Assembly (NCBI GenBank): GCA_000002435.2
Contig: CM018790.1
DNA from: Giardia intestinalis
Lineage: Eukaryota
Strand: one strand, 5' to 3'
DNA length: 64,000 nucleotides
Below the pieces are notes generated by a model, which saw nothing but the letters and a program-made list of their open reading frames with translations, ran no database searches and was not told where the DNA came from. Below are positions 1 through 64,000 of the stretch, one piece after another (within the stretch, counting starts at the first letter, position 1; each line of letters begins with the position of its first letter). The position numbers were made by a program, and so were the translations under genes.

Positions 1-731
1 TCAAGAAATGCATCAACTGGTTTCTAGGCAGCTCCCCGCAAGCTCTAGATGACGCGTGTAGCACTCAATCCCTTCTTACCCTTGTTACAGATGAGTATGT
101 CCTTTCAAAGTTGCCCTCTCTTACTGACTCATTTAAAGACAACCAAGTGAAGTTGCAATCTCATCAAAAAGGTTTAGAAAATCAGATAGGGTGCACGTTA
201 TATAGACACAGATCTGGATTGTATCTTTATCGGTTCCACGTTGACGTTGATTCGCCACTGCCTTGCTTCCCGCACATCCAATACGCAACTGATGCCCAGC
301 CGAAGCCACTCGTTGACTCATCCGGGAAACTTGTTGTCTTTGGTAAGGGAATCGACACAGAGGTAAAAACCCTCAAAGCGCTTAACATTACTCACGTAGT
401 AGTGCACGAAGTCCAGCAGTTCTTTTCTCCATTTATTCCGGTACAAAGGCTAATTACTATATCCAAAACTGCACCCTTGTCCACCGAGCCGTATTGTATT
501 GATCATGAAATTATCAAGGATCACACAGCTCTGCATCCACGGAAAGATGGACACTTTCATTGTGCATTATATGATGCTCTGCAACTTTCGTTCTGCACTT
601 ACAGGTGGCTACATCAAATTGTCACCCCAGACTTGATCGAACCCAAAAATATGCTTAGGTGCAAAGGTACCGATAAGGTTACGGTGCTCAGGATGCCCAG
701 GAAGGACCCTGATGAGAACGTTGAGGACTAA
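1..731 (+). CDS. Hypothetical protein, 5'-truncated at the window edge. The track ORF begins at a TTG, and the frame stays open back to position 3 with no stop.
   Basis: Open frame from the window start to TAA at 729-731. There is no ATG upstream inside the window, so the N-terminus must lie outside it. No recognisable domain; one weak His/Cys motif (DHxxHCALYDA). Confidence 0.4.
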   Translation, partial: KKCINWFLGSSPQALDDACSTQSLLTLVTDEYVLSKLPSLTDSFKDNQVKLQSHQKGLENQIGCTLYRHRSGLYLYRFHVDVDSPLPCFPHIQYATDAQPKPLVDSSGKLVVFGKGIDTEVKTLKALNITHVVVHEVQQFFSPFIPVQRLITISKTAPLSTEPYCIDHEIIKDHTALHPRKDGHFHCALYDALQLSFCTYRWLHQIVTPDLIEPKNMLRCKGTDKVTVLRMPRKDPDENVED

Positions 732-804
732 ACAGAAGCTAGTATTTTGTAAATTTTCAAAAAACGCTAGATTATCATTGGCTCAATAATCGCAGAATTG
801 AACG

Positions 805-3800
805 ATGGCAGAGCTAGGCAGGGACTATCAGCTTGTCGAGGACTGCGGCTCCTTCTCGCGACACATAAAGGTCCAAACAGGAGAGCCTGTCATTGCAATT
901 CACTATCTTCTACCAGATGGATCCACACAGCCCGGTGACCGGAAGGCTATGCAGGATTTTATACACTTGATTAAGGCCGTGAGCTATCTGGCGATACCTG
1001 CTCCTATTGGTACCGTTGAGACAGATGACTATTGCTATCTCATCTACATCGACCACGGATACAAAAATCTGATGGACGTTGTCTCTTCAGCTGCGAAGCA
1101 GCATACCGTCAGCGAGGATGCCTTTTGGGAGATCTGTGGAGAGCTAGTGTCAACTTTACTTCATCTGCGGACGTGCCTGGCACACTACGGCCTATCTCTT
1201 TACCTTGAAAGTCTTGCTTCGACAAATATTGTACTAGATGAAGACTACAAGCCCAGAATTCTCAGTCTTACTTGTCTCAAATGCATTTCAGACAAACCTG
1301 AGCATCTCTTCCCGCATTATAGAGAAGCATACGGTGTGCCATCTATTGACCTCCCTCACTCTGTTTTAGAATATTGTGAACATGTGTCTATCAAGGAATC
1401 AGATACCTTTCTGCGTGGTTCCGAGCTTAATGACTATATTGCGCGATCCCTTGGGTCTCTTCTATACTATTTGACAACAGGGATGGAGCTTAAGCTCCCT
1501 CTATCAAATACAGATCAACTACAGTCCGTAATTATGAATGCCAGCGGCGTATCCTCGGAAAGGAAGGCACTCTTACTGGGGTTGTTGAGCAGCAACTCTA
1601 TTGAGCAGGATCATCCGTTGGACTTATATGAGGTATATTGCATATGTTGCCAGCAGATAGATAAGCAATCAGTGAAGCAAATGGACTCGAGACCAGGGCA
1701 TGATTCTGCATCGGAACCCATATCGAAGATGCCAACGGGTACGATGGACACCGTAGAATCCTTGCAAATAAAGAACGCTCAGCTTGAAGGATATACCTCT
1801 CAGATAATGAACGAGCTAAAAAGCAAAATGCAAGAGGTGTCCGACTTACGCGCGCAACTTACAGAGGCTCTCAAGCAGGGGGAAGTGTTCGCCAAGCAGT
1901 TGCCCCTGTTTCAAAAAGAGATATCCGTGCTCAGGAAGAAACTTACAGAAAAGTCTGCTGGGCCACCATCTCCGCGAAGAGACAGCTTGGAGGAAGAAAA
2001 CGCTGCTCTAAGAGAAGAGCTCAGTAAAGCGTATACAGATCTGCAGATGGAGGTCGCGGTAAGAGAGGATCTTGAGCGGAAGCTTAAGGATGTAGCACCA
2101 TTAGCTACACATGCCGAACATAAGGACGTCGAGCTTGAGGTTCTTCGAGAAAAAATTGTTCTTCTTCAGAAGAAGATTCAAGAAAGAGACGATCTCATTA
2201 CCAGCCTCTATACAAGCTTGCACTCCCTAGAGTCTATTAAGCTACCTGTCAAAGCTCCAGATCTCGTCCGGCCAAGTGTTCGCCCGGCTCTGGTTGTCGA
2301 CACGCCTGGACCTTCGGCAACGGTTAACTCTGTAGACCATAATACGGTAGCGCAGCAAGGAGAGTCACCACATGCACGCAGCGACGGGGAAGCTAGCAGT
2401 ATCATCGGTAGTACTAGTATCAGTGATAGCCATGGAACACGCAGACAACTCACAGAGATTTCGGCAATGATGGCCACCAACCACTCACCGACGCCAGATA
2501 TGGTGTCCCCATCTATAGATGCACAGCTTTCAAGACTGATAACTAATTCCGTACAGCGCATGCCTATTTCAACCAAGAAAGAAGAGCGAGGAGATGAGCT
2601 AAATATAAAGGATCTTGAGCTGAACAAACCAGCAAGAGGGATTGTAAGTGTACCCAACAGATCCAAAAGTACAAGGAATGTTCTAGACGAGCCAGGTCAG
2701 AAGGGAGACCTCAAAAATCCCAAGCCGAGTGCCCCTGACCGAATCTACTCTAAGAGTGCGAAGCGCCCTCGTGTCAAGACACCATCGCCGAAGGTCGATA
2801 ATCATCATTTTCTGAAGGCACGATCTCCCACACGAGAGCAAGAGGTGACGGAGAAGCTTATTGAGTGCAAACTTCCCAACCAGATTATCAGGCTGAAGTC
2901 CGAGCTCACCCCTGCCGATCGCCTGATGCAGAAGTTTGACTACAATTCAGAGTACACTATTAAGAGCGGTGAGAAGAACTATACCCCACTTATGGAGATA
3001 ATATGCAACACTAGGCAGCCGCGGGCAGCAGGGAGCAAATCTGTCATCAACTTCAAGAGCTATGCTGGATATATTGGCCAACAGAATGACCAGGGCCTAA
3101 CCGCCCTTATGATAGCCAGCATGAAGAACAATGAACATGCAGTCAGGTTCCTGGTTAAGCATGAGGCGAATCTATTAACTGTGGAAGGATACAGTGCTCT
3201 CTACCTGGCCCTACTTTCCAATCACGTCGGAATTGCACGACTGCTACTGCCATATGAAGGGTTTGCATATGAGGAAGATCAGCAAGAACTCGCAAAAGAT
3301 GGCATGACACACCTCATGGCGGCTGCTTCATCGAATGATATTATAAAGACATTCATCTATCTAGATTCACAGAGAGGAAGACAAAATGCTTCTGGATACA
3401 CAGCGCTGATGCTGGCGGCAGAACGAGGAAATGCAGAGATATGTCAGCTGCTGGTGTCAGAAGAGAAGTGTCTCAAGAATAACGAAATGGAGACTGCTCT
3501 CATGCTTGCTTCCAGAAACGGACATAAGAATTGTGTGCGTATCTTGGCCACATCCGAGAAGGGTCTTCAAAATAAAAAGGGCCAAACTGCTCTGATGTTA
3601 GCAAGCATTGCTGGGTACCACGAGCTGGTCAACATCCTCATCAATTCAGAAGCAGGGAAAAATGCGTATGTCTTTGATAAGGAGACAGGATATACTGCTT
3701 TAATTTATGCGATAAAGCATAAGCACAAGGAGTGTATTGAGAAACTGGCTCAGAGAGAGGGCCGCAAGCCAGACATGCGCGGAAACCTACCTCGTATGTT

Positions 3801-3852
3801 CGCTTCCACCAATGATATTTTGAAACTCTGCCAGCTGCTTGGGATACAGTAG
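805..3852 (+). CDS. Ankyrin-repeat protein of the Giardia 'Protein 21.1'/NEK family. It has an N-terminal degenerate (pseudo)kinase-like domain, a central coiled coil and C-terminal ankyrin repeats.
   Basis: ATG start confirmed. The N-terminus has a kinase-like fold that lacks GxGxxG and HRD (DCGSFSRH, YLESLASTNIVLDEDYKPRI). Heptad-rich segment (LKSKMQEVSDLRAQLTEALKQ...). C-terminal repeats read GLTALMIAS, GYTALMLAAERGNAEICQLLV, GQTALMLASIAGYHELVNIL, GYTALIYAIKH. Confidence 0.7.
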   Translation: MAELGRDYQLVEDCGSFSRHIKVQTGEPVIAIHYLLPDGSTQPGDRKAMQDFIHLIKAVSYLAIPAPIGTVETDDYCYLIYIDHGYKNLMDVVSSAAKQHTVSEDAFWEICGELVSTLLHLRTCLAHYGLSLYLESLASTNIVLDEDYKPRILSLTCLKCISDKPEHLFPHYREAYGVPSIDLPHSVLEYCEHVSIKESDTFLRGSELNDYIARSLGSLLYYLTTGMELKLPLSNTDQLQSVIMNASGVSSERKALLLGLLSSNSIEQDHPLDLYEVYCICCQQIDKQSVKQMDSRPGHDSASEPISKMPTGTMDTVESLQIKNAQLEGYTSQIMNELKSKMQEVSDLRAQLTEALKQGEVFAKQLPLFQKEISVLRKKLTEKSAGPPSPRRDSLEEENAALREELSKAYTDLQMEVAVREDLERKLKDVAPLATHAEHKDVELEVLREKIVLLQKKIQERDDLITSLYTSLHSLESIKLPVKAPDLVRPSVRPALVVDTPGPSATVNSVDHNTVAQQGESPHARSDGEASSIIGSTSISDSHGTRRQLTEISAMMATNHSPTPDMVSPSIDAQLSRLITNSVQRMPISTKKEERGDELNIKDLELNKPARGIVSVPNRSKSTRNVLDEPGQKGDLKNPKPSAPDRIYSKSAKRPRVKTPSPKVDNHHFLKARSPTREQEVTEKLIECKLPNQIIRLKSELTPADRLMQKFDYNSEYTIKSGEKNYTPLMEIICNTRQPRAAGSKSVINFKSYAGYIGQQNDQGLTALMIASMKNNEHAVRFLVKHEANLLTVEGYSALYLALLSNHVGIARLLLPYEGFAYEEDQQELAKDGMTHLMAAASSNDIIKTFIYLDSQRGRQNASGYTALMLAAERGNAEICQLLVSEEKCLKNNEMETALMLASRNGHKNCVRILATSEKGLQNKKGQTALMLASIAGYHELVNILINSEAGKNAYVFDKETGYTALIYAIKHKHKECIEKLAQREGRKPDMRGNLPRMFASTNDILKLCQLLGIQ

Positions 3853-3882
3853 GTCAGGCTTAATTGAATTAAGATTGCGATC

Positions 3883-3889
3883 AGTGAAT
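3883..3889 (+). terminator. Putative polyadenylation signal AGTGAAT (Giardia AGTRAAY consensus), 30 nt downstream of the stop of the 805..3852 gene.
   Basis: Consensus heptamer read directly from the sequence. Giardia 3'UTRs are known to be very short with AGTRAAY signals. Confidence 0.3.
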
Positions 3890-4287
3890 CTACAGTATGG
3901 ATTTGTTATGTTATGCTTACATTCCCACTTGGGAGACACCTCGTTACCAAATGTGGAGGGTTATGCCCGACTCCATCCTGGGGATTCGCGGTCGTGACGC
4001 CTGGTTGTCTGGAGCCGATGCCCCAATGATGCTCTGACTGGAAGTATGGACAGATATAGGTTGTTTTCTCTGTGTCAGCTTATCACATCAGATACGTTAC
4101 TCGGAGTAACTTATAGACTCTAGAGTCCATCTTCTTTGTATCGTCTTTACAACTCCAGTAATCTTCTGTTGCGGATATGTTGGCCTTTGATAGGTGGTTT
4201 CCATACCCTCAATTTACAATTCCGAACCCATAAATTTATACGCCACTGCATCACCAAAACCAATGCTCCGCACAGACAATAACGGTA

Positions 4288-7200
4288 TCAAAGTTGGATG
4301 CTGGAGTTGGCACCAGACAGCTGACTCAGCAGGGGCACGTCAGCGTGGAGTGATGCGTTAGAAGTTGCTTGCCGCTTGAGCTTGGACCTGGAAGACTTGG
4401 AGCCTTTCTGCGGGGCGCGCTCCCTTAGTGGGCCGCCTCTCCTGGGCCGTATCACGAACCACCAGATGAGGAAGCCGGCCACTGCAACGAGGACGAGGAG
4501 AACGACGACCACGATCGCAGCCGTCGTGCTGGCAGACGATTTGTTAGATGGAACAGGGACTCCGCAGACGAAGTCGCTTGTGAGAGAGAAGCCTTCATCG
4601 CATATGCAAGTGGGCTTTATGCCATTCTCAGACACGCACCTGCCGTTGCCCCCGCAGATCGTCACGGTGCCGTCGGTGCCGCGCTGGACGCACTGGCTGC
4701 TGATGCAGAGCTGGTCAAGAACACTTTCATACCCATACTTGCACTCGCATGTACTATCTGTGGAAAGTGGACAGTCGCCGTTCCCCCCGCAGAGTGTCCC
4801 ACCGGAAATGCAGGCCGATGGGTAGCAGAGAGTCCCGTGGAGGGTCCAGCCCTGGTTGCAGCTACAGATCGCAGAGGACCCTTCACCTGTACACTGTCCA
4901 CCGCCGTTGCAGATTTTCCCGTCCTTGAGACATCTTGTGGGGATGCAGTCTTTGTTGACTAAAGTGTAGAAATCCAGGCATACACAGCGATAGGTATCCC
5001 CCGCCTTCTCGCAGGCCCCGAAGCCACTGCAAAGCTTGTTGTCCGACGAGACACAGTTTTTGTGCACACAACTAGTTTGACCTTCGAGACTCTGAAAGCC
5101 ATCCACAGTGCAGTCACATCGCTTGTTGTCTTCATTGCACGTTCCACCACCATCGCAGACCTCGGCCAGGATGCTCTCGTGCGCCCCGAAGCACTCCTTG
5201 ACGAAGCACTGGCCGGTCTTCTTGTCTGTGCGGTATCTGCTGCTGTCGCACCTGCACAGTCCCGTGCCGGCGACAGGGCCCTCTACGCATGTTCCTCGCT
5301 TGTTGCATATCATCGCAGGGTCAGTCTTGTGATTCTCTGGCATGCATTCCGCATACACACAGACACCCGTCCCAACAAGGGTCGTGCCGGAGTAGCAGCT
5401 GCATGTCTCAGTGTCTCCGGTCTCGTCACAGTAGCCCATATTGTAGCACTTCTTCTCTATGTTTTCATACGGATCTGTGTAGTAACACTTAGATTTTCTG
5501 CACTTTTTGCTTGTCTTATCAACGATGAAGCTAGAACTAACGCATACACAAGTAAAGCGGCTGTTGACTAGCTGACAGCTTCCCGCAACAGGGCTCGACT
5601 CCTCGCTGCAGCTGTCGCCCTCTGGACAGTCTGTCGGATAGCACCTGTTGTCTGTGTATTCCTTGTAGCCGGTCGCGCAGTCCTGACATTTGTCCCCAGA
5701 GTACTCAGAACGACAGCTGCATCCCTCTGAATCCTTGGTGAGCAAGCAGCTACCTCTTCCGCTGCATATTCTCTCTAGGCCCGTTTTAGAGGTGAGGCAC
5801 TTAGATGGTATGCACAGATATCTGTAGCCACTAGCAGACAGTGTCTCATAATTGGCGTCACATGTGCATGAATATCCCGTATTCTTACTTCCCTTGCATT
5901 TTCCGTGGCCAGAGCACTCCAACTTCTGGACGGGGTTTCCGGGTAGAGTATCGCTAAGGCAGTTGCTGTTCATGCACATCCCCGTATTTATCTGGACAAT
6001 GTTATACCAGTTATCGCACTTGCAGTAAGATTTCACCTGCTCAGTGAGGTTGAGAACACACGATCCCAGGTGCGAGCCACCACACATCGTCTTCTGCTTA
6101 GTATCGTCAGATGCTGTAACTTCAAATATGCAAGCTGCTGGAAGACAGAATCCATCCACGACTTCATAGCCAGTGAGCCCTGTTTTGCAATTACAAGTAT
6201 AATCCTCGAAGGTTCCGGCTGTGCCTGTTTTTACACACTCTCCAATGGTATCTCCTCCGCATATTGATTTAGCAACCACATTGTTGGTAGTTACAGTATT
6301 AATCAGACATTTTGGGCTGACGCATGTGTTGCCAAATGGTTCATATCCAGTATCACAGACACACCCATTATACTCGCACCTGCCTAGGCCTCCGCAAATA
6401 ATCGGTGGATCTACACCTTGACCGCTAGAAATGCACTTCTCTAGAACACACGTCTTTCTCAGTTCTCCGCTTACGTCTCTAAGTGTGACTAACTTTGCGT
6501 CGCTGTTGCAGTTGCATTGCTTATCCTTCAGGAGAGGCCCACCGTTGCATGATCCTAGCCTGTTACAGGCAATAGCAGGATCGTCCAGAGATTTTCTATA
6601 GACGCACTTGCTGGGTATACATTCGTCGTAGAGCCGACCCTTCTCATATCCCTCAGAGCAGAAACAGGTATAATAATTGTCAGTCCCATGCGTGCATACA
6701 GCCAAGGCATCGCCTCCACAGTAGACGTCATTTGGCATGCAACGTAGGTGAACACAGAGACCATTTGCAGATTTGTACGGATACCTGCAGCTGCACGATG
6801 GTGTTCCAGTGGAGGGTTTTGAACACCGCATAGTAGACCCGTCGTAGACCTTGCACTCGACGTACTTGACCTCCCCATTATGAAGCACTTTGCCAGCACA
6901 CGTAGGATAGGTGCAGTAGCCCCCGAAGGCCTCCAGATCACCTTCGCACTCGCAGCCGTACCGACCAGTCAGCTGGTTGTATACGCAGACTCCCTTTCCG
7001 GAGCAGACAAGCACGTTGATATCTGGATTCCTTATGCTATCTGGTATGCCAACTGGCAGGCAGTCATAGCTGTAGCACATGTCACCGATCTTGAAGAAGC
7101 CATTGCTGCAGACGCAGGTTCCAGTACTGTCTATATATCCCGCACCAGGACCACCGCAGAGTCCCCTTGCTCGGTGGGTTGTAGAATTAGCATTCTTGCT

Positions 7201-9333
7201 CTTTGGAATGCACGTCTTGTTGTATGTAACATAGTCCCCAATGCAATTACACTGCCACGTTGCGTCCCGTCCGACAGTGCATTCGAGTGTAAAGGTAGAC
7301 GGCCCAGCGCAATACTCGGGCGCCCATGGACCAGCAAGACTCTTGTCAAGCTTGCATGCATCAGTGACACACGCCTTCAAATTTGGATCCCATTTGGCAG
7401 CAGTCCCACAATCACACTCGTATCCGCTTTTATCCTTTTTCTGAATGCAGTCTCCAACACCGCCGCAGTAATTGTACCACATATGACCGAATTGGCCATC
7501 GTGACAGTCACTATGTATGCAGGTTTTATTGTGTTTTTCAAAGTGTACAAGGTGGAACTTCTCTGGACATACAGTACACGTTTCAGGTAGATCGGGTTCG
7601 TCGGAAAGCTTAGCGCACGTAGGCAAGTTATCAACTGGCAGGTTTTCTGTTACATTCTCAAGGAACCCACAAAAGAACCTTCTTGTCTTGTCTATTTTGC
7701 TAACATGCACACACCCAGGTTTAGCGGAGAAGGTGCCGTTGTAGGCCGAAACGTTCCCATCACTGGAGTCTTTAGGAACGCATGTGATGAACGGATTGCT
7801 AGGATCGCCGAAGGTAGTGTACTGACCATCTGGTCCGCAGACGCGTGAGTCAGCAGCACGTGCGGTGGGCGGTTGCGGCGTCGATATGATGCATTTTTTG
7901 GCGGTGCATACGCCATCTATCTCCTCTGCAGTGGCTGTATCACAAGTTTCGCACTTATCGCCCGTGTAGATTGATGAGCAGTTGCACTTCATTGTAGAAG
8001 AATCTGCAGGGTCAAGTACAATATGCCCGTGGCCACTGCAAACCGTGGCAGGGCTATCCACCAGACTGCTCAAGATGCAGCGTCCTGAAGCAATGTAGGT
8101 ATAGTCCTGATCACAAGTGCATTGTATATTTTGTAGATTGTCGGTTTTGCACGTGCCGTGTCCCGAGCAGACCTTCCCCAGCTCCTCGTCCATGCACGCG
8201 GGGGACGTGCACTCTCCGCTGACGGCAATGAGCATGTCCGGACAGCGGCAGTGGTACTCGCCGTCGGACTTGACACATGTTCCTCCGTTCTTGCATGATT
8301 CCTGGTTGTTTGAGGTGAGGCATCCCAGCGGAACGCACTTGTCGCCTACCTGAGCGGATTTCCCAGAAGTGCAAGTATCGCAGAGGTCGCCCGTGGCAAG
8401 CCCTCGGCAATCGCAACTATAACCAGCCCCGTTGCGCACACACGCGCCCACTCCGCCACAGATCTTCGAGCGGGACTCGTCTGTGCACACGGAGTATGTA
8501 CAAAACTGACCGACCTGGACTGCATCCGAATCGCAAACGCACTTGAAGGTACCGGTATTGCCCTCATCTGTGCAGTTCCCGAAACCCCCGCAGACGACCG
8601 GGGACCCGTCGATCGTGACTACGCACTCTGTCCTGACACATTTGTGTCCAACGCGTGTGTAGCCATCATTGCACTTGCAGCGATAGTGATATGATTCGCG
8701 ATCGAGGCCCACGTCAAGGATGCACGTTCCCTGGCCTGAGCACACGACGCCATCCGAGTCCTGGCAGGCCCGCGCATTGCACGTAGGGAGGGAATCAGAC
8801 GAAGAGCTTTCTGTAGCGATCGCGTTGGCGTCGTCGCACGACTGGCAGAGGCCCCCGCGGTAGATCGGGTAGCAGTCGCACGCGTAGTCGTCAGCACTCA
8901 GCCCGGCCAGCCCGGGGTCCTTCAGGAGGCAGCGGCCGCGGCCGTTGCAGGGGGCCTTCGTTGCCTCCTGTCCTGAGAGGTCACCGGTGTTGAAGCAGTC
9001 CTTCGACAGGCACTCGCCCTCGTAGGACACGAAGCCATCGGGGCAGGGGTCGCACGAGTACGCCCCTGCGTAGTAGTTGCACTTGCTCGACCCTGTGCAC
9101 TCCGTCCCGTTCACGAGGCAGGCGTAGTTGACGGCCCTGTCTGCGGGTGTCTGCCCACTGGTAGTTACCTTGCGGAACCCTGCACGGGGGGCGTCGCACG
9201 CAGCTCCCGCCCAGCCCCGCCTGCACTGGCAGAAGTGTGCTCCGTCCCCGTAGGCGCAGTCTCCGTTAACACATGCAGGTCCTGTCCCGCATGGGGTCAC
9301 AGAGTACACTGTGATGAACAGAAGGCCTAACAT
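4288..9333 (-). CDS. High-cysteine membrane protein (HCMP; VSP-like, EGF/CxxC-repeat type I membrane protein).
   Basis: 1,681 aa counting from the first ATG (9333); the track start at 9360 is a GTG. N-terminal signal peptide MLGLLFITVYSVTPC. Very Cys-rich with recurring CxxC, GGxGxC and CxCxxGY motifs. Single C-terminal TM (AAIVVVVLLVLVAVAGFLIWWFVI) followed by a basic ~55-aa cytoplasmic tail. A classical VSP would carry a CRGKA tail instead, so this is the HCMP type. Confidence 0.85.
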   Translation of the reverse strand: MLGLLFITVYSVTPCGTGPACVNGDCAYGDGAHFCQCRRGWAGAACDAPRAGFRKVTTSGQTPADRAVNYACLVNGTECTGSSKCNYYAGAYSCDPCPDGFVSYEGECLSKDCFNTGDLSGQEATKAPCNGRGRCLLKDPGLAGLSADDYACDCYPIYRGGLCQSCDDANAIATESSSSDSLPTCNARACQDSDGVVCSGQGTCILDVGLDRESYHYRCKCNDGYTRVGHKCVRTECVVTIDGSPVVCGGFGNCTDEGNTGTFKCVCDSDAVQVGQFCTYSVCTDESRSKICGGVGACVRNGAGYSCDCRGLATGDLCDTCTSGKSAQVGDKCVPLGCLTSNNQESCKNGGTCVKSDGEYHCRCPDMLIAVSGECTSPACMDEELGKVCSGHGTCKTDNLQNIQCTCDQDYTYIASGRCILSSLVDSPATVCSGHGHIVLDPADSSTMKCNCSSIYTGDKCETCDTATAEEIDGVCTAKKCIISTPQPPTARAADSRVCGPDGQYTTFGDPSNPFITCVPKDSSDGNVSAYNGTFSAKPGCVHVSKIDKTRRFFCGFLENVTENLPVDNLPTCAKLSDEPDLPETCTVCPEKFHLVHFEKHNKTCIHSDCHDGQFGHMWYNYCGGVGDCIQKKDKSGYECDCGTAAKWDPNLKACVTDACKLDKSLAGPWAPEYCAGPSTFTLECTVGRDATWQCNCIGDYVTYNKTCIPKSKNANSTTHRARGLCGGPGAGYIDSTGTCVCSNGFFKIGDMCYSYDCLPVGIPDSIRNPDINVLVCSGKGVCVYNQLTGRYGCECEGDLEAFGGYCTYPTCAGKVLHNGEVKYVECKVYDGSTMRCSKPSTGTPSCSCRYPYKSANGLCVHLRCMPNDVYCGGDALAVCTHGTDNYYTCFCSEGYEKGRLYDECIPSKCVYRKSLDDPAIACNRLGSCNGGPLLKDKQCNCNSDAKLVTLRDVSGELRKTCVLEKCISSGQGVDPPIICGGLGRCEYNGCVCDTGYEPFGNTCVSPKCLINTVTTNNVVAKSICGGDTIGECVKTGTAGTFEDYTCNCKTGLTGYEVVDGFCLPAACIFEVTASDDTKQKTMCGGSHLGSCVLNLTEQVKSYCKCDNWYNIVQINTGMCMNSNCLSDTLPGNPVQKLECSGHGKCKGSKNTGYSCTCDANYETLSASGYRYLCIPSKCLTSKTGLERICSGRGSCLLTKDSEGCSCRSEYSGDKCQDCATGYKEYTDNRCYPTDCPEGDSCSEESSPVAGSCQLVNSRFTCVCVSSSFIVDKTSKKCRKSKCYYTDPYENIEKKCYNMGYCDETGDTETCSCYSGTTLVGTGVCVYAECMPENHKTDPAMICNKRGTCVEGPVAGTGLCRCDSSRYRTDKKTGQCFVKECFGAHESILAEVCDGGGTCNEDNKRCDCTVDGFQSLEGQTSCVHKNCVSSDNKLCSGFGACEKAGDTYRCVCLDFYTLVNKDCIPTRCLKDGKICNGGGQCTGEGSSAICSCNQGWTLHGTLCYPSACISGGTLCGGNGDCPLSTDSTCECKYGYESVLDQLCISSQCVQRGTDGTVTICGGNGRCVSENGIKPTCICDEGFSLTSDFVCGVPVPSNKSSASTTAAIVVVVLLVLVAVAGFLIWWFVIRPRRGGPLRERAPQKGSKSSRSKLKRQATSNASLHADVPLLSQLSGANSSIQL

Positions 9334-10088
9334 AAGGTCTTTTAAGAAAACCGTGCACACATTAGTGTATTACTTTTACACACGTTTCTATCGATATACT
9401 ATTTAGTTCCTTGGTCAGTTGGTTGGCTTCTTTAGTCTACGGCGCACTTTTCCTCGGATTTAAGCTACAGTATTTTCGCAGTATACTGACATAGACTGAA
9501 AAATTGATTACTTTGTTTGCTCAAGATTATTGTAATCTATCAGTAATGGGGAGGCATTGGCCTTGAACCTGAAGAGTTATTCTGTTTCTGTGATCCTGAC
9601 CTCACATATAGTAACCTAGGATTATTAACGGATTATTAACAAGACTGTATGCTTAGATTATGAATAGGGAGGATGGTTCTAATCTAACCTGTTAGAAGAA
9701 GATATTTATGTGCCAGTGGAGTTAGTGTCCATTGTGAAGTCTTGGTAAATTAGCGTTTAGTGTGTTGCGAAAAATTCAAAGTATGGATCTATTGTAGCTC
9801 CGATGCTATGCAGGGGATATGTTCGTCATCCACCCTCACAACAAGTGGACCGCAGTCGACCAGGTATCAGTGTTGTAGACCCCTGGGGTGGAGCCGGACA
9901 TATCATAGACAGCCTGGTAGTGACACGGGGAAAACCATTCAGCACAGAAGCCCACGGCCCAGATGTTCGGTATGCCGAGGAGAGCATCTCTATGGAGATT
10001 TACAAAAAAGACATTTCATTTTACCCCCAGCAACTTAAGGAGCAACTTATAGAAGACATCCTACGGTAGTTCTAGATACAGTAACGTA

Positions 10089-11708
10089 ATGACTGCTGAA
10101 CTGTTGCAGCTCAAAAACCAATTCTACGATCTTGCCAAGGAACTCCTCGGTCAACTCGATCCTTCAGAAGCTCAAGAAAAGACATCAGCGGCAAACACCT
10201 ACCATGTGGAAGGCACGTTCGCGGGGTTCTTAAGCAAAAATATCCTGGAGCAATGCGAGCGCCGCCTGCCTCACGCATCTAGACCCGTCTGTTTGGATTC
10301 TTCACAGAGTCAACGGGATCATACATTAGCAATGGCCGCACTGTTAATTCCTATCTATAATTTAATAGCTAAGTATCACTTAACGCAGGTAATGAGTTGT
10401 GCAAGCAGGCGTCTTGTCACAACCATTGACGACACAGCGTTTCCTGTAAGGACTCTCAGTGGCGCCTCTTTATCTATAGAAGACATCCTAACCGTGAAGA
10501 CCCCTAACGCGTGGCTAAATGACGAAGTAATCAATGCACAGGTGTCACTTATAAATGCTCGTTGCAAGGGGCTTTCAATTGCAAACACACACCTTTATAG
10601 CAAGGCTTTGTCCTCAGGACCATACGGGCTAGAGGCCTGGCTCCGTCCTCTTCTATCCCAGCCAATAGAAACCTTTGTTATACCAATGAATCTAAACAAC
10701 ACACACTGGACAGCATGCTCTATACATCTTCAAGGGCATTTTGTTTTCTGCTTTGATTCTATGCGTGCCATTAACACACGCACAATCAAACCAGTTCTCC
10801 TGCTTCTGTTAACTTACGCAGATATGTTTGGATTGACCAGGGATGTCATACATAGGAGCTTAGTAGTTTTGTTCCCGGGGTTCGCACGCACATTCATAGA
10901 GATAGATGAGGAGGAGCATATACTTGAAGAGCTAGCTAGTATTGAGAAACAACGTGCCAATATTGCATTACTTTCACAGAGCGTCGGAGAAAACATAGAT
11001 ACAATATCAATTTCGTCCACAGGATCAGATGCAGAGCTTAGTTCGGTGCAGGCTGTACTCACTTCATCTGCCAACACAGATACCAGGCCCAAACGAATCT
11101 TCGAGAAGCTTGCACTTCAGCGTCCACGATCGTCGTACTACTTGTTGCACAGGATGAGGCTTAGTATGTGTGGTATATCCAATTCCACGGACAGTACCGG
11201 GCTCCTCTCCAGACCAACGATTGACACTAAAGAGCAGGATGATCTAATAGCTACCAGGGGAGCCCCTACATCTCCCGCAGCTGCAAACATAGTTCTGGAG
11301 ATCTTATCTACCCTTACTGCATGCACAGCAGACATTGAAGTCGCAGGGCAAAGGCTTCACGATGAGGGGCTTGACACTCTTTTGGATTCCCCTTCAAGTG
11401 ATCTCCTGTTTGTAGATGTGAAGACAGCAGAGATAGCTTTGCACAAGCTGCGTAGAGAATACAACATTGGGAGCCTGCTTACTTCTGCTGCAGAAGCAGT
11501 AATGCTTTCACTGAATATGCCTCAGCAAGAAAATGGGTATGATTGCGGAGTCTATATGCTGTTATTTATGAAGATGATTGCACGTCAGTTTGGACCTGGC
11601 TATCCACTTGTGGCCCAGGACACCAAGAGAGTAAGGTCCCTTATAACTATGGAGGTGTGTAAGCAAAAGCTACTGATCACCCCGCAAGATCTGGACGAGC
11701 TCTGCTAG
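10089..11708 (+). CDS. Ulp1/SENP-type SUMO-specific cysteine protease (peptidase C48) with a long insertion between the catalytic His/Asp and Gln/Cys.
   Basis: WLNDEVINAQV motif. Catalytic His in NNTHWTACSIH (aa 206), Asp in CFDSM (aa 223), and oxyanion Gln plus catalytic Cys in PQQENGYDCGVYML (Cys at aa 486). The ~260-aa Ser/acidic-rich spacer between Asp and Cys is unusual; the canonical spacing is about 50 aa. Confidence 0.75.
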   Translation: MTAELLQLKNQFYDLAKELLGQLDPSEAQEKTSAANTYHVEGTFAGFLSKNILEQCERRLPHASRPVCLDSSQSQRDHTLAMAALLIPIYNLIAKYHLTQVMSCASRRLVTTIDDTAFPVRTLSGASLSIEDILTVKTPNAWLNDEVINAQVSLINARCKGLSIANTHLYSKALSSGPYGLEAWLRPLLSQPIETFVIPMNLNNTHWTACSIHLQGHFVFCFDSMRAINTRTIKPVLLLLLTYADMFGLTRDVIHRSLVVLFPGFARTFIEIDEEEHILEELASIEKQRANIALLSQSVGENIDTISISSTGSDAELSSVQAVLTSSANTDTRPKRIFEKLALQRPRSSYYLLHRMRLSMCGISNSTDSTGLLSRPTIDTKEQDDLIATRGAPTSPAAANIVLEILSTLTACTADIEVAGQRLHDEGLDTLLDSPSSDLLFVDVKTAEIALHKLRREYNIGSLLTSAAEAVMLSLNMPQQENGYDCGVYMLLFMKMIARQFGPGYPLVAQDTKRVRSLITMEVCKQKLLITPQDLDELC

Positions 11709-11790
11709 GCCTATGGGTCTGGTGTCTAAGTTGTGTTTGAAAACCCTACTCTGCCCGTGTTAGGGAAAGTTTCAAATTCTAAAAAATAGT

Positions 11791-14046
11791 ATGTTTTCTA
11801 CCGCCTCCATTGCCTCAGAAAGCGACTGGTTTGAGGCCGTGAAGCAGTCCCGTCTCGGAGATATCAAAAACGCTGCTCACTCCTATGCTGGAGCCGTGGA
11901 CAACGCTGGGGAGACGGGTCTGATGCTGGCCGCGCGTCTGGGGTACGAGTCGCTGGTTAACTTTTTGCTCCCCTATGAGTCAGGACAATTTAATCTGCGT
12001 GGAGAAACGGCGCTAATTATTGCCATGCAGGCCCACAAGCTCAAGATAGTTCAGCTTTTGGCACCCCGCGAGGCTTCTGTCAAGCTAGAAAAAGGAGGGT
12101 CCGCACTCCACTATGCCGTGATTTACGAGTACCTGGACTCCATCCCTATCCTGGCTAAGTATCTCAAGGATGTCCCCGATCCAGAGGGCCTGCTCCCCTT
12201 GGAACTTGCCGTCCGGACAGAAAACTTTGAGGCCACCGTGGATCTTCTGTACTACGGTCAGCCTCACAGCCTCGCGAGTCTTACACGTGCACGGTCTCTC
12301 CTTTCAGACAAGCTTGGAGCCAATTGGACACGTGAATTTGATAAGTACATGTCTGCTGCTGAGGATCATTATTTGAACGATTCAGATAGCTGCGGTAAGG
12401 TGCCAGAGGGTGGTACATCAACTTATACCGGAACTTCACGTAACAGTTATCCACCCTTTTTTCTTGAGCGCACGGAAGAGGATGCCTTAGTAGAACAGCC
12501 ACAGCCACCCTACAGTCCAACTTCTGAGGACTACGGAGCATTGGGGGCTGCAGCTGCCGCTGCATCGCGAAACAAAAATAAGTTTGGCAATCTGAATTTA
12601 CATGGTACCAATCCAATCATACCAGAAGAGGACGATATTCCCAAGATAGAAGACGTTGTAGAGCCTGATCTAGATTTTCCTGTGCGATGTGAATACGATC
12701 CACAAGGTTATAGTCCAATCCAAGAGACTGTCAACCACACGGTTACATCCCCGTCCATCTTGACAGGGGAGCTGATGAACTATGAGAATGCGCTTTTACA
12801 GCAACCATCGTCAAGTATAGGCAGGGAGCTAGAACTGGCAATCTCTGATGCTCGTTATGAAGGGCAGCATGACTCACAAGACGCTGCTCCTCAGGCACTC
12901 ATTTATGACCCTGTGCAGCCCAAGAATATCGATGCAAAGTCACGGCAAGAAGAACTTGCACGCAAAGCGGAGATGGAAGACACCAGATACAAATATTTCG
13001 AAAAAGACATCGCCAAACTAACGGCATCTGTTTCAAGGACAAGGACAGCCAATGATGTATTGCAGCTCCTGGGAAGCTCAACAACCATAGAAGAGGATGC
13101 ACTACCAAGAAACAAGTTCGTCCCTGATATTACTGCTTCTCAGCGTGTGGTTTCACCTCGTGGAAGTATGCGGGCTAGCTCAGGGCCACGGTCCCCGAAT
13201 CGAAGAGCGATCAATTCTCAAGGATTGGACGCGTCATTCTCCAGTCGATACTCCAATGTGGAGAAGGCAGGCAGCAGGTTATCTGGGAGCCGCACCACAG
13301 AGAACCTCCTCAAAGATCTGGTGACAAGTAGGTATTTGAATGGCGATACTGAGCTCATTTATTCGGTAAAGCACAAGAATCTCCCCATGGTCGATCAGCT
13401 GGCCCCTTCGCAGCACGGTGAGCGAGACGCCGACGGGAAAACAGCCCTTCATCTAGCAGCAGAACGCAACAACAAGCCAATGATAGATATCCTAGCGCAG
13501 TACGAGGCAAGTATGTTTGATAACGACGGCTGGACCGCTCTCATGCGCCTTGCTGCACAGAATGCAGTAGACTCTGTCTGGCCTCTTCTTGACAAGGAGG
13601 CGCGACTGCAGCGAGCAGCAGATGGATGGACGGCGCTGATGATCGCTGTAATGCACGCCGACCTGGAGATGGTTAAGATATTGGAGCCGTACGAGGTGGG
13701 AATGCAGGCCCACGACGGGTCCACCGCGTTAATACTAGCGATAAAGGCTGATAGACCCAGCGTGGCGACGTTCTTGTTTCAGAAGGAGCGGCATATATGC
13801 GACAAAGACGGTATATCTGGCGAGCAGTGGGGAATCAACCTCAATCGGCCATATATCAAAGCGATACTTGTTGAGGAAGCGCGAAAACGAGAAGAGCAAA
13901 TGAGCAAGAAGCGCCAAAGTGTGGTTTTGCCTAAGTACGTCCCACGATCACGTATAACAAAGATAGAGGCCAGAAGCCCAAGACGTAGTGACGCCATGAG
14001 TGACGGTTACCGGCTTCCCTCCATATGGCTCAACGAAGTTGATTAG
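11791..14046 (+). CDS. Ankyrin-repeat protein (Protein 21.1 family) with no kinase domain.
   Basis: N-terminus MFSTASIASESDWFEAVKQSRLGDIKNA followed by GETGLMLAARLGYESLVNFLLPYE and GETALIIAMQAHKLKIVQLLAPRE. C-terminal repeats GKTALHLAAERNNKPMIDIL, GWTALMRLAAQNAVDSV, GWTALMIAVMHADLEMVKIL, GSTALILAIKADRPSVA. Long low-complexity middle region. Confidence 0.75.
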   Translation: MFSTASIASESDWFEAVKQSRLGDIKNAAHSYAGAVDNAGETGLMLAARLGYESLVNFLLPYESGQFNLRGETALIIAMQAHKLKIVQLLAPREASVKLEKGGSALHYAVIYEYLDSIPILAKYLKDVPDPEGLLPLELAVRTENFEATVDLLYYGQPHSLASLTRARSLLSDKLGANWTREFDKYMSAAEDHYLNDSDSCGKVPEGGTSTYTGTSRNSYPPFFLERTEEDALVEQPQPPYSPTSEDYGALGAAAAAASRNKNKFGNLNLHGTNPIIPEEDDIPKIEDVVEPDLDFPVRCEYDPQGYSPIQETVNHTVTSPSILTGELMNYENALLQQPSSSIGRELELAISDARYEGQHDSQDAAPQALIYDPVQPKNIDAKSRQEELARKAEMEDTRYKYFEKDIAKLTASVSRTRTANDVLQLLGSSTTIEEDALPRNKFVPDITASQRVVSPRGSMRASSGPRSPNRRAINSQGLDASFSSRYSNVEKAGSRLSGSRTTENLLKDLVTSRYLNGDTELIYSVKHKNLPMVDQLAPSQHGERDADGKTALHLAAERNNKPMIDILAQYEASMFDNDGWTALMRLAAQNAVDSVWPLLDKEARLQRAADGWTALMIAVMHADLEMVKILEPYEVGMQAHDGSTALILAIKADRPSVATFLFQKERHICDKDGISGEQWGINLNRPYIKAILVEEARKREEQMSKKRQSVVLPKYVPRSRITKIEARSPRRSDAMSDGYRLPSIWLNEVD

Positions 14047-14059
14047 TATGCGGGAAATG

Positions 14060-16195
14060 TCACTGAAGCAGTGATTCCAGTGCATCTGTCCATGCTAGAG
14101 TTCCCCTTTCTAAAGTAAATAGCGAGGAAAGAACCGCAGGAGCTGCTGCTCGATAGAGCTGGTCGTTTCTGTCTCTGAGGAATCGCATATAGGAGAGTGT
14201 AAAGCGAATGTTCCTATACATTATGACATCGCGCTCAGACCCCGTTTGGATTGCCTTGAGGCGCTGGGAAAGATGAGATAAAATAGAGGACTGGAGGGAG
14301 GCGGGATCTGCGTCCGGATCCTTGGAGGCCAGAAGATTGACAACTCCGTCTTTGCAATCTAATGCAAAGATACCATAGCTCAAGAAGTCCACCAACAACC
14401 TAAGATCGTTGATATCCGGATTCGTGCGACATAGCTTCACAAGAAGGGGCAAAACAGACGGGTCCTTATTTTCGACAGACTCTATGCTACTGTCTGCCAT
14501 GGTGGTGGCAGCAGAAGAAGACTCGCCCACAATCTCCAGAGTAGATGCATTGATCGACGAGAGAGAAAGATTCATGAGGCCCATGAGATCATCTCGGTAC
14601 AACCCAACGTGGTCAGCGATCTTGACAAAGAACGGGATGGTCGTGTCTTTGTAGAGACAAATGGCGTCGCTATTGGGTGTAACGGTGACCAACAATGGGA
14701 TGGACAGCTGTTTGTCGAGAAGGTCTCTGAGTCGTGGAGATGAGTATACCCGCTGTGCGTAAGGGAGGAGCGCGGGGATGTCCAGGTCTATATCGAGGGT
14801 AAGAGCGTAAGTGCTGAGAATAATTCCTGTGGGAGACCGCTTTATATCGGGCATCTGGTGGTCTGCATCCAAATAGGAGACGATCTCCGTCACAGAGGCA
14901 TGCGTCTTGGACACCACCTTATTTGTGAACAAGAAGTCATCGAGTCCGCTCACCTCAAACACAAGATGCTTAATTAAGGACTTGGAACACACCAGTTCAA
15001 AGTTCAAAGTGATGCGATTCAGCTTCGACTTGGACGGAAGAACACGGTGTACGGTCTGGGGCTGGTCCAGGTACCTCAACTGCGGGTTCATCTCGCGCGT
15101 CCTCTGGTCCCATGTGCCACAATACTGCTTTAGACAGTCTCCGATACGTTCATCGACAACGGCTCTATAGCATAGCTCGGCAACCTGGTATACAGCTTTG
15201 TGGTCAGAAAGCATCAGGTCCTGAAGAGATGAGTATTTAATATAATTGAGCTTCAGATTATCGCCTTGATTGTATTTTCTGGAGATGAGGATGCGATCTG
15301 TCCAGGAGGGCTCTCTGTCTAAAACTAGCGAGCCTCCCTTTCCATACTTGTAGGATGGCGGGAAGACAATCTTTTCTTCTTCAAACGAGTTACTGTTGAG
15401 AATGAATGCATCCGAATCCATCCTAATCTTGAGTTGGTCTTCTTTCGTAGCCTTATCTATGCGATAGTTGAGGTCACCAAGCAGAATTATATAATCGTAG
15501 CACTCGAAGATCGGTAAGTTCTCTTGGTTTCTGCGGTGAAGAGCACTCCTATCCATGGGGAGGAAGCTTGCAAAGCGGAGGTCACGTGCCTCATTGAACT
15601 GGTCTGCAGCCATGAAGTTCTGCTCATCTGTCGACCCATCCTGCTTCTTCACAGTACACAGGGTCACAGAGGAGTGGTGGAAGAGACTAATCAGCTGCTT
15701 GTCCCGCTTTTCAAGGTCCTCCTCTGTTTCACCGTGCAGAAGATGACAATTTAAGATCAAATAGGATGTGCTGTTGATGCAGAAAGAGACCGCAACACCA
15801 CCCTTGTTACCGAAGATTTTTCCCACCCCCATCGAGACCGTCGTCGCCTCGATGTCGTGCATCTGGGGCAATAACTGCACATCTATGTACATGAGTATCA
15901 CAATACCCATCATGAAGTGAGAGGCAAGCTTCATATACTTGAGAGAGTTGGAGGACTTGGTGCCTCCGCGGACAAACTCAGCGTCTAGAAGATCCTCCCA
16001 CTTCGTGATGCGCTTCGACTTCTTAATATTCGCGGAGATTGACATGTCGATCTCCTGGAAGCCCAGCACCACCACGCGGCTTCCGACCATGACCTTAGCG
16101 ATCTCCTTGGCTGCCAGCTGGTTCGGATCCTTCTCTTTAACGTTGAAGGTCATGAACGCCATCTGCACTGGATGGTACTCAAAGACCTGTTCCAT
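14060..16195 (-). CDS. Inositol polyphosphate 5-phosphatase (EEP superfamily) with a long C-terminal extension.
   Basis: Signature motifs ILLGDLNYRID, FPPSYKY and PSWTDRILI match the INPP5/synaptojanin catalytic motifs (GDLNYR, PPTYKY, PSWCDRIL). The track start at 16258 is TTG, so I moved the start to the in-frame ATG (MEQVFEYHP) at 16195. Confidence 0.7.
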   Translation of the reverse strand: MEQVFEYHPVQMAFMTFNVKEKDPNQLAAKEIAKVMVGSRVVVLGFQEIDMSISANIKKSKRITKWEDLLDAEFVRGGTKSSNSLKYMKLASHFMMGIVILMYIDVQLLPQMHDIEATTVSMGVGKIFGNKGGVAVSFCINSTSYLILNCHLLHGETEEDLEKRDKQLISLFHHSSVTLCTVKKQDGSTDEQNFMAADQFNEARDLRFASFLPMDRSALHRRNQENLPIFECYDYIILLGDLNYRIDKATKEDQLKIRMDSDAFILNSNSFEEEKIVFPPSYKYGKGGSLVLDREPSWTDRILISRKYNQGDNLKLNYIKYSSLQDLMLSDHKAVYQVAELCYRAVVDERIGDCLKQYCGTWDQRTREMNPQLRYLDQPQTVHRVLPSKSKLNRITLNFELVCSKSLIKHLVFEVSGLDDFLFTNKVVSKTHASVTEIVSYLDADHQMPDIKRSPTGIILSTYALTLDIDLDIPALLPYAQRVYSSPRLRDLLDKQLSIPLLVTVTPNSDAICLYKDTTIPFFVKIADHVGLYRDDLMGLMNLSLSSINASTLEIVGESSSAATTMADSSIESVENKDPSVLPLLVKLCRTNPDINDLRLLVDFLSYGIFALDCKDGVVNLLASKDPDADPASLQSSILSHLSQRLKAIQTGSERDVIMYRNIRFTLSYMRFLRDRNDQLYRAAAPAVLSSLFTLERGTLAWTDALESLLQ

Positions 16196-16318
16196 GACCC
16201 TTTTTGTTTTTAGATCTATGTTGAGGCCTGCACTGTGCGTAAGCTCAGCTAGACTCAATCATATTGTCGCGGCACCAGACATCACAGAAGAGCATTTACA
16301 AAAGCCCATAAAGCCGAG

Positions 16319-17002
16319 CTACGGCCCTTGCATATAAAGGTGAGACGGAGGTGAACAAGAGTATCTTCGACCCAGAAAGGCAAGAAGGAGAAGCTCAGCA
16401 TGGCCAGCGCCCTCGGTAGACTGGGCACCAAACGAACAGGGCTTGCTAGAGGCAGGAGTGGATGCAGATGGGAGGCGCTTGGGAGCTGGCTCTGGCGTGC
16501 AGTGGTGACCAACAGGTGTGTCCGCAGAAATCGCTCCTGAAAGAAGCTTGTGTTGCTTGTTGCTTATAAACACCGAGAGCTTGTGCCCAGCGAAGAACGT
16601 GCAATTAAGCTTGGCCACGCACTCTTCAGCTGCAGATTGGCTAGCGAACTTAATGAAACCTTTGCCCGTAAAGGCGTTCTTGTCGTCTATGTAATACTTT
16701 ACAGAAGAAACATGACACGCATTCGCCTTCACATGCGCACGGAAATCATCTATGGAAACAGAGTACCCAATTCCATTGACAAAGAGGACTGTTTCGATTG
16801 CAGGAATGAGCGCTGCCCCAATCCTACAGTTGAAGGCTACATTGAAGCCCTCCGCGGCAAGCCGGAGGTACTCTTGTGCAGCGTCGCCTGGAGTACTGAA
16901 CGACACGTAGACGGCACTGTATATCTTATCTCCAATACGCTCTCCTGTCTTCCGCTGGCTCTTTGCTCCAGAAATCTTCAAGAGCCGCAAGAGTTCATCC
17001 AT
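16319..17002 (-). CDS. RNA-binding protein with an RRM domain.
   Basis: RNP2-like hexamer LFVNGI and RNP1-like octamer KGFIKFAS about 40 aa apart, with a second partial RRM-like segment N-terminal to them. ATG start confirmed. Confidence 0.55.
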   Translation of the reverse strand: MDELLRLLKISGAKSQRKTGERIGDKIYSAVYVSFSTPGDAAQEYLRLAAEGFNVAFNCRIGAALIPAIETVLFVNGIGYSVSIDDFRAHVKANACHVSSVKYYIDDKNAFTGKGFIKFASQSAAEECVAKLNCTFFAGHKLSVFISNKQHKLLSGAISADTPVGHHCTPEPAPKRLPSASTPASSKPCSFGAQSTEGAGHAELLLLAFLGRRYSCSPPSHLYMQGP

Positions 17003-17182
17003 TTCGGCAGGATATGGGAGGAGGTCTATCTTGAGGTCACTGGATACGGTGAGTGTGGAGCCAGGCTGGTGAGTCGTTGCTGATCTATACTCGTACCCTC
17101 TTTCGTTTTAATTCTTTGCTTTTTTGCTTTTTCCGAGTACCTGGCTTCTATTAGCATTTGGCTTCAAAGCTAGGCCGTTACC

Positions 17183-18664
17183 ATGCATAATTCACATTCT
17201 ATTTCCTCAAGGGATCTAGCTAGCCTAGAATATCCGCTGGTTTGTCGAGATGAGGAGAGTCTTGAACTGAGCGAGCTATATGATACGGAGCCGTGTGTGG
17301 ACCCCTCAAACAGTTCAGACATCCTGATAGCTGGCAGGAAGCCCGATACCTCGGCTGGACTCGGTGCCACTACTCGACAATCTGCCCGCATAATCGATAT
17401 ATCTAAGCCTCGTATTGTTTCCCCCATAGCACCCAGATCTATATCAACTATAGAGGACCATGTACATTTATATCAATCTAACCTACAGAAGATCATTAGT
17501 GATCTAAAAGCCTATGTAAGCATAACAAACCATCCTAACCTCAGCGCTCAAGACATTCCTAAGATATGCGTTGAAAAGCTAGATACGGAAGAGTATCGTC
17601 GCAAGTTCACGGCCAGAACGAAGCTCTCCACAGCACTTCTTCAACAAGCTATGAACCTGCGCAAAAGAATCGAGGAAATACAGGGTCTTCTGGACAACTC
17701 GTGCACCCAGCCTCTGTCAGAAAAGCTACCCGGTAAAGAGCGGGCTCTGGAGTCCAGTGTTGAGAGTGGGCGGCCGCTCCCTATCTATGATCGTCTATTA
17801 CCCGCTACACGCTCTCCTGTATATGAGCAAAACTGCCGCGTCATTTGGGCCTCTAGTGAGTCGTTTGTTCTTCTTGCACACATAAGGCACTCCTCAGATA
17901 TGGGTACAGACCTTTTTGTCGCTCACGTTGACACTGAGTTGTCACGTTTTCAACAAGACAGTAACGCAGATCCATCCACTGACAAAGGATCCGTCATATG
18001 CACCCTTACCTTTTGGCTCAAGAAGAAAGGCAACCAGCTACTACTTCAGTTTCTTTGCAACGAGTTTCTAGAGGCCTATCGGCCAACGCTTCAGGGCAGT
18101 GATCAAGATATATCTGTGGAACCAAAACACATCAGAGAGAAGTGTTCACTGGACATGCTTGGGACTGCTCTCGGGCTTGGCATTAGACAGTCGCTCTCTT
18201 GCAATATGTTACAATTAACCTTCAGAGACATCTCTTCCCACGCTGCAAAGCACATCATTACAGTGATGTCAGATGTGTTTCAGCGCTTCTATGCACAGCT
18301 GCAGATCTGGGGAGCACTGCGGACGCCGCAGATTGTATTCTTAACATATTATCGGGCATGCCCGCACCTTTTCGCAAGCAAAAGTGATAAATTGATGAGC
18401 TTCCTGGGCTCTCAGATTGTTGGGGGTCACATGGAGCCAGAGCTCAAAATCTTATCTGCAAAGAGCACTACCCTACAAACATTCTCTGGCAATTGCCTGT
18501 ATTGCAAGCTTTACGTAGCGCAGTCCTTAGAATCGGTCATAGTACGGCTTACGTTCCAACAGAATGTAGAGAACCACATTGCGCTTACCTTCACTGCCTT
18601 TAGATTTTCGTCTGGAGAGGCTATCTCTGACGATGACGTCCGGACTATTCTTGCTGGTGGCTGA
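17183..18664 (+). CDS. Hypothetical protein (493 aa).
   Basis: Long ORF with an ATG start and Giardia-typical spacing to its neighbours. No recognisable motif. Confidence 0.45.
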   Translation: MHNSHSISSRDLASLEYPLVCRDEESLELSELYDTEPCVDPSNSSDILIAGRKPDTSAGLGATTRQSARIIDISKPRIVSPIAPRSISTIEDHVHLYQSNLQKIISDLKAYVSITNHPNLSAQDIPKICVEKLDTEEYRRKFTARTKLSTALLQQAMNLRKRIEEIQGLLDNSCTQPLSEKLPGKERALESSVESGRPLPIYDRLLPATRSPVYEQNCRVIWASSESFVLLAHIRHSSDMGTDLFVAHVDTELSRFQQDSNADPSTDKGSVICTLTFWLKKKGNQLLLQFLCNEFLEAYRPTLQGSDQDISVEPKHIREKCSLDMLGTALGLGIRQSLSCNMLQLTFRDISSHAAKHIITVMSDVFQRFYAQLQIWGALRTPQIVFLTYYRACPHLFASKSDKLMSFLGSQIVGGHMEPELKILSAKSTTLQTFSGNCLYCKLYVAQSLESVIVRLTFQQNVENHIALTFTAFRFSSGEAISDDDVRTILAGG

Positions 18665-18795
18665 TTGATAACTGCCACGTCGTGCCCATACGTCTGCACT
18701 GATTAGTCTTTCTGAAGCGATTTCATCTGAGGTCCTGATAAATCATCTGATAAATCACGTGTTAAGTCAAAATCTCACGATAGGACCTTACAAAA

Positions 18796-19434
18796 ATGTT
18801 CCGCCCACACGCCGCCCCCCGAGGAAGTTCCGTGAGTGCAGCGCTAGTAGAGCATGGACGGACTAGTATCACTACCTTTCATCCTTCGACCCCGGAGACA
18901 TATGTCCCTTCAGAGTGCACTCGCACCATGAAGCCGCGCACCTCACGGATTACAATGAGCACCGTCGGGGCGTCCCGCGTATCACCAAGTGTTCAACCAG
19001 GTTATGCACAACCCGAATTTAACAGCAAACTCGCTGGAGCCATACGCCACGAGCACCAGAAGAGTCTGCGGGAGCACACTTCCGCCTTTCAAGAGGTCGC
19101 CTACAGGCACGCAGATCGCCCTGCAGAGAAGCTGGTTTACGGGGACCACCATGATTTCTTCTATCCTGCACAAGAGTGTGGCTTAACGGGCCCCCTGGGG
19201 TCACGTTTTTGCCGCAATCCCGAGAACATCGGTCAAGAGGACAAGGATCGACGGGTGCAAGTGACTAACGCTAGGCAAGGCACCAGGCATGCAAATGAAG
19301 AGCGCATCCGTGCAACTTATGCAAAGGAGGAGCAGGACGCCCAACAACGCGAGGCAAAGAAAATTGCAGGGAAGCGCCGCCAACGTGAGATATACATGAC
19401 AATGCTCCAAGAAAGTCTTGAAACACAGATGTAA
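18796..19434 (+). CDS. Hypothetical basic protein (212 aa) with a K/R/E-rich C-terminus.
   Basis: ATG start. C-terminus EERIRATYAKEEQDAQQREAKKIAGKRRQREIYMTMLQ resembles a charged nuclear or ribosome-associated tail. No confident family assignment. Confidence 0.4.
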   Translation: MFRPHAAPRGSSVSAALVEHGRTSITTFHPSTPETYVPSECTRTMKPRTSRITMSTVGASRVSPSVQPGYAQPEFNSKLAGAIRHEHQKSLREHTSAFQEVAYRHADRPAEKLVYGDHHDFFYPAQECGLTGPLGSRFCRNPENIGQEDKDRRVQVTNARQGTRHANEERIRATYAKEEQDAQQREAKKIAGKRRQREIYMTMLQESLETQM

Positions 19435-19730
19435 AGGTGGTCGTCTCCAGAGTTTTTCCAGAAGTGACGTCCTCATATGATGGCATTGAGATTTAACAGT
19501 CAAGCAATCTTGCCGAGCAATCTTGTCTAGGTAACAATGAGAGAGCGGGAGACTGTCTCAAGTGCGCCCACTTTTCAAGACCATTTACAGCACTTGTGAT
19601 AATTACAGCTAAAATGGGCTGAAGCAGCGCTGTCTAATTACAGAATAAACGTCTCCGTCTTTTAATCTTGAGGTACCAGCTCGCAATTAATTTCGCAAAT
19701 CACGCGGGAATCTGTGTCAAGCCAGGATCT

Positions 19731-22700
19731 ATGGCACTGGCGCGCTTTCCACAGCACTATAGATTTATTGGACTTGCCAACATTGGCGGAGATGAGCTTA
19801 TCTATAAATTGCTTGACGAGACTACCGAGCAAGAGGTCTTCTGCACAATCTTCACTTTCGATCAGCTGCGCAAGAGGGCTTATACAGAGCTTCTTTCCTT
19901 TATACAAATATACACCGCACTGGATCACAGAGGCTTGATGCGCTATCGGGCCATTGAAACAGAGCCGGCAGATTTGAGGCTTTTCTTCATGACAAGTACA
20001 TACAATGTGAATCTTGCCAAGCTAAACTTACTAATGCGTCAGGAAGGAAAATCCTATTGCGAACTGGCACTCTGGCAAGTAGCTGCCCAATTGATTGACA
20101 CCATGACCTATTGCAATCTTCCGCGAACCCGTCAGTTTGGCCACAAAAGCACCCGCCTTGCAGCAAATTCCTTTCCTCATTGTGTCCTACGGCCATTTAT
20201 CATTGTAATAACAAATTCATTCACCCAAGAGTCAGACCTATTAAAGCTATCTACCAATTCAAAGCAGGCCGCCTTGTTTCCTCTCTCGATCAAGGTCATG
20301 CCTGGTGTCCTCACTGTGGGCCAACTGCGTCAGTTTCAAACAACTGCTGCTAGATCGCACCTTTCGCACATGGCCCCCGAGCTTCTCCTTGACTCCGAGG
20401 AGGTGAGTCCCTCTGGAGCAGTCGACATCTGGTCTGTAGGATCAGTTTTGTATGAAATGGCCACAGGGAAAACTTACGACTCTGCTATTGACCCAACGAC
20501 CAATCTTAGGACATACTCCTTTGAATTTCAAAGTATGCTCCGATCAATGCTATCCATAAAGCAATCTGACAGACCAACTTTTGAGGACCTGCTGAAAGCT
20601 GAGAGAATACGCTGCGTACTATCCGACATACAAACAGGTTCCCAGGGTCCTGCATCGAGCCAACCGGACAAACTGATTCTCCAGTCAGTTGAGCTGCAGG
20701 CACGTGAGCTTCTCGCAAAGCTTCCATATTCTACCGCTGAGCAGGCACAAATGGTAGCAAGTTGGCAACAAGAACTTCCTCATGAGCCAAATTACCTACT
20801 AGGAGTAATGAATATGATCGATGATGGGTCCTATCGCTGTCACACTCCCACTGGGAACAGGTTTGTGCACACTAGTTCCAGCGCTTCCCAGTCTCTCCGA
20901 TCAAGAGTAGCCCAGACTCCTGCATCAATTCATACGGGAAAGAATACCCGTTATGGAAGAAAGATGGCAAAAAGCCCGGCCGGGGTGCAGGACTCCTACA
21001 CGCAGCTTATGCAGCACGCTCTGAAAGATAATCTACTGAAGGCTAAAAAGGCTATGGACCAGGTGTGTATAGTTTTCACAGACGGGACGTCTGCCCTAAT
21101 GCTTGCAGCTGAAAATAATTCTCTTGAAGTTGCAAAGCTCTTGGTATCATATGAGTGCTGCCTACAGTCCAAAACCGGGCTCACTGCTCTAATGTATGCA
21201 GCAAGAAGAGGCCATGCAGATCTGGTGTCTCTCCTTCTCAACCACGAAAGCATGATGGTGGACTCTCGTGGCTACACGGCACTTATGCACGCTATAGACC
21301 AGGGTCACCTAGAGTGCATCCGAATCCTTGTAAAAGCAGAAACAAATTATAGTGCTCCGAATGGCATTACGGCGGGACTGCTTGCTACGAAGGACATAAA
21401 TGACGTCATGAAGCAGTTTAGGTGCCACTCGGCGTCCCAAATGACGTCTGCTAGCACCTATGGGACTCCTGACGGTAGGCAAACACCCAGCACAAGAAGA
21501 TCTGTGACACCCAGCAACAACTCCAGCCTTAGTATAAGCACTAGACATCAAACTGTCGCTGAGAAGCTTGCGATTGCTCAGATTGTCACTGCTCATGAGG
21601 ACACCCGTGACCCCGTAACACACGTGACATGCCTTATGCTAGCAGCCCAGCATCACTCTGTAGAATTGGTGCAAATGTTCATACACCAGGCTGGTTGCCA
21701 AACACCCAAAGGGCTTACGGCCCTCCATATTGCTGTTCAGGAACTGTTTGTTGACGGTGTTACGCTTCTAGCCCCTTGCGAGATGCGTTATACCACACAG
21801 TATGCTACCAACGGGTTTGGTTTCCATAGAGCGACGGCTCTTTGTCTCGCTGCTCTTGTAGGCGGATGCTCAGATAACAAAAATACGTCTCAGGGTCATC
21901 TCGTAAGTAGTCAGGGAGATCGGGGACCCTCTTCGTACAACTACTTTCGAAGCGTCAGCCAATACAGCTTCAATCACGCCTTGTCTGCAAGAAGCACTAC
22001 TAAGAGCAACCGAGATAACGAGCGGGCCATCCTCTCTATTCTAAATCTCCTAGTCCCACTCGAGGCCACCTATGCGGAGCCTGGCACAGGGAAAACTGCC
22101 CTTATTGCAGCAGCGACTGTCGGTAACGCACTCGCTGTCCGAGCACTGGCAAAGCACGAGGGTGGCTGCAAGATGATAAAGGGCTGGACAGCGATGATGT
22201 GTTGTGTCTGCCGGGCAAGCTCCACAACAGCGCAAAACCTGTGCACATACATCGAGTGCATAAACGCTCTAGCCCCATATGAACAAGGTATGACGTCTGA
22301 ATGTGGGTGGACGGCTCTTGTCTATGCCAGTGCCTACCTGAACCTTGCGTGTATAGAGGTGCTGGCGCCCTTAGAAGCAGCGCTGTCAGGAGAGACGGCG
22401 CTGAGCTTTATGGGTGCTCTCGTGGCTGAGGGTGAGATGACCAAAAGCGAGTGGCAGTATTCTATGTCCCAGGCAAGATCCTTGATAGTAGAGTACCTAA
22501 GATCACACTCTCTTACTGGTTTGCCGCCGCAGCAGCAACTATCCATAGGAGAGCTTCCTGACGATCGGGATATGAAGAAATACATTAACAATAAGTCCGG
22601 CCTCTTTGACGACGAGAGCGAAATCTCCATTCTTGAAGGAAAGTATTTCCGCTGGGAGGGGCCACCAGACTCTAGCATTGCCGGAGAGCCCATGCATGGG

Positions 22701-22985
22701 GGTGCACGGGCAAGCTCAGGGCTTCATCCACAGCGCCAGAGCCAGGTGAAGAAGGAGGTCTTGCCGGATGTGTCAGCTGTCGTCGACAAGAGTTTTGCAC
22801 GCGAGCAGAAAAGCTTTCAATGCCAGACCTCTGTTGCTATTCCAGAGCAAGAGAAATCATATAGGTATACATTCAATTCTAAGCCTCTTCCACCTCTTAT
22901 CACTGCCTCCCCATCCGCCGGGGATCATCTTCCAATTCTCCCGCCCCTGAATTCTCATAAAAATTCTCATAAAATCCGCAATTAA
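19731..22985 (+). CDS. NEK-like pseudokinase fused to ankyrin repeats (Protein 21.1/NEK family).
   Basis: The track start at 19668 is TTG; the first ATG is 19731 (MALARFPQHYRFIGLANIGGDELIYKLL, a degenerate Gly-loop). Kinase C-lobe HMAPELLLDSEEVSPSGAVDIWSVGSVLYEMATGKTYD. No HRD or DFG, so probably catalytically inactive. Then ankyrin repeats GTSALMLAAENNSLEVAKLLVSYE, GLTALMYAARRGHADLVSLLLNHE, GYTALMHAIDQGHLECIRILV, GKTALIAAATVGNALAVRAL. Confidence 0.75.
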   Translation: MALARFPQHYRFIGLANIGGDELIYKLLDETTEQEVFCTIFTFDQLRKRAYTELLSFIQIYTALDHRGLMRYRAIETEPADLRLFFMTSTYNVNLAKLNLLMRQEGKSYCELALWQVAAQLIDTMTYCNLPRTRQFGHKSTRLAANSFPHCVLRPFIIVITNSFTQESDLLKLSTNSKQAALFPLSIKVMPGVLTVGQLRQFQTTAARSHLSHMAPELLLDSEEVSPSGAVDIWSVGSVLYEMATGKTYDSAIDPTTNLRTYSFEFQSMLRSMLSIKQSDRPTFEDLLKAERIRCVLSDIQTGSQGPASSQPDKLILQSVELQARELLAKLPYSTAEQAQMVASWQQELPHEPNYLLGVMNMIDDGSYRCHTPTGNRFVHTSSSASQSLRSRVAQTPASIHTGKNTRYGRKMAKSPAGVQDSYTQLMQHALKDNLLKAKKAMDQVCIVFTDGTSALMLAAENNSLEVAKLLVSYECCLQSKTGLTALMYAARRGHADLVSLLLNHESMMVDSRGYTALMHAIDQGHLECIRILVKAETNYSAPNGITAGLLATKDINDVMKQFRCHSASQMTSASTYGTPDGRQTPSTRRSVTPSNNSSLSISTRHQTVAEKLAIAQIVTAHEDTRDPVTHVTCLMLAAQHHSVELVQMFIHQAGCQTPKGLTALHIAVQELFVDGVTLLAPCEMRYTTQYATNGFGFHRATALCLAALVGGCSDNKNTSQGHLVSSQGDRGPSSYNYFRSVSQYSFNHALSARSTTKSNRDNERAILSILNLLVPLEATYAEPGTGKTALIAAATVGNALAVRALAKHEGGCKMIKGWTAMMCCVCRASSTTAQNLCTYIECINALAPYEQGMTSECGWTALVYASAYLNLACIEVLAPLEAALSGETALSFMGALVAEGEMTKSEWQYSMSQARSLIVEYLRSHSLTGLPPQQQLSIGELPDDRDMKKYINNKSGLFDDESEISILEGKYFRWEGPPDSSIAGEPMHGGARASSGLHPQRQSQVKKEVLPDVSAVVDKSFAREQKSFQCQTSVAIPEQEKSYRYTFNSKPLPPLITASPSAGDHLPILPPLNSHKNSHKIRN

Positions 22986-23010
22986 ACATTGGCAAAGACG
23001 TTGGCCTCCA

Positions 23011-23241
23011 ATGCTCCTTAAAGTTCAGTTGACGACAGGCTACATTCTCACGCTCGATGTAGCACCGACAGAGACGATACTCGACATAAAGAATAAGGTG
23101 TATGACCAGGAGGGAATACATCCTGCCCAGCAGAAAATGTTATACTTGGCCCAGCAGCTACAGAACACTACCACCGTCGAGGAGGCCAACCTCAAGGCAG
23201 GAATCACTATCCAGTTAGTCGTTAACCTGAGGGGAGGCTAG
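23011..23241 (+). CDS. Ubiquitin-like modifier (76 aa, beta-grasp fold, free C-terminal LRGG); NEDD8/Rub1-like rather than ubiquitin.
   Basis: MLLKVQLTTGYILTLDVAPTETILDIKNKVYDQEGIHPAQQKMLYLAQQLQNTTTVEEANLKAGITIQLVVNLRGG aligns across its full length with ubiquitin (about 35% identity; conserved TG, PxxTI, KxKxxDxEGIxPxQQ and LRGG), and the stop codon follows GG directly. The K48-equivalent position is Gln. Only 25 bp separate it from the upstream gene. Confidence 0.75.
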   Translation: MLLKVQLTTGYILTLDVAPTETILDIKNKVYDQEGIHPAQQKMLYLAQQLQNTTTVEEANLKAGITIQLVVNLRGG

Positions 23242-23314
23242 TGGTAGAGACAATGAAGGGGTCGTGAATCTACGTTTACTACTGATCTTGCTCGCCACTT
23301 TGCCCTACACCACT

Positions 23315-24745
23315 TCACTTCTCGAACCTCTCCGTGTCCATTCCTGTTAGCCCATATTCATCATCTTGCTCTGCGGTTCTTTGGTAGTGTTCAACCTTAA
23401 GGGCAGGGTCATCATCAGGCGCGTAGACGTTCTTGATGAAAGAGGCGTCAAGGGGATCGTCTATGATGATAGTGAACCCTCGCTTGCCATCCGCCATTTC
23501 TTGCAGCCCCACAAGCAGCGAGCTCCACCGCTCCCGTTGTTCTGCGGACGAGCTGCCATCACCCAGCCAGAAGACACTATGCCTTTTCAGCTCGTCGTAC
23601 ATTATGCGGAGCAGACCCTCCAACGTCGTATACACGCCGCCTAGCGTTCCTGGCTCCAATCTGAGGCCGAGCTCTGGAATCTCGAGGGAGCAGCTATCTG
23701 ACTTCAGGACGTCTCTACTCAAGTCTCCGCTGTCTCCGTCCTCAATGGCCGTGCATGTAAATGTTGTACGAGCGCCATGTGGCGGGATTGCGCCCGCAGA
23801 CTTCACTTCTATGGATTTGAACCCACAATTGTCGCAGGCGCTGCACATTAAGAGGCACTCCTTGAAATAGGGTATGCTGATGAGGAGCGATTTGTTCAGT
23901 ATCTCCTCGCTACAGGCAGGGCACTTTGTCGGTAACGCCATCACTGGCATGTCCTCCGGAGCTGTGTCCAAAAGTAGCGTAACATCCTCGAGCTTACGCT
24001 CATCAACTCGTGAGACCCCAGAGCCCGCAGCTTGCCGCTGAATCACCTGCTCCTGTTCCGGACTTATTCCCAGTAGCTGTGCCTCTTCCTTGGTGCGCTG
24101 GAAGCGCCGGACGGTTAGGTTTCTGTCCAGATCACCTGTCTGGCGACCAACGAGCGGCTCAATGTAGGAATTACCAGAGGGATCTCGAAGAACCAGAGTG
24201 CATTGAGTCTTCAGCTGAAGCACGTTATTGATCTTCAAGATCACATCGTCTATCTTATCCGCGGCCTCAGGGGCCTTAAGACGACGCTCCGGCTGCAGAG
24301 CAAGCAAGTTTGTCGCTATTTGCTGGAGAGCGCCCTCTACTGTCGTGTAGAGACCCGACATGGGCCGCGGCTCCTGCTCTATCCCCAGCTCCCGAAGGGC
24401 TAGAGATGCCGTGGAAGACTTGATTACTCCTCGGCTAAGATCCTCCTCGGCTTGGATCACTAAGGTAACCTCGACGCCCCTATCTTGGATGTCTGCTGCT
24501 TGTTGGACGTCACGGCCTTTAAAACCGCAGTGCCTACATCTGAAACTCGAGACTATGCATTGCTGAAACTTGGGTATGTCGACAAAGAGAAGCTTGGTCT
24601 TTCCCATCCTATTACAGTGCATGCAAAGACTAGCCGTTACGTGCTGCTCTCCGATGTCCACCTGCACACGGGATCCGAATTCTGTCTCCGCATCGGACGA
24701 GGACGAGGATGAAGCGCTCGAGGATTGAGAGGCCGACCTAGACAT
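23315..24745 (-). CDS. ZPR1: ZPR1-type zinc-finger protein (two ZPR1 modules).
   Basis: Two CxxC-(~25)-CxxCGF zinc-finger units, each containing the ZPR1 IPxFxxC core: CMHCNRMGKTKLLFVDIPKFQQCIVSSFRCRHCGF and CPACSEEILNKSLLISIPYFKECLLMCSACDNCGF. Each is followed by an A/B-domain-like region. The ~476-aa length is typical of ZPR1. Confidence 0.75.
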   Translation of the reverse strand: MSRSASQSSSASSSSSSDAETEFGSRVQVDIGEQHVTASLCMHCNRMGKTKLLFVDIPKFQQCIVSSFRCRHCGFKGRDVQQAADIQDRGVEVTLVIQAEEDLSRGVIKSSTASLALRELGIEQEPRPMSGLYTTVEGALQQIATNLLALQPERRLKAPEAADKIDDVILKINNVLQLKTQCTLVLRDPSGNSYIEPLVGRQTGDLDRNLTVRRFQRTKEEAQLLGISPEQEQVIQRQAAGSGVSRVDERKLEDVTLLLDTAPEDMPVMALPTKCPACSEEILNKSLLISIPYFKECLLMCSACDNCGFKSIEVKSAGAIPPHGARTTFTCTAIEDGDSGDLSRDVLKSDSCSLEIPELGLRLEPGTLGGVYTTLEGLLRIMYDELKRHSVFWLGDGSSSAEQRERWSSLLVGLQEMADGKRGFTIIIDDPLDASFIKNVYAPDDDPALKVEHYQRTAEQDDEYGLTGMDTERFEK

Positions 24746-24767
24746 TTCAATTATTTTTTAAATCCAC

Positions 24768-26249
24768 CTAGGCACCTATTTTAGCGAAGAGGCGAGCGTT
24801 TGGTGTGCATCCTGCACTCTCGAGTGTAGCAGATACGTCTTGCATAATGTCATCTCCAAAAGGTCTGTGTAAACGAATTCTTCCACAATCGATATTCAAA
24901 GCGTCTCCAATCCGTTCAATCATGGACTCGATTGTGTACGAAAACGGGAGCTTTAGTAGCAGGTGGTGATCATTGAGCGCCGAATCGGGGCTTGACACCC
25001 GTATCCTCAGCGTCGCGACTCTGCCATCATCTGCTGTTTCTGTAACGATTGTGGTCGACGACAGATTGTCCTTGCCGGCTTCCTTCGCCTGCTCAGCGGG
25101 GGTCTTCCCGTGCACAAGAAGCCCCAGTGCCTCCTTCATAGGGACGATTTGGCCGTTGCTTACACAAGTTCCTTTCACTCGCGACAGGAATTGCTGTAGA
25201 GACATCGGCTTCTCCAGATTGGCCCGTTGATCAAGTAATTGGTCGTACGAGTAATTATGCCTGTTGCCGTATTCTGATACCGTCAAGTAGCTACGTTTGA
25301 CGCTCCCGTGCTCTGCCGCCGCCTCAATAGTGCTCTTGGCCGGCTTTGGAGGAGGGGGCGGCTGCGCAGACTCATCAATCATGAGCTTCGCCTGTCCCTC
25401 AAATAATTCCACACCACAGGACTTGAAGGGCTCTGCCTCAAATGAGGCGTCAATTGAAATGCCGTCGGGATGCGAGGCCCGAAACTCGGAGGGGAGAAAC
25501 CCAGCTGCGATATCCTCTACGAACTCCTTCGCAGTCTTGTCGTGCTCATAAGCTCTGAATGGCCCCCTCTTGATGAAGATGCCATTGGGGTAGAAGCGCA
25601 CAGGAATTGAAGGCTTGTCACCATACCGGCCCTGATTGCCTCCGTCTGCCACCAGAACTCGATCCTTCGAAACAAGCTGATTAAGCTTTCTGATGTTGTC
25701 CTCGAGGATGTGTCTTTCCGGGGGCTCCCAGGTCTCTGTAGAATCCCCTATGTGATCGAGCTGTAGCGTATGCTGCACAGCACGGGGTGCAGGCTCTTTT
25801 GATGAGTCAGTATCCTCCACATAAATGAGGCCGTGCGAATCCAGGAACAACTCCATGTCATAAATTTGCTGCCTGAGAACCTCAATGTAATCCTTCAGAG
25901 CCATGATCTCGTCTACGTTGGCCTGCTCCCCCGCTGCCGCAAGTCTGCAAAGGTCTACCTTTTGCCGCAGAGAAGTGTTTTCATCGTTGGCCCGTCTGAG
26001 CATCAACTTCAATTGCTGGTTTTCAGCCTCCACTTTTGTAAGGCGGTTAGCGAGACTAGAAACCAGATCCTGCGCACCATTCTTGGGCATCAAAGGCTTG
26101 GCAGCAGCGCTCTTCACCACCTGTCCAGAAGGCCTATCCCCACGAAGGGCCTGTCGCAGTTGCTTTAGGTCATACTGATCCTGCTTGTCCAGCTGTGCGC
26201 GCACCGGCTTGGGGAGCTCCGTACGATACTTCTGGTGACCCTCCTCCAT
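24768..26249 (-). CDS. p47/Shp1-like p97(Cdc48) cofactor: coiled coil + SEP domain + C-terminal UBX domain.
   Basis: SEP-like block VRFYPNGIFIKRGPFRAYEHDKTAKEFVEDIAAGFLPSEFRASHPDGISID. C-terminal UBX-like block ATLRIRVSSPDSALNDHHLLLKLPFSYTIESMIERIGD...RLHRPFGDDIMQDVSATLESAGCTPNARLF. The track start at 26300 is GTG, so I moved the start to the ATG (MEEGHQKY) at 26249. Confidence 0.6.
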   Translation of the reverse strand: MEEGHQKYRTELPKPVRAQLDKQDQYDLKQLRQALRGDRPSGQVVKSAAAKPLMPKNGAQDLVSSLANRLTKVEAENQQLKLMLRRANDENTSLRQKVDLCRLAAAGEQANVDEIMALKDYIEVLRQQIYDMELFLDSHGLIYVEDTDSSKEPAPRAVQHTLQLDHIGDSTETWEPPERHILEDNIRKLNQLVSKDRVLVADGGNQGRYGDKPSIPVRFYPNGIFIKRGPFRAYEHDKTAKEFVEDIAAGFLPSEFRASHPDGISIDASFEAEPFKSCGVELFEGQAKLMIDESAQPPPPPKPAKSTIEAAAEHGSVKRSYLTVSEYGNRHNYSYDQLLDQRANLEKPMSLQQFLSRVKGTCVSNGQIVPMKEALGLLVHGKTPAEQAKEAGKDNLSSTTIVTETADDGRVATLRIRVSSPDSALNDHHLLLKLPFSYTIESMIERIGDALNIDCGRIRLHRPFGDDIMQDVSATLESAGCTPNARLFAKIGA

Positions 26250-26809
26250 GAAACCCTTTTTTGAAGCCGCTGGATCAGAGAAGAGATGAACATGTAGCAC
26301 GGTCAGGAATCAGAGCAACGCCTGCAGATGCATAAACTGGACGTCATAGTGTGGGTACCAATAGGTCGCCAAAAGATTCAAAAGGCGCCAGGCGACAGAA
26401 CCTTTGACTTGTTCAAAGGGATCAAGAACTGGCAACGCAGATCTGGCACACATATGTGACGTATAATGGTACATTGTTTGCAAAACAGTTAAAACTTTTT
26501 TCATGGTGATTGGTTCTTTAGCTTGTGGATTAATCAAGGAAAAGCAGAAACACATCAGTCATCAGCCAAGCACCTGAGCAAATTAGATAGATATGCTTCT
26601 AGATCCCAGAGATTATGTGTGCGATAAATCCATCAGCTCGGATCTTCACCGAACAGCGCCCTTTCTCCGTCACGCTAGAGTCTTAACCTAAAACGTGCCA
26701 AAATCGCGTTGGATTTTGAGGACCTGTTTCTTGAAGTCATGTAATTTTTGATGGTTCCGCTTATTTTCTTGGCTGAAGGAAAAACAAAATAAAAGTGTGT
26801 TAAGGCATT

Positions 26810-28273
26810 ATGGACATTAAACAGGATATGAAGGACTCGGCGATCCCGCAGGGAGGCGAGTCCAAGGGGGAACCCAAGACAGAGCCCAAAAAGGGGTGCA
26901 ACTGTACTCTTCTCTACGTGATGTTTCTGATGTTTGGCGTTGGATCGTTGTTGCCATTCAACTGTTACATCACACCTTATGAGTACATGATACGATTCTA
27001 CCCTAAACCCGTTCTCTCGTTCTTCTCTCTGGCCTATAACGTCGGCAATTGGGGCATGATGTTCATCTATCTCAAGATTGGAAAGAAGATACCGGCCCGC
27101 ATGAGCAATATCATAGTGTTCATCATTTGGATAGTCTGCCTTACCGTTGTCCCCTGCCTTGCGTTTCTTGACATAGCCACTATTGCTCGATTCGTTATTG
27201 CTATTATTTTAGTCTTCATCTCAGGTGTTTTGAACGGTATCTGTTTTCCGAAAATCGTCTCTGTCGGTTCACGAATAAGCTTTGATCTAGTCCAGGCCAT
27301 GATGTCTGGGAATGGAGTGGCAGGGATTATTACGGCAGCTCTATATGCTATTACCAAGGGGATTGCTATCGCGAGCAACAATGGTAAGTTTACGGACAAC
27401 CAGCTTAAGTTCGGAACGCTATCGTACTTTATCTTGTCCGATGTGATCCTCCTGATATGCATTTTTTGCTGGATCAAAGTCATGAAGGACTACCCTCACC
27501 TCAACTACGACGAGACCCCTGCAGAGCAGGTGGAGATGGAACCCTCGATCATTAACGGCAGCTCTGCGCAACCCGACAGTGCCCCCAGTAATGCCATGCC
27601 GCAGGGGTCCGCCTCCCTCGGGAACGAGACCATTGATCAGTCTGTCCTGCCAGTAGGCAACTTGCTTAACCCCAAGACGGGGCAGAAGTATACCTTCATG
27701 CAGCTGGTGCGCGTCCTCCTGGTTCCAGGCCTCGGTGTTTTCTTTGTATTCTTCATTACTCTAGCTTTCTTCCCCTCCATCACAGGAAAGATACCATATG
27801 TTACTGGAGTTAATAATAACCTTGACGACAAAGGCTGGTGGTCTGTCGGTATGACGAGTCTCTTCATGATCTTCGACTACGTGGGCCGATCGCTTCCTCA
27901 AATCGAAGTTCTGACACGGATTCGTACGACCCCTCTTCTCATTTTCTCTTTGCTGCGGATCGTCTTTGGAGTTCTTTTTCTTCTAATGGGCATTCCTGTC
28001 CCTACTCTGAGTAACAATAGCATCTCTAGGATCAATGCACCCATTCAAAATGATTACGTCTCAACCATCACTATGATACTCTTTGCTCTCACGAATGGAT
28101 ACGTTAGCACTGTGATCATGATCCGCTATGGCGACCACGTGCCTCACCCGTCCTACATGGCTGCCTCTGGTGACATAATGTCCTTCTGGCTCAACACGGG
28201 TCTTATTGCTGGAGGCTTGGTATCGCTCTTTATTGATCTAGGGATGGATCCCACGGCTTTGAATGTGAGTTAA
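26810..28273 (+). CDS. Equilibrative nucleoside transporter (ENT/SLC29 family), polytopic membrane protein.
   Basis: About 10-11 predicted TM helices. The N-terminal TM1 motif LYVMFLMFGVGSLLPFNCYITPYEYM resembles the ENT 'G.G.LLPWN...T...YF' signature. There is a large hydrophilic loop in the middle. My printed-coordinate count put the ATG one base off (26809), so I kept the track coordinate. Confidence 0.6.
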   Translation: MDIKQDMKDSAIPQGGESKGEPKTEPKKGCNCTLLYVMFLMFGVGSLLPFNCYITPYEYMIRFYPKPVLSFFSLAYNVGNWGMMFIYLKIGKKIPARMSNIIVFIIWIVCLTVVPCLAFLDIATIARFVIAIILVFISGVLNGICFPKIVSVGSRISFDLVQAMMSGNGVAGIITAALYAITKGIAIASNNGKFTDNQLKFGTLSYFILSDVILLICIFCWIKVMKDYPHLNYDETPAEQVEMEPSIINGSSAQPDSAPSNAMPQGSASLGNETIDQSVLPVGNLLNPKTGQKYTFMQLVRVLLVPGLGVFFVFFITLAFFPSITGKIPYVTGVNNNLDDKGWWSVGMTSLFMIFDYVGRSLPQIEVLTRIRTTPLLIFSLLRIVFGVLFLLMGIPVPTLSNNSISRINAPIQNDYVSTITMILFALTNGYVSTVIMIRYGDHVPHPSYMAASGDIMSFWLNTGLIAGGLVSLFIDLGMDPTALNVS

Positions 28274-28281
28274 TTGAATTG

Positions 28282-28288
28282 AGTGAAC
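28282..28288 (+). terminator. Putative polyadenylation signal AGTGAAC, 9 nt after the stop of the ENT gene.
   Basis: AGTRAAY consensus heptamer read directly from the sequence. Confidence 0.35.
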
Positions 28289-28405
28289 ATCTTGTTGTTT
28301 GGTCGAGCCTGCTCGGCTTATATTTTATTATTCTGTGGCATTCCCTGTTAACTTCCCTGCGGATTTCCCTGTTAGTTGGAGATCCAAATTTCAATCTAAA
28401 AATCC

Positions 28406-29056
28406 ATGAGGATCTTGGTTGACATGGATGACACTCTTTGCGACTGGATGGGCGCCTCTACAGCTCGCATAACAGAACTGGGGTATCCCGTTAGTAGGGA
28501 CCCGCATGCATACCCCGTTTCAATAGTCTTGTCGGAGGATTATGGGCTTCGCGCCACAACTCTTTTATACCGCGCAATGCGAGAACCAGGATTCTTCATA
28601 AATCTGCAGCCACATAAAGAGGCTGTGGAAATGGTACGTTGTTTGGATTCGCTTGGCTTTGACGTGTGCATTTGCACGATGCCCCTCCCCTATGACAAGG
28701 AGGACTGGTGCAAGGAGGAAAAGCGGGCATGGGTGGCTAACCACCTGGGCTATAAGTTTGTCGATAAGATGATCTTTTCGTCGCGGAAGTACGAGGTTGC
28801 GGGGCTCTATTTGATTGATGACTCGCCTGTGACAGTGCATTATGCTGAAACGCACAATCCTCAATGGAAGCCTGTCCTTGTCAACCACTTCTATAACAAG
28901 GATCTCTTTTGCGAGCGGCGCGTTTCTCTAGAGACCATGCAGAGGGATGTGCTTGAAATACTGAATAGAGACGGTATTCTGCCGTCAGATTCCGCTACTC
29001 TTACCCCATCAATCAGCGAATTGCAGTTCACTCTTGCGCAAGAGACAATTGCTTAA
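28406..29056 (+). CDS. 5'(3')-deoxyribonucleotidase (HAD superfamily, NT5C-type).
   Basis: HAD motif I VDMDDTLCDW. GFFINLQPHKEAVEMVRCL matches NT5C GFFLDLEPIPGALDAVREM. CICTMPLPYDKEDWCKEEKRAWVANHLGYKFVDKMIFSSRKYEVAGLYLIDDSPVTV matches NT5C FICTSPL...KYRWVEQHLGPQFVERII...DLLIDDKDTV. Confidence 0.75.
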   Translation: MRILVDMDDTLCDWMGASTARITELGYPVSRDPHAYPVSIVLSEDYGLRATTLLYRAMREPGFFINLQPHKEAVEMVRCLDSLGFDVCICTMPLPYDKEDWCKEEKRAWVANHLGYKFVDKMIFSSRKYEVAGLYLIDDSPVTVHYAETHNPQWKPVLVNHFYNKDLFCERRVSLETMQRDVLEILNRDGILPSDSATLTPSISELQFTLAQETIA

Positions 29057-29090
29057 AACTGTCTATTAAAAAGATTGATAATCTAAACTT

Positions 29091-30668
29091 ATGGACATTG
29101 AAGATCAGGTTGCACCTGCGCTTGCACACGCTCAATCCACTTCCCCTCTGCTCACGAATGTGCGGGTTATGATGGTAACCATGGGATGCGGCCACAACGC
29201 TGCTGAAAGTGATATAATTGCAAGTGCTTTGCAGACAGCGGGGGCCGTCATCACCCACAGCAACGGGAAGTACATAACACCAGAGAGCGCCAGAGATGTG
29301 GACGTCCTGTACATCAACTCGTGCACCGTGAAGAATCCGTCCGAGGACAAAGCCTTTGTCCATGTTCAGAAGGGATTGGAGGTTGGTACGGTCGTCGTGC
29401 TTGGCGGCTGTGTTCCCCAGTCTTACGGAACCGTGAATGATGAGCTCCGAAAAGCGTCTGCCGCGAAGCAGCTCATCATTTCAGGGGTGCTTACTCAGCA
29501 ATGGCTAGCAGCGCTTCCAAGGCTTCTTCGCGAGGCCATCGATCTTCATATTCTAAACAATTCTCACTTACTGCAACCTGCTTTACGAATGACGCAGCCA
29601 TCGGACAAGGCAGGAGTTCCTGCTGCTATCTCATACGTCACCAAGGAAGCTACAAAAGACGTCGAAGTAGAGTATCTGAAGTGCACTCCAGTCCACCGTG
29701 CTAATCCTATCATTGACATTATTTCGACTGGCAGTGGATGCATGGGATCTTGCACATACTGCAAAACGTGCCACAGCCGTGGAAGACTGCGCTCAGTACC
29801 TCTAGATACCTTACTGGCGCGTATACGTAGTAGCCTGGCTGACCCTATTATCCGTGAGCTTTGGCTGACGGGAGAGGACACGCTTGCATGGGGCCGTGAA
29901 AGTGACGCAACTTTCGCTGTACTCTTGCAGGAAGTCCAGAAACTTTTCGAAACAGAGAACCCGACACATAAGATGCTGAAGATAGGGATGACAGATCCTG
30001 ACTCTGTTATCAACCAGGAGGACTCTCTGATATCCTTTATGCGCTGTAAGTATGTGTACAAGTTTCTCCACTTACCTGTGCAGTCAGGGTCAGATCGGAT
30101 TCTAACCCTGATGCGACGCCATTACGACATAGAAACCTTCTTGAGGTCTTGCTCTAAGCTGCAGTCTGCCGTTCCAGATCTTTGCCTAGATACAGATATA
30201 ATATGTGGCTTTCCTGGCGAAACCGATGAAGACCATGCACAATCTCTCAACCTTTTCCGTAACCTCAAAGAGGACGCACCACGTTTTCAGGTCGTCAATA
30301 TTACACAGTACTATGCTCGGAAAAACACGCCTGCCGCATCCATGGAGCAGGTTCCTGCCAGTAAAAAGCGGGAGCGTACCAGAGAGATGTCTGAGGTCGT
30401 TAAAAATTCATTTCGGAGGGATCAATATCACGGTCAAGTTCATGATATCATGGTGCTAGAAAGGCTGCAGACGGAGAACCATGGGCGACAATATGGAGGC
30501 AAAACGTATAATAACCTCACAGTGGCCATAGAGGCGGTCGATCAGGAGGTGCCTATTAAGTTGGGCTCGTACGTACGCGTTCGCATAACAGGCTCTACGA
30601 GAGTGGCCCTGATAGGATCGGTAATGACTTACCATAGCTCGCCCGTAATAGTGCGGCGAGTGGAGTGA
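29091..30668 (+). CDS. CDKAL1: CDKAL1-type (e-MtaB) radical-SAM methylthiotransferase; forms ms2t6A in tRNA.
   Basis: MTTase N-domain (MVTMGCGHNAAESD, NSCTVKNPSEDKAF, GCVPQ). Radical-SAM CxxxCxxC (GCMGSCTYCKTCHSRG). Motifs GMTDP, FLHLPVQSGSD and DTDIICGFPGETDEDH. C-terminal TRAM-like region (PAASMEQVPASKKRERTREMSEV). Collinear with human CDKAL1 through all blocks. Confidence 0.85.
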   Translation: MDIEDQVAPALAHAQSTSPLLTNVRVMMVTMGCGHNAAESDIIASALQTAGAVITHSNGKYITPESARDVDVLYINSCTVKNPSEDKAFVHVQKGLEVGTVVVLGGCVPQSYGTVNDELRKASAAKQLIISGVLTQQWLAALPRLLREAIDLHILNNSHLLQPALRMTQPSDKAGVPAAISYVTKEATKDVEVEYLKCTPVHRANPIIDIISTGSGCMGSCTYCKTCHSRGRLRSVPLDTLLARIRSSLADPIIRELWLTGEDTLAWGRESDATFAVLLQEVQKLFETENPTHKMLKIGMTDPDSVINQEDSLISFMRCKYVYKFLHLPVQSGSDRILTLMRRHYDIETFLRSCSKLQSAVPDLCLDTDIICGFPGETDEDHAQSLNLFRNLKEDAPRFQVVNITQYYARKNTPAASMEQVPASKKRERTREMSEVVKNSFRRDQYHGQVHDIMVLERLQTENHGRQYGGKTYNNLTVAIEAVDQEVPIKLGSYVRVRITGSTRVALIGSVMTYHSSPVIVRRVE

Positions 30669-30718
30669 ATGTATACAAGCGCTGTAGTGCAACCTGTTTT
30701 AAGATTGAAAAAGCCTTT

Positions 30719-32656
30719 ATGCATGACGCCTGGGCCCGCCTCTACAGCGATATACACGAGGTCTCTCAGAAGAGGTGGTGGACCAGCTACTATGCATACC
30801 GAGCAGATTCTACCAGAAAAGTAGTCTTGAAGAGGATCGACCTCTCGAATCTCAAGACCAGAGAGTCAAATACTCTGGTCTGGGCATACTCACAATTGAG
30901 GGATCTCTCTAATATCTATGTAGTCAGATGTTCTGTGGTGCACTATGCGCCAGGGGACAGTCTTCTTCTCGAGTCTCCTTTTGAAGAGGGATGCAATCTC
31001 ATAGATTACGTTAAGCGCAGTTGTGCGTCCTGTGAACCAGTCTCTGAGGAGGCCCTTTGGCCTATACTTTCTCAAATATCCATGGGACTCGCATACTTGC
31101 ATACTCCTGCAGGCAAAGGGGTCATTCTACACCGGAATCTAACGCCGGCGAACGTCCTCGTGGTAGCAAACGGTGCTATAAAGCTTTCGGACATCCGGCT
31201 TGGCCCGCTATTTGACGATGATGAGCCCACGGCATTTCGAGCGCCAGAGCTGCGATCGTCCGGTAGCTTTAGTGCAAAGACCGATATCTACTCTATGGGT
31301 CGTATTATAGCTGAGCTTTGCATAGCGGGTCCCTTATCTGCCGAGACAATAACACGTTCTGCACTGGAATCACACGGCTACACCAGTGTATTTGCAACCT
31401 TACTCCATGCATGCCTAGACCCAGACCCAAGCAAACGGCCTACGGCGTGGGACATAGCGGAGCAAAGCACTCTTATTAGAGAGTTGCGAGCCAGAATGAT
31501 CTACGCTCACATGACAGCCAGTAACTCAGAGGAAAAGCAGATAGCGCCGCCTTCCACCTTTGTTGATAGTAAAACATCACTCATGTTAGCAGCAGAACGC
31601 GGGTCATTGGTTGGCGTACAGACTCTCTTGTATGAAGCTGGAGCGGTTTGGTCAGGTCCTCGAGAACTGCCCGGAACAGAAATAATCACTGCTACAGCGG
31701 CAACTCTAAGCCTCGTAAACGGCCACAAGGAGTGCTTTAAGGTACTGGCCAAGCTAGAGGTTGGCCTTGCTGGTGTCACGCCCCTAATGCTCTATGCAAC
31801 TGGGACAGTTAATTTGCCGTCTGATCCCACCACTTTAGAAACTACCGTCACTGCCCACTGCAGTGCTGCATGCATGGGGATCACTGCTCTGATGGTTGCT
31901 TCCATGTGCAATACTCCTGTCCTGTTTCCGTTGCTCCGTGAGGAGCTTCTGTTACTTGATAGCCACGGGCGATCTGCGTTAGTATACTTGCGTGACGTTG
32001 AAAGGGACACTTGTGCGGCTTTGCTGCGTGTTGTAGACGAGGATGGAGCACAAATACACCCTCTCAGCAGGGCGCTGCTCCTGGGTGAGGAGGTCAGCAC
32101 CGAAGTGGTAGGTATGAGTGACGATCTTTGGGCGCAGGACAGCTTTGGGTGGTGCCCTCTTTTGTACGCGATAGGCTTTAATCGTGCGTATGCTGTGCGC
32201 TGCATTTTGTCCTGCGAAAAGCAGCCTCCACCTAACAACATCCTTGAAGCGGCCTTACACATTGCACTTGCTTCACGAGGCTCAGATGAGGTGTTGAGTG
32301 AGCTTCTAGAACGTCTAGATAGATATAAGATCACTGTAAGGACCCGAAGAAGGTATGGGGACGTTACCCTAATCAAAACTGAGCTTATGCATGCGGCAGC
32401 AAAGGGCAGTGAGGATGAGGTTCGTAAGTACATTCACCAGTTGGGGAAGACCGTTGCAAGTTTAGAGGGAGGAACAGCCCTGATCTGTGCTGTCTCAGGA
32501 GGTCACGTCGGGTGCTGCCGACTACTGTACAGGGAACTAGGTATGCAGGACAAGCGCGGACGTACTGCACTCGACCATGCAGAAGAGGGTGGGCACTCTG
32601 AATGTATGTGGCTTCTTCGGCATGAGTCCGGCCTGTCAAAAAATGAAGCCCAATGA
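30719..32656 (+). CDS. NEK-like pseudokinase fused to ankyrin repeats (Protein 21.1/NEK family).
   Basis: The track start at 30665 is GTG, overlapping the previous stop; the first ATG is 30719 (MHDAWARLYSD). Kinase core VVLKRIDLSNLK...ILHRNLTPANVLVVANGAIKLSDIRLGPL...FRAPELRSS...DIYSMGRIIAEL has HRN in place of HRD and DIR in place of DFG, so it is predicted to be inactive. Then TALM-type ankyrin repeats follow (GITALMVASMCNTPVLFPLL, GGTALICAVSGGHVGCCRLLY, GRTALDHAEEGGHSECMWLL). Confidence 0.75.
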   Translation: MHDAWARLYSDIHEVSQKRWWTSYYAYRADSTRKVVLKRIDLSNLKTRESNTLVWAYSQLRDLSNIYVVRCSVVHYAPGDSLLLESPFEEGCNLIDYVKRSCASCEPVSEEALWPILSQISMGLAYLHTPAGKGVILHRNLTPANVLVVANGAIKLSDIRLGPLFDDDEPTAFRAPELRSSGSFSAKTDIYSMGRIIAELCIAGPLSAETITRSALESHGYTSVFATLLHACLDPDPSKRPTAWDIAEQSTLIRELRARMIYAHMTASNSEEKQIAPPSTFVDSKTSLMLAAERGSLVGVQTLLYEAGAVWSGPRELPGTEIITATAATLSLVNGHKECFKVLAKLEVGLAGVTPLMLYATGTVNLPSDPTTLETTVTAHCSAACMGITALMVASMCNTPVLFPLLREELLLLDSHGRSALVYLRDVERDTCAALLRVVDEDGAQIHPLSRALLLGEEVSTEVVGMSDDLWAQDSFGWCPLLYAIGFNRAYAVRCILSCEKQPPPNNILEAALHIALASRGSDEVLSELLERLDRYKITVRTRRRYGDVTLIKTELMHAAAKGSEDEVRKYIHQLGKTVASLEGGTALICAVSGGHVGCCRLLYRELGMQDKRGRTALDHAEEGGHSECMWLLRHESGLSKNEAQ

Positions 32657-34850
32657 CCACGTAAAGCTTACGCCTCTGGGAGCAGGCAACGAGGTCGGTC
32701 GCTCTTGCTTTATTCTGTCATATCAGCGGAGTGGCTGCTCTGGGAGCATCATGCTGGACTGCGGGCTCCACCCTGCCCTGTCCGAGACACGCGACTACGT
32801 TGCAATTCAGGCGCTCCCCTTCTTCGATTTAGAGGACTACGTCTCCACTTTGTCCCTTATCCTCATCACCCACTTCCATAACGACCACATAGCCGCTCTT
32901 CCTTATTTACTGCGGTGCCTTCGTGACCGAGCTGTTAAGGAGGGGAAGCCAGAGCTCCACTACATCCCTCCAGTTTATATGACAGCACCAACTCTAAAGA
33001 TTTTCAAGGAAAGCGTCACTGATGTCATCTCCCAGACGAAGCTCTACACCCACGAAGATGTGGAGTTTATGGCCAAGAACACTAAACTACTCACGAGCTT
33101 CTACCAGACAGAGCGGGTCAATGGGATATCTTTTACCGCAATGCCGGCAGGTCACGTCATTGGAGCGGCCATGTTCCACATTAGTATAGATAATTTCCAC
33201 GCCCTCTACACTGGTGATTTCAGTTGTGAGCCGGAGGACAGGCATCTTCAGCCTGCTACATTCCCCCAGGTAAAGCTTGATTTGCTTATAATTGAGTCTA
33301 CGTATGGGACCATTCGTCAAAAGGAACGCATGACCAGAGAGCGTGATTTTATAGATCTCATAGTTTCGACCGTCAAAAAAGATGGCTGTGTGTTGCTGCC
33401 AGTGTTTTCTATAGGCCGTGTCCAAGAGCTTCTTTGCATCTTACAAGAGTACTGGCGAGAACATGAGCAAGAGATGGCTAGAGTTACGATCTACTACGTG
33501 TCTGCAATTGCTGATAATGCACGGCAATTGTATTCGAAGGATAAGGGCTTCCTGCGCCACGGAGACACAGGACTGTCCGACATTCAAACAGGGAAGCGTA
33601 AAGATAGAATAATCTACACGAAGACGCGGCCCAAAAATCCGAAAAAGCCCTATGTGATGTTCTGCACACCTGGAATGCTTCAGTCCGGTGTCTCAAAGGA
33701 AATGTATAACGAGTTGTGCGGATCTCCTGACAACCTCCTGCTTGTCACGGGATACGCAACTCAGGACACTCTTCTCTATAAGCTTCTTGAGGGAAAACCT
33801 CCTGGGGGTTATGCGGACGCCAAGATGCGTATTGAGGAGCTGTCCTTTTCCGCTCACTCGGACTACAATCAAACACTCGATGTCCTACGAAAGACTCGCC
33901 CACGTAATGTCGCGTTCATCCACGGTAGTGAGAAGAGCATTTCATCGTTAAAAAGAACCATCGCCAATGAAACCAGGGTCAACTTCAGCGAGGGAGGCAA
34001 GGAAGCAGACAAAGAAGAAATATCGTTTCATTATCCTCGTAACGGAGAAACTGTCACCTTCGCCTTCACAAATCCTGTGCAGCTGAGCATCAAGGTTGAC
34101 ACTGGTGCAGAAGACACTGCACAGACAGGAGTTGAGGACTCTCGCTCCATCGCAGCGATAGCCAAGGCATTGGACAAGAAGAAGATGTACATCGTGCAGG
34201 ACGGATTTGCGTTTTCGTTATACAATGCGTCATCGGTAAAGAAGAAGATGCAAAGATCGTGCGGTGGGATCACACTTAATATGAGTTTGACAATTGTGGG
34301 AGATAGCCCACTGACAGAGATATTTGAGAGTCATGGATTCCGGGTTACTGATTTGGGAACAGCCATCCTCTTGGTGCCCGGACTAGAGGAGATGCATGAC
34401 ACTGTACAAGGCGCCGGGACAGAGCCAAAAGATGGGAGCAATGCAATATCCCTGGCTGTGACGACATCATCTAGAGATGTCAAGCGGGTAACTCTTTCAT
34501 TTGATCTCTTCTCAAGCGTATCTGCTCTTTGCATACGTATCCTGTACATTATCCACTCGGCATCAAAGCTGCAAAAAGAAACGTCTCAAACATGCTTAGA
34601 CCTTCCATCTGTTTGCCAGCGTATTGGAGCATCTCTATTAGAAAATTTCAACGTTCAGTTGCACGAGTCGCCCACACAAGAACTGACTGCATCTTCTCCT
34701 CCTTACATTGTTATCGGTGATGTGAGATGTTTTCTAAATTTTCGTGGTTGGAACTTTGATCCTGTTTTCCCGTTGGAGAAAAAAGACTTTACTCTCCTCT
34801 CCGACATCTCGGACCACACTAACTGTTTGGTGCGAACACTCCTCCCGTGA
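32643..34850 (+). CDS. CPSF3: CPSF73-like beta-CASP metallo-beta-lactamase endonuclease (mRNA 3'-end cleavage factor).
   Basis: N-terminus KLTPLGAGNEVGRSCFIL matches the CPSF73 ITPLGAGQEVGRSCIIL start. MBL motif LILITHFHNDHIAALPYLL (HxHxDH). Downstream beta-CASP region, then a ~250-aa lineage-specific C-terminal extension. The start is ambiguous: the ATG at 32577 would overlap the upstream gene by 80 nt, so I chose 32643 (14-nt overlap), but 32622 is also possible. Confidence 0.75.
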   Translation: MKPNDHVKLTPLGAGNEVGRSCFILSYQRSGCSGSIMLDCGLHPALSETRDYVAIQALPFFDLEDYVSTLSLILITHFHNDHIAALPYLLRCLRDRAVKEGKPELHYIPPVYMTAPTLKIFKESVTDVISQTKLYTHEDVEFMAKNTKLLTSFYQTERVNGISFTAMPAGHVIGAAMFHISIDNFHALYTGDFSCEPEDRHLQPATFPQVKLDLLIIESTYGTIRQKERMTRERDFIDLIVSTVKKDGCVLLPVFSIGRVQELLCILQEYWREHEQEMARVTIYYVSAIADNARQLYSKDKGFLRHGDTGLSDIQTGKRKDRIIYTKTRPKNPKKPYVMFCTPGMLQSGVSKEMYNELCGSPDNLLLVTGYATQDTLLYKLLEGKPPGGYADAKMRIEELSFSAHSDYNQTLDVLRKTRPRNVAFIHGSEKSISSLKRTIANETRVNFSEGGKEADKEEISFHYPRNGETVTFAFTNPVQLSIKVDTGAEDTAQTGVEDSRSIAAIAKALDKKKMYIVQDGFAFSLYNASSVKKKMQRSCGGITLNMSLTIVGDSPLTEIFESHGFRVTDLGTAILLVPGLEEMHDTVQGAGTEPKDGSNAISLAVTTSSRDVKRVTLSFDLFSSVSALCIRILYIIHSASKLQKETSQTCLDLPSVCQRIGASLLENFNVQLHESPTQELTASSPPYIVIGDVRCFLNFRGWNFDPVFPLEKKDFTLLSDISDHTNCLVRTLLP

Positions 34851-34880
34851 CTCTCTCTTCTTCAGGAAATGCCCGTCTTG

Positions 34881-36887
34881 TCATATGGATTGCAACCCGC
34901 ACAGCTTAAGTGTCTCTACGGGATATACCAAGTGAAAGTCGTGTCCACCAACAGATCTGAAGACTATATTGATTCTAGGGCAGTACTTTTCAAACTGCTC
35001 TTTAGCTTTAGCACACTGAATGATTGCATCGTCGTTTGCTAATACTAGGACTGTTTCTAAATCGAGGTCGTCAAGCCTGGTAAAGTATTCCTTCCCAGAA
35101 GTCCAGGGGAATGCTGCTGAGCTGTTGATGGCCTGCTTTATAGCGCTGGTGCAGCGACTTCGAACATGCGACTCATATTTTCGCTTGACGTTTGCCTGTA
35201 GAGGCTCTGGGAGGTACTTAACCCGGTCAGCACAATCCAAAAACGTCTTGAGGGCAAGCGTTGGATATACAGACATGAGAGGCTGAGTTATACGCGCCAG
35301 GATGGGGTGATCACGCATAAAAATCAGCTTTCGGTTCAGCTCCATCACCATACCGACGGGAGCTAGCAGCACCACCTTGTCAACGATATCTTTCAAGATC
35401 GGGGCCATGGCTGCAGCCATTAGGCCTCCGCTAGAATGCCCCACTAAGGTTATCTTTTGCTGAGAAGAGGTTGAGTTGATCAGTTTGTATGTTCTCACTG
35501 GGTAACGGACCGTTGTCGCTGTCGCTGCAGCAGAAGGCCCTGAGGGATTGTTTTCGTCCTGCGGATTCAGCTCTGCCGGAGGTTGAACTGGTGAACCCGG
35601 AGGCTCATCAAGTATCTCGAATCCATGTATCCAGTTAAGCACTGGCAGAGAAAGGACCTCTAAGCAATACCTTATTAGAGTGTCTATGTCATAGGAGTCT
35701 CCTGGTGTTCCGTCACTTCCTCCTGTTGCTGGCCAGTCGAACGTGAGAACTTCATGCGTCATTGCAAGGGCATTGATGAAGGGAGCATTAATCGTTGTGT
35801 CGAAGTCGAAACCATGCAAAAAGAGCACTCTCGGGTATTGTTCCGTCGAGGGGTCCACTGTTATGCTATCGATTTGATTCTGCTCCTTCAGTGCTTTGTC
35901 GACAGCATCGCACACGGGGTTATCCAATGCTTCACCTGTATCCTTTGGTGTGCTTGCGTCTGTCTTGGGGACTGTGGATACAGGTGGGGTTTCAAGGCTT
36001 TCGTCTTGGTATCCAGCGTTGCGGTTAGGATTATCTGCAGAAACGTCCACTAGAGACACTCTTCCGTTATCGGCTGTGTTCTTTAGTATATATGCGCTGT
36101 GCACGGTACCAGCCCGTGGATGTGAATAGTATATTTTGCACATCCCAAGCGCAGGAAGTTTGCATGCTTGTATCTTTGTTGGGTTGAGCTCCAGCCATTC
36201 CAGTGGATATTTAATCAAGAGATCCGTGGAAGCGGGGAGACGCTCGAGTGGCGGTGGGTCGACCAGCCTGTCTACCGTATCCGTGTCAAAGAACGAGACT
36301 GCACGCATGTCTGGGTTGTTCAGGTAAATGTCTTCCTTCATGCTTTCGGTGAGGATCTTTCCTGGATCGTCGATGGGAGTTGCTGTAAATACGGGGTATT
36401 TGGGCAGTTTTAATGCAGAAGCAGGATCAGCAACAGGATCGTCAAGTCTTGAAACTGTCTCGAGGTATGGCCTTAGAGGTATACTAACTGGTGGCGGGTA
36501 TGCTCCCGGGGAGCGACCACTGACTCCTCTGTCATTGGGAGAGGATTCAAGAACTAGTGGTGTCTCAAAATGCTGTAGACTCTCTATCTCAGATATATCT
36601 CTAGACTGTTCCGGCACATAATCTGCTTCCTTCGCCTCATGGGCAGGGCTGGGCTGCCCTTCGGGAGAGTTTATAGCATTCATAGCTTGGGAGACCTCTT
36701 GCTGGACCTTATCTGCCATGGCCTCGGGGCTAGTAACGCCCAGAGTGACCTCTCCAGCAGGTGAAATAGTGACTTGCTCTGCAAGAGAAGCCTTCTCAGC
36801 GTCCGTGAGCTCGGTGGTAAAGACTACCTCATGGTCACTGTTCGCATCGTTGCCCGCGGGACTTGTTGGATCGCCAGACGGTGTCAT
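34881..36887 (-). CDS. Alpha/beta-hydrolase fold protein (paralog 1 of 3), with a ~340-aa disordered P/S-rich N-terminal extension.
   Basis: C-terminal half: RVLFLHGFDFDTT...EVLTFDWPATGGSDG...ITLVGHSSGGLMAAAMAP (GHSxG nucleophile elbow)...LLAPVGM. Collinear with the hydrolases at 38272 and 40845. Confidence 0.65.
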   Translation of the reverse strand: MTPSGDPTSPAGNDANSDHEVVFTTELTDAEKASLAEQVTISPAGEVTLGVTSPEAMADKVQQEVSQAMNAINSPEGQPSPAHEAKEADYVPEQSRDISEIESLQHFETPLVLESSPNDRGVSGRSPGAYPPPVSIPLRPYLETVSRLDDPVADPASALKLPKYPVFTATPIDDPGKILTESMKEDIYLNNPDMRAVSFFDTDTVDRLVDPPPLERLPASTDLLIKYPLEWLELNPTKIQACKLPALGMCKIYYSHPRAGTVHSAYILKNTADNGRVSLVDVSADNPNRNAGYQDESLETPPVSTVPKTDASTPKDTGEALDNPVCDAVDKALKEQNQIDSITVDPSTEQYPRVLFLHGFDFDTTINAPFINALAMTHEVLTFDWPATGGSDGTPGDSYDIDTLIRYCLEVLSLPVLNWIHGFEILDEPPGSPVQPPAELNPQDENNPSGPSAAATATTVRYPVRTYKLINSTSSQQKITLVGHSSGGLMAAAMAPILKDIVDKVVLLAPVGMVMELNRKLIFMRDHPILARITQPLMSVYPTLALKTFLDCADRVKYLPEPLQANVKRKYESHVRSRCTSAIKQAINSSAAFPWTSGKEYFTRLDDLDLETVLVLANDDAIIQCAKAKEQFEKYCPRINIVFRSVGGHDFHLVYPVETLKLCGLQSI

Positions 36888-36980
36888 TATTTTTTCCTAG
36901 AATGCGAATTCGTACTATAAACCCTGCGAAACTACTAATGTACGAACCCTACAAAGAGAGCTCCGCGGTGATAAAATAAA

Positions 36981-38192
36981 TCACCCTTGCTCAATTATAC
37001 CTAAGACTTCCCGCAACTGAGACTCAGTTCTGCAGAGCACATTTAGATCAATGTCGCGAACCGTTTCGTCAATGTTCAGAACTGACCGGATCTGAGCGAA
37101 GACCTTAGCTCGTCTTTCATTAGAGTAGCTCATGAGATAAGCTGCACAGTTGAAAAGACGCATGTTGCGTTCGCGAACAGGGTCTTTACTGGTATCGTAG
37201 ACCTTTGAGCGGAAAGTGCTGGACAGCCCTGCATCTGACAATGAGTGCTGAGCCTGCGAGATGCTCGGAGCAGCAGTGATAGTATTGCCTTTTTGTTGCG
37301 ACGAGGCAGACCTCGCGCGTTTCTGTACTGGCTGAGTTTCTTTCAATGCTGAGGTGGTCAGTGTAGAACTGTTCATGGGGGTTAAGGCTCCAGACGCGGG
37401 TCTAAACTCATTGAGTGTGGATGGAAGGTCAAAGGTCACCTTCTTGCTTGCGGAGCATCCGGACCCAGGGTCATCCACGGCATTCAAAGGAAAAGATGCA
37501 GGATCAGCCTCTTTATTAAAAGAGCTAGTGCTGTTGGGACAAGCAGAAGTGGATAAGCGCGAGCCGGACCTTAGGGGTCTCGGGGTCTTACTCTTATTAT
37601 TAGGCTGAGTGTCCAGAGATCCAGAGGGATGAGGGGCAAAAAGGAGATCCAGGGCATCAGAGTCCGACTTCGGTACGGGCTTTCGTGCAACATGCTGCTT
37701 CATATTAACGGGGCACGCGAAATAACGCTCGACCTCAAGGAAGATATCATTAAAATGCTTAGCCTTTGCTGAGACTATCCTCCCTTCAAAGACGTTTGCT
37801 TGGAACACACGAATGATCTCGTTATAAAGTCGCCCCGTAGCCTCTATGATGGGTGTACAGTTTTTTGGACGGAGTGCCTGCTCTAGCGTGTACCCAGGTT
37901 TGATATTAAATCGAATGCTGTTATACGTGATCAGAAGAAAGTGGTAGCTGATCTGGCCTATCTCTGAGTAGTGACCGCCCTTCAGATTAGCCAGAATGTT
38001 TTTGAATGCACATGGGTCTTTGATATTGGTCCTATATGTTTGACAGAAACCCGCGTCATGCGCGTACGTCTCCAAGACAGGGGTCTTGAAAATGCTCGAC
38101 AGAACCTCGTTTTCAATAATATTAAGGAATGCGCCTTCCACTGTCTTCGTCAGAGGACCCTTCATCCACGCAATGAGGGGAGCAAGAGACAT
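36981..38192 (-). CDS. Hypothetical protein (403 aa), with a structured N-terminal half and a Ser/Pro-rich middle.
   Basis: ATG start confirmed. No recognisable catalytic motif. Confidence 0.45.
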   Translation of the reverse strand: MSLAPLIAWMKGPLTKTVEGAFLNIIENEVLSSIFKTPVLETYAHDAGFCQTYRTNIKDPCAFKNILANLKGGHYSEIGQISYHFLLITYNSIRFNIKPGYTLEQALRPKNCTPIIEATGRLYNEIIRVFQANVFEGRIVSAKAKHFNDIFLEVERYFACPVNMKQHVARKPVPKSDSDALDLLFAPHPSGSLDTQPNNKSKTPRPLRSGSRLSTSACPNSTSSFNKEADPASFPLNAVDDPGSGCSASKKVTFDLPSTLNEFRPASGALTPMNSSTLTTSALKETQPVQKRARSASSQQKGNTITAAPSISQAQHSLSDAGLSSTFRSKVYDTSKDPVRERNMRLFNCAAYLMSYSNERRAKVFAQIRSVLNIDETVRDIDLNVLCRTESQLREVLGIIEQG

Positions 38193-38271
38193 CGGACTCC
38201 GAGAGCGATCCTTTTGCTTGCAAAAAGAATATGAAAAAGAATATGAAAACTGAAATCAGAAGACTAAAAAC

Positions 38272-39333
38272 ATGCACGCCCTTAACCAGGACTGCTTCAC
38301 CACGATTTCCGTGCCTTCGGTCGAAAAGTTGCGAGTCTTCCACTCCATCCCTCATGGCATAGACAACCCTCCGCGCCTTCTTTTCCTTCATGGTTACTCT
38401 TTCTTTACAGACCTCTACGCCACTCTGCTTAACGAACTTTGCACCCACTTCGAGGTCCTCGCGTTTGATTCTCCTGGTACTGGGGGCTCTGGTCCCATCT
38501 TCGACGGCGATTACACCGTCAACAGCCTCGTCGAGGTTGCTCTAGAACTATTGACTATTAGCCAGCTGAGATGGGTTCCCCGTGCGGCTTCGGTCCTGTA
38601 CAAGGCGAACATGAAGTACGACCCTGACAAAATGCTCGATTCGCAATCGGGGGAGGACAGGCAGCTAGCCGAATCATTGGTCGAGTCACTGGCCTTGAGC
38701 ACAGATAGGAAGAAGTTTACCATTGTTGGACACTCTATGGGCGCATTTCTAGCAGCAGAACTTACAGTAGCGTGCTGGAACTGCGTGGAAGCCGTCTATA
38801 TGGTAGCCCCAGCGGGGATCAAGTGCGAATTGAAGAACTTCTGGTCAGACCTCTGCGGCGGTGCTTTAGGAATATTCAGGAGAGCATATGCGAAGCTGCG
38901 CCATAAGCAGACCATAGAGAAATGGGTGGCTATTCAACAAGACAGTCTGGCACAGGGGCGCTCTGTGACACATGCCGAGCAGATGCAAAGAGATTTCTCT
39001 GAGGCGTATTTGGCTAACTCAAAAGCAGCCGTTTCTCGCTTTTGCTGCCTGGTGGACTTCCCGTGGTCTAACGGGCATGACGTGTTTAGAGAATTGGAAT
39101 CTATAATAGAGAAGAAGGGGTTGAACGCTTACTGCTATCTAATGGAGCAAGACGAGATAATATCGTACAAGGATGTCAGTGCCTTCTTCAGAGACATCAT
39201 GCCCAATTGCCGTCTGCACACCGTTTCGGCCGCCAATCATGACTGGGTGAACGACCACCCCCATCTACTGGTTCATAACATAATTAACGACCGGGCTCAT
39301 CTGACTGCGGCTACGTCTAGTGTCGAGATCTAA
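38272..39333 (+). CDS. Alpha/beta-hydrolase fold protein (paralog 2 of 3; ABHD-like).
   Basis: RLLFLHGYSFFTD...EVLAFDSPGTGGSGP...FTIVGHSMGAFLAAEL...MVAPAGIK...FPWSNGHDVFRELE. Same motif order as the paralogs at 40845 and 34881. Confidence 0.65.
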   Translation: MHALNQDCFTTISVPSVEKLRVFHSIPHGIDNPPRLLFLHGYSFFTDLYATLLNELCTHFEVLAFDSPGTGGSGPIFDGDYTVNSLVEVALELLTISQLRWVPRAASVLYKANMKYDPDKMLDSQSGEDRQLAESLVESLALSTDRKKFTIVGHSMGAFLAAELTVACWNCVEAVYMVAPAGIKCELKNFWSDLCGGALGIFRRAYAKLRHKQTIEKWVAIQQDSLAQGRSVTHAEQMQRDFSEAYLANSKAAVSRFCCLVDFPWSNGHDVFRELESIIEKKGLNAYCYLMEQDEIISYKDVSAFFRDIMPNCRLHTVSAANHDWVNDHPHLLVHNIINDRAHLTAATSSVEI

Positions 39334-40729
39334 CTGTATAAAATATTCCGTTATTGGGGTCACATCCCCAAAATTGCATGCCAGGAACATCTTTTATGGT
39401 CTCTTCAATTGCGCTCACGTATGCGTTCTGCTCGTGTTGCCCAGGTAGTTCGGTCTGTGTAGCAAGGAACATATCTCTTTTATTTAGGAAGCCGTCGACT
39501 TCCAGACCAAATAGCCCTATCTTGACCGTGCTAGTGCCATGCTCTTTGCTGAGATCTATGTAGCCTGGCCAGAAGAGACGGCCGTATCCATTTCCAAGCA
39601 CTAGGTTCCGAAGACGTTTGGGCTTCTCTGACTGCGCCTCAGAGCTGTAAACTTTTATAGATTTAGTGGCGGCTATTGTGCCTCCAGACTCATCAGCGGA
39701 ATGCAATCTAGTCTCCAACGGTGGAGCGCTGAACTTCACTGCAAACTGCTTAAGGTTCTTTTCATGCTTCTGCTGCATACGCTCAAGGTGCATTTGCTTC
39801 CGTGTTTGTCTATCTGCTTGGCGACGAAGCTTCCGTTGCTCCCTTCGTTCTGCTTTAGCCTTTCTCTTTTCAGCAATCATCCTTTCTTGATCCTCCCGAT
39901 CTTGCTGCATCTTAGTTAAATGAGTTTCTAACTTCATTTGGTTTTCCTGCACGCAGTAGTTATTGCCGTCGGCGAAAGATGACAGTTGCTGGGCAGTGTC
40001 GGAAGTAATATCATCGTGGTCAGACGCGTCTGATGAGGAGCAAGTGAGAGGCGGAAACTCGTACACGCGTGCTTGAATGCTATCCAGGGAGCAGACTGAG
40101 GCATTGTGCTGCCGAATTTCCTCCATGTAAGAGCTAATATGAAGATCAAACTCGCACGATGTCAGCGGAGTAAGCTGATAAGGCGGGAGCACCTGAGTTT
40201 GCCCTGTAGGCATGTCCCATGAGGGAGGCGCTAGTATCTCTGGCTTTTCTAACGACAGATTGCAAGCGTCGCTATAGCCGAAGTTATGAGGATAAACCGA
40301 GTTATAAGAAGGTTGGTAGATATTCGTGCAAGAGATGGGTGGCTGCTGATAGAATGATTCAGGGTTGACAGGCTGGGGAAAGACCTCCTGAGGGGCGTAA
40401 TTATATAGTACTTGCTGATGTGGCTGGCTAGAAAACTGTGATGGAAACGGATAAACAGGGTCTGTGACAACGTTCTGTGGTTGTGAATAGGGCTGCTGCG
40501 GCCCGGAGCTGTGCATAGGTTGCGGTGGCTGAGAAAAGCCAAAAACTGACGGGGATGTGTGTGCTTGCATGGGCGGGTCTTCGTCAAGCAAGAGTGGCGG
40601 ATCATCATCGGATCGCGGAAGCCGCGGAGCACCTGGAGGAGCCAGCTGACGAGCAAACGAGACTGGGGTGCTCTGCAGCGCCTGAGGGTCAAGCTGTGGC
40701 GGAGAGGTAACACCGCTTGCCGAGTACAT
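39317..40729 (-). CDS. Hypothetical Pro/Gln-rich protein with a basic coiled-coil segment. Its 3' end overlaps the convergent hydrolase gene by 17 nt.
   Basis: The track start at 40741 is GTG; the first ATG is 40729 (MYSASGVTSPPQLDPQ). P/Q-rich N-terminal half, then KRKAKAERREQRKLRRQADRQTRKQ, then a ~110-aa C-terminal domain of unknown type. Confidence 0.45.
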   Translation of the reverse strand: MYSASGVTSPPQLDPQALQSTPVSFARQLAPPGAPRLPRSDDDPPLLLDEDPPMQAHTSPSVFGFSQPPQPMHSSGPQQPYSQPQNVVTDPVYPFPSQFSSQPHQQVLYNYAPQEVFPQPVNPESFYQQPPISCTNIYQPSYNSVYPHNFGYSDACNLSLEKPEILAPPSWDMPTGQTQVLPPYQLTPLTSCEFDLHISSYMEEIRQHNASVCSLDSIQARVYEFPPLTCSSSDASDHDDITSDTAQQLSSFADGNNYCVQENQMKLETHLTKMQQDREDQERMIAEKRKAKAERREQRKLRRQADRQTRKQMHLERMQQKHEKNLKQFAVKFSAPPLETRLHSADESGGTIAATKSIKVYSSEAQSEKPKRLRNLVLGNGYGRLFWPGYIDLSKEHGTSTVKIGLFGLEVDGFLNKRDMFLATQTELPGQHEQNAYVSAIEETIKDVPGMQFWGCDPNNGIFYTVRSRH

Positions 40730-40844
40730 GGGCGTTGGCACCGGTTTCTGGGCCCTTCTTTCTCAGTAGATATCTGTTGCAAAAATTGAAAAACGCCGTT
40801 ATAACGTTTCAAGTCCATTTGGCACCAATAAGTTGAGACAAAAA

Positions 40845-41768
40845 ATGGAGCACGGACATGACGCCTCGGACCCCATTGAGGAGTACTTTTTGCCCCGGGA
40901 GAAGGTGAGCTTCATCTCTGTGGAAGGATATCAGCAGGTGAAACTGTTTCGCTCAATAAAGGATAAGAGTGGACCCTGGGTTTTGTTTCTTCACGGACTG
41001 ACTTTCTACACCGATATATGTGCGGCATTTCTCAACAAGTTGTCTCGCAAGCATAATGTGCTCTCCTTCGACTGGCCCGGGGTGGGCGGTACAGATCCTT
41101 CCCGCAACGATATCTACACTCCACAAGAATTGCTCGGCTTTGCAGAGAAAGTTGTTGAAGCAGCAGAGCCGGGCCTGCCTGGCAGAGGCCTCAGTATCGT
41201 TGGGCACTCTATGGGCGGGCTCATGTCCCTTATCTTAGCAACTCACTATCTAAAGCAGGGATTTGATATAAAGAACGTTATCATGCTCGCCCCGGCAGGA
41301 GTCAAGGTCCACAAGTGGATGACTCACAGGCTGCTCACCACTCCGATCATAGGCCCTGTTCTGAACTTCATTTTTAAGAGATTCCCAGACGCCACCGCGA
41401 AGCGCATAGTCTACGAAACCCGCTACAACTTCCATTACATGCCAAAGCATATGGAGGAAGCGCTGTGGGAGCCTTTCAAGAAGAGCATGCTTCGCGACAC
41501 GAGGGTCACCGCAGCCCGCACCCTTGCCTTTGCGCAGTTTCCCTGGGAAAACCACGAAGAGCTTTTTATAGAGTTGGATAGGAGTAAGGTTAATGCAATA
41601 GTCGTGCTAGCTGGGCGCGATGTCACCATAGATACCCCCGCCACAGAGCACTTCTTGCGGACCAAGTGCTCTTCTATAAGCATACAAGTGTACCCAGATT
41701 ATACTCACGACCTTGTGGCCTGTAACGCAGATGTCATTACGGAATATATTTCTGCCGTCTTGCCGTAG
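40845..41768 (+). CDS. Alpha/beta-hydrolase fold protein (paralog 3 of 3; ABHD-like).
   Basis: The track start at 40833 is TTG; the ATG is at 40845 (MEHGHDAS). WVLFLHGLTFYTD...NVLSFDWPGVGGTDP...LSIVGHSMGGLMSLILA...MLAPAGVK...FPWENHEELFIELD. Confidence 0.65.
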   Translation: MEHGHDASDPIEEYFLPREKVSFISVEGYQQVKLFRSIKDKSGPWVLFLHGLTFYTDICAAFLNKLSRKHNVLSFDWPGVGGTDPSRNDIYTPQELLGFAEKVVEAAEPGLPGRGLSIVGHSMGGLMSLILATHYLKQGFDIKNVIMLAPAGVKVHKWMTHRLLTTPIIGPVLNFIFKRFPDATAKRIVYETRYNFHYMPKHMEEALWEPFKKSMLRDTRVTAARTLAFAQFPWENHEELFIELDRSKVNAIVVLAGRDVTIDTPATEHFLRTKCSSISIQVYPDYTHDLVACNADVITEYISAVLP

Positions 41769-41946
41769 CCGGATAGATGCCTAAATCTGCGCCCAGGCAG
41801 GGAAACTGGGATTCAGATAATTAAATTTTCTATGTTTGTCTCCTTTAATCGCCCTCAGGTGGAGTCCATATTTTAATTTTGTGACTCGAGTTTGGTCCTG
41901 TGTCTACCTGGGAGTCTTTTTTGCTTCTCGCTAAACTGGCATACCG

Positions 41947-42876
41947 ATGGACATCCATCTCATTTACCCCTTAGATTACAGTTGGACTCAGATTGTTTGC
42001 GCATTAGAAGCCATCGGGATCCATGTTAGCAAAGATAAGAGTGAGGCGTTTTTAACGCTTTTTTCTGAGACAAGCCATCTTTCACACACGCAATACATGG
42101 AGACGACGTGCATCAGCTTCGACGCCCTTCCTCATGGTATCGGGGTGTTGCTATTCTTTCTCCCCGCAGACAATTATCTCGGAGAAGCCGTGCTCGCCAG
42201 AAACATAGGTACATTCATGCTTCTTCCTAGCCGTCTTTTTGTCATAGACCCCTCTTGCAGACGCCAACACTATCCAGCCCATAGAGATGCATCCAGTGTG
42301 GTGGGTGCCAACCTGTCTCCTATCCCCACATTCAGATTGCCCGACGACATTGCTCCGTTGAAGTGCTCCATCTGCTCGTACTTGGGCCTCGTCTTGCATA
42401 AGCGGGCCTTGCCCGACGTTGTACAGGCGTCCTCACTCTGCCTGCTTGTCTGGGAGTGGATAAGACGCTATGAGGAGACTGCGTCAAACGCTACAGTCGA
42501 GAGCATACGACACTTTGGCCGGCTTGTTGGGGGGAATCTCCGAAACGAGATGGTCTCCAGTGACCCAGGAGCTCGTGAGCAGGTGCAAGTACAGCTGACG
42601 ACCCTAGCAAACTTCGTTCGCAGCATTCTTCATAAGAGCTGCACAAATACTTCGATGATACTGGGCCACTGCACGCTAAAAGAATACAAGCTACAAATCT
42701 TCATTTACGTCAGGTACAGGCCAGCAACCTTTCAGATACTGCTGGGCCACATGCTTGCAAGCATTTGCTGGTCGTTCACGGGAAGCAAGGAGGACACAGT
42801 CGTTTGCAGCCAGGACAAGACACATCTCGCCATCTCTGTTCTACTGCATCGCCCGCCTAGCTCACCCCATGCTTAG
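41947..42876 (+). CDS. Hypothetical protein (309 aa).
   Basis: ATG start and plausible spacing to neighbours. No recognisable motif. Confidence 0.4.
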   Translation: MDIHLIYPLDYSWTQIVCALEAIGIHVSKDKSEAFLTLFSETSHLSHTQYMETTCISFDALPHGIGVLLFFLPADNYLGEAVLARNIGTFMLLPSRLFVIDPSCRRQHYPAHRDASSVVGANLSPIPTFRLPDDIAPLKCSICSYLGLVLHKRALPDVVQASSLCLLVWEWIRRYEETASNATVESIRHFGRLVGGNLRNEMVSSDPGAREQVQVQLTTLANFVRSILHKSCTNTSMILGHCTLKEYKLQIFIYVRYRPATFQILLGHMLASICWSFTGSKEDTVVCSQDKTHLAISVLLHRPPSSPHA

Positions 42877-42908
42877 ACGTCTAGTATTGCTATCGTCATT
42901 GGCGGCAC

Positions 42909-43079
42909 TCATGAAAGGTGTGCCTCAAACTCTTTGGACGCCTCTACAAGGTAGTTGCCAATGAACTCGATCGCGTCTTTGGGCTTTCTGCATATTGCCT
43001 CTGCAAATGCATTGGACAGCTGCTCACCAACTGCTTCGGTAAGATACTTAATCGTCGCCTGGTCAATCCTCGTGTCCAT
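42909..43079 (-). CDS. Small Dpy-30-motif (RIIa-like dimerisation/docking) protein, 56 aa. It is not in the ORF track because it is under 60 aa.
   Basis: Hand translation of the minus strand gives MDTRIDQATIKYLTEAVGEQLSNAFAEAICRKPKDAIEFIGNYLVEASKEFEAHLS*. The core YL...V...L...(10)...P.D.IEF...YL matches the Dpy-30 motif (YLdqtVvPiLlqGLaeLakeRPedPIeFLAqYLl). It sits in a 301-bp gap, 32 bp from the upstream stop and 98 bp from the next start, with an ATG start and a TGA stop. Confidence 0.55.
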   Translation of the reverse strand: MDTRIDQATIKYLTEAVGEQLSNAFAEAICRKPKDAIEFIGNYLVEASKEFEAHLS

Positions 43080-43177
43080 CTCTTTTCCCCAAGAATTTGA
43101 TATATGATCAATTCAATTTTTTTGTCACATAATTTATTTTAATTGCACTTGTCCATATTAACTTCATGCTTTTATGA

Positions 43178-43828
43178 ATGGAACAACTCGTAGTCCGGGA
43201 TATACAGGGAACGGAGGACCTCGAGGTGCTCAAGAAGAAGCACATCGCCCTGATAGTTAAGGACGGCATGTCCTCTGCGGCATTTTACAAGGTCTACAAT
43301 AGCATTTTGTGCCGCTATCCAGATGACCACGTCCTGCTCAATGGGGTGTTTTCCTTGCTGATGCTCATCCTGCTCGATATAGGTACAGAGCGACCGGAGA
43401 TACCACAGGATGACGCGCTGGTGGACACTGTTCACTCTTATTACAAGGCACTCCAGGGCACCTTAGAGTACAAGGAGTTTCTGTCGTCTCTGCGCTCCAT
43501 GCTCCCGTTCATCATGCAGCTAAATATTGATGCTGGTCGATTGTTTCAGATTATTCTTTTTCAAAGGACTCCGGCTGAGCTAAGGTATGAAACATTTGCC
43601 TCTGCAGAGGAGATTAGGGCCATGTGGGAATCGGATATCCTTTGCTTTGATTGTGGCGTGTACCTTAAGTATGGGAAGAGCGGTCATATATGTACCCATG
43701 CTCCGCAGCTTTCTGAACGGTTGTCCACAACCCAGAAGATTCAGAGAAACTGGGGTCCAGTGCGCTTTGAGTGGGTTGCAGAGCGGGTTCACGAGCCAAC
43801 CAACATCCCCTTTGTGCGAGTCGTCTGA
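43178..43828 (+). CDS. Hypothetical protein (216 aa) with a C-terminal Cys/His cluster (CFDCGVYLKYGKSGHICTH).
   Basis: ATG start. Possible small zinc-binding motif. No family assignment. Confidence 0.4.
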   Translation: MEQLVVRDIQGTEDLEVLKKKHIALIVKDGMSSAAFYKVYNSILCRYPDDHVLLNGVFSLLMLILLDIGTERPEIPQDDALVDTVHSYYKALQGTLEYKEFLSSLRSMLPFIMQLNIDAGRLFQIILFQRTPAELRYETFASAEEIRAMWESDILCFDCGVYLKYGKSGHICTHAPQLSERLSTTQKIQRNWGPVRFEWVAERVHEPTNIPFVRVV

Positions 43829-43939
43829 ACTCTAAGCTTGGAGTGGCTAAGCTGTCTCTCGAAAGCCATTCTCTGCTTGTGGATTGGGACTGTGGACAAT
43901 TGGAAAAGGTTCGCAGTTCACTGTGAAGTTGCTAGGCTA

Positions 43940-44641
43940 CTAATAGAAGTTAGATGCGTCTGTTCTGTAGTTGGCTTCGTGTGCCTTGCGCGCGATTTCT
44001 CTTGGGTTCTTCTCTACTTCAGGGGGAGAATTGCTAGTTGGTTTGAAGCCGGCCTGATTGAACCCATAGTTCATGTCATATCCATAGTTGGGGTTTGATA
44101 GAGCATCAGACGACTTGCCTGGTCTATCCATACTTGCCTGTTCAATCGCCCGCTGTCTGAATTCGTCATAGGTGGCTGAGGAGTCAGAGGGAATGACATG
44201 CGACTCTTGACCCTTCTTGTTGATACCGATGGACGTGTGTAAACTAGCCTCTTCCAAAGCAGGATCTGCTCTGACGTGAAACTGGTCCTTAGGTCTCTGT
44301 GTGCTCACGTGGACACTGGGAGGCGGCAACTTGCGGATCAACTCACCATTGGCATCAAGGTCGCCCCCTGGGCTTATGAGTACGCCCTCATCCTTGCGCT
44401 TATGCTCGCTGTTGTGCCTTGTAGCAAGCTCTGCATGCTCAGCAGACCTCTGAGCTGCGTAATCCTTCATGTCATTATCGGACATAAAGACTATCGATGA
44501 AGAAGTGTTTGCACCCGGCTTCATTCTGCGACCGGGAAGGGGCTGCTCTGCCGTTGCATCTCCAGTCTCGAAGGTTATCTGTGAGACCATTTGCTTCTGT
44601 ATGCGCGTGGGCACAGGGTCTGGGGGCGCCATCCAGGACAT
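43940..44641 (-). CDS. Hypothetical protein (about 233 aa, low-complexity and hydrophilic).
   Basis: The track start at 44674 is GTG and would overlap the divergent PreP gene; the first ATG (MSWMAPPDP) is at 44641. Confidence 0.4.
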   Translation of the reverse strand: MSWMAPPDPVPTRIQKQMVSQITFETGDATAEQPLPGRRMKPGANTSSSIVFMSDNDMKDYAAQRSAEHAELATRHNSEHKRKDEGVLISPGGDLDANGELIRKLPPPSVHVSTQRPKDQFHVRADPALEEASLHTSIGINKKGQESHVIPSDSSATYDEFRQRAIEQASMDRPGKSSDALSNPNYGYDMNYGFNQAGFKPTSNSPPEVEKNPREIARKAHEANYRTDASNFY

Positions 44642-44655
44642 AGCTTTAAAAAAAG
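44642..44655. promoter_or_regulatory. 14-bp A/T-rich divergent spacer (AGCTTTAAAAAAAG) between two head-to-head ATGs; a candidate minimal bidirectional Giardia promoter/initiator.
   Basis: Read directly from the sequence. The minus-strand ATG is at 44641 and the plus-strand ATG at 44656. Giardia promoters are known to be short A/T-rich elements within about 50 bp of the ATG. Confidence 0.4.
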
Positions 44656-47600
44656 ATGCTTGTGGATAGAGCACACAGCCTTCCGCTGGGCACCACCATA
44701 CGTGGGTTCACAGTTGTGGAGAGTGAGTACGTATCGGAGACAAGTACCCAACTCATTAAGCTGATTCACGAACAGTCTGGCCTCACCGTCTTCAAGCATA
44801 TCCCACAAGATGCCAGCTACACAGAGAACAGCGCAAACATTGCATTCGCGACGTTTGCATCTGATGATAAGGGCCTCCCGCATATAACAGAGCATTCCGT
44901 CTTCTGTGGGTCCGAGCTTTATCCCCACAAGGATCCCTTCAACGAGGTGACCAAGACGTCTCTCAAGGTTTACAACAATGCGTTCACGGCGCAAACTCAC
45001 ACTGTCTACGAGTTTGCCTCTCGCTGCAAGCGAGACTACTTCAACATTCTGTCTGTGTACTTAGACGCTGTCTTTCGTCCCGCCCTGCTTAAAGACCCGC
45101 GCATCTATGCCCAGGAAGGTTGGCACCTGCACCTCGAGACAGAAGATGGCGAGATTGTCCAGTCTGGAATTGTCCTCAACGAAATGAAGAGCCGTTGTGC
45201 GTCACCCTCCACTGTTCTTGTGTATAATCTCCAGCGCCTCCTCTATGGTGGTACTGCAATGGGCTACGAGACGGGAGGCCTGCCAGATGCAGTGGTTACA
45301 GGCACTCACACGGATATAGCTGAGTTCTACAAGCGTTTCTATTACCCTGGGAACTGTGTCATTGCTTTCCACGGGAATATTCCTCTAGAAGATGAGCTTC
45401 GGGCAATTGTGGAACCATACTTGCTTGATTATGTCGGCGGAGAAGGCCCTGCCTTATCAAAGCGGTCTCCACCTACCCCAATCCTATATAGAGACCAGCC
45501 TAATTTACCAGAGCTAACGAAGGATGAGGTCTCTGCACAGGCGCGCGTCTCCAGCCGGTCTGCTCGCCGAGTCCGTTTCGTAGAGTACGGCGTGTCCAAG
45601 GAGACAAAAGCCTTGAAAAAGGAGGGAATAATAGGCAGGATTTACTATCTCTTCGACCTCCGTGACGCGACGCCCCTCTTGCTTCTCTCCGTCCGTGTGC
45701 TGGACTACATCCTTTTTGATCAGACGTCGAGCCCTGTGCCAGAGAGCCTTCAGTCTTCTTCGCTTTGCAAATCTTGCTATTCCATGTTAGACTGTACTGA
45801 GCTGCAGTGCACTCTCTACTTGTCTTTTCTTGGCTGTGAGCACACAGAGGAAGGGTACCTTGCGCTTATCAGCGCATACGAGGACCTCTTGACTGAGCTT
45901 ATGTCTCCCGAGAGGGATGGTCAATACTATCGCTTCCTCTCTCCCCAAGCTGTTGACGCCGCACTGAATCACATTGAGCTCGAGTACCGGGACATCAGGC
46001 CGTATTCTGGCCTTGGGGTAAACAATCGCACCATTAGCGCCGCTCTAGCAGGCTGTCCCAGCACTACGCGATTGCTCTATGAGGAGCCCCTGCGAGAGCT
46101 TCGCAAGCTGGTGATAGACGGTACCGTAACAGAGTATCTCTGTGGCGTTCTGGCTAAGTATCTTACCGCTCTAAACCCCCATCAGGCCGATGTTGTGCTA
46201 GTGCCCATTCCAGGGTATCTTGAGCAGTGTGAGGAGGCAACGCAACAGCGTCTAAGAGCTCTCAAGGCATCCATGTCGCCTGAAGACATACAGGCCCTGA
46301 TTTCTAACACCAAGAGTCAGATTCGCCGCGCGCTGGAACCAACTCCACAGGAGATAAACGAGCTACTTCCCATGCTGAGGATTGAAGAGATAGACGCTGT
46401 CAACACAGATATGTTCAAGGCCCAGTCGTTCCTTCACTACGATCTGAGAGTGAGCCCTCACCTCATGCCTGTCCTATACTGTCATACTGGCGAGCAAGGG
46501 AAGAATCTGACCTACCTCGAAGTGTGTACGGATATTACAGACATGTGCGACCTTGAGACTCTTCCCCTCCTCTCTCTTCTTGCCAATCACATCCTAGGCG
46601 AGGTTGCTACCACCTCATACAAGACAGTTGAAAGCTTGCACAGGGCAATTGATTATTACACTGGGGACTTCTCCATCTCCTTAAAAGCAGAAGATATCCC
46701 CCCATTCCTCCGGGACGTGAAGCACCCCACCTCTCAGACATGCACATCTATACCATCAAGAATTTATATGAGCATAAGTGCAACTTGTAAGGACACAGAT
46801 ACAGAAGCAGTTCTACGACTCATATTCCACGAGATCTTGGGCGGCTCAATTGTGGGCCTTACAAACCCTCGCGTGCTTCTCCGCCTACTTCACGAGTTCT
46901 GGATGTCTCTCAGAGAGGATATAGTGGAAGGAGATGGTCACTTGGTGGCAAGCAGGCGGGCCAGTGCTGTGTGCGGTCGCCTTACGTCCTTCGTATATGA
47001 ACTAGCGTCGGGGCCATCTATGTACAACTGGCTCAGCAAGTTTCTCAGGGACACCCTTGCAGATCATAGCTCCGGAACCGGCAGCTTAGAAGATGGCAGC
47101 GGGGCCGCAGAAGAAGAGATTTGCCATAGTGACAACTCCTTTGAGGGAGATGATAACGAAGATGAAGACGACGCTTTCCTAGACAATGATTCCACAAAGC
47201 AAGAGCTCTGTCTCCTCGGAGAGCAGCTGGCAGCTCTTCTTGCCAAAATGTGCGCTCGCCCGGAGCTCTTTCTCGTCTGCGTTGGTCAGCGCATCTCAGA
47301 CCTAGCTCCTTACGTAGCAAAGACCAGGTATGCTCCAGAGGACATGAGGAAGATCCAATCCATCTTGGCACAGCATACATTTAATGCCGAATTGCTCCGT
47401 GTAGTTGACAACTCGTATTCTCTGAGGCCGGGGAAGCTGAGTCTATGGGTGAAGAGGCGCAACACTTGTCCACTGGCTGAGCAGTTTAATCGCTTGCTGA
47501 CATGGTATCGTTGCGAGGATCAGTCTCTGCCCTTGGACGCTGACTTGGCCGACTACTCTGGTGTCTTTAATAGCCTAGCGATCCCAAGCGACGTCTCCTA

Positions 47601-48174
47601 TGTTGCTCGCGCATATCTGCCTTCTCTGGCTGAAAACCTGGCCATAGGAAGGAGCCACTTGTCTGGAAATATACCGGCAAAGTACCTCTCTCTTCACATC
47701 ATCGAAAACGTATACTTATGGGACAATGTCAGGATAAAGAACGGCGCATATGGATGCCTGCTAAAGCTCCGTCTCAACGGCTCCGCTATACTCTTCTCCT
47801 ATGATGACTCCAGAGTGGTTGAGACTATTAAGATATATGATAAGTTATCAGAGTCAGCAGAAGAGCTGTACGGTAGCCTAGATAAGCGAACACTAGACGG
47901 TTACAAGATAGGGTGTCTCAGCGCCAACCAGATCGGGATTTCGCCCAAAGAAATCTTTAAACAGGCCATTTACTATTTCATGGCAGGCTACTCTGTTCGC
48001 AGGCATTACCGAGAGATAAAGCAAACCCTCCGTGTGACCAAGGACGCCCTCATGAAGGCTCACGAATACTTCTCAAATCTATCATCCGCGCCATCTGTTA
48101 TTGTAGGATCTGCCTCCTCATGCAGGGATGCATTTGCCAAGGGGCTGATCCGTAAATACGACGTCTTTGAGTGA
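44656..48174 (+). CDS. M16C-family metalloprotease (presequence protease PreP/Cym1-like) with an inverted HxxEH zinc motif.
   Basis: PHITEHSVFCGSELYPHKDPFNEVTKTSLKVYNNAFTAQTHTVYEFAS is collinear with PreP [47 protein letters not shown]. The 1,172-aa length is consistent with a four-domain M16C clamshell. There is an acidic insert (EDGSGAAEEEICHSDNSFEGDDNEDEDD). Confidence 0.75.
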   Translation: MLVDRAHSLPLGTTIRGFTVVESEYVSETSTQLIKLIHEQSGLTVFKHIPQDASYTENSANIAFATFASDDKGLPHITEHSVFCGSELYPHKDPFNEVTKTSLKVYNNAFTAQTHTVYEFASRCKRDYFNILSVYLDAVFRPALLKDPRIYAQEGWHLHLETEDGEIVQSGIVLNEMKSRCASPSTVLVYNLQRLLYGGTAMGYETGGLPDAVVTGTHTDIAEFYKRFYYPGNCVIAFHGNIPLEDELRAIVEPYLLDYVGGEGPALSKRSPPTPILYRDQPNLPELTKDEVSAQARVSSRSARRVRFVEYGVSKETKALKKEGIIGRIYYLFDLRDATPLLLLSVRVLDYILFDQTSSPVPESLQSSSLCKSCYSMLDCTELQCTLYLSFLGCEHTEEGYLALISAYEDLLTELMSPERDGQYYRFLSPQAVDAALNHIELEYRDIRPYSGLGVNNRTISAALAGCPSTTRLLYEEPLRELRKLVIDGTVTEYLCGVLAKYLTALNPHQADVVLVPIPGYLEQCEEATQQRLRALKASMSPEDIQALISNTKSQIRRALEPTPQEINELLPMLRIEEIDAVNTDMFKAQSFLHYDLRVSPHLMPVLYCHTGEQGKNLTYLEVCTDITDMCDLETLPLLSLLANHILGEVATTSYKTVESLHRAIDYYTGDFSISLKAEDIPPFLRDVKHPTSQTCTSIPSRIYMSISATCKDTDTEAVLRLIFHEILGGSIVGLTNPRVLLRLLHEFWMSLREDIVEGDGHLVASRRASAVCGRLTSFVYELASGPSMYNWLSKFLRDTLADHSSGTGSLEDGSGAAEEEICHSDNSFEGDDNEDEDDAFLDNDSTKQELCLLGEQLAALLAKMCARPELFLVCVGQRISDLAPYVAKTRYAPEDMRKIQSILAQHTFNAELLRVVDNSYSLRPGKLSLWVKRRNTCPLAEQFNRLLTWYRCEDQSLPLDADLADYSGVFNSLAIPSDVSYVARAYLPSLAENLAIGRSHLSGNIPAKYLSLHIIENVYLWDNVRIKNGAYGCLLKLRLNGSAILFSYDDSRVVETIKIYDKLSESAEELYGSLDKRTLDGYKIGCLSANQIGISPKEIFKQAIYYFMAGYSVRRHYREIKQTLRVTKDALMKAHEYFSNLSSAPSVIVGSASSCRDAFAKGLIRKYDVFE

Positions 48175-48206
48175 TTAAGGTTTACCTACGGGATCTAGAG
48201 CCAGGG

Positions 48207-50393
48207 CTAAAGCATGAGGAATTCTGATATGGTCTTGTGACCACAGACGGCAGCGTAGCTAGCTGCGCTTTTCCCATCGGTATCTCTGAGCCCGCCCTCT
48301 TTCTCTACAAGGGCTTGGACCACTGTCATGTGCCCTGCAGCGGCGGCGTACATAAGGGCAGTCGTCCCTTGGGAATCCTTTATGCGAGCCTCCTTCTCCA
48401 TGAGCAGCGTGACAGCTTGTAAATGCCCATTACGTGCTGCAAACATGAGTGCGGTCTTCCCCTCCGTGTCTTGTAAGCCAGCTTCATAGTCTGCTAAGTA
48501 CATGACGAGCTTTGTGTATCCCTTCGCAGCGGCTATTATCAGAGCCGTCTTTCCCAGGTTATCCTGCATTTTGGCTTCAGCATCAATTAGCAGCTTTACA
48601 ACTGAGAATGAGTTTGCCTGTGTACCGATCATGAGAGCCGTTTGACCATCATATGCCTGGAGCCTCTTCTCTTGAGGCAGAAGGAGCTCTACCATTGGGA
48701 TGTTACTGTCCCGCGCTGCAAACATGAGTGCGGACCAGCCATAGTTATCTACCTTTCCCAGCTCAAGCGAATTACTTATAAGTAGGGTCACCAAGCTCCC
48801 TATACGCATGTTCTTGTGTGCATCTTGGCTAGCTGACGAGTCTGGTGTCGATGAATCACCGTGAGTGTTTAAACATAAGCTTGTTTTGCTGGCCATCATG
48901 AGAGCTGTGTGCCCGTTGGCGTCTCGCTGACCAGCTTCGTGCTCTAGTAGCAAGAAGACGACCTCGTGGTTTCCCTTTTCAGAAGCATACATGAGAGCAG
49001 TCTTCCCAGTGAGATCTTTCAGAAGCTTCTCCCTTCCCATCAATAAGTGCACTATATCGCAGTAACCCTCAGCAGCGGCTACCATGAGACTGGATATACC
49101 ATCTGTTTGAACACATCCTGCCTGTATTGGAGCAAGTAGCTCAGCAATACTGGTATGTCCACGCTTGCAAGCCATGTGCAAGGCTGTGGTCCCATTGTGT
49201 GTACTTATGCTGGCCTCGTAGGGTAGCAAGATGCGCACAGACTCTAGCTGCCCTTCCCTAGCTGCAAGATGTAGTGCTGTTACTCCGTTCGTAGTCGTGA
49301 TCCCACCTTCAACGGGTGCAAGAAGCTTTACACACTCAGTGGTTCCTGACATGGCTGCAACCATAAGTGCGGTATAGCCGGCCTTATTTGTCATTCCCGT
49401 CTCTGTGTTCTCCGATATGAGACGATAAACGAGATAGGAATACCCATGCAAGGCTGCGTGGATAAGGAGGGTGTTGCCGTCTTCATCTACTTCGCGGGGA
49501 ACACGCGCAAAAAGCCTGTTGATGACATTGTTGCCAATCTTTTTGCCTTCTTCAAGCTGCGAGTCAAGCTTTTGCTGAAAAGTGGACCTGTCAGCCTTGA
49601 GGGTCTCAATTTGCTCACGAAGTTTGGCTATCGTCTCTTTTTCTTGCTCATATTCTTTCAGCTGTAGCTTTAGTGCGTCTATTTGGTCATCCCGCGTCCT
49701 CAATAGCTGTGTTACTTCATTCATTGAAAGTATGCGTTGGTCGGTCTGACAGCCAAAGGATACTTTAGATAGTGGCTCAGTATTGCTGCTAAGCATATCG
49801 TTATCATGCTCATTAGGCTTTGAGGAGTCTTGAAAACCATAATTTTCGGGCAAATCAACGGAGATTAACGTGTTTAGGGGATGAAATGAGGAGGTCTTTG
49901 AGCTATCTACAACGGTATTATCTAGAAGAGGCGAGTGAGTGATGTTTTTGTCTGTTTCATTAGCATCGTTAATGGACTGAGTTGTTATGGCGAAGCTAAC
50001 AGCAGTTTGGGGACCATCTGAAGAAAGGTATCTCTCTACCTTAGCAAGGGTCTCAGGATTACCTTGTTCTTGTGCTACATGCAAGACATCATCTGCAATT
50101 GATTGCGGAAGTAGTTCACGCGGAAAAGCAGCAATGAGAATGTCTAGATAGGCTGTATCGTCTGCCCGTACCGCTAAGTGAAAAGGGGTTTCACCGTTTG
50201 CATTCTGAACACCTCCCTCAAGTGGTGCCAGCAGCTCCGCGATGTCTCTGTCACGTTTAGCAATTGACACGTGCAGCCCGGAGTCGCCGTCATCATTAAC
50301 CTGGCCAGCAAATTTCTCTCTATTATTTCTAACAATATCTACGGACCCGTTTGCTATGGCTGTGAACCAACCCGTCGCAGACCGCAAAAGCAT
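48207..50393 (-). CDS. Ankyrin-repeat + coiled-coil protein (Protein 21.1 family).
   Basis: The track start at 50609 is GTG. I chose the ATG giving MLLRSATGWFTAIANGSVDIVRNN, which matches the N-terminal 'M..WF.A..G....I' pattern shared by the other ankyrin proteins here; an ATG at 50483 is also possible. Central heptad region (LKLQLKEYEQEKETIAKLREQIETLKADRSTFQQKLD). At least 10 TALM-type repeats (GKTALMYASEKGNHEVVFLLLEHE, GQTALMIGTQANSFSVVKLLIDAE, GKTALMFAARNGHLQAVTLLMEKE and others). Confidence 0.7.
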   Translation of the reverse strand: MLLRSATGWFTAIANGSVDIVRNNREKFAGQVNDDGDSGLHVSIAKRDRDIAELLAPLEGGVQNANGETPFHLAVRADDTAYLDILIAAFPRELLPQSIADDVLHVAQEQGNPETLAKVERYLSSDGPQTAVSFAITTQSINDANETDKNITHSPLLDNTVVDSSKTSSFHPLNTLISVDLPENYGFQDSSKPNEHDNDMLSSNTEPLSKVSFGCQTDQRILSMNEVTQLLRTRDDQIDALKLQLKEYEQEKETIAKLREQIETLKADRSTFQQKLDSQLEEGKKIGNNVINRLFARVPREVDEDGNTLLIHAALHGYSYLVYRLISENTETGMTNKAGYTALMVAAMSGTTECVKLLAPVEGGITTTNGVTALHLAAREGQLESVRILLPYEASISTHNGTTALHMACKRGHTSIAELLAPIQAGCVQTDGISSLMVAAAEGYCDIVHLLMGREKLLKDLTGKTALMYASEKGNHEVVFLLLEHEAGQRDANGHTALMMASKTSLCLNTHGDSSTPDSSASQDAHKNMRIGSLVTLLISNSLELGKVDNYGWSALMFAARDSNIPMVELLLPQEKRLQAYDGQTALMIGTQANSFSVVKLLIDAEAKMQDNLGKTALIIAAAKGYTKLVMYLADYEAGLQDTEGKTALMFAARNGHLQAVTLLMEKEARIKDSQGTTALMYAAAAGHMTVVQALVEKEGGLRDTDGKSAASYAAVCGHKTISEFLML

Positions 50394-50723
50394 GTCGGTT
50401 TTTAAAACTAAGAGAGGAGAGAGATGCACCCATTCACTCAGAAGATGAAACTGCGAGGACGAGCGTGTGATTACGGTAGGCATGCTAGATTGCTTTGTAG
50501 ACGAGGGGCCGCGACGCTCGCTTCTTGTACAAAACCTTGTGATTAGGGTTTGTGTTGCAATGTATTGTTCCGTCCATGTGCGGGTTCGTCTCGCAACCGC
50601 ATGTAGCACAGATATAGACGACAGGCTGATTTTCCCCAGCTGGCTCCATTTATAACATCAAAAAATTGAAGATAGAGGATAGAGTTCAAAAAAAGGCAAT
50701 CTAGCTGAGGTTAAAAATCGTCA

Positions 50724-51404
50724 ATGCGCCCCCATCAAGCTCCTCAGACGAGTCCTGGGTGCGCGCGAGGAAGCCCAAGGGTCTCTTCGCACTCTCCTGT
50801 CCTGCTCCCACCTTCTGCGCACATACTCAATGCCAAGGCTTCCAGTCCCAACAACTCTGGATCCCTTATAGTTAGTCAATGCACCACGTCTCTGCGAACG
50901 CCTGGCGTCAGTCGTTCTGCATATGTGGGTTCTCCTGCCTCGCGAACGAAGGGCCCCGATAGGTCCATACACAAATCTATAGATCTAGAAAACCCCAGAT
51001 CCACACAGCAGCAGGCCCAGAATCAGCAATGTGCTATCCTTGCAAAGAAAGTTGCTCAATTAGAGCGCCGCGTTGCAGAGCAGGAAGTACGAATTTTAGA
51101 TCAACAAGAACGTTTGTCCCATTTGGAGAAATGTGAGACCCAGAATGACGCATTCCATGCAGTGATGAGGCTCTCAGATGAGGTTAGCGCTCAGTTTGTC
51201 GAAGCCATGGGGAAGCTCAATGACCAATTTAAGCTTGTGCAAGCGGACATAGAGTATATTAATGGAGAGATAGCAAAGATCATGGGCGACACAAAGCGCC
51301 GGCAACAAATCGTGACGCAGCACGGGGCAAACATAGACGCTATAGTCAGGGATTTAGCATATCTCAAAAAAACATTTCATAGAAATCTGAACGCACATGC
51401 ATAG
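50724..51404 (+). CDS. Hypothetical protein: S/P-rich N-terminus + coiled coil. It overlaps the next ORF by 8 nt.
   Basis: ATG start. Coiled-coil segment LAKKVAQLERRVAEQEVRILDQQERLSHLEKCETQNDAFHAVMRLSDEVSAQFVEAMGKLNDQFKLVQADIEYINGEIAKIMGD. Confidence 0.4.
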   Translation: MRPHQAPQTSPGCARGSPRVSSHSPVLLPPSAHILNAKASSPNNSGSLIVSQCTTSLRTPGVSRSAYVGSPASRTKGPDRSIHKSIDLENPRSTQQQAQNQQCAILAKKVAQLERRVAEQEVRILDQQERLSHLEKCETQNDAFHAVMRLSDEVSAQFVEAMGKLNDQFKLVQADIEYINGEIAKIMGDTKRRQQIVTQHGANIDAIVRDLAYLKKTFHRNLNAHA

Positions 51405-52638
51405 CACGCATAGAGCCTCGGAGGTATCCCAGCTATCCACCCCACACCCTACTCCCAGTAGTGCCCCGAGCAGCAAAGGAGTGGGGCAGCGTACTAAGGG
51501 TGCACTTTCTCCCATTCAGCGACCTAGCGGAAAAGCAAGTGATATGGGAACAAGGAAGATTAACGCCCAGAAGATTCCAATAGTACCATTGACCGGGGCC
51601 TTGAGCGGCCTGGATGCCCCAGCAACTCTATACCCAGAAGACCTCGAACTTCTGGCAGAAGATGACGTAGTAGGAGACTTGGACTTTGTCTCAATATTAA
51701 CCAATCGCAAGCTTTCGTACACACAGTCGCACTCCATATGTGAGCCGATAGCAACCCCCGGGGCAGTGCTCACGGATGTGTTTCGGGGATTGCGCGAACA
51801 AAATGCGAAAATCATAAAGACTCTGAATCTCTTGATAACCGCAGGACGGAAAAACAAAACTGCTATCGCTGACCTGGAGACCAAACTGGGTGATGTTACA
51901 GCAGCGACAAATACACTCATTACTTCTACCCGTAGCTTTAAAGCAGATTTGGCGTCCACAGATACAAATATTAAAGCGACAAGAAATCATATGCTCTTGG
52001 TGCAGGATCAGCTGAAGCACCTTACTGCTTCCATGAATGCTAGCGCATCCGACGAGCAAAAGAGGCAATTCTCACGTAGCTACAACATCTATGGAAGGGT
52101 CTATGGGAACTCACCCGACGTACAGGAGAGGGATTCTGCACTCGCAAACAAGAACGCGTTAACACTATCGACTCTTGCAGGTGATGCAAGGAGCCCGTCC
52201 CCATCTCCGCCCCCAGATAGCCAGATCAGTCGCTGCCTGGTCATGGTCAAGAACGAGGCAGCTTTAGGTTCCTGCCACACGCCTCCCCAGGGCAACTCTG
52301 CAGCTCAATCCCAGACCCAGGCTAGTACTAAGATCCTCAACAGTCCCCTTAATAGTGCATTCAACCTTAAAGTAACTCCGTCACGGGGAGTTGCAGTAGC
52401 AAAGACCGATGTTGGTAGGCACATGCCCGCGGCTTTACAATCGCTAGGTCATCCTCAGTCACCGCAGTGGTGTCTCGAACAAAGTAAAACTGTGCGTGTT
52501 CCCCTTGCTACACCGATGGAGTCCATGGAGATCCGAGAAGGTCAGGGGTGCGACATGGACGCCGCCCAAAGGCTAGACGCGCTGGAAAAAAACCTTCGTC
52601 AAGTAATTGAGCACTTAGGCTTGTCATGGATCGAATAA
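51397..52638 (+). CDS. Hypothetical protein: S/P-rich N-terminus + coiled coil. Either a tandem paralog of the preceding gene or part of one frameshifted gene.
   Basis: Starts inside the stop region of the upstream ORF (ATGCATAG). Its architecture resembles the upstream ORF (Ser/Pro-rich, then an alpha-helical KIIKTLNLLITAGRKNKTAIADLETKLGDVTAATNTLITSTRSFKADLASTDTNIKATRNHMLLVQDQLKHL). Confidence 0.45.
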   Translation: MHSTHRASEVSQLSTPHPTPSSAPSSKGVGQRTKGALSPIQRPSGKASDMGTRKINAQKIPIVPLTGALSGLDAPATLYPEDLELLAEDDVVGDLDFVSILTNRKLSYTQSHSICEPIATPGAVLTDVFRGLREQNAKIIKTLNLLITAGRKNKTAIADLETKLGDVTAATNTLITSTRSFKADLASTDTNIKATRNHMLLVQDQLKHLTASMNASASDEQKRQFSRSYNIYGRVYGNSPDVQERDSALANKNALTLSTLAGDARSPSPSPPPDSQISRCLVMVKNEAALGSCHTPPQGNSAAQSQTQASTKILNSPLNSAFNLKVTPSRGVAVAKTDVGRHMPAALQSLGHPQSPQWCLEQSKTVRVPLATPMESMEIREGQGCDMDAAQRLDALEKNLRQVIEHLGLSWIE

Positions 52639-52700
52639 GCGCCAACAATGCACAGTTCTAAATTCCGCCAAATCTAAAAATTGGTTTATTCTTTTAAAAA

Positions 52701-55700
52701 ATGTCCGTTAAGGCAAGTGCAGACTGGTTTGAATGCGCCCTGGCGGGCAACGCAGCGTCTATCCGGAATGCGAAGAAGAAGTGGAAAGGCTCCAAGGATA
52801 ATGACGGTAACACGGCTCTCATGCTTGTCTCCAAGTTGGAAGACAACTCTGTGTTCGATCTTCTCATCTACGAGGAGGCCGGTAATATGAACAACGAGGG
52901 TCACAGCGCGCTTTCCATAGCTGTCTTAGCCCGCCGGATGGATAAGGTCGAACGTCTGGCTACTCTTGAGGGGAGCATGATACTTGGGCGTGGTTGCACG
53001 GCTCTTATCTACGCCGCTTCTGTTCAGGACGCCGACGTTGTCCCGTTGCTTGCTCCGTACTCCATCATCGATCAGCGAAACGATGAGGGGTATTCCGCAC
53101 TCGATATTGCTGTGATGAACAATGATCTTGCCTTCGTGACATCCCTTATCGGCGCCGCGCGTGTGGACCTGGATACCCTCGACATGGCGCTCCGCTATAG
53201 CCTCACCCCAGATAGTGTCAGGGTCAACCAGGTGTTGATGGATTATAGAGCTACAACCTATCCAAACTCGGACCCTTTTGATCCAGATGCACGACCCACT
53301 AGCCACCAAGCACCTTCGACTACTATTACGAGCCTTAATCATCAGGGGACAATCGATCCTAAGAGCACTGATGTCGTCCCTTCTGAAGATTCAATGCAGT
53401 CACGAAGCGAGAAGCAGAAAAGTGGCAGATTTTCTCGTGCTGGTTCAAAACAGTCTTCTGTTCGCAGAACACCAAAGCTTGACAACGCGTCCTTCAGCAA
53501 TTCTGCGCTTGTCCAGAGCGTGGCTCGTATAGGGACTCCAGGGCCAGAGGAGGCGTCATCGGTGTACGGGCACCCGCTAAGCAATAGATCTTTTGAATCT
53601 AGCACGAACTATGCAGATCAGACGGCGTCCAGGCTGACCAACGGTAGTGTAAGATTGCAGGACATGGGTGATCCTGAGTATGCCGTTTCACGCTTCGGGG
53701 ATACGGTGCGCTCTACTTCTCTTATGGGGGAGCCGTCTCAATCGGCTGCTGATCTTAAGCCTCAGAAGGGCGGTAGAGCTTCCCGTGCCGGCTCGAAGCA
53801 GTCTTCTGTCCGCAGGACACCAAAGCTTGAGACGGCATCGTTTAGTAACTCGACTCTCGTTCAGAGCGTGGCTCGCATAGAGACTCCTGCCCCGGAAGAC
53901 ATGATGCCGGCAGGCAGGCAAGTGGCTGCTGGTAGTTCCGCAGCCTATGGTGAGACTTACGCTATGAGCATGGAGGCTCCCGTTGACGGATACGTCGATT
54001 CGGAGTTGCAGTACAGCGTGACACCCAACGAAATTCTTACGAATGTGGGGTCCTCTCAGGGCGGTGGTCAGGGCTTTACTAACTCAGCAGTGCTTTCTCG
54101 ACTACGCACCCCAACCAGCTCTGTCATTGCGGACAACGGAACTCAGGGCCTCGGCATTGCGCCTACGCGGGCACTGAAAAGCGCCTCTCAACCATTGAAT
54201 GCATATTCTGCAGGATCGTTTAGCCAAGCGGGCTGCCATGGTTCGGTCCTCTCCACCCGATCTATCACGGAGTCTATGCCTGTTCAGTCACGCCGAGCGC
54301 TCCCGGAGAGTGCAAGTGTGACGCAGCTTCAGGAGCTAGTCCGCGAGAAGCAGGCCATAATCGATGATCTTCAAAACCAGAACATGAAACTGAATAAGGA
54401 ACTCGTCGAGGTGAAGCGTAGTCTGCACAAGGCGGAGCTCGTTTCTGGTTCGGCTTCGCAGGGACACTGGGCTACGCAGTCGTCCATCGACAAGACAAAC
54501 CTTGTTATTGCTGACATGCAGGAGCAGGCCCGCGAGATGAAGACCGAGGCTATCCGCGCCAAGAATTTCTTCGAGCGCGAGCGTGAGCGCCTCAATGGTG
54601 ACATTAGCGAGAAAACAAAGCGCATCGCTGTCCTTGAAAACACCAACAGGAATATGGAGACATCGTGTGAGAGACTTCGAGCCGCCAACAAGGACCTCAT
54701 TGAGCAGCTTACCAAGAAGAAGACAGACGATAACATCACCGAGATGGTGGTGGCACAGAAGGACGCAGAGATAGGCGAGCTTCGTGACCGTATTAAGGAG
54801 CTCGAGAGTGACGTCGTCCGACTGACCCAGAAGGTCTCTTCCCACACCTCCGTGGCTGGAAGGTCTCGCAGCGGAGATGAGACGACCGTCTCTCAGCTTA
54901 CCAATGATTCTAATCTTCGCGGCTATCCTGCGCAGGCTGGCAATTCAACCAAGTTAAGTGCCGGGCCAGACGAGGCTGGTGCCTCCGAGGCAAGCCTCCA
55001 GGACGTTGTCAGGCAGCTTACAACTATGAACAATTCTAAGGACATAATTATTTCTGAGCTCCGCGGTGAGCTAGCGAACCTTCGTGATATCAGCAGGCAC
55101 AGCCAGCAAGACCATGGGGCGAGCCGTTCAAAAGCAGACGACATGGAGATGTACGACGTTAAGATGGCGCTTGCTGACCTCCAGGCGCGTCATGACGCTC
55201 TTTCTGAGGATAACTCCAAGACGCTCGAGAAGCTAAGGGTTCGTACACGCGAGCTCCAAGGCCTCGTGGAGGAGGTGGAGGGCGAGATACCTGCTGGAAA
55301 TCTAGGAACGCAAACAGATATATCACGCATGAAGGCCATAGTAAAGGTCAAGAACCGCGAGATTGCCGAGTTGAAGGAAAGCGCACTCAACACTGCATCG
55401 AGGCATGCTGCGACCTGCAAGGCGATTAATGCAGAGAACGAACGTCTCAACGCTGCTCTTCGGCGCAAGGAGAACGAGCTTGCTAAGGTCCATTCCGAGC
55501 TCTCGACGGCCCGCGATTTCCAAGACCACGTTGAAGGTGTGCGCAGCGAGAATACCCAGCTCATGAAGGAAATGAAACGTATGCGAAGTGAGCTTGAGAA
55601 GCAAGCAAATATCCACCCAGAGCTGGCAAAGTATGAGAGCTTGGTCAAAACTCTTGGGGAGGAGAATGATACGATGCGCCGCGTCTTGAAAAAGAGGAAG

Positions 55701-56825
55701 GAGCAGATTGAATATCTGAAGAACGGAGGAGACCCGTCTCTTTTGCACACAGTGGGAACTGGGTCCAAGTTGTCTGGTACAAATACGCCCATCAGCAAGA
55801 CACAGACGCTTAACAGCACGAGCCCCCATTCGGATATCATAAATCGCGATGCCAAGGGGAACGATGTCCTGCTTGTTAAGAAGTTAACCGAGGAGGTTAG
55901 ATCATATGGTGACAAGGTCACCGAACTGAGCCGCATGATAGCTCTCAAGGACGCTGAAATTTCTCTACTTCGCAAGCAAACGACCGACGGAGCGACGTAC
56001 AAAGACCTCCTCTGTCTGCTCAACGAAAAGATGAAGCGCGTGGACCAGCTTAATGCAGACGTCGAGCAACGGGACAGAGAAATATCCAAATTGGTTACCA
56101 TCAATCGCACAGGAACTGCCAAGCCTAAAGGCCTGACCGCGAGTATTCACAAGAGCGCTGCTATCAGTCGTTTCTACAGCCACGATGAGGTAAAGGATCT
56201 ATTGAAGCAGCTTTCTGACAAGGAAGCTGAGATCGCGCTTCTGAAATCCGAGAACATGAATAACAGCTATGAAAAGATCCATAACCTGGGAGACAAGTTC
56301 ACTGTGGTGAAGATAGAGAATCTGGAGGACAAGGTTGCTGTCTTGAACGCACACTTGGCAGACCGCGAAGGTACGATTGAGCGTCTCCAGGCCCAGCTAC
56401 AGGATGCCGAATTAGCCCTCCAGAGCCACAGAGCTAACCTCGGGCTTATCGGTATTGGGGGGCTGATGGCTTCGGGGAGCTACACGTCCCACAGAGACCG
56501 CGCTTCGGCCTCTCCAAGCACAGTTATGTCGCCGGATCTTGCCTACAGCAAGTCTCTAGAGGCCAGCAACGCTTCTCTGCAACAAAAGCTTGCAGACAGT
56601 AAGTTGAAGATAGCAGATGCACAGCAGGAATTGGAGTGGGCCCAGATGCGCATGGACTCTATGCACAGCGATCTACAGAAGTACAAGAGCAGATCTGGTG
56701 CTGCAAACACTCCGACAGCTGAGGGGCGCACTCCACAACAGCACAGCACGCCCCTCTCTATGACCGGCCAGCGTCCCGTCCTTGAGCCGAAAAACCACAC
56801 GCCTGTGTACAGCAGAGGAAAGTGA
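52701..56825 (+). CDS. Giant ankyrin-repeat + coiled-coil protein (1,374 aa; Protein 21.1-like head and a ~900-aa coiled-coil rod).
   Basis: N-terminus MSVKASADWFECALAGNAASIRNA followed by GNTALMLVSKLEDNSVFDLLIYEE, GHSALSIAVLARRMDKVERLATLE, GCTALIYAASVQDADVVPLLAPY, GYSALDIAVMNNDLAFVTSLI. Then a Ser-rich linker carrying a duplicated ~45-aa motif. Then continuous heptad repeats from about aa 540 to 1330. Confidence 0.7.
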   Translation: MSVKASADWFECALAGNAASIRNAKKKWKGSKDNDGNTALMLVSKLEDNSVFDLLIYEEAGNMNNEGHSALSIAVLARRMDKVERLATLEGSMILGRGCTALIYAASVQDADVVPLLAPYSIIDQRNDEGYSALDIAVMNNDLAFVTSLIGAARVDLDTLDMALRYSLTPDSVRVNQVLMDYRATTYPNSDPFDPDARPTSHQAPSTTITSLNHQGTIDPKSTDVVPSEDSMQSRSEKQKSGRFSRAGSKQSSVRRTPKLDNASFSNSALVQSVARIGTPGPEEASSVYGHPLSNRSFESSTNYADQTASRLTNGSVRLQDMGDPEYAVSRFGDTVRSTSLMGEPSQSAADLKPQKGGRASRAGSKQSSVRRTPKLETASFSNSTLVQSVARIETPAPEDMMPAGRQVAAGSSAAYGETYAMSMEAPVDGYVDSELQYSVTPNEILTNVGSSQGGGQGFTNSAVLSRLRTPTSSVIADNGTQGLGIAPTRALKSASQPLNAYSAGSFSQAGCHGSVLSTRSITESMPVQSRRALPESASVTQLQELVREKQAIIDDLQNQNMKLNKELVEVKRSLHKAELVSGSASQGHWATQSSIDKTNLVIADMQEQAREMKTEAIRAKNFFERERERLNGDISEKTKRIAVLENTNRNMETSCERLRAANKDLIEQLTKKKTDDNITEMVVAQKDAEIGELRDRIKELESDVVRLTQKVSSHTSVAGRSRSGDETTVSQLTNDSNLRGYPAQAGNSTKLSAGPDEAGASEASLQDVVRQLTTMNNSKDIIISELRGELANLRDISRHSQQDHGASRSKADDMEMYDVKMALADLQARHDALSEDNSKTLEKLRVRTRELQGLVEEVEGEIPAGNLGTQTDISRMKAIVKVKNREIAELKESALNTASRHAATCKAINAENERLNAALRRKENELAKVHSELSTARDFQDHVEGVRSENTQLMKEMKRMRSELEKQANIHPELAKYESLVKTLGEENDTMRRVLKKRKEQIEYLKNGGDPSLLHTVGTGSKLSGTNTPISKTQTLNSTSPHSDIINRDAKGNDVLLVKKLTEEVRSYGDKVTELSRMIALKDAEISLLRKQTTDGATYKDLLCLLNEKMKRVDQLNADVEQRDREISKLVTINRTGTAKPKGLTASIHKSAAISRFYSHDEVKDLLKQLSDKEAEIALLKSENMNNSYEKIHNLGDKFTVVKIENLEDKVAVLNAHLADREGTIERLQAQLQDAELALQSHRANLGLIGIGGLMASGSYTSHRDRASASPSTVMSPDLAYSKSLEASNASLQQKLADSKLKIADAQQELEWAQMRMDSMHSDLQKYKSRSGAANTPTAEGRTPQQHSTPLSMTGQRPVLEPKNHTPVYSRGK

Positions 56826-56853
56826 CCGGGTCTTTTACTCCGGAGCTTGTCAT

Positions 56854-58560
56854 TTATTTCATCAGCCCCTTTTTGATGCCGACTATGCTTTCGAGATACG
56901 GTGCCAGCGCAGCGCTGTCCATTCCATGTGCTTCTGCAAATGGGGGAACGGCCGTACAGATACTCTGAGCCCCGGACTCATAGTAGTAGGAGTGCAGGTC
57001 GATGTGGGTAAACATGTACGTCTTGATGTAATCGTATTTGATGTTGAAGCTCTCCTTGGCTTCGTCATAGAATGTCACTGCGCTAGGGGGCAGGTCCCGC
57101 TCTACAGCCTCTTCTAAGGCACTACAAATCCTGCAAGGGTTAGTGTTCTGAGATGCAAGGGCCCGGGCTATCTCTTTGAGGGCAGGCTCGATTTTGGTCA
57201 GGTCAAGCGACTGGAGGCTTTTCTGTGCCTTGATTCTCTCCAAGACTTTGCTTGCGTATGCTTTCATTGACAGGGGCTCATAGCGGAGCATTTGCTGGAG
57301 CACAGAAGGTGACGGAAGTGTGCAACGAACCGCGAGGTTAGCCTGGAGGCCACCGTGAGAAGGGTCGTTGTGTATGGGGGTTCCGGCTGCCTGCAGATGG
57401 AGCCTTAGCTGGTGTGTACGCCCTGTTATGGGAACACACATGGCCAAAGCCGTTTGTGTCGATGAATCAACGTGCACGTATTCGATCACTGTAATTGCCG
57501 CTTGGTGCTCTCCAATATCCGCCATTGACTGCGTAGGGTCTAGTTGAACCGCAATCAGATCTTGGAGCAACGCAGTGCACTTCTTTGAGGACACAAACCG
57601 TGAGTAAGTGTCACTGTCCTGAAACCAGAGCATTTCTTTGTCGCGCATAAACGTTACACCCTTCCCAAAGGAATGAGAACAAGCCGTGAGCTGCTCGATG
57701 CACTCATTGTATTTGTCAAGGCGCTCCAAATTCGCCCCGAAAAGCTCGGTGTGAGTGTTGAAGTGTATACAACGAGAAGTGTAATTGCCCTTGAACCTGA
57801 GACCCATAGGCCCCCAAATCAGACACACCCTTCTTGGAGAAATGTCAGTCGACACCATGCGACAATTGGCTAGGTACACCTTAACGTTTCCTCGTTCAAC
57901 TATCTCGTTCCGCTTTTGCTCTGCCTCCTTAGATGAATCAGCCATGACAATAAGCCCGGAGACAAGCTTATCAATGCGATTGCAAGCACGTAAACTCTTT
58001 TTGGTTGTCAATTTGGTGTCCGGGCTAGCAACCAACTCATTGACACTGTGATAGCAGTACTTTCCGCAGGGGTGTACCGGCATGGATGCAGGCTTTTCGC
58101 AGAAGACGTGGTCTCCCTCATCTCGTAGTACAGGTTGTGCCAGTATAGGAGGTTCGTGTCGGTGCATAACGTGCAGAATAAGGTCAGAATCCCGCAGCGT
58201 AAAGTTGGCGATGGAATCCTCTACGTAAAGAACCTGCTTTCTCGTTTTTGGCGTAAACGCAGATGATGGTTGACCCCATGTAGGACGCTTTTTGATCTGT
58301 GGCTCGGGGCTGGGGGCAAGGGCTGCGTCTGGCTGTGCATCCTTAACAAAGCAGTGAATGGCTCCGCGACGCAACACAAGTATCTGGCCACTGGCTGCTG
58401 CATTGGCGTAGTACTCTTCATCGTACTCAACAAACTCCTCGCAGAGGACCTTTAATAATGACCTCTCGTACCAGCGCTTTTTGGCAAAGGTCCCGAAGAC
58501 GTAAATGTAAGGGCAGAGATGAATCAGACCGGCGTCTTCTATCTGCTTGTGGGGGAGCAT
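56854..58560 (-). CDS. RluA-family pseudouridine synthase (RPUSD/Pus-like) with N- and C-terminal extensions.
   Basis: Motif I VFCEKPASMPVHPCG (hvvDKPaGlpvHP). Motif II with the catalytic Asp NRIDKLVSGLIVMA (HRLDxxTSGLL). Motif III RTHQLRLHLQAAGTPIHNDPSHGG (RxHQIRvHlaalGhPIvGDxxYG). ATG start confirmed. Confidence 0.7.
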   Translation of the reverse strand: MLPHKQIEDAGLIHLCPYIYVFGTFAKKRWYERSLLKVLCEEFVEYDEEYYANAAASGQILVLRRGAIHCFVKDAQPDAALAPSPEPQIKKRPTWGQPSSAFTPKTRKQVLYVEDSIANFTLRDSDLILHVMHRHEPPILAQPVLRDEGDHVFCEKPASMPVHPCGKYCYHSVNELVASPDTKLTTKKSLRACNRIDKLVSGLIVMADSSKEAEQKRNEIVERGNVKVYLANCRMVSTDISPRRVCLIWGPMGLRFKGNYTSRCIHFNTHTELFGANLERLDKYNECIEQLTACSHSFGKGVTFMRDKEMLWFQDSDTYSRFVSSKKCTALLQDLIAVQLDPTQSMADIGEHQAAITVIEYVHVDSSTQTALAMCVPITGRTHQLRLHLQAAGTPIHNDPSHGGLQANLAVRCTLPSPSVLQQMLRYEPLSMKAYASKVLERIKAQKSLQSLDLTKIEPALKEIARALASQNTNPCRICSALEEAVERDLPPSAVTFYDEAKESFNIKYDYIKTYMFTHIDLHSYYYESGAQSICTAVPPFAEAHGMDSAALAPYLESIVGIKKGLMK

Positions 58561-58675
58561 TTATTTTTATAGTGGAAAGGATTCACTGGACGGCCTATAG
58601 GCTGGAGCACAGCGTGTATTTTGCTTCGTAGTATCTGGTAGGCTACTGGGTGGTAGTGCTCAGAGCCTTGGTTGC

Positions 58676-58969
58676 CTAGCCATGGACCTCCTCTTCTGGT
58701 TCTAGCTCCATACCGCCATCGTGATCATCGATACCCTGATCTGCAACAGCGTTGAGTATCCGCAGTATGCCGTGTATGGACTGAAGAACCTTCAAATTCT
58801 TGATGACCCCTTCCATGGAAAACGTGAGGGAAGCCTCTTGTTTGAGTACCACAGCCGCCTGCTGTTCATTCTGAGACCCCGCGGTTGCAGAGCAGATCAT
58901 ATTCTTGTAAGACTGTAGCGCCTCCGTCGCGCAGCTGTGCGCTAGGGCTACTAGAGACTCTATCTCCAT
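58676..58969 (-). CDS. Small hypothetical protein (97 aa from the ATG at 58969).
   Basis: The ORF is open to 59035, but that upstream start would collide with the divergent coiled-coil gene. I prefer MEIESLVALAHSCATEALQSYKNM... No family assigned. Confidence 0.35.
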   Translation of the reverse strand: MEIESLVALAHSCATEALQSYKNMICSATAGSQNEQQAAVVLKQEASLTFSMEGVIKNLKVLQSIHGILRILNAVADQGIDDHDGGMELEPEEEVHG

Positions 58970-59033
58970 GAGGTTCTTTTTGCCTAAGAGCAGAAAAACG
59001 GAAAGAAAAACAGAATTTTGTTTGTTAACCCCC

Positions 59034-61058
59034 ATGGCTACGTATGATCACATTATGAGCTCACTGCAGGATCACGTCGACTCCCTTACCACACTGTCTG
59101 CAAATATCACCCAAGCAGTTGCTGAAGACCCGACAATTCCCATGGATTCGTTCGAGACCGAGATTGCGCTCATTGAGACGAAGTTTCAGGCTGTCCAGCG
59201 GGCCGTGACGCAGGCTCTAGGTGGAAATAGCATGAATACAGATGAATTATGCACGTTAAACTACAAGTATATGGAGTGCAACAAGAAGTTAAAAGACATC
59301 CGAAAGTTCATAGCAGAGCACGAAAAGGAGGGACTTTTGACCACAGACAACGATGATTTAAAGGATCTTTCTCCGGAGGATCTCAACACAGGAGGACCGG
59401 AGCCTACGAAACCGTACAGACAGGTTCACATATCCGCCGCGGCCCCAGTACCAAACTTTCTTGCCCCACCAGCAACTGGCCATTCAGGTGGAGGTGCCCT
59501 AGTAATCCCTCCTCAAACGTCCCCGTCCATCGCTAAGTTGCAATCTGCTGCCTCTATTAATAAGGGGTCTTACAACTCTCTCTTGGCTGTCTCTAACATA
59601 GGTGACAAGGGAGCTAATGTCTTGCTCCCCTCTGATGGTACTGAACTGTCCATGCGTACCAGTTCACCATCTGGTGTCCTTCGTAAGAGTTCTAACCCTG
59701 AACAGTACAAAAAACACGCAGAAGAGCTTAACAGAGGCATCAATAAGCTTCGTTCAAACCTCATAGCACTCAATCGAGCAGCTAATGAGCCAGAGACAAT
59801 CACAGAGGCTCTGACGGGCGTCAATCTGCAAGACGCTCGACTGGCCAGAGATAACAAGAAGCCCGTATCTGGGTCGGAGAGCGTGGCACAAATCACGGCC
59901 AATTTACGACGAGAAAACATCTCTCTCAAGGAGGAGCTGACAACGCTGAAGACACGCACAAAGCAGCAAGAAGATGAGATAGCATCCCTCAAGAAGGCAC
60001 TCTCCACGCAAACGAAGCTATCGGAAAAGCAGTCTGATGACATAGACATCCTTCAGGCTTCACTAGATAGAGTCACAGAAGAGCGCCAGTCGTTATCTGC
60101 TACATTGAAAGAGAAAATGCGCGCACTCGGAGACCTGCGCAAACAGCTAGACACTATAAGTGATCAGAACAAGGAGTTGACCGAATTGTTGGAGGTGGAG
60201 CGCAATGATCGAAATGTGGCCATCTCAGAACTGCGCGCAGAGCTGGGTCACTATAAAGCAGAGAACGATACCCTTAAGAGTAGACTCAAGACCCTAGACG
60301 AACTAAATGTAGAAGGCAACGTGCTTGAGCTGGAGCGAGTCACTGCCGACATCGAAGACATGCAGACTATGGTTAAGCAATTGAAGAAGCAAAAGGCAGA
60401 TATGGCCAATAGATTTGCGCGTGAGAAGGAGCTTCTCCAAGAGAACATCGATGTTTTAGAAGCGCAGCTTGCCTCAGGTTACTTAGAATCGGAGAAGGGC
60501 GCTCCGTCCCACGCTGAAATCGTCATGCTGGAGCAAGAGGTGGTCAAGCGCGACATTGAAATTAAGCGTCTCCGTAATCTGGTTGCTAAGGCCATGAGTG
60601 ACAAGGATGAAGCAATGGCTCTTCTGGGTCTTGGAGCCGGTGACACTACAGACGAACGTACAGATGAGACTGACACAGACAGCGCGAGCTTTAGGATGCT
60701 TGAGCCTAGGTCCGGGTTTTCTACTGTGCCGCCTGGGCCATACCCTGTTGGCCGTCAGAGCTTTCTTTCTAGTCTACCACAGGCTCCGCCCCAGCCCCTC
60801 CAACCAGATGCGGGCAGAGCTCCCAGTACTCTTTCTATGTTACTATCCCAGAAGGCTGGCCCTTCCTTCGGTGTTTCCACGGGTCAGCTGGGACGAGTGG
60901 GTGGGTCTGAGGGGCATCCAACAGGGAGAAATGCCAGTTTACATGATGATTCCACTGTGTCCGGAGCTAACGAAATCGAGGACGATGACCTCGATGTGGC
61001 TGCTCTTGTCAGGAAGAAGCGTGATAAGAGACTATCAGTAACAAATGCCCCCAAGTGA
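59034..61058 (+). CDS. Coiled-coil protein (about 675 aa).
   Basis: I prefer the start MATYDHIMSSLQDH (59034) to the overlapping 58968. Long heptad region (LKEELTTLKTRTKQQEDEIASLKKALSTQTKLSEKQSDDIDILQASLDRVTEERQSL...), then a Pro/Gly-rich tail. The AGTGAAC poly(A) signal overlaps its TGA stop. Confidence 0.55.
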   Translation: MATYDHIMSSLQDHVDSLTTLSANITQAVAEDPTIPMDSFETEIALIETKFQAVQRAVTQALGGNSMNTDELCTLNYKYMECNKKLKDIRKFIAEHEKEGLLTTDNDDLKDLSPEDLNTGGPEPTKPYRQVHISAAAPVPNFLAPPATGHSGGGALVIPPQTSPSIAKLQSAASINKGSYNSLLAVSNIGDKGANVLLPSDGTELSMRTSSPSGVLRKSSNPEQYKKHAEELNRGINKLRSNLIALNRAANEPETITEALTGVNLQDARLARDNKKPVSGSESVAQITANLRRENISLKEELTTLKTRTKQQEDEIASLKKALSTQTKLSEKQSDDIDILQASLDRVTEERQSLSATLKEKMRALGDLRKQLDTISDQNKELTELLEVERNDRNVAISELRAELGHYKAENDTLKSRLKTLDELNVEGNVLELERVTADIEDMQTMVKQLKKQKADMANRFAREKELLQENIDVLEAQLASGYLESEKGAPSHAEIVMLEQEVVKRDIEIKRLRNLVAKAMSDKDEAMALLGLGAGDTTDERTDETDTDSASFRMLEPRSGFSTVPPGPYPVGRQSFLSSLPQAPPQPLQPDAGRAPSTLSMLLSQKAGPSFGVSTGQLGRVGGSEGHPTGRNASLHDDSTVSGANEIEDDDLDVAALVRKKRDKRLSVTNAPK

Positions 61059-61060
61059 AC
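61054..61060 (+). terminator. Putative polyadenylation signal AGTGAAC overlapping the TGA stop of the coiled-coil gene.
   Basis: ccAAGTGAACgag, with the TGA stop at 61056-61058 inside the heptamer. This is a characteristic Giardia arrangement. Confidence 0.4.
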
Positions 61061-61083
61061 GAGAACAAGCTTTGGCATGGTCA

Positions 61084-61281
61084 CTATTCTGCTGTATCCA
61101 CAGAGTTGCCACTTTGGTCTCGTAAGAGCATGACTTCTCTGATCGCAGCAGCAAGAGCTTCAGGATTTGCACCCCCTTCACAAAGAGAAAGTATGCAAGC
61201 AAGAGCGCTCCGAGACAATCCCGTCTTCAATATACTTGATATTTCCTCGATGTGGATGAGCGCGTCTGCAAGATCGGGCAT
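61084..61281 (-). CDS. MZT1: MOZART1/GIP1-like small protein (65 aa), a gamma-tubulin complex subunit.
   Basis: MPDLADALIHIEEISSILKTGLSRSALACILSLCEGGANPEALAAAIREVMLLRDQ... aligns with the MOZART1 core (human ...[44 protein letters not shown]): EIS.IL.TGL....L.....LCE.G.NPEAL...I.E. It has an ATG start and lies in a 385-bp gap, 25 bp from the upstream convergent stop and 162 bp from the next divergent start. Confidence 0.65.
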   Translation of the reverse strand: MPDLADALIHIEEISSILKTGLSRSALACILSLCEGGANPEALAAAIREVMLLRDQSGNSVDTAE

Positions 61282-61443
61282 TTTTTGGTTAAAAATCTAG
61301 GTACCCTAGCCTACTTTTCTCGTGTCAACCTTCTGTTGTGGAAGCATGCACAACCTGCTGGGATTCCTCTTCGCTTCAGTACCAGAACAAAGACATTTCC
61401 CGAACTAGCTCAAAGTCTCGATGTGGGAATTTATTAAAATTCC

Positions 61444-62442
61444 ATGGATATCACGGGCTGGTTTTGTGCAGCAGAAGCAGGAGACCTTGAACACATTAAG
61501 GAGACATGTATACAGTTTGTAGGCAAAGTCAATGAAAGAGGTCGGACAGCCTTAATGTTGGCTGCATCCTTAGGGCACAGATCCATCTGTGATTTCCTCG
61601 CTAGGTTTGAAGGCCGTCAGACAACGCCTAAAGGAGTAACTGCCCTTATGATTGCAGCGGAGTTGCAGCACATTGACATTGTGGCCGTTCTAGCGCCCTA
61701 TGAGTCAAGGATGCGCTCAGACAAGGCAGAACCAGCAATTATACGTGCTGCGCGCCATTGCTGCATGCCAGCGTTAGAGATTCTCCTACCCTACGAGATG
61801 TGCTATGCATCGGAGTGCTTGGCTGTGGCAAAAATTAATAGGTTGGAAGAGGTATATAAACGGATTGATGCTGCTCTCACAGACAACTTCACAGAGAGCC
61901 TCAGTGTACAGGCTACTTTGGCTCAGCCCATCCTCCCTCAGAACAGTCTATTACCACAATCTCAGCATCAATCCCAATGTATTCAGATGTTAGGGGTAGA
62001 TGGGGACGTGGATGCACGTGTAGATGCAACCGCAGACACAACTCTGCAGCAGGCCGATCTTATCACAACACTTACCATTGAGCTGGAGGATCTTCGTCTG
62101 GTAGAACGAGAGTATGAGGATCTAAAGCATATGTGTGAAGCATACCAAGAGCAGATCCGTGAACTGAACCTGGACAATGACACTCTATTCACTGACAACA
62201 TGTCTCTACGGCGGGACAAAGAGAAGCATCTAAGAGCCCTAAAAAGACTCGGCCCCTGTCCATCCTGCAAGAAGTCACGATCGGAATTGCAGAATCTACT
62301 GGCTGAAAACACACGGCTATCAGCAAAATTATCGACAATAAAGACAAACTCCTTGGAGGTATGGTCTAGGATTCTAATGAAGAGGGCCTTGAGCGACGAA
62401 GAAATACAGCGATTCGCCCCCTTTGCTGATTTAATTCAGTAA
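61444..62442 (+). CDS. Ankyrin-repeat + coiled-coil protein (Protein 21.1 family, short form).
   Basis: MDITGWFCAAEAGDLEHIKET, then GRTALMLAASLGHRSICDFLARFE and GVTALMIAAELQHIDIVAVLAPYE. C-terminal heptads (TIELEDLRLVEREYEDLKHMCEAYQEQIRELNLDND). Confidence 0.7.
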   Translation: MDITGWFCAAEAGDLEHIKETCIQFVGKVNERGRTALMLAASLGHRSICDFLARFEGRQTTPKGVTALMIAAELQHIDIVAVLAPYESRMRSDKAEPAIIRAARHCCMPALEILLPYEMCYASECLAVAKINRLEEVYKRIDAALTDNFTESLSVQATLAQPILPQNSLLPQSQHQSQCIQMLGVDGDVDARVDATADTTLQQADLITTLTIELEDLRLVEREYEDLKHMCEAYQEQIRELNLDNDTLFTDNMSLRRDKEKHLRALKRLGPCPSCKKSRSELQNLLAENTRLSAKLSTIKTNSLEVWSRILMKRALSDEEIQRFAPFADLIQ

Positions 62443-62502
62443 TGCAGATAGGGGTTAAAGATCAAAGACCAGTAATTACTGGTAGGTGATCCATCCCGCC
62501 TG

Positions 62503-63957
62503 CTACGTCAAAGCGTTGCTTATTTCTCTCCGTAGCTTATCAATTGCCGATTCGAATTCCGTGAGTCGTACGCTTGCAAAGAAGCTCATTAACGTCTTGC
62601 ACGTGGCCATGTCTTGCTGATAAATGGCTACCTTGGCTGGATCCGAGGTCTTTTGGATGCTAGAGACATATAACTTTATAAATCTCTCCAATATCCCTCT
62701 CACACGCGTGCCTTGTATATTATACCTGAACATGTTACAGACCTCGTTAGGAACATAACGCTCTATGAACTCATTCGGGGAGATGTTCGCCATAACATAC
62801 ACATTTGTCAGGATTTCACACAGTTCTGACAGAAACTCGCTAAGAAGGTCTGCTCCCACATTATTTATTTTCCTGCTTAAATCATGGAGAGTCCGGGGCC
62901 AAAAAACTGTCATGATGACTCCGTAGATGGCGCCAAGGATTGGAAACGGTACAAAGATGCTTTCATATTTCTTGATAGGAGTAGTAACCTCCGTCAAGCC
63001 AAAATGCTTGTATATCTTGTCCTTGTGAGGGCTTCCTGTCACTTCTATAGGTTTATCAACTGTCACACCCATTGTTACACTGTGGATACCAGATCCAGCC
63101 CAGGCGATCGAGTCAACTTGTCTATGACTACGCGTGCCAATGATTTCATCGTTAAATATGGCTATCAGTGATGAACACAGCTCTTCGAGTTTTCGTAAAT
63201 TTTCCCTTGTTGTGTGTGAATAGATATAGCCATAGAGAGATTCTAGAAGAACGAACTGGGAGCCCATCAGCTGGTTGCCTAGCCTGCCATCTAGTAACTC
63301 TGCGAAAGTCCCTGGGGTCATCGGGACCTTGTTCGACTCGGCTATGGCGCCAAAAAGCCTATCTTGTCTTCTGCAAAGATCGGTAACGGAGGATACCATA
63401 TCTTGCGACGGCCCTCCATCTGTACCAACTGCAGGCCGACCCTGCGACAGAAGTACTGTGAGTGTCGGATACTCAGCAGCAGACACATTGTCTCTATATT
63501 CATAATCTGCCACAGCGCGAGTGGATGGATGGAGTACGCTGGTGTAAAGCGCCCAGATGGCATGCTCAGACCAGGTTAGATCGTTTTGTTTAACATCCTT
63601 GCTATCGCCAAAATTATTTATAATGTGTTTGATTGGTGCAACTACAGCCATGAAGAATTCATCTAGCCTTATGGTTCCGCGGAGAGAAAGGGTACTGGGA
63701 TAAATCGGCTTCAAAAACGTTGCCACCGCATTGGAATTTATCCGCAGCACATCCAATAGCTCAGAAAAATATCTATAGACCGTCACGTCGTGTCTCTTTC
63801 TGTCTATTAGAACAGCAACGTCAAAGATATATCTCAATAAGACAAGTGAGACGATGGGATCATCCTTTACCTTCAGGCACGCTTCGACTGACTTATCTAA
63901 AAGTATATGTAACTCCTTTAAAAGCTTGTCTTTGATCTGGCCCTCCGATAGCTTCAT
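62503..63957 (-). CDS. Hypothetical protein (at least 484 aa). Its N-terminus may extend beyond the window: the frame stays open upstream of the ATG at 63957 to position 64000.
   Basis: Long ORF with Giardia-like composition. No motif recognised. The frame upstream of 63957 has no stop (...AYEIRFRLDDTCNRMKLSEG). Confidence 0.45.
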   Translation of the reverse strand: MKLSEGQIKDKLLKELHILLDKSVEACLKVKDDPIVSLVLLRYIFDVAVLIDRKRHDVTVYRYFSELLDVLRINSNAVATFLKPIYPSTLSLRGTIRLDEFFMAVVAPIKHIINNFGDSKDVKQNDLTWSEHAIWALYTSVLHPSTRAVADYEYRDNVSAAEYPTLTVLLSQGRPAVGTDGGPSQDMVSSVTDLCRRQDRLFGAIAESNKVPMTPGTFAELLDGRLGNQLMGSQFVLLESLYGYIYSHTTRENLRKLEELCSSLIAIFNDEIIGTRSHRQVDSIAWAGSGIHSVTMGVTVDKPIEVTGSPHKDKIYKHFGLTEVTTPIKKYESIFVPFPILGAIYGVIMTVFWPRTLHDLSRKINNVGADLLSEFLSELCEILTNVYVMANISPNEFIERYVPNEVCNMFRYNIQGTRVRGILERFIKLYVSSIQKTSDPAKVAIYQQDMATCKTLMSFFASVRLTEFESAIDKLRREISNALT

Positions 63958-64000
63958 GCGGTTGCAGGTGTCATCGAGTCTGAAGCGTATTTCATAAGCA

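What the first reader, a model, noticed from the sequence alone, without database searches (positions are those of the whole stretch)
23011..23241. Stand-alone 76-aa ubiquitin-like modifier ending exactly in LRGG
It has the full beta-grasp architecture (about 35% identity to ubiquitin) with a mature di-Gly C-terminus encoded directly, so no processing is needed. The K48-equivalent position is Gln. It is not a ubiquitin-ribosomal fusion and not polyubiquitin. The sequence alone does not show which Ubl it represents; the candidates are NEDD8/Rub1 or a lineage-specific Ubl. It lies 25 bp downstream of a NEK/ankyrin gene and convergent with ZPR1.
Basis: partly seen in the sequence, partly recalled or inferred. 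Interest (0 to 1): 0.5.

Follow-up and report, generated by a model that had tools for sequence, protein, structure and literature searches.

The report
Giardia's divergent NEDD8-like ubiquitin relative
This is a real, expressed and very tightly conserved 76-residue ubiquitin-type protein tag of the gut parasite Giardia; it is not the parasite's true ubiquitin, although databases call it that, and it is most likely a strongly diverged counterpart of NEDD8 working in a cell that has none of NEDD8's usual targets, the cullins.

Summary
Window 23011..23241 (+) is a stand-alone 76-codon ORF ending LRGG-stop, with Gln at position 48. It lies 25 bp after a NEK/ankyrin kinase gene and is convergent with ZPR1.

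The window is Giardia intestinalis. The protein is identical to XP_001705938.1/A8BNL2, annotated "Ubiquitin", and by inference is GL50803_8843.

It is not the canonical ubiquitin, which is GL50803_7110 (82 aa, about 140-fold more transcript, not in this window). This protein lacks K6, K11, K33, K48 and K63, and also R72, L8 and H68.

I found orthologues in assemblages B and E, in G. muris (same gene order) and in four further unnamed assemblies. Between assemblages A and B there are 35 synonymous and 0 non-synonymous changes. N72, Q68, A63-G64, Y45 and RGG are invariant.

Sequence similarity to ubiquitin and NEDD8 is nearly tied (39% vs 37% identity). The family profile leans slightly towards RUB1/NEDD8. 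A non-basic residue 72 is the NEDD8-type feature that decides which activating enzyme (E1) accepts the protein.

My best reading is a diverged NEDD8/Rub1-like mono-modifier that uses Giardia's reported UBA3-like E1 and UBC12-like E2 on non-cullin targets. A published inventory appears to have swapped the Ub and NEDD8 labels. The gene itself is already annotated, so interest is moderate.

The parts
23011..23241 (+). Complete coding sequence (76 codons plus TAG) of the ubiquitin-family modifier. It is identical to G. intestinalis XP_001705938.1/A8BNL2 and is inferred to be GL50803_8843.
   Evidence: ORF and frame. (PF00240, E=1e-15). (exact match to the Giardia protein). (purifying selection).
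23224..23226 (+). Codon AAC = Asn72, at the E1 'gating' position (Arg in ubiquitin, Ala in NEDD8). It is invariant in all family members found.
   Evidence: sequence. (invariant column N72). (PMC3731359: the Ub E1 strictly needs Arg72; the NEDD8 E1 rejects basic residues but accepts uncharged ones).
23227..23238 (+). Codons for L73-R74-G75-G76, the conjugation tail, followed directly by the stop at 23239-23241. No C-terminal propeptide has to be removed.
   Evidence: R74, G75 and G76 are invariant in the family. One distant member carries one extra residue, GGN.
23152..23154 (+). Codon CAG = Gln48, the K48-equivalent position. Together with Q6, Y11, Q33 and A63 it removes five of ubiquitin's seven chain-forming lysines.
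   Evidence: ungapped alignment to ubiquitin. (family columns).
22986..23010 (+). 25-bp spacer between the stop of the NEK/ankyrin kinase gene and the ATG. Any promoter or initiator must lie here or inside the kinase 3' coding end. An AT-rich AATTAAAC sits at 22980-22987 across the kinase stop codon. Its promoter role is inferred and was not tested.
   Evidence: In G. muris the spacer is only 2 bp and in L006 it is 5 bp.
23242..23314 (.). 73-bp spacer between the convergent stop codons of this gene and ZPR1. It must hold both 3' ends.

Best explanation
The ORF encodes a genuine ubiquitin-type protein modifier that is made already mature. It is specific to Giardia and a few related, still unnamed lineages, and it is distinct from the parasite's canonical ubiquitin.

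It is most likely the strongly diverged counterpart of NEDD8/Rub1. The inferred mechanism has four steps.
1. Asn72 in place of Arg72 keeps it off the ubiquitin E1. It is adenylated and thioester-linked through Gly76 by the UBA3-like E1 reported in Giardia (GL50803_4083).
2. It is passed to the UBC12-like E2 (GL50803_31576).
3. It is attached to lysines of targets, possibly with an Rbx-like RING protein (GL50803_8241).
4. Giardia is reported to have no cullins and no COP9 signalosome, so the targets must be non-cullin proteins.

Only K27 is an invariant lysine, so the protein probably acts as a single tag rather than forming chains.

Shown here: the ORF, its fold-family membership, its conservation and selection, the loss of ubiquitin's lysines and of Arg72, and that it is not the canonical ubiquitin gene. 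Inferred: which E1, E2 and E3 it uses, that it is conjugated at all, and its descent from NEDD8.
For: 1. It is a real, selected gene.
- It is an exact match to an annotated Giardia protein seen on 262 contigs.
- Assemblage A versus B shows 35 synonymous differences over 53 synonymous sites and 0 non-synonymous over 175 sites, while neighbouring ZPR1 is 93% identical.
- A G. muris orthologue is 74% identical in the same NEK-Ubl-ZPR1-SEP gene order.
- More distant members are 62% and 57% identical.
- GL50803_8843 is transcribed at 188.5 FPKM in trophozoites.

2. It looks conjugation-competent.
- RGG at 74-76 is invariant (position 73 is Leu or Met) and the alignment to Ub and NEDD8 is colinear and ungapped.
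- One member ends GGN, the propeptide type typical of conjugated Ubls.

3. It is not ubiquitin.
- K6, K11, K33, K48, K63, R72, L8 and H68 are all replaced.
- Giardia does make K48- and K63-linked chains, and the K48 linkage peptide has been seen by mass spectrometry.
- The accepted ubiquitin gene is GL50803_7110. It is 82 aa, is transcribed at 26,494 FPKM, and its published primers match nowhere in the window.

4. It leans towards NEDD8.
- The family profile scores Arabidopsis RUB1 at 73.3 bits, human NEDD8 at 66.4 and ubiquitin at 65.3.
- A small NEDD8 HMM beats a Ub HMM by 5 to 16 bits for every family member.
- NEDD8-type residues L2, K/R4, Y45 and G64 are conserved.
- Residue 72 is non-basic. 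[quoted passage not shown]

5. The cognate enzymes otherwise lack a partner. A UBA3-like E1, a UBC12-like E2 and Rbx-like proteins are reported and transcribed. The protein that the same paper calls 'NEDD8' is GL50803_7110, which is the ubiquitin.
Against: - Pairwise similarity does not favour NEDD8: 39% identity to Ub against 37% to NEDD8, and the six family members scatter on both sides.
- The profile lead of human NEDD8 over Ub is only about 1 bit.
- The HMM comparison is biased, because the NEDD8 model was built from more varied sequences, two of them recalled from memory.
- A three-group unrooted tree cannot place the family.
- Residue 72 is Asn rather than the Ala or Thr of known NEDD8/Rub1. 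The acidic E31-E32 of NEDD8 is absent, and L8, H68, P37 and G47, which both Ub and NEDD8 keep, are replaced.
- According to a review, all known NEDD8 proteins are made with a C-terminal extension. This one is not.
- The canonical NEDD8 targets (cullins) and the deneddylase complex (CSN) are reported absent.
- One review states that Giardia has no clear NEDD8 orthologue.
- I could not inspect the E1 and E2 sequences myself.
- No conjugates of this protein have been reported, and it was absent from the two proteomic supplements I searched.
Confidence: 0.5

Rival explanations
1. It is a lineage-specific ubiquitin paralogue: an old duplicate of the ubiquitin gene in the Giardia branch that evolved a new, private function. 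It would not be orthologous to NEDD8 and may use another E1, or be activated promiscuously.
For: It is equidistant from Ub and NEDD8. It shares T14, T22, I23, K29, D32 and T66 with ubiquitin. It has a private signature at L7-T/S8, Q68 and N72 that matches neither. The family was found only in Giardia and a few unnamed relatives, and not in Spironucleus or Hexamita within the reach of the word-based search. One review sees no clear NEDD8 orthologue in Giardia.
Against: It is no closer to Giardia's own ubiquitin (41%) than to human ubiquitin (39%), so nothing points to a recent duplication. This reading leaves the reported UBA3-like E1 and UBC12-like E2 without a modifier. The profile scores lean towards NEDD8/RUB1.
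Confidence: 0.33
2. It is Giardia's bona fide ubiquitin, as the database name says and as Table II of the 2020 gene inventory lists it (GL50803_8843 = 'Ub'; GL50803_7110 = 'NEDD8').
For: The source annotation is 'Ubiquitin'. The inventory lists 8843 as free Ub and describes Giardia Ub as unusually divergent, at 70% similarity.
Against: - It lacks K48, K63, K11, K6, K33 and R72, yet K48 and K63 chains and the K48 linkage peptide are found in Giardia.
- 7110 is treated as the single ubiquitin gene by the same laboratory in 2013 and by others.
- 7110 has 140 times more transcript: 26,494 against 188.5 FPKM.
- The inventory's 84% best hit of 7110 to 'Arabidopsis RUB1' is explained by that entry being a ubiquitin-NEDD8 fusion.
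Confidence: 0.03
3. It is a non-conjugated ubiquitin-like protein, a decaying gene copy, or the tail of a longer transcript fused to the kinase gene.
For: No conjugates have been reported. The gap to the upstream gene is only 25 bp.
Against: Purifying selection is extreme, with 0 non-synonymous against 35 synonymous changes. The RGG end is invariant. The frame differs from the kinase gene and an in-frame stop lies upstream. The separate ORF is kept in G. muris in a different frame from the kinase gene. The gene is transcribed.
Confidence: 0.04

Closest known systems
NEDD8 / Rub1 (human NEDD8, Arabidopsis RUB1, yeast Rub1)
   Same: It is 76 residues, colinear and ungapped, and ends in LRGG. Residue 72 is non-basic, the feature that separates NEDD8 from ubiquitin at the E1 step. 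L2, a basic residue at 4, Y45 and G64 are as in NEDD8. It is a low-abundance transcript next to a very abundant ubiquitin. It has no conserved chain-forming lysines. The best single-domain profile hit is Arabidopsis RUB1.
   Different: - It is only 37% identical to human NEDD8.
- Residue 72 is Asn, not Ala or Thr.
- E31-E32, L8, H68, P37 and G47 are replaced.
- It is made without the C-terminal extension that NEDD8 proteins carry.
- The organism is reported to lack cullins and the COP9 signalosome, so the defining function, cullin activation, cannot apply.
Canonical ubiquitin (in Giardia: GL50803_7110)
   Same: It has the same Pfam family, the same length, the same hydrophobic core pattern, and the K27, L/I44, V70 and LRGG features. 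Identity is 39%, the highest pairwise value.
   Different: - It lacks K6, K11, K33, K48, K63, R72, L8 and H68.
- It is not encoded as a fusion or with an extension.
- It has about 140-fold less transcript.
- It cannot make the K48 and K63 chains seen in Giardia.
Divergent ubiquitin moieties of Giardia Ub-S27a and Ub-L40
   Same: They are further cases of strongly diverged ubiquitin-fold sequences in the same organism.
   Different: Those are N-terminal domains of ribosomal proteins. The S27a moiety is reported not to be cleaved and has lost the GG junction. The present protein is free-standing with an intact, invariant RGG end.
Lineage-restricted ubiquitin-like modifiers of other parasites (for example the apicoplast PUBL of Toxoplasma)
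   Same: It is a ubiquitin-derived modifier confined to one protist lineage.
   Different: This protein has no targeting sequence or organelle link. PUBL is described as highly similar to ubiquitin, whereas this protein is only 39% identical.

Membership tests
Ubiquitin family (Pfam PF00240, beta-grasp modifiers) | Significant full-length match to the family profile | tested here: met
   PF00240 E=1e-15, 57.7 bits (cutoff 25.4), protein residues 4-74 on profile positions 2-72 of 72. The protein aligns without gaps to Ub and NEDD8 over all 76 residues. The AlphaFold model was too poor to add anything (pLDDT 54).
Ubiquitin family (Pfam PF00240, beta-grasp modifiers) | C-terminal Gly-Gly available for conjugation | tested here: met
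   LRGG is followed directly by the stop. R74, G75 and G76 are invariant in all family members found.
Canonical ubiquitin | Near-invariant sequence across eukaryotes | tested here: not met
   39% identity to human ubiquitin.
Canonical ubiquitin | Seven lysines (K6, K11, K27, K29, K33, K48, K63) for chain formation | tested here: not met
   The positions read Q6, Y11, K27, K29, Q33, Q48, A63. In the family only K27 is invariant.
Canonical ubiquitin | Arg72, required by the ubiquitin E1 | tested here: not met
   Asn72 is invariant in the family. The requirement for Arg72 is documented in PMC3731359.
Canonical ubiquitin | Encoded as polyubiquitin, a ribosomal fusion or a precursor, and very highly expressed | tested here: not met
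   The ORF is stand-alone with an in-frame upstream stop. Transcript level from the literature is 188.5 FPKM against 26,494 for GL50803_7110.
NEDD8 / Rub1 | Non-basic residue at position 72 (Ala, or Thr in yeast), giving selectivity for the NEDD8 E1 | tested here: met
   Residue 72 is Asn. It is uncharged and polar, like the Ser and Gln shown to be accepted by the NEDD8 E1. It is not the canonical Ala, so it is met in kind but not in letter.
NEDD8 / Rub1 | Closer in sequence or profile to NEDD8 orthologues than to ubiquitin | tested here: inconclusive
   Pairwise identity is 37% to NEDD8 against 39% to Ub. The family profile scores RUB1 73.3, NEDD8 66.4 and Ub 65.3 bits. The NEDD8 HMM leads by 5-16 bits but the models are biased. 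The tree is unresolved.
NEDD8 / Rub1 | Cognate E1 (UBA3 with its partner) and E2 (UBC12) present in the genome | not testable with these tools
   They are reported in the literature: GL50803_4083 is UBA3-like, at 31% identity to S. pombe UBA3 and with the canonical motifs, and GL50803_31576 is UBC12-like. No NAE1/APPBP1 partner is listed. The sequences could not be fetched here, and none lies in the window.
NEDD8 / Rub1 | Cullin substrates with a neddylation lysine, and CSN or DEN1 deneddylases | not testable with these tools
   The literature reports no cullin, Skp1, APC or CSN in Giardia. The only C48 protease in the window is of the SUMO-protease type. If this is correct, the feature is not met.
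NEDD8 / Rub1 | Synthesised with a C-terminal extension that must be removed | tested here: not met
   The stop follows GG directly in G. intestinalis, G. muris, L001, L006 and P0281. Only P0280 ends GGN. The general rule is stated in PMC3968751.
SUMO | Best match to SUMO-type profiles, a flexible N-terminal extension, and a QTGG-type end | tested here: not met
   Rad60-SLD matches at E=2.7e-6, far weaker than ubiquitin at 1e-15. There is no N-terminal extension and the end is LRGG.

The most novel reading that the evidence does not exclude
A NEDD8-derived conjugation pathway has survived in a eukaryote that has lost all cullins and the COP9 signalosome. It would be kept under extreme purifying selection solely by non-cullin targets. 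Giardia would then be a natural cullin-free background in which the long-debated cullin-independent functions of NEDD8 can be read directly.
Probability: 0.3. Interest if true: 0.65.

Novelty: new variant of a known kind. Interest (0 to 1): 0.4.

Why it matters
Whether Giardia has NEDD8 at all is contradictory in the literature. One review says there is no clear orthologue. One gene inventory names the abundant, canonical ubiquitin gene as NEDD8 and names this divergent protein as ubiquitin.

Sorting this out matters for anyone using Giardia ubiquitin reagents, diGly proteomics or E1 inhibitors. GG remnants from this protein would be counted as ubiquitination.

If the protein is the NEDD8 counterpart, it offers a rare natural test of what a NEDD8-type modifier does when there are no cullins to activate. 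If it is a private ubiquitin paralogue, it is a parasite-specific modifier with its own E1 selectivity, and so a conceivable drug target.

Either way the claim is modest. The gene is already annotated, and the fold and chemistry are of a familiar kind.

Tried and rejected
1. The exhaustive representative search with the single protein returned only polyubiquitin-like multi-domain proteins in its top 150. It was useless for finding the nearest single-domain relatives.
2. The first word-indexed search found only Giardia sequences. G. muris and two more distant members appeared only after I found L006 by synteny through ZPR1 and searched again with a four-sequence alignment.
3. AlphaFold2 on the five-row alignment that the tool allowed gave pLDDT 54 and a wrong-looking helical C-terminal half. 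I did not use it and ran no fold search.
4. Neighbour-joining with 500 bootstraps gave family monophyly in 500/500 replicates. With three groups on an unrooted tree, the NEDD8-or-Ub question cannot be answered this way.
5. Pairwise identities and BLOSUM scores for six family members against six references showed no consistent preference.
6. A scan of JGI metagenome contigs with family patterns found no relatives.
7. I searched the literature for a direct accession-to-gene-ID mapping and searched two proteomic supplements for GL50803_8843. Nothing turned up, so the assignment to GL50803_8843 stays an inference. It rests on an identical 39%/70% BLAST figure, on elimination among the seven ubiquitin-domain genes of the inventory, and on the mismatch to the 7110 primers and length.
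8. I asked whether the Ulp1-family protease 11 kb upstream could be a DEN1-type deneddylase. I rejected this because its best solved relatives are SENP5, Ulp1 and SENP1, which are SUMO proteases.
9. I looked for an E1, E2 or cullin in the window and found none.

Full report
**1. The observation**

Window 23011..23241 (+) is an ATG-initiated ORF of 76 codons ending GGA GGC TAG. It encodes MLLKVQLTTGYILTLDVAPTETILDIKNKVYDQEGIHPAQQKMLYLAQQLQNTTTVEEANLKAGITIQLVVNLRGG.

- An in-frame stop lies 20 codons upstream, with no ATG in between.
- The upstream 1105-codon ORF ends at 22985 in another frame. It carries Pkinase and ankyrin domains. The gap to the ATG is 25 bp.
- The downstream gene on the minus strand (23315..24745) is ZPR1 (jr-ZPR1 E=3e-71). 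Its stop lies 73 bp beyond this ORF's stop.
- Pfam places the protein in the ubiquitin family (PF00240, E=1e-15, nearly full profile length).
- It aligns without a gap to human ubiquitin (39% identity, 70% positives) and to human NEDD8 (37%).
- Position 48 is Gln.

Every factual element of the finding is correct. Only the estimated identity was a little low.

**2. Whose gene it is**

The exact sequence is in public collections as "Ubiquitin" of Giardia intestinalis/duodenalis (XP_001705938.1, A8BNL2_GIAIC and others), seen on 262 contigs. The window is therefore a Giardia intestinalis chromosome segment. This fits the many NEK/ankyrin genes and the tight gene packing.

A published inventory of Giardia Ub and Ubl genes lists seven ubiquitin-domain genes (PMC7029713). 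GL50803_8843 is given as "Ub" with a best hit to human ubiquitin at 39% identity and 70% similarity. Those are exactly the numbers I obtain for this ORF.

The other free-standing candidate is GL50803_7110, and it is excluded for two reasons.
- Its published qPCR primers match nowhere in the window, even with three mismatches allowed.
- Its product is 82 aa.

I therefore equate the ORF with GL50803_8843. This is an inference, because no accession-to-ID mapping could be found.

**3. It is not Giardia's ubiquitin**

- *Missing residues.* Five of ubiquitin's seven lysines are gone (Q6, Y11, Q33, Q48, A63). So are R72 (Asn), L8 (Thr) and H68 (Gln).
- *Chains exist in Giardia.* K48- and K63-linked chains have been detected, and the K48 linkage peptide was seen by mass spectrometry (PMC3684764). 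This protein cannot form them.
- *The accepted gene is another one.* The same paper and others treat GL50803_7110 as the single ubiquitin gene. It is among the most highly expressed genes in cysts and trophozoites.
- *Transcript levels.* In the inventory's own RNA-seq table, 7110 (labelled "NEDD8") has 26,494 FPKM, the highest value listed. 8843 (labelled "Ub") has 188.5.
- *The likely source of the error.* The inventory's reason for calling 7110 NEDD8 is an 84%-identical best hit to "Arabidopsis RUB1". Arabidopsis RUB1 is encoded as a ubiquitin-NEDD8 fusion (PMC3968751), so that hit is most simply explained by the ubiquitin half.

I conclude that the two labels in that table are swapped. The Redox Biology review's statement that Giardia lacks a clear NEDD8 orthologue fits this conclusion.

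**4. The family**

Starting from two hits, I used synteny through ZPR1 and then an alignment query. Together these recovered the following members.

| Source | Identity to the window protein | Note |
|---|---|---|
| Assemblage B | identical | same gene order |
| Assemblage E/P15 | one conservative change | same gene order |
| L001 | 89% over the full 76 aa (87% by BLAST to the truncated call) | the caller started it at an internal TTG; the 76-codon ATG ORF is intact |
| L006 | 76% | |
| G. muris A0A4Z1T973 | 74% | same NEK-Ubl-ZPR1-SEP order |
| P0280 | 62% | 77 aa, ends MRGGN; from a GC-rich unnamed organism, not syntenic |
| P0281 | 57% | on a 1-kb metagenomic contig |

Invariant positions across the family are M1, L2, Q6, L7, T9, G10, D16, T22, D25, K27, E34, G35, Q40, Q41, L44, Y45, L50, N52, T55, E57, E58, L61, A63, G64, T66, Q68, L69, V70, V71, N72, R74, G75 and G76.

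The only invariant lysine is K27. K4, K29, K42 and K62 each alternate with Arg.

Selection is extreme. Assemblage A versus B shows 35 synonymous differences over 53 synonymous sites and none over 175 non-synonymous sites, while the neighbouring ZPR1 is 93% identical. Against P15 the pN/pS ratio is 0.012.

**5. Ubiquitin-like or NEDD8-like?**

Pairwise measures do not decide.

The family profile searched against all solved structures ranks Arabidopsis RUB1 first among single domains (73.3 bits). Human NEDD8 follows at 66.4 bits and wild-type ubiquitin at 65.3.

A small NEDD8 HMM outscores a ubiquitin HMM for each of the six members by 5-16 bits. That comparison favours the more varied model, and two of the four NEDD8 sequences came from my memory.

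A distance tree shows the family as a separate long branch (500/500 bootstraps) and cannot place it.

At sites that distinguish the two proteins:
- the family shares L2, a basic residue at 4, Y45 and G64 with NEDD8;
- it shares T22, I23 and T66 with ubiquitin;
- it has private states at 7/8, 37, 47, 68 and 72.

The functionally best-understood site is 72. Published work shows that the ubiquitin E1 strictly requires Arg72. The NEDD8 E1 rejects Arg, Lys and His but tolerates Ala, Leu, Ser, Gln and others, and a crystal structure of NEDD8 A72Q bound to the E1 exists (PMC3731359). An invariant Asn72 therefore predicts exclusion from the ubiquitin E1 and compatibility with a NEDD8-type E1.

**6. 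Mechanism proposed**

Giardia is reported to encode and transcribe three relevant enzymes:
- a UBA3-like E1 (GL50803_4083, 39 FPKM);
- a UBC12-like E2 (GL50803_31576, 10 FPKM);
- Rbx-like RING proteins (GL50803_8241, 56 FPKM).

Once 7110 is recognised as ubiquitin, this ORF is the only remaining candidate modifier for them.

I therefore propose that the protein is made ready for use, with no propeptide. It would be activated through Gly76 by the UBA3-like E1, passed to the UBC12-like E2, and attached as a single tag, since no lysine suited to chain building is conserved.

Cullins, Skp1, APC and the COP9 signalosome are reported absent, so the targets must be non-cullin proteins. Loss of the cullin/CSN interaction network would also explain why the sequence has drifted so far from other NEDD8 proteins while staying frozen within Giardia.

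These steps are inferred. I could not inspect the enzymes, and no conjugates are on record.

**7. Rivals**

- *A lineage-specific ubiquitin paralogue unrelated to NEDD8.* This remains quite possible (about one in three). The private signature and the tie in similarity speak for it. The orphaned E1 and E2, and the lack of extra similarity to Giardia's own ubiquitin (41%), speak against it.
- *"True ubiquitin".* This is contradicted (section 3).
- *A pseudogene, a non-conjugated protein, or part of a fusion transcript.* These are contradicted by selection, the invariant RGG end, the frame and the transcript evidence.

**8. Novelty and score**

The gene is annotated and was listed in a 2020 inventory, so its existence is not new.

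What this analysis adds:
- the demonstration that it is not ubiquitin;
- the likely label swap in the literature;
- the definition of a conserved family reaching G. muris and beyond, with an invariant Asn72 and no chain lysines;
- the resulting picture of a NEDD8-type modifier in a cullin-less cell.

That makes it a new variant of a known kind, of moderate interest (0.4). It would be more interesting (about 0.65) if the cullin-independent NEDD8 reading is confirmed.

Noticed in passing
window 10089..11708 (+): A 539-aa protein with a Ulp1/SENP-type cysteine protease domain (Peptidase_C48, E=6.7e-16) lies 11 kb upstream of the Ubl. Its best solved relatives are SENP5, Ulp1 and SENP1, so it is a SUMO-type protease rather than a DEN1-type deneddylase. 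It is probably the GL50803_16438 'SENP5' of the inventory.
   Followed up: yes
window 24768..26300 (-): A SEP-domain protein (p47/Shp1-like cofactor type, E=1.9e-7) lies next to ZPR1. The order NEK kinase - Ubl - ZPR1 - SEP is kept in assemblages B and E and in G. muris (L002-L005, L010). In the unnamed organism of L007 the SEP and ZPR1 genes are still near each other, but the Ubl sits elsewhere (L009).
   Followed up: partly
Literature: PMC7029713 Table II and supplementary expression table: The labels 'Ub' (GL50803_8843) and 'NEDD8' (GL50803_7110) appear to be swapped. 7110 is the abundant, conserved ubiquitin (26,494 FPKM; 84% identical to the Arabidopsis Ub-RUB1 fusion entry). 8843 is the divergent protein of this window (188.5 FPKM).
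   Followed up: yes
L001 556..786 (+): In this Logan assembly the gene was called as a 70-aa product starting at an internal TTG (MPTGY...). The full 76-codon ATG ORF (MLLKVQLPTGY...) is intact, so this is a gene-calling artefact. Cluster member P0008 (112 aa, ...NLREASGRDNEG...) similarly looks like a one-base assembly error in the GG codons that causes read-through.
   Followed up: partly
L009 4039..4272 (+) and L007 (sample SRR31929897): An unnamed, GC-rich organism has a ZPR1 only 52% identical to Giardia's, about as distant as Dysnectes or Spironucleus. It still carries a 62%-identical member of this Ubl family, ending MRGGN. The family therefore probably reaches beyond the genus Giardia. 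The organism was not identified.
   Followed up: partly
window 19668..22985 (+): The mechanical ORF for the NEK/ankyrin kinase starts at a TTG and gives 1105 aa. Gene calls in other assemblages give 1080-1102 aa, so the true ATG start is probably somewhat downstream of 19668. The kinase-domain match is partial (profile positions 158-260 only), as in many Giardia NEK pseudokinase-like genes.
   Followed up: no
window 34881..41768: Three genes for alpha/beta-hydrolase-fold proteins (34881..36887 -, 38272..39333 +, 40833..41768 +) are clustered within 7 kb. They may be a local paralogue cluster.
   Followed up: no

Follow-up and report, generated by a model that had tools for sequence, protein, structure and literature searches.

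Old, linked ABHD6/PlaF-like alpha/beta-hydrolase paralogues at the ENC6 locus of Giardia intestinalis

A cluster of three alpha/beta-hydrolase genes, here called copies 1, 2 and 3, lies within a 64-kb window of the Giardia intestinalis genome (64,000 nucleotides, the whole stretch analysed). On balance, and with moderate confidence, we favour the reading that these are old local paralogues of the ABHD6/PlaF-like type that act as serine hydrolases, probably on glycerolipid esters, with copies 1 and 2 induced during encystation and the copy 1 lineage probably having a non-catalytic role as well.

The three hydrolase genes and their neighbours

Copy 1 (34881..36887, minus strand; 668 aa; XP_001705929.1 / A8BNJ9), copy 2 (38272..39333, plus strand; 353 aa; XP_001705926.1 / A8BNJ4) and copy 3 (40845..41768, plus strand; 307 aa; XP_001705923.1 / A8BNI9) are open reading frames free of internal stops, whose products match proteins of G. 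intestinalis WB exactly, in line with the attribution to Giardia in the original prediction. The existing annotation is "ENC6 protein" for copies 1 and 2 and "Alpha/beta hydrolase family protein" for copy 3. The genes are not new, all being annotated and ENC6 having been in print since 1996, and because two of the annotated copies already carry the name of this encystation gene the locus is an ordinary gene family and not a discovery. Each copy scores above the Pfam gathering thresholds for Abhydrolase_1 (6e-16 for copy 1), Abhydrolase_6 and Hydrolase_4, and a family profile matched only these three among all ORFs of at least 40 aa in the window. BLASTP gives an E value of 5e-23 for copies 1 and 2 (25% identity across 313 aa), 9e-23 for copies 2 and 3 (24% across 331 aa), and two HSPs for copies 1 and 3 (2e-14 and 2e-12); similarity in this range (1e-12 to 1e-23) is far beyond chance. 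Reading frames, Pfam matches and pairwise comparisons agree with the original prediction of three paralogous alpha/beta-hydrolases at these positions. None of the three has a hydrophobic segment except the core strands, and all are predicted to be soluble, with neither signal peptide nor transmembrane segment.

The genes between the copies are unrelated to the hydrolases, as had been proposed. Between copies 1 and 2 lies a bromodomain-like gene (36981..38192, minus strand; 403 aa) with a weak Pfam Bromodomain match (1.1e-5), whose position is kept in a divergent G. intestinalis lineage and in G. muris. The gene between copies 2 and 3 (39317..40741, minus strand; 474 aa) has no Pfam match, shares a 17 bp overlap at its 3' end with the 3' end of copy 2, evolves fast (dN 0.351) and has a weak G. 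muris counterpart (7e-4) upstream of G. muris copy 3. Copy 2 (dN 0.080 relative to that divergent G. intestinalis lineage) and copy 3 (dN 0.084) are under purifying selection, their dN of about 0.08 equalling the 0.077 of a neighbouring CPSF73-like gene.

Catalytic residues, relatives and probable substrates

The collinear motifs listed in the original prediction are present with small deviations. LFLHG, AP(V/A)G and FPW occur in all three copies, the longer FPW.N being limited to copies 2 and 3; D(W/S)P(A/G)xGG(S/T) is common to them, with PA rather than PG in copy 1; and the nucleophile elbow VGHS(S/M)G(G/A) ends in A in copy 2. The family alignment confirms the Ser-Asp-His triad in every copy, together with the HG oxyanion motif. 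In copy 1 the triad comprises Ser485 in VGHSSGG (35433..35435), Asp620 (35028-35030) and His649 (34941-34943), with the oxyanion His358-Gly359 at 35811-35816 (all minus strand), and Asp620 and His649 are invariant across the 20 aligned family sequences. On the plus strand, the triads are Ser155 (38734-38736), Asp294 (39151-39153) and His323 (39238-39240) in copy 2 and Ser122 (41208-41210), Asp259 (41619-41621) and His288 (41706-41708) in copy 3. Copy 3 is the minimal form, and its AF2 model (pLDDT 93.1, pTM 0.91) has eight strands and a five-helix cap, the cap occupying residues 159-230 (41319-41534, plus strand). Given the intact triad, the HG oxyanion motif and the helical cap that covers the active site, the G. 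intestinalis copies would be serine hydrolases working by the standard route, in which Ser attacks the ester carbonyl, an acyl-enzyme intermediate forms and a His/Asp-activated water follows.

The closest characterised relatives of the three copies are the ABHD6/PlaF lipid hydrolases. Among PDB entries, the family profile matches human ABHD6 (PDB 7ots) best, at full length and with 103 bits (1.8e-28), leaving the second-ranked entry 20 bits behind. Foldseek with the copy 3 model ranks ABHD6 first (TM 0.69/0.72) and PlaF second, and for the family member P0130 the top PDB match is PlaF (4.4e-9), with PlaF and ABHD6 both within the top three. The original label "ABHD-like" is thus borne out by profile and by structure. 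ABHD6 is a monoacylglycerol, lysophospholipid and BMP lipase. It resembles the family in its HG oxyanion, GxSxG elbow, "PAG" after beta6, helical cap and Asp/His positions; however, identity is only 14-17%, its N-terminal membrane anchor is absent from the Giardia copies, and it has no FPW. PlaF (PA2949 of Pseudomonas aeruginosa, PDB 6i8w), which is recognised as homologous to ABHD6, is a membrane-bound Lands-cycle phospholipase A1 that remodels membrane glycerophospholipids. This bacterial protein (15-18% identity) has a transmembrane helix as its anchor and is controlled through dimerisation, whereas the Giardia copies are not membrane-anchored. Judging from these nearest relatives, the substrates would likely be glycerolipid esters with a single acyl chain, with monoacylglycerols, lysophospholipids or the sn-1 ester of phospholipids as candidates. 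No characterised phospholipase A or lysophospholipase of Giardia appears in a 2023 review.

Active serine hydrolases could also be small-molecule or xenobiotic esterases, thioesterases/depalmitoylases or S33-type peptidases working on other than glycerolipid substrates. We consider this rather unlikely, given that searches by profile, by single sequence and by Foldseek consistently place ABHD6/PlaF lipid hydrolases nearest, that yeast monoglyceride lipase is the best match of copy 3 alone, and that a large helical cap is typical of lipid-binding members. Far less probable still are lysophospholipid acyltransferases of the ABHD4/ABHD5/Ict1 type using an HxxxxD motif, an activity suggested in the original prediction. 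G. intestinalis copy 2 does carry this motif at its catalytic His (HDWVND), but it is absent from copy 1 (HDFHLV), copy 3 (HDLVAC), G. muris copy 2 (HDWVMV) and all 16 remaining members in the family alignment. Since neither G. muris copy 2 nor any other member has it, it gives no evidence for an acyltransferase, and ABHD5-type proteins are not among the top PDB profile matches.

Age of the duplications and divergence of copy 1

A lineage-specific duplication had been proposed for the cluster. The copies are indeed paralogues that group together in a topology test, but they are not recent, as each has a G. muris orthologue and identity among them is only about 25%. The orthology is one-to-one (NJ bootstrap 100, 99.5 and 89), the divergent G. 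intestinalis lineage retains the cluster, and G. muris has the same gene arrangement on two contigs joined via a 19-nt overlap and a shared split gene. With orthologues of all three arranged alike in G. muris, the duplications are old. Most likely they took place locally in the Giardia lineage, ahead of the split between G. intestinalis and G. muris, within a diplomonad/fornicate-specific branch of ABHD6/PlaF-like alpha/beta-hydrolases. Unrelated genes would since have come to lie between the copies, whose linkage persists because Giardia generally preserves local gene order. The idea of an expanded set is overstated, with just three linked copies and one unlinked copy in Giardia and comparable numbers in other diplomonads, and the role in host-lipid handling suggested alongside it is conjectural.

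The same family includes Spironucleus salmonicida EST45277, EST47338 and EST43318, Hexamita inflata and Dysnectes brevis proteins, and the unlinked Giardia P0132 (GL50581_3165-like), which score 72-130 bits to the three-copy profile, compared with about 70 bits or less for the generic tail. The triad, PAG and FPW occur in most fornicate members. These relatives differ in lacking the N-terminal extension and the insertion after helix A, and they fall outside the clade of copies 1-3 in the preferred tree. The PG(T/V)GG of the copy 1, 2 and 3 types, versus PGHG in all other fornicate members, is possibly a shared derived motif. Among hand-chosen topologies scored with a home-made Gonnet+G4 likelihood, monophyly of the three copies is preferred, as their predicted clustering implied (RELL 0.97 in one setting and 0.89-0.93 in four more); the NJ tree supports this clade at only 42.5%.

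Copy 1 had been credited with a disordered, P/S-rich N-terminal extension of about 340 aa. An extension of low predicted order exists, but the hydrolase domain starts at about residue 226, not about 341, so that the true extension is about 225 aa (residues 1-225; 36213..36887, minus strand) and the remainder includes an insertion within the domain. With P 11%, D 9%, A 9% and S 8.7% it is only mildly P/S-rich. Most positions of residues 1-222 have pLDDT <50 in the AF2 model, and the extension has no Pfam match and no homologue found except in copy 1 orthologues, G. muris copy 1 having a shorter counterpart in the alignment. Residues 1-184 are still constrained (dN 0.175, dS saturated), and residues 185-263 are the most conserved part of copy 1 (dN 0.043). 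The beta1-beta2 hairpin (residues 226-263, "YPLEWLEL...CKIYYSHP"; 36099..36212, minus strand) can be aligned to the N-terminal hairpin in every family member and is modelled at pLDDT 73-92, with strands at 239-244 and 248-254. Besides the orphan extension, copy 1 would have gained two insertions. One of about 88 aa between beta2 and beta3 (residues 264-351; 35835..36098, minus strand) is in no other family member, is shorter in G. muris copy 1, and has dN 0.184 and pLDDT <50 at 261-330. The other, P-rich and fast-evolving (residues 413-476; 35460..35651, minus strand; dN 0.347; pLDDT <50 at 434-460), follows helix A, and an insertion with the same site and the same "W(I/V)" start is found in copies 1 and 2, P0129 and P0134 but not in copy 3 or G. 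muris copy 1. The insertion of copy 2 spans about residues 96-145 (38557-38706, plus strand).

Unexpectedly, both the nucleophile Ser and the HG motif are missing from G. muris copy 1, which reads GHGEG and LFLTDF in two sequences, yet its core remains conserved. The two sequences are 91% identical and differ at 12/262 core positions versus 27/165 in the extension. Since these motifs were lost from a protein that stayed conserved, the copy 1 lineage probably also has a non-catalytic role. ABHD5 / CGI-58 is a catalytically inactive alpha/beta-hydrolase that co-activates ATGL, and purely by analogy with it one might imagine a regulatory role for G. muris copy 1, in which the nucleophile is likewise lost. 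The analogy extends to G. muris copy 1 only; HxxxxD is not conserved, and G. intestinalis copy 1 keeps its Ser.

Two further alternatives concern single copies. Copy 3 could represent a separate fornicate branch of greater age and be a neighbour of copies 1 and 2 by position only, with no local duplication. It scores as high against P0132, the unlinked fourth paralogue (87 bits), and P0130 (99 bits) as against copies 1 and 2 (84-85 bits), so that pairwise scores alone do not separate these groupings; it lacks the insertion common to copies 1 and 2, P0129 and P0134; and a topology with copy 3 basal is not rejected (dlnL -10 to -15, 1.2-1.6 SE, RELL 0.03-0.11). However, monophyly is ML-preferred in 5/5 settings, grouping copy 3 with the fourth paralogue costs 28-41 lnL and is rejected at about 3 SE, the PGxGG motif is present in copies of all three types, and physical linkage is kept as far as G. 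muris, all of which makes a separate origin quite improbable. As the triad is intact and monophyly is favoured, neither missing catalytic residues nor independent origins, either of which would have counted against the original prediction, were found. A somewhat stronger, though still improbable, contender is that copy 1 (ENC6) is mainly a non-catalytic scaffold or regulator in encystation, on a pseudoenzyme trajectory like that of ABHD5/CGI-58, with its retained residues dispensable. The two independent G. muris sequences lacking Ser and HG with a core 95% conserved between them, the restriction of the orphan extension to copy 1 with its proximal part (residues 185-263) so conserved, and the greatest divergence of this copy between species (33% identity, versus 44% for copy 2 and 38% for copy 3) all point that way. 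The loss may nevertheless be specific to G. muris, and GHSSG, HG, Asp and His are all still present in copy 1 of G. intestinalis assemblages A, B-like and E, an argument for retained catalysis in these. We prefer a catalytic copy 1 in G. intestinalis, with a non-catalytic role probably added in its lineage.

ENC6 and encystation

Copy 1 is ENC6, an encystation transcript published in 1996 and described as encystation-regulated and with stage-specific polyadenylation (Que et al. 1996; GenBank AAB40524), the original 247-aa fragment being 100% identical to its residues 437-668. Compared with ENC6 of Giardia lamblia (GiardiaDB GL50803_102961, GL50803_24372), copy 1 is the same gene with nothing different and copy 2 has the same annotation. 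ENC6 figures in the literature as a transcript or protein marker of encystation only; in the papers searched it is assigned no enzymatic function, analysed within no family and never linked to copy 3. From a match in locus length, the order of P15 tags and a statement in one paper, copy 1 would be GL50803_102961 and copy 2 GL50803_24372. Under this mapping, the comparison of stages that had been proposed shows that both genes are induced in mid to late encystation, with copy 1 listed in published data as up at 14 h and copy 2 rising in published FPKM from 63 in trophozoites to 307 at 22 h and 362 in cysts. For the family as we read it, the induction of these two putative lipid hydrolases would coincide with the mid to late encystation period, a time at which Giardia is known to remodel its lipid metabolism.

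Three hydrolase genes and their architecture

An exact-sequence look-up of the three hydrolase genes identified the window as Giardia intestinalis WB C6. C1 (34881-36887, - strand) is an uninterrupted ORF of 668 aa (XP_001705929.1 / A8BNJ9) and C2 (38272-39333, + strand) an uninterrupted ORF of 353 aa (XP_001705926.1 / A8BNJ4), both annotated as 'ENC6 protein'; C3 (40845-41768, + strand), likewise uninterrupted, encodes 307 aa from its ATG (XP_001705923.1 / A8BNI9) and is annotated as 'Alpha/beta hydrolase family protein'. The published ENC6 clone AAB40524 (P0276, 247 aa) matches C1 residues 437-668 at 100% identity, and C2 has only the database name in common with it. As summarised in PMC3610916, the 1996 account of ENC6 presented a transcript regulated in encystation and polyadenylated in a stage-specific manner; it serves as an encystation marker (PMC7743719). 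With these annotations and publications, the genes are already on record, and so is the relationship between the two ENC6 copies.

C1, C2 and C3 each pass the Pfam gathering thresholds for Abhydrolase_1, Abhydrolase_6 and Hydrolase_4, with Abhydrolase_6 scores of 48.8, 61.2 and 57.9 bits, respectively, against a cut-off of 26.3. Pairwise BLASTP gave 5e-23 for C1 and C2, 9e-23 for C2 and C3, and 2e-14 and 2e-12 for C1 and C3, at 24-29% identity. Judged by these comparisons, the likeness is far beyond chance, and the three are paralogues of a Giardia-lineage family, as originally predicted from collinear motifs, which we found in all three proteins with minor deviations. A family HMM run against all window ORFs of at least 40 aa recovered these three genes only, with no further copies or relics. 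The genes interleaved with them are unrelated to the hydrolases: one (36981-38192, - strand) encodes a protein with a weak Pfam match to the bromodomain, and the other (39317-40741, - strand) encodes 474 aa without a Pfam family.

Several gene boundaries in this neighbourhood deserve mention. The mechanical ORF of C3 opens at a TTG at 40833, upstream of the annotated ATG at 40845; other isolates carry annotations of 346-350 aa, which an in-frame stop upstream of 40770 cannot support here. C2 and the 474-aa gene lie on opposite strands and overlap tail-to-tail by 17 bp (39317-39333). For the CPSF73-like gene (32577-34850, + strand) the longest ORF gives 757 aa, against 735-736 aa in the gene calls of other isolates and of a divergent lineage, which implies that the gene really starts at the ATG at 32643. 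A 56-aa Dpy-30-like ORF at ~42.9 kb (- strand), between 41947-42876 (+) and 43178-43828 (+), is called in all related loci including G. muris and is too short for the window's 100-aa ORF list.

The fold is that of the alpha/beta-hydrolases, with an eight-stranded beta-sheet, flanking helices and a nucleophile elbow after beta5. The model of C3 (pLDDT 93.1, pTM 0.91) has the canonical eight strands and a five-helix cap at residues 159-230. By alignment, the predicted Ser-Asp-His triad is intact in every copy (Ser485, Asp620 and His649 in C1; Ser155, Asp294 and His323 in C2; Ser122, Asp259 and His288 in C3), with the Ser in GxSxG, the Asp after beta7, the His after beta8 and the HG oxyanion motif present as LFLHG. 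The Asp and His are invariant across a 20-sequence family alignment. Scanning for hydrophobicity revealed no signal peptide-like or transmembrane segment in C1, C2 or C3; the highest 19-residue Kyte-Doolittle means (1.3-1.6) fall in core strands, and there is no hydrophobic N-terminal segment.

C1 had been credited with a disordered N-terminal extension of ~340 aa. The extension exists, and its limits need to be redrawn. Residues ~226-263 ('YPLEWLEL...CKIYYSHP') align with the beta1-beta2 hairpin of all relatives and are confidently modelled, so that the supposed extension resolves into three segments: ~225 residues modelled at low confidence, the domain strands beta1 and beta2, and an insertion of 88 aa. 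Residues 413-476 form another insertion, at a site where C2 and the cluster-type sequences P0129 and P0134 from another fornicate also carry one. Residues 1-230 used as a query matched an orthologue fragment only, with no homologue outside C1 orthologues and no Pfam match. Between the two G. intestinalis lineages dS is saturated, and we therefore used dN alone. Within the extension, dN is 0.175 over residues 1-184 and 0.043 over residues 185-263, compared with 0.35 in an unrelated neighbour gene, and by this measure the extension is evidently not free-running. C2 and C3 (dN 0.080 and 0.084) are constrained to about the level of the CPSF73-like neighbour (0.077).

Descent and gene order

Searching 1.84 billion representatives exhaustively with a profile returned nine proteins below 1e-30, followed by a graded series. 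The nearest relatives by source name are the G. muris ENC6 proteins, a fourth, unlinked G. intestinalis paralogue (P0132), and alpha/beta-hydrolases of Spironucleus salmonicida, Hexamita inflata and Dysnectes brevis. A word-indexed homology search with C3 alone as query found near-identical orthologues only; the intermediates came from the exhaustive search. Each G. intestinalis copy pairs with its own G. muris counterpart in neighbour-joining trees (bootstrap 100, 99.5 and 89), at identities of 33% for C1, 44% for C2 and 38% for C3. This one-to-one pairing places the duplications before the split of G. intestinalis and G. muris, and the original prediction therefore overstated their recency.

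The order kinase, CPSF73-like, C1 (-), bromodomain (-), C2 (+), 474-aa gene (-), C3 (+) is retained in a divergent G. intestinalis lineage. The G. muris-type order, pieced together from two contigs that overlap by 19 nt and share a split gene, is the same with one addition: C1, bromodomain, C2, an extra gene, a gene resembling the 474-aa gene, C3. The extra gene encodes 327 aa without a Pfam family, spans two Logan contigs (L011:2-763, - strand, joined across the 19-nt overlap to L010:1-240, + strand) and is absent from this position in G. intestinalis. Local synteny between these Giardia genomes is general (PMC7641422), so the conserved order of the three genes does not imply selection for clustering and needs no special explanation.

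Do the three linked genes form a clade of their own? Pairwise scores alone do not show that they are each other's closest kin, since C3 scores 87 bits against P0132 and 99 bits against P0130, a fornicate sequence of the same type as P0132, compared with 84-85 bits against C1 and C2. Neighbour-joining support for a joint clade is likewise weak (42.5%). We therefore compared 14 topologies by likelihood (Gonnet-derived rate matrix, four gamma categories, 28 taxa, 281 columns). Topologies that unite C1, C2 and C3, together with P0129 and P0134, received a RELL proportion of 0.97, and monophyly kept 0.89-0.93 in four other trimming and alpha settings. Joining C3 to the fourth-paralogue group costs 30-41 lnL units (~3 SE). 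A topology with C3 basal fares better, at 15 lnL units worse (1.6 SE), and is not rejected. The family alignment adds a supporting character, as PG(T/V)GG is common to all cluster-type sequences and PGHG is found in all others. Among the 14 chosen topologies, the case for a clade of C1, C2 and C3 that excludes the unlinked paralogues is thus good but not decisive, and the copies cluster as anticipated.

The two cluster-type copies of the other fornicate, P0129 and P0134 (L009:3859-4887 and L013:1807-2664), lie ~16 kb apart on contig SRR31929897_24641, and the genes next to them are unrelated to the Giardia neighbours. The same organism carries the fourth-paralogue-type copy P0130 (L012:4086-5042).

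Encystation and the G. muris ENC6 protein

Published values point to induction of two of the genes during encystation. GL50803_24372 has FPKM values of 63 in trophozoites, 307 at 22 h and 362 in cysts, a 5-6-fold rise (PMC4807828 S1), and GL50803_102961 is listed among the 14-h up-regulated genes without a Myb2 motif (PMC8700996 Table S3). We infer that these identifiers denote C2 and C1, respectively, because the 2,458-nt 24372 'locus' corresponds exactly to a merger of C2 and the 474-aa gene, because of the order of the P15 locus tags, and because the MBE paper equates GL_102961 with Que's ENC6; expression statements for C1 and C2 hang on this mapping, and they cover these two copies only. 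The 17-bp overlap of C2 with the 474-aa gene probably led Cufflinks to merge the two into the single published locus.

Upstream of C1, C2 and C3, the Myb2 motif (CWACAG) has one reverse-strand match, in the spacer between the 474-aa gene and C3, where the background rate is 1 per 888 bp. This lone match and the published listing without a motif provide no evidence for shared Myb2 control. The three genes are not mentioned in the supplements of the Myb2-knockout paper. Three adjacent P15 genes, GLP15_2990, GLP15_2991 and GLP15_2992, all appear in Table S3 of PMC8700996 as up-regulated at 14 h and lacking a Myb2 motif. By our assignment they would correspond to the bromodomain gene, C1 and the gene of the CPSF73-like protein (32643-38192 in the window), and their joint signal could reflect either co-regulation or read-through or antisense transcription from ENC6.

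In Giardia, ENC6 is the classic example of alternative polyadenylation that changes with the life-cycle stage. C1 (- strand) is convergent with the gene of the CPSF73-like beta-CASP nuclease (32643-34850, + strand), with only 30 bp (34851-34880) between the stop codons. The longer ENC6 3′ UTRs are reported at ~300 nt, with a mapped polyA site ~2 kb downstream (PMC3610916). On these figures, the longer 3′ UTRs would extend antisense into the gene of the mRNA 3′-end cleavage enzyme itself.

The G. muris orthologue of C1 carries GHGEG in place of GHSxG and LFLTDF in place of LFLHGF, both in the reference (TNJ29683.1, P0315) and in an independent sequence of 91% identity; a G. muris-type orthologue, P0128, is located at L010:2402-3976, and the C1 type of G. 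muris corresponds to GMRT_16336/16338. The G. muris-type pair differs at 27 of 165 positions in the extension compared with 12 of 262 in the hydrolase-like core, which is 95% conserved. All catalytic residues of C1 are kept across the G. intestinalis assemblages. Lacking both the Ser and the HG motif, the G. muris protein cannot act as a serine hydrolase, yet it is conserved; as far as its sequence tells, it is a conserved pseudoenzyme, which suggests that the ENC6 lineage has a function beyond catalysis. A fuller scenario can be drawn, in which the C1 lineage is an enzyme turning regulator whose conserved proximal extension and hydrolase-like core act as a CGI-58-like, non-catalytic partner in control of its active paralogues or of lipid mobilisation in cyst formation. 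The G. muris copy would then be fully dead, and the trio would pair enzymes with a pseudoenzyme in one module that remodels lipids during encystation and is a candidate orlistat target. We consider this scenario very unlikely.

Kinship with ABHD6 and PlaF

The best PDB match of the family profile is human ABHD6 (7ots; 103 bits, 1.8e-28, full length), which leads the next by 20 bits. The less divergent member P0130 matches PlaF (6i8w) and ABHD6, along with a 'triacylglycerol lipase related protein', and in Foldseek the C3 model has ABHD6 as its top hit, followed by PlaF. The latter, a recognised homologue of ABHD6, is a phospholipase A1 of the Lands cycle (PMC9132575). Among characterised hydrolases, the closest kinship in both sequence and structure is thus of the ABHD6/PlaF type, in line with the ABHD-like character first proposed, although the N-terminal transmembrane anchor of that type is absent from C1, C2 and C3. 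From this distant homology we can defend the view that the three would work like ABHD6/PlaF-type serine lipid esterases, a statement of likeness and not of placement in the ABHD6 orthogroup.

An acyltransferase activity had also been suggested. The HxxxxD motif of ABHD4, ABHD5 and Ict1, located at the catalytic His, occurs in G. intestinalis C2 only and is absent from the other 19 of the 20 family sequences, including G. muris C2. We rejected this reading and take the C2 instance as chance.

The gene family, its annotation and the stage regulation of ENC6 are already on record. What is added here is small: C3 is likely to share a clade with the two ENC6 genes, the duplications are older than the divergence of G. 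muris, a corrected domain architecture is given for ENC6, and the catalytic Ser of G. muris ENC6 is lost. The conserved pseudoenzyme state of the latter is the only mildly surprising item. Giardia is without fatty acid synthesis and relies on lipids scavenged from the host, and a marked reorganisation of its lipid metabolism has been reported for the middle and late phases of encystation. No gene-level characterisation of a Giardia phospholipase A or lysophospholipase has been reported, no target has been reported for the giardicidal lipase inhibitor orlistat, and a literature search on activity-based serine-hydrolase profiling in Giardia returned nothing relevant. As ABHD6/PlaF-like, encystation-induced serine hydrolases, these proteins are reasonable candidates for the phospholipase A and lysophospholipase activities, and they would be worth including in activity-based profiling or a CRISPRi screen, a modest and practical value.

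Follow-up and report, generated by a model that had tools for sequence, protein, structure and literature searches.

Dpy-30 domains form dimers that bind a single amphipathic helix. In the radial spoke of the axoneme, this helix (AH_D) belongs to the RSP3 dimer; it anchors RSP2 and RSP23 by their Dpy-30 domains, and the spoke neck and head depend on it (PMC3494852). Building of the spoke head by RSP2 requires the sequence that flanks its Dpy-30 domain (PMC3494852). Chlamydomonas RSP2, at 738 aa, contains a GAF-like region as well as coiled coils. DYDC1 and DYDC2 are about 175 aa long and carry a coiled-coil tail; in RSP2 and in both DYDC proteins, the Dpy-30 domain begins no more than about 10 residues from the N terminus. 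The COMPASS protein DPY30 and yeast Sdc1, which belong to the same Pfam family (PF05186), are very small and consist of essentially just the dimerization/docking (D/D) domain. Helix recognition by Dpy-30 domains is promiscuous, with the COMPASS DPY30 binding the AH_D helix of RSP3 in vitro (PMC3494852).

Stand-alone Dpy-30 proteins of the axoneme have been described before and hold nothing surprising for a cilia specialist. In Tetrahymena, small DPY-30 motif dimers sit on the TLP2 helix at the central-pair tip, and another one is found along the ciliary shaft (10.1101/2024.12.02.626492). In Giardia, both attachment and motility depend on the eight flagella. Giardia axonemes have canonical radial spokes (PMC4931700), and the Giardia RSP3 (GL50803_16450) is flagellar (PMC13322205). 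Two proteins encoded at other loci of the same genome, GL50803_27887 (UniProt entry A8B984) and GL50803_4538 (A8B430), which are compared here by annotation only, carry the name “Dpy-30 motif-containing protein.” According to GFP tagging, GL50803_27887 is axonemal in all four flagellar pairs, and GL50803_4538 is found at the plasma membrane and on the cytoplasmic caudal and posteriolateral axonemes. Giardia encodes at least three Dpy-30 proteins, the untagged one being the product of positions 42909 to 43079 of the window analyzed here (the whole 64-kb stretch of Giardia intestinalis DNA). This protein is not among the 608 proteins of the Giardia localization atlas. An alignment of 42 Dpy-30 sequences, searched at E ≤ 10, retrieved no second Giardia protein among the 120 matches listed.

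The gene occupies the minus strand of the 301-bp gap (42877..43177) that separates GL50803_9504 and GL50803_9506, with the following features in and around it:

41947..42876, plus strand, GL50803_9504 (exact look-up, Giardia intestinalis WB)
42755..42964, plus strand, second overlapping ORF with a TTG start (from the ORF list)
42877..42908, no strand, 32-bp spacer between the stop codons of the convergent GL50803_9504 (plus strand) and the Dpy-30 gene (minus strand), from coordinates
42909..43079, minus strand, coding sequence of the 56-aa Dpy-30 motif protein (UniProt A8BNI7), ATG...TGA, stop codon included
42918..43100, plus strand, antisense ORF of 60 aa with a GTG start, overlapping the Dpy-30 gene; spurious
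42936..43052, minus strand, Dpy-30 domain proper (aa 10 to 48): helix, turn at the invariant Pro33 (RKPxD), helix
43080..43177, no strand, AT-rich intergenic region of 98 bp common to the Dpy-30 gene and the divergent GL50803_9506; presumed bidirectional promoter
43178..43828, plus strand, GL50803_9506 (exact look-up, Giardia intestinalis WB)

Translation of 42909..43079 on the minus strand yields the 56-aa product MDTRIDQATIKYLTEAVGEQLSNAFAEAICRKPKDAIEFIGNYLVEASKEFEAHLS. An in-frame stop lies 12 codons upstream, and no start codon intervenes between it and the ATG. Both the coordinates and the translation bear out the earlier note on this DNA, which had read a 56-aa ATG...TGA ORF from the letters of the minus strand in the 301-bp gap. 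The note had placed the ORF below the length cutoff of its ORF track, but the gene is not unannotated: the exact protein is present in UniProt as A8BNI7 (A8BNI7_GIAIC), “Dpy-30 motif-containing protein,” and in the NCBI records of several Giardia assemblies, including identical entries from assemblages B, E, and A2 (EES98900.1, EFO64606.1, and ESU36720.1). The gene is therefore already known, being annotated as a Dpy-30 motif protein in several genomes of Giardia and other diplomonads. A literature search by accession found no paper that mentioned this 56-aa protein.

Orthologs under the same annotated name are found in Giardia muris (53 aa, 83% identical), Hexamita inflata (49 aa), and Spironucleus salmonicida (49 aa). 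Altogether, the diplomonad orthologs from G. muris, Hexamita, and Spironucleus are 48 to 56 aa long and 69 to 83% identical, and further unnamed relatives are present in sequencing-run assemblies. Across six diplomonad sequences, 32 alignment columns are invariant, including the stretches AVGEQLSNA, AEAICR, and DAIEFIG; the invariant core kept in the diplomonads reads YL..AVGEQLSNA.AEAICR.P.DAIEFIG.YL.

The protein-coding status of the minus strand follows from comparison of the Giardia assemblages. The identical 56-aa protein is encoded on contigs of other assemblages in an unchanged gene order, and the 171-nt ORF differs from its counterparts by 21 nucleotides in assemblage B (GCA_000182405.1, locus L004) and by 14 nucleotides in assemblage E (GCA_000182665.1, locus L008). 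All 35 of these differences fall at codon position 3, and all 35 are synonymous in the minus-strand frame, giving, by Nei-Gojobori counting, a dN of 0 at a dS of about 1.1 for assemblage B and about 0.54 for assemblage E. The neighboring proteins, GL50803_9504 and GL50803_9506, are 73 to 83% identical in assemblage B and 85 to 89% identical in assemblage E, with many first- and second-position changes in their genes. The sequence upstream of the ATG of the Dpy-30 gene contains indels and is poorly conserved across the assemblages. On the opposite strand, the ORF at 42918..43100 has an internal in-frame stop and many replacements in assemblage B.

The alternative that this is a chance ORF in an intergenic gap, with either the plus-strand ORF as the real feature or no gene at all, could appeal to a length of just 56 codons and to the lack of a canonical AGTRAA poly(A) signal after the stop. 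It is refuted by the third-position-only, synonymous pattern of all substitutions in the two other assemblages, by the interruption of the plus-strand ORF in assemblage B, by orthologs in four diplomonad genera, and by a Pfam match over the threshold (see below), which together leave it next to no probability. The synonymous-only pattern, combined with the broken antisense frame, means that it is the minus-strand ORF that codes for a protein and that the plus-strand ORF is spurious. In sum, 42909..43079 on the minus strand is a genuine protein-coding gene of the expressed type, under very strong purifying selection, as the earlier note had proposed when it took the minus strand to be coding and dismissed the overlapping ORF at 42918..43100. 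A plus-strand gene at the latter position had been considered as a candidate in its own right and was rejected on the same two grounds, the interrupted frame in assemblage B and the exclusively synonymous substitutions on the minus strand. The same note had given both overlapping plus-strand ORFs a GTG start, which holds for 42918..43100 but not for 42755..42964, where the start codon is TTG.

The Pfam search that the earlier note had suggested for this peptide returned PF05186 (Dpy-30) with a score of 26 bits, against a gathering threshold of 22 bits, and an E value of 7.4e-6. The match spans aa 10 to 48 and profile positions 3 to 41 of 42, thus covering the full motif, and precomputed PF05186 matches exist for the orthologs as well. 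This confirms the assignment to the Dpy-30 motif proteins. The additional label “RIIa-like” is applicable at the level of fold or clan only: hmmscan gave PF05186 alone, with no match to RIIa (PF02197) at E ≤ 10. In the six-frame translation of the window, there was a single Dpy-30 match, with a score of 77 bits, and the next one scored 7.4 bits.

The protein consists of a helix-turn-helix that is preceded by a lead of 9 residues and followed by a tail of 8. The AlphaFold2 monomer, modeled from the ortholog alignment, contains helices at residues 7 to 31 and 33 to 55 (mean pLDDT of 77) with a break at Pro33. This residue, located in the turn of the helix-turn-helix as is the conserved proline of other Dpy-30 motifs, is the only position that never varies when 42 diverse Dpy-30 domains are aligned. 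Fold searches with the two-helix monomer were uninformative. The 56-aa protein is little more than one D/D domain.

Dpy-30 domains of known structure come from both radial spokes and COMPASS, and the Giardia protein is closer to the former. In a search of the PDB with the single sequence, the best match was the N-terminal Dpy-30 domain of Chlamydomonas RSP2 (E value of 0.0025). With a profile of the diplomonad family, RSP2 was again at the top (E value of 5.5e-7, 32 bits), followed by DYDC2 from the human axoneme structure (E value of 0.0027), DYDC2 from PDB entry 8wzb (E value of 0.0048), and a second RSP2 chain from entry 9e5c (E value of 0.024); the matched DYDC2 chains are from human and mouse, at E values of 0.003 to 0.005. 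The Sdc1 and DPY30 chains from COMPASS came next, at E values of 0.08 to 0.8, so that all four radial-spoke chains ranked above every COMPASS chain in what is an unbiased test of type, resting on a 40-residue domain. Non-spoke axonemal Dpy-30 chains were absent from the results of this profile search at E ≤ 10.

An exhaustive search of 1.84 billion representatives with the same profile produced 44 matches at E ≤ 1e-3. In these matches, which are 50 to 700 aa long, the domain is found within the first 5 to 60 residues, mostly the first ten, with the exception of three repeat-protein false positives; the nearest relatives thus have the domain at the extreme N terminus, like RSP2. An alignment of the long matches, in turn, retrieved DYDC2, RSP2, and DYDC1 from the PDB at E values of about 1e-9, and it covered residues 9 to 366 of Chlamydomonas RSP2, well past the Dpy-30 domain, so the long relatives are members of the RSP2 family. 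The alignment profile was needed for this result, as PDB searches with two single long relatives (P0047 and P0078) found no RSP2 match.

Comparison with locally built profiles gave the Giardia protein 57.8 bits for the RSP2/DYDC type and 33.1 bits for the COMPASS type, a difference that is partly circular because the RSP2-type profile was built from matches to the diplomonad profile; the control, human DPY30, scored 32.5 and 104.9 bits, respectively. RSP2, the DYDC proteins, and the Giardia protein have in common the motif YL+xxVGxxLxxA...P.D.I[ED][FY][IL]G.[YW]L and the location of the domain, which in the Giardia protein, too, begins in the first 10 or so residues (its N terminus reads ATIKYLTEAVGEQLSNAF). 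The 20 named DPY30 homologs, which come from animals, ciliates, and cryptophytes, have a C-terminal domain with the signature LP[TI]RxYLDQTVVPILLQ. The Giardia protein lacks both this LPxRxYLDQTVVPILLQ signature and the C-terminal position of the domain, and has YLTEAVGEQLSNAF in place of the signature. By these sequence features, its domain looks like the radial-spoke RSP2/DYDC type rather than that of COMPASS DPY30/Sdc1. The protein has a Dpy-30 domain of the RSP2 sequence type at its N terminus but lacks the flanking coiled-coil or helical extension by which the RSP2/DYDC family contacts RSP3 and the spoke head: the polypeptide ends 8 residues past the domain, leaving 56 aa to compare with the 738 aa of RSP2 and nothing to match the tail of DYDC1 and DYDC2, and the diplomonad orthologs are equally short. 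The Giardia protein is a candidate RSP2 ortholog, as are the two other Giardia Dpy-30 proteins.

A 113-aa protein (P0051) from Aduncisulcus paluster, a free-living Carpediemonas-like fornicate, combines an N-terminal Dpy-30 domain of the same type with a lysine- and glutamate-rich coiled-coil tail. It is a possible intermediate between the long RSP2/DYDC proteins and the bare domain of diplomonads, and it suggests that diplomonads may have shortened an RSP2/DYDC-like protein.

By analogy with the solved Dpy-30 domains, two copies of the 56-aa protein, or one copy and another Dpy-30 protein, would be expected to pack as an X-type four-helix bundle, whose groove would clamp one amphipathic helix of a scaffold protein. 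Given the RSP2/DYDC sequence type, the likeliest scaffold would be the AH_D helix that the RSP3 dimer provides in the neck of the radial spoke, to be occupied either by a homodimer or by a pair with another Giardia Dpy-30 protein. Lacking an effector or coiled-coil extension, the protein would serve as a clamp rather than a tether, that is, as a structural clamp or stiffener of the spoke neck or as one half of a heterodimer. Our preferred reading, held with a little more than even confidence, is that the 56-aa protein is a D/D docking clamp for an axonemal scaffold helix, most likely that of RSP3 in the radial spoke. The earlier note had favored an axonemal docking subunit over a COMPASS subunit; the part of that proposal that concerns sequence type is borne out by the PDB ranking and the local profiles, while for dimerization, axonemal location, and the RSP3 partner, we infer the likely behavior from the described Dpy-30 systems.

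Promiscuous helix recognition by Dpy-30 domains means that sequence type leaves the binding partner unfixed. The protein might be a docking dimer of the axoneme or cytoskeleton outside the radial spoke, with another Giardia Dpy-30 protein serving as the RSP2 equivalent; the scaffold would then be a central-pair projection, a ciliary-tip complex, or a Giardia-specific axoneme-associated structure. Such an arrangement has its precedent in the stand-alone DPY-30 dimers at the central-pair tip and shaft of Tetrahymena (10.1101/2024.12.02.626492). Those proteins (TTHERM_00579000, TTHERM_00082260, and TTHERM_00158390), likened to the Giardia protein by description rather than by sequence, are small homodimers that clamp a ciliary scaffold helix, and they differ from a spoke component in residing on central-pair tip and shaft structures. 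It is also in line with the distinct axonemal patterns of the two other Giardia Dpy-30 proteins, either of which (GL50803_27887 or GL50803_4538) could be the true RSP2 equivalent, and with the fact that the 56-aa protein has none of the flanking sequence through which RSP2 reaches the spoke head, a lack that weighs against a spoke assignment. However, the closest solved structures are the radial-spoke chains of RSP2 and DYDC2, and the diplomonad profile recovered no non-spoke axonemal Dpy-30 chain from the PDB at E ≤ 10. A clamp outside the spoke is regarded as rather unlikely, although it is the most probable of the rivals.

A nuclear role is considerably less probable. The protein could in principle be the Giardia counterpart of COMPASS DPY30/Sdc1, forming a dimer on an ASH2L/Bre2-like helix and supporting H3K4 methylation. 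It resembles DPY30 and Sdc1 in being very short, essentially one Dpy-30 domain of the PF05186 family, and both would be expected to form dimers that clamp a single amphipathic helix; COMPASS DPY30 occurs widely in protists, including named homologs from ciliates and cryptophytes, the COMPASS-type profile still gives 33 bits, and the DPY30 and Sdc1 chains are detectable in the PDB. Nevertheless, the near-universal COMPASS signature is absent, the domain is at the N terminus and not at the C terminus, the COMPASS-type score is 25 bits below that for the RSP2 type, and all the COMPASS chains fall below all four radial-spoke chains in the PDB ranking. In addition, no evidence of a Giardia ASH2/Set1 complex was met in a literature search whose matches were mainly from yeast and animals and which was unproductive rather than negative.

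If the 56-aa protein does sit on RSP3, as in the preferred reading, it would offer a model of a minimal D/D clamp and a cheap target for tagging or knock-down in studies of spoke assembly. A more far-reaching idea, tentative and in our view rather doubtful, is that diplomonads have pared RSP2 down to a bare Dpy-30 clamp of 50 aa, resulting in a naturally minimized radial spoke. In that case, RSP3 would carry the neck and head of the spoke without the coiled-coil arm of RSP2 on which other eukaryotes depend, and the dN of 0 at a dS of about 1 would reflect the involvement of every residue in the dimer or helix-binding interface. Irrespective of its partner, the protein adds a third Dpy-30 docking protein, one of the radial-spoke sequence type, to the list of Giardia flagellar candidates, and it illustrates that an ORF of fewer than 60 codons that a length cut-off passes over can be a genuine gene under high constraint. 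What the present analysis contributes beyond the existing annotation is limited to this extreme constraint and to the assignment of the domain to the RSP2/DYDC type.

The layout of the locus is compact on both sides of the gene. The 98-bp region 43080..43177, which is presumed to be a bidirectional promoter, contains AT-rich blocks, such as AATTAAAATAAAT, that show partial conservation among assemblages A, B, and E; the remainder of the region has indels, as expected of noncoding DNA. At the other end, the poly(A) signal of Giardia is AGURAA and the median 3' untranslated region (UTR) is 59 nt long (10.1101/2021.04.06.438666). No AGTRAA hexamer is present on the minus strand within about 160 nt downstream of the stop codon of the Dpy-30 gene, the closest poly(A)-like hexamer being AGTAGA at 42845. 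Since AGTAAA and AGTGAA are missing in about 40% of Giardia genes (10.1101/2021.04.06.438666), this is not counted against the Dpy-30 gene. Around the convergent ends of GL50803_9504 and the Dpy-30 gene (42877-42908), neither strand has an AGTRAA hexamer. With the two stop codons only 32 nt apart and no hexamer nearby, the 3' UTRs of GL50803_9504 and the Dpy-30 gene must reach into the opposite gene, which makes a sense-antisense overlap between them obligatory.

Several minor observations concern the wider set of sequences. The 90%-identity cluster of the 56-aa protein includes a 667-aa bacterial UvrB-like protein (P0012), which is evidently a clustering artifact, and an 86-aa version from one run assembly (P0001), in which the ORF is extended upstream through the promoter region. 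Just upstream of GL50803_9504, on the plus strand at 40833-41768, there is an alpha/beta-hydrolase gene (Abhydrolase_1/6 in Pfam, by orthologous call in related loci), the start codon of which is uncertain: a TTG start gives 311 aa here, compared to 307 aa elsewhere and 346 aa in assemblage E. Finally, in the run assemblies of Giardia isolates, amino acid variants of the Dpy-30 protein are found only outside the domain core, namely, R4K and I5V in the N-terminal tail (P0009 and P0010) and A53T in the C-terminal tail (P0002).

Follow-up and report, generated by a model that had tools for sequence, protein, structure and literature searches.

MZT1 (MOZART1) is a very small partner of the gamma-tubulin complex that nucleates microtubules. 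In fission yeast it binds the N-terminus of GCP3 directly (Dhani et al. 2013, PMC3814152), and for Candida albicans and humans a role in the oligomerisation of the gamma-TuSC, exerted via the N-terminus of Spc98/GCP3, has been proposed. Three helices of MZT1 are interleaved with five from the N-terminal helical domain of GCP3 (Wieczorek 2020, PMC7416306), which in human GCP3 covers approximately residues 1-112, and the human MZT1 residues L28, I31, L44 and V48 are part of this interface (PMC7416306). Human MZT1 and the N-terminal domains of the GCPs have to be co-expressed to be soluble (PMC7416306). For Giardia, Kim and Park (2018, PMC6562232) list gamma-tubulin, GCP2 and GCP3 as the only components and do not mention MZT1; knockdown of GlGCP2 or GlGCP3 leads to faulty cytokinesis and to caudal flagella of reduced length. 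An orthologue from Giardia lamblia is nevertheless present in the MOZART1 alignment in Figure 1A of Dhani and co-workers (2013, PMC3814152).

The DNA analysed here (the window) is a 64-kb stretch of the Giardia intestinalis genome (assemblage A), and its minus strand carries at positions 61084-61281 a complete coding sequence of 65 codons, closed by a TAG stop at 61086-61084. I am highly confident that this is a bona fide single-copy MOZART1/MZT1/GIP1 gene, the helices of which most likely intercalate with the N-terminus of GCP3. As the gene is already annotated under the MOZART1 name, it is no new discovery. By a look-up of the exact sequence, the protein is present in NCBI, UniRef, ENA and EukProt (ESU36732.1, KAE8302530.1, XP_001705906.1 and UniRef100_A8BNG1) and on 181 contigs; the deposited GenBank, RefSeq and UniProt records already name it as a member of the MOZART1 family, and automatic gene calls with a PF12554 tag on the 65-aa gene are shown for 6 of 23 public contigs. 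An earlier note on this DNA, written from the sequence, had asked whether a gene model exists here, which these records answer, and had described the gene as hidden in an intergenic gap and likely missed by gene callers. That description has to be abandoned, since the protein is deposited, named, automatically called and part of the 2013 alignment. The annotated gene does contradict a strict reading of the subunit list of Kim and Park.

Reading frame, family and predicted fold

The open reading frame starts with ATG and translates into MPDLADALIHIEEISSILKTGLSRSALACILSLCEGGANPEALAAAIREVMLLRDQSGNSVDTAE (65 aa). Six codons before the ATG there is an in-frame TAG (61299-61297), which leaves the ATG at 61281 as the sole possible start and makes the N-terminus unambiguous. 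The pattern EIS.IL.TGL....L.....LCE.G.NPEAL...I.E fits residues 13-49 exactly, position by position, so that the earlier note's observation of a 65-aa minus-strand reading frame with a MOZART1 signature is borne out residue for residue. The profile comparison which it had proposed was carried out as a Pfam-A scan, and returned PF12554 (MOZART1) alone, with 51.5 bits against a gathering cutoff of 27 and an E-value of 8.6e-14. Protein residues 8-49 are placed on profile positions 4-45 (42 of 47 positions), and this core domain (61135-61260, minus strand, from the Pfam envelope) takes in the final ten residues of helix 1, the whole of helix 2 and the initial ten residues of helix 3, with both the TGL and the LCE.G.NPEAL motif inside it. 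As the window contains 266 ATG-initiated open reading frames of at least 40 aa, the corrected E-value is approximately 2e-11, and the match is far beyond chance.

Sequence comparisons outside Pfam give the same picture. In a phmmer search against all PDB chains, seven distinct MZT1/Mozart1 sequences are retrieved with E-values from 3e-7 to 6e-6, while all others have E-values above 0.04. An exhaustive HMMER search of 1.84 billion representative proteins yields 247 relatives at E<=1e-3, and the best 150 of these are mostly 50-150 aa long. In a family alignment of 50 sequences the Giardia protein carries all four invariant residues (L22, L33, G37 and P40) and also 11 of the 11 nearly invariant ones. 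With 65 aa it lies within the size range of a microprotein (about 60-100 aa, essentially one domain). The Pfam scan, which returned PF12554 only, contains no match to the MOZART2 profile at E<=10, and MZT2 shares only about 20% similarity with MZT1 (PMC7416306); the Giardia protein is clearly MZT1 and not MZT2.

The best-scoring representative from outside Giardia, P0008 (186 aa), might be taken for a two-domain MOZART1. I rejected it as such, as it consists of two exact copies of one GIP/MOZART1-type sequence, joined by unrelated residues. This tandem almost certainly goes back to an ordinary homologue that was assembled or called wrongly.

An AlphaFold2 model built from the 50-sequence alignment predicts three helices (residues 2-17, 24-35 and 40-58) with a mean pLDDT of 76.6, dropping below 50 at residues 62-65. 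In a Foldseek comparison of this model with the PDB, 11 of 11 matches are MZT1 chains, with TM-scores of 0.67-0.85 and an rmsd of 1.0-2.4 A, save for 6l82_B at 3.9 A. They come from crystals of MZT1 with the N-terminus of GCP3 or GCP5 and from cryo-EM maps of the gamma-TuRC, and include 9qvm_Q (TM 0.85, rmsd 1.0 A), 6l7r_B (the Chaetomium GCP3 N-terminus with Mozart1) and 6l81_D (the human GCP5 N-terminus with Mozart1). With only about 55 residues to align in so short a protein, the E-values from Foldseek are weak (0.08-2.6), and the argument for the fold is therefore based on the TM-scores and on the fact that MZT1 chains are the only matches. With a short protein modelled as an isolated chain, I have moderate confidence that the predicted three-helix fold can be superposed on solved MZT1. 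Residues 11-51 of the Giardia protein align without gaps to residues 28-68 of human MZT1, by which L28, I31, L44 and V48 correspond to I11, I14, L27 and L31 in Giardia, so that all four of these interface positions, which belong to helices 1 and 2, stay hydrophobic and two of the four are identical.

Gene neighbourhood and purifying selection

The MOZART1 gene is tightly enclosed by its neighbours. Its stop codon is separated by 25 bp (61059-61083) from that of a convergent plus-strand gene for a coiled-coil protein of 667 aa, which ends at 61058, and its ATG by 162 bp (61282-61443) from the ATG of an ankyrin-repeat gene on the plus strand (61444-62442), in which the gene calls of public contigs show Ank_2 domains; this divergent intergenic region is common to both genes. 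The earlier note's remark that the gene fits the local spacing agrees with these distances. The gap between the two stop codons is 25 bp in assemblage A, 25 bp in assemblage E (L009:3199-3223) and 27 bp in assemblage B (L007:3199-3225), and the coiled-coil gene measures 664-674 aa across the three assemblages. With stop codons 25-27 bp apart, the 3' UTRs of the MOZART1 and coiled-coil genes must overlap the coding end of the respective neighbour, and antisense transcripts could potentially arise from this pair. The Giardia-type polyadenylation signal is AGTRAAY. When assemblages A, B and E are compared, no conserved AGTRAAY motif is seen downstream of the MOZART1 stop; in assemblage A the sequence AGTGACC overlaps the stop codon, and it is kept neither in B nor in E.

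Directly upstream of the ATG lies the A/T-rich element TAACCAAAAA (61291-61282), which together with the preceding in-frame TAG occupies 61282-61299 on the minus strand. While the remaining upstream region diverges, TAAYCAAAAAATG is kept in assemblages A, B and E. In Giardia an A/T-rich initiator drives the transcription of near-leaderless transcripts, and the conserved element resembles such an initiator, which makes it a putative transcription initiator of the MOZART1 gene.

The order of genes, namely ankyrin gene, MOZART1, coiled-coil gene, small open reading frame and pseudouridine synthase, is common to assemblages A, B and E, and a single syntenic MOZART1 locus is present in the Giardia contigs examined. 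For the coiled-coil gene the longest open reading frame begins at 58968 (696 aa), whereas the public calls begin at the ATG at 59055 (667 aa, MSSLQ...), and the upstream extension (58968-59055, plus strand) overlaps a called gene of 119 aa on the minus strand (58676-59035); the latter is without a Pfam domain, is predicted only, and is 119, 95 and 101 aa long in different assemblages. On the other side, the 484-aa minus-strand open reading frame at 62503-63957 is the C-terminal part of a gene of 1081 aa that runs past the end of the window (L001:534-3779) and is likewise without a Pfam domain.

The orthologues in the other assemblages are also 65 aa long and show 89% (assemblage E, P15) and 82% (assemblage B) identity to the window protein. 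Between assemblages A and B, dN/dS is 0.039, with 11, 5 and 33 differences at the first, second and third codon positions, and synonymous sites are near saturation (pS 0.73). Between A and E, dN/dS is 0.074, with 7, 2 and 20 differences, respectively. Strong purifying selection thus acts on the MOZART1 gene across the three assemblages. Most amino-acid differences among the three are found after residue 54, in the variable C-terminal tail (residues 55-65, at 61087-61119 on the minus strand), which the low pLDDT values suggest is probably disordered.

Within the 90% cluster, assemblage A-like isolates in Logan carry the natural variants V61A and P2L+V61A (P0002 and P0003); both positions are outside the core residues 8-49, which is consistent with relaxed constraint at the termini. 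Another Giardia-like MOZART1, P0006 (68 aa, on a 1401-bp Logan contig), covers 92% of the query at 82% identity, has a C-terminal tail that differs from that of the window protein, and may stem from another assemblage or species. In one Logan assembly (SRR13990249, L011:4339-4584) a TTT run inside the MOZART1 gene is shortened by a deletion of 1 bp (CTCTTTG to CTCTTG, at approximately 61181-61183 of the window). The resulting frameshifted product of 81 aa (P0007) reads into the frame of a 55-aa open reading frame at 61035-61202. The exact intact 65-aa protein is listed in 185 index blocks against this single assembly, and the deletion most likely reflects an error of sequencing or assembly, or else a rare null allele in a polyploid organism.

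Proposed binding partner and competing explanations

The open reading frame, the family membership, the fold, the conservation of the hydrophobic interface and the purifying selection support the reading as a genuine MOZART1 gene, and the identification made in the earlier note can be upheld with very great confidence for both the reading frame and its MOZART1 identity. As to its role, MZT1 binds GCP3 elsewhere, the interface is conserved, and Giardia has gamma-tubulin, GCP2 and GCP3, which together make an MZT module the best-supported mechanism. By homology, the three helices of GlMZT1 and the N-terminal helical domain of GlGCP3 would form this module, which in turn could aid the recruitment and oligomerisation of a nucleator that consists of the gamma-TuSC only. 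Both the interaction with GlGCP3 and what GlMZT1 does in the cell are inferred.

The GlGCP3 protein (GL50803_12057) has a lysine-rich peptide at aa 121-139, used as the antigen peptide KTNKLHGKSKHKSKKSIRSC by Kim and Park (2018, PMC6562232). The approximately 120 residues before this stretch would leave room for an N-terminal MZT1-binding domain near the human size, which is only a hint. A 40-aa composite of morpholino, peptide and primer fragments of GlGCP3 retrieved no protein candidate, for which the sparse word index or the low complexity of the peptide may be responsible; with MOZART1 itself, word-based protein retrieval gave 6 candidates compared to the 247 obtained by exhaustive HMMER, and missed close relatives. 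The GlGCP3 open reading frame has, by its initial 25 bases, no exact match in the metagenome contigs scanned, and the morpholino targets of GCP3 and of GCP2 (GL50803_17429) are both absent from the 64-kb window.

The explanation closest to the preferred one accepts a true MOZART1, though one that works not with the GCP3 N-terminus but with, as candidates, the N-terminus of GCP2 or a lineage-specific cytoskeletal receptor at the ventral disc or median body. MZT1 is indeed promiscuous, as it binds the N-terminal domains of GCP3, GCP5 and GCP6 by similar hydrophobic contacts even though these domains are less than about 10% identical (PMC7416306), and in Giardia only GCP2 and GCP3 have been reported, MZT2 and GCP4-6 being apparently absent. 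Still, I consider a different partner improbable, as MZT1 binds the GCP3 N-terminus in every organism studied, the positions that face GCP3 are kept in the Giardia protein, and at least 120 residues of GlGCP3 precede the lysine-rich stretch at aa 121-139, the last point again being a hint only.

Two further explanations deny the gene its function or its existence. The open reading frame could be a conserved but silent relic, a pseudogene that is no longer expressed, and the frameshifted copy in one assembly would be in keeping with this; yet that copy comes from a single assembly against the 185 index blocks with the intact protein, the reading frame is intact and of equal length in assemblages A, B and E, and the initiator-like element is conserved. 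Moreover, a dN/dS of 0.04-0.07, with synonymous sites near-saturated between A and B, requires ongoing selection on the MOZART1 protein, and I regard a silent relic as very improbable. Finally, the reading frame could have arisen by chance, or the real gene could be one of two open reading frames that overlap it, an 81-aa frame on the plus strand (61055-61300) or the 55-aa frame on the minus strand (61035-61202). Both are present in the window; I do not accept either of them as a gene, since each is interrupted by stop codons in assemblages B and E, whereas the MOZART1 frame stays open in A, B and E alike, and it is at third positions of the MOZART1 codons that substitutions are concentrated. 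Chance is opposed by the Pfam E-value, which stays at about 2e-11 after correction for the 266 reading frames, and the probability of this last explanation is practically negligible.

The minimal nucleator of Giardia is probably the gamma-TuSC plus MZT1, as in C. albicans, and not the gamma-TuSC alone, as in budding yeast. As a find in the genome the gene itself is of little weight, since GenBank, RefSeq and UniProt name it correctly and a published MOZART1 alignment has contained it since 2013. A composition of gamma-TuSC plus MZT1 would not surprise a specialist, and what is of use here is a small gap in the literature; in the searchable literature (full text, including protein accessions) I found no functional or expression study of Giardia MZT1, and of the three papers there that name Giardia together with MOZART1, and the four that name it with MZT1, none deals with the Giardia protein. 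If the proposal is true, MZT1 would be a candidate fourth component of the Giardia nucleation machinery, overlooked in the literature that is specific to Giardia. One could go further and suppose that it is the single MZT1 which, as the key switch, converts a minimal gamma-TuSC into nucleation templates at several organising centres of very different kinds, namely the eight basal bodies, the two spindles, the median body and the ventral disc, through a lineage-specific receptor or through the N-termini of both GCPs. This extension is a speculative one, and I think it unlikely.

Comparison with known gamma-tubulin systems

Human MZT1 (6x0u_A, 9qvm, 9eoj) resembles the Giardia protein in its Pfam family, PF12554, and in its three-helix fold. 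The cores of the two proteins align without gaps at 34-39% identity, and both keep TGL, LCE.G.NPEAL and the four hydrophobic positions that contact the GCP. The Giardia protein is without the alanine-rich N-terminal extension of approximately 17 residues that is found in human MZT1, hence its 65 aa compared to 82 aa. In addition, human MZT1 serves GCP5 and GCP6 in the full gamma-TuRC, partners which have not been reported in Giardia. The microprotein MZT2/MOZART2 has an MZT1-like three-helix fold as well, and it too binds the N-terminal domain of a GCP, namely GCP2 (PMC7416306).

In plants, the small GCP3-interacting proteins GIP1 and GIP2 of Arabidopsis belong to the same family, and the top matches among the representative proteins resemble this GIP type. 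Arabidopsis possesses two GIP paralogues, while Giardia has one syntenic locus in the contigs examined.

Among the fungi, the fission yeast Mzt1/Tam4 (64 aa) has nearly the minimal length of the Giardia protein (65 aa), and direct binding of Mzt1 has been shown for the N-terminus of GCP3 in both fission yeast (Alp6) and C. albicans (Spc98). The function of yeast Mzt1 has been demonstrated genetically and biochemically; a search of the literature gave nothing comparable for Giardia MZT1. Unlike the set of proteins reported for Giardia, Schizosaccharomyces pombe has homologues of GCP4-6. The Mzt1 of C. albicans works in a system that consists of the gamma-TuSC only, and this system is the closest analogue of the composition reported for Giardia.
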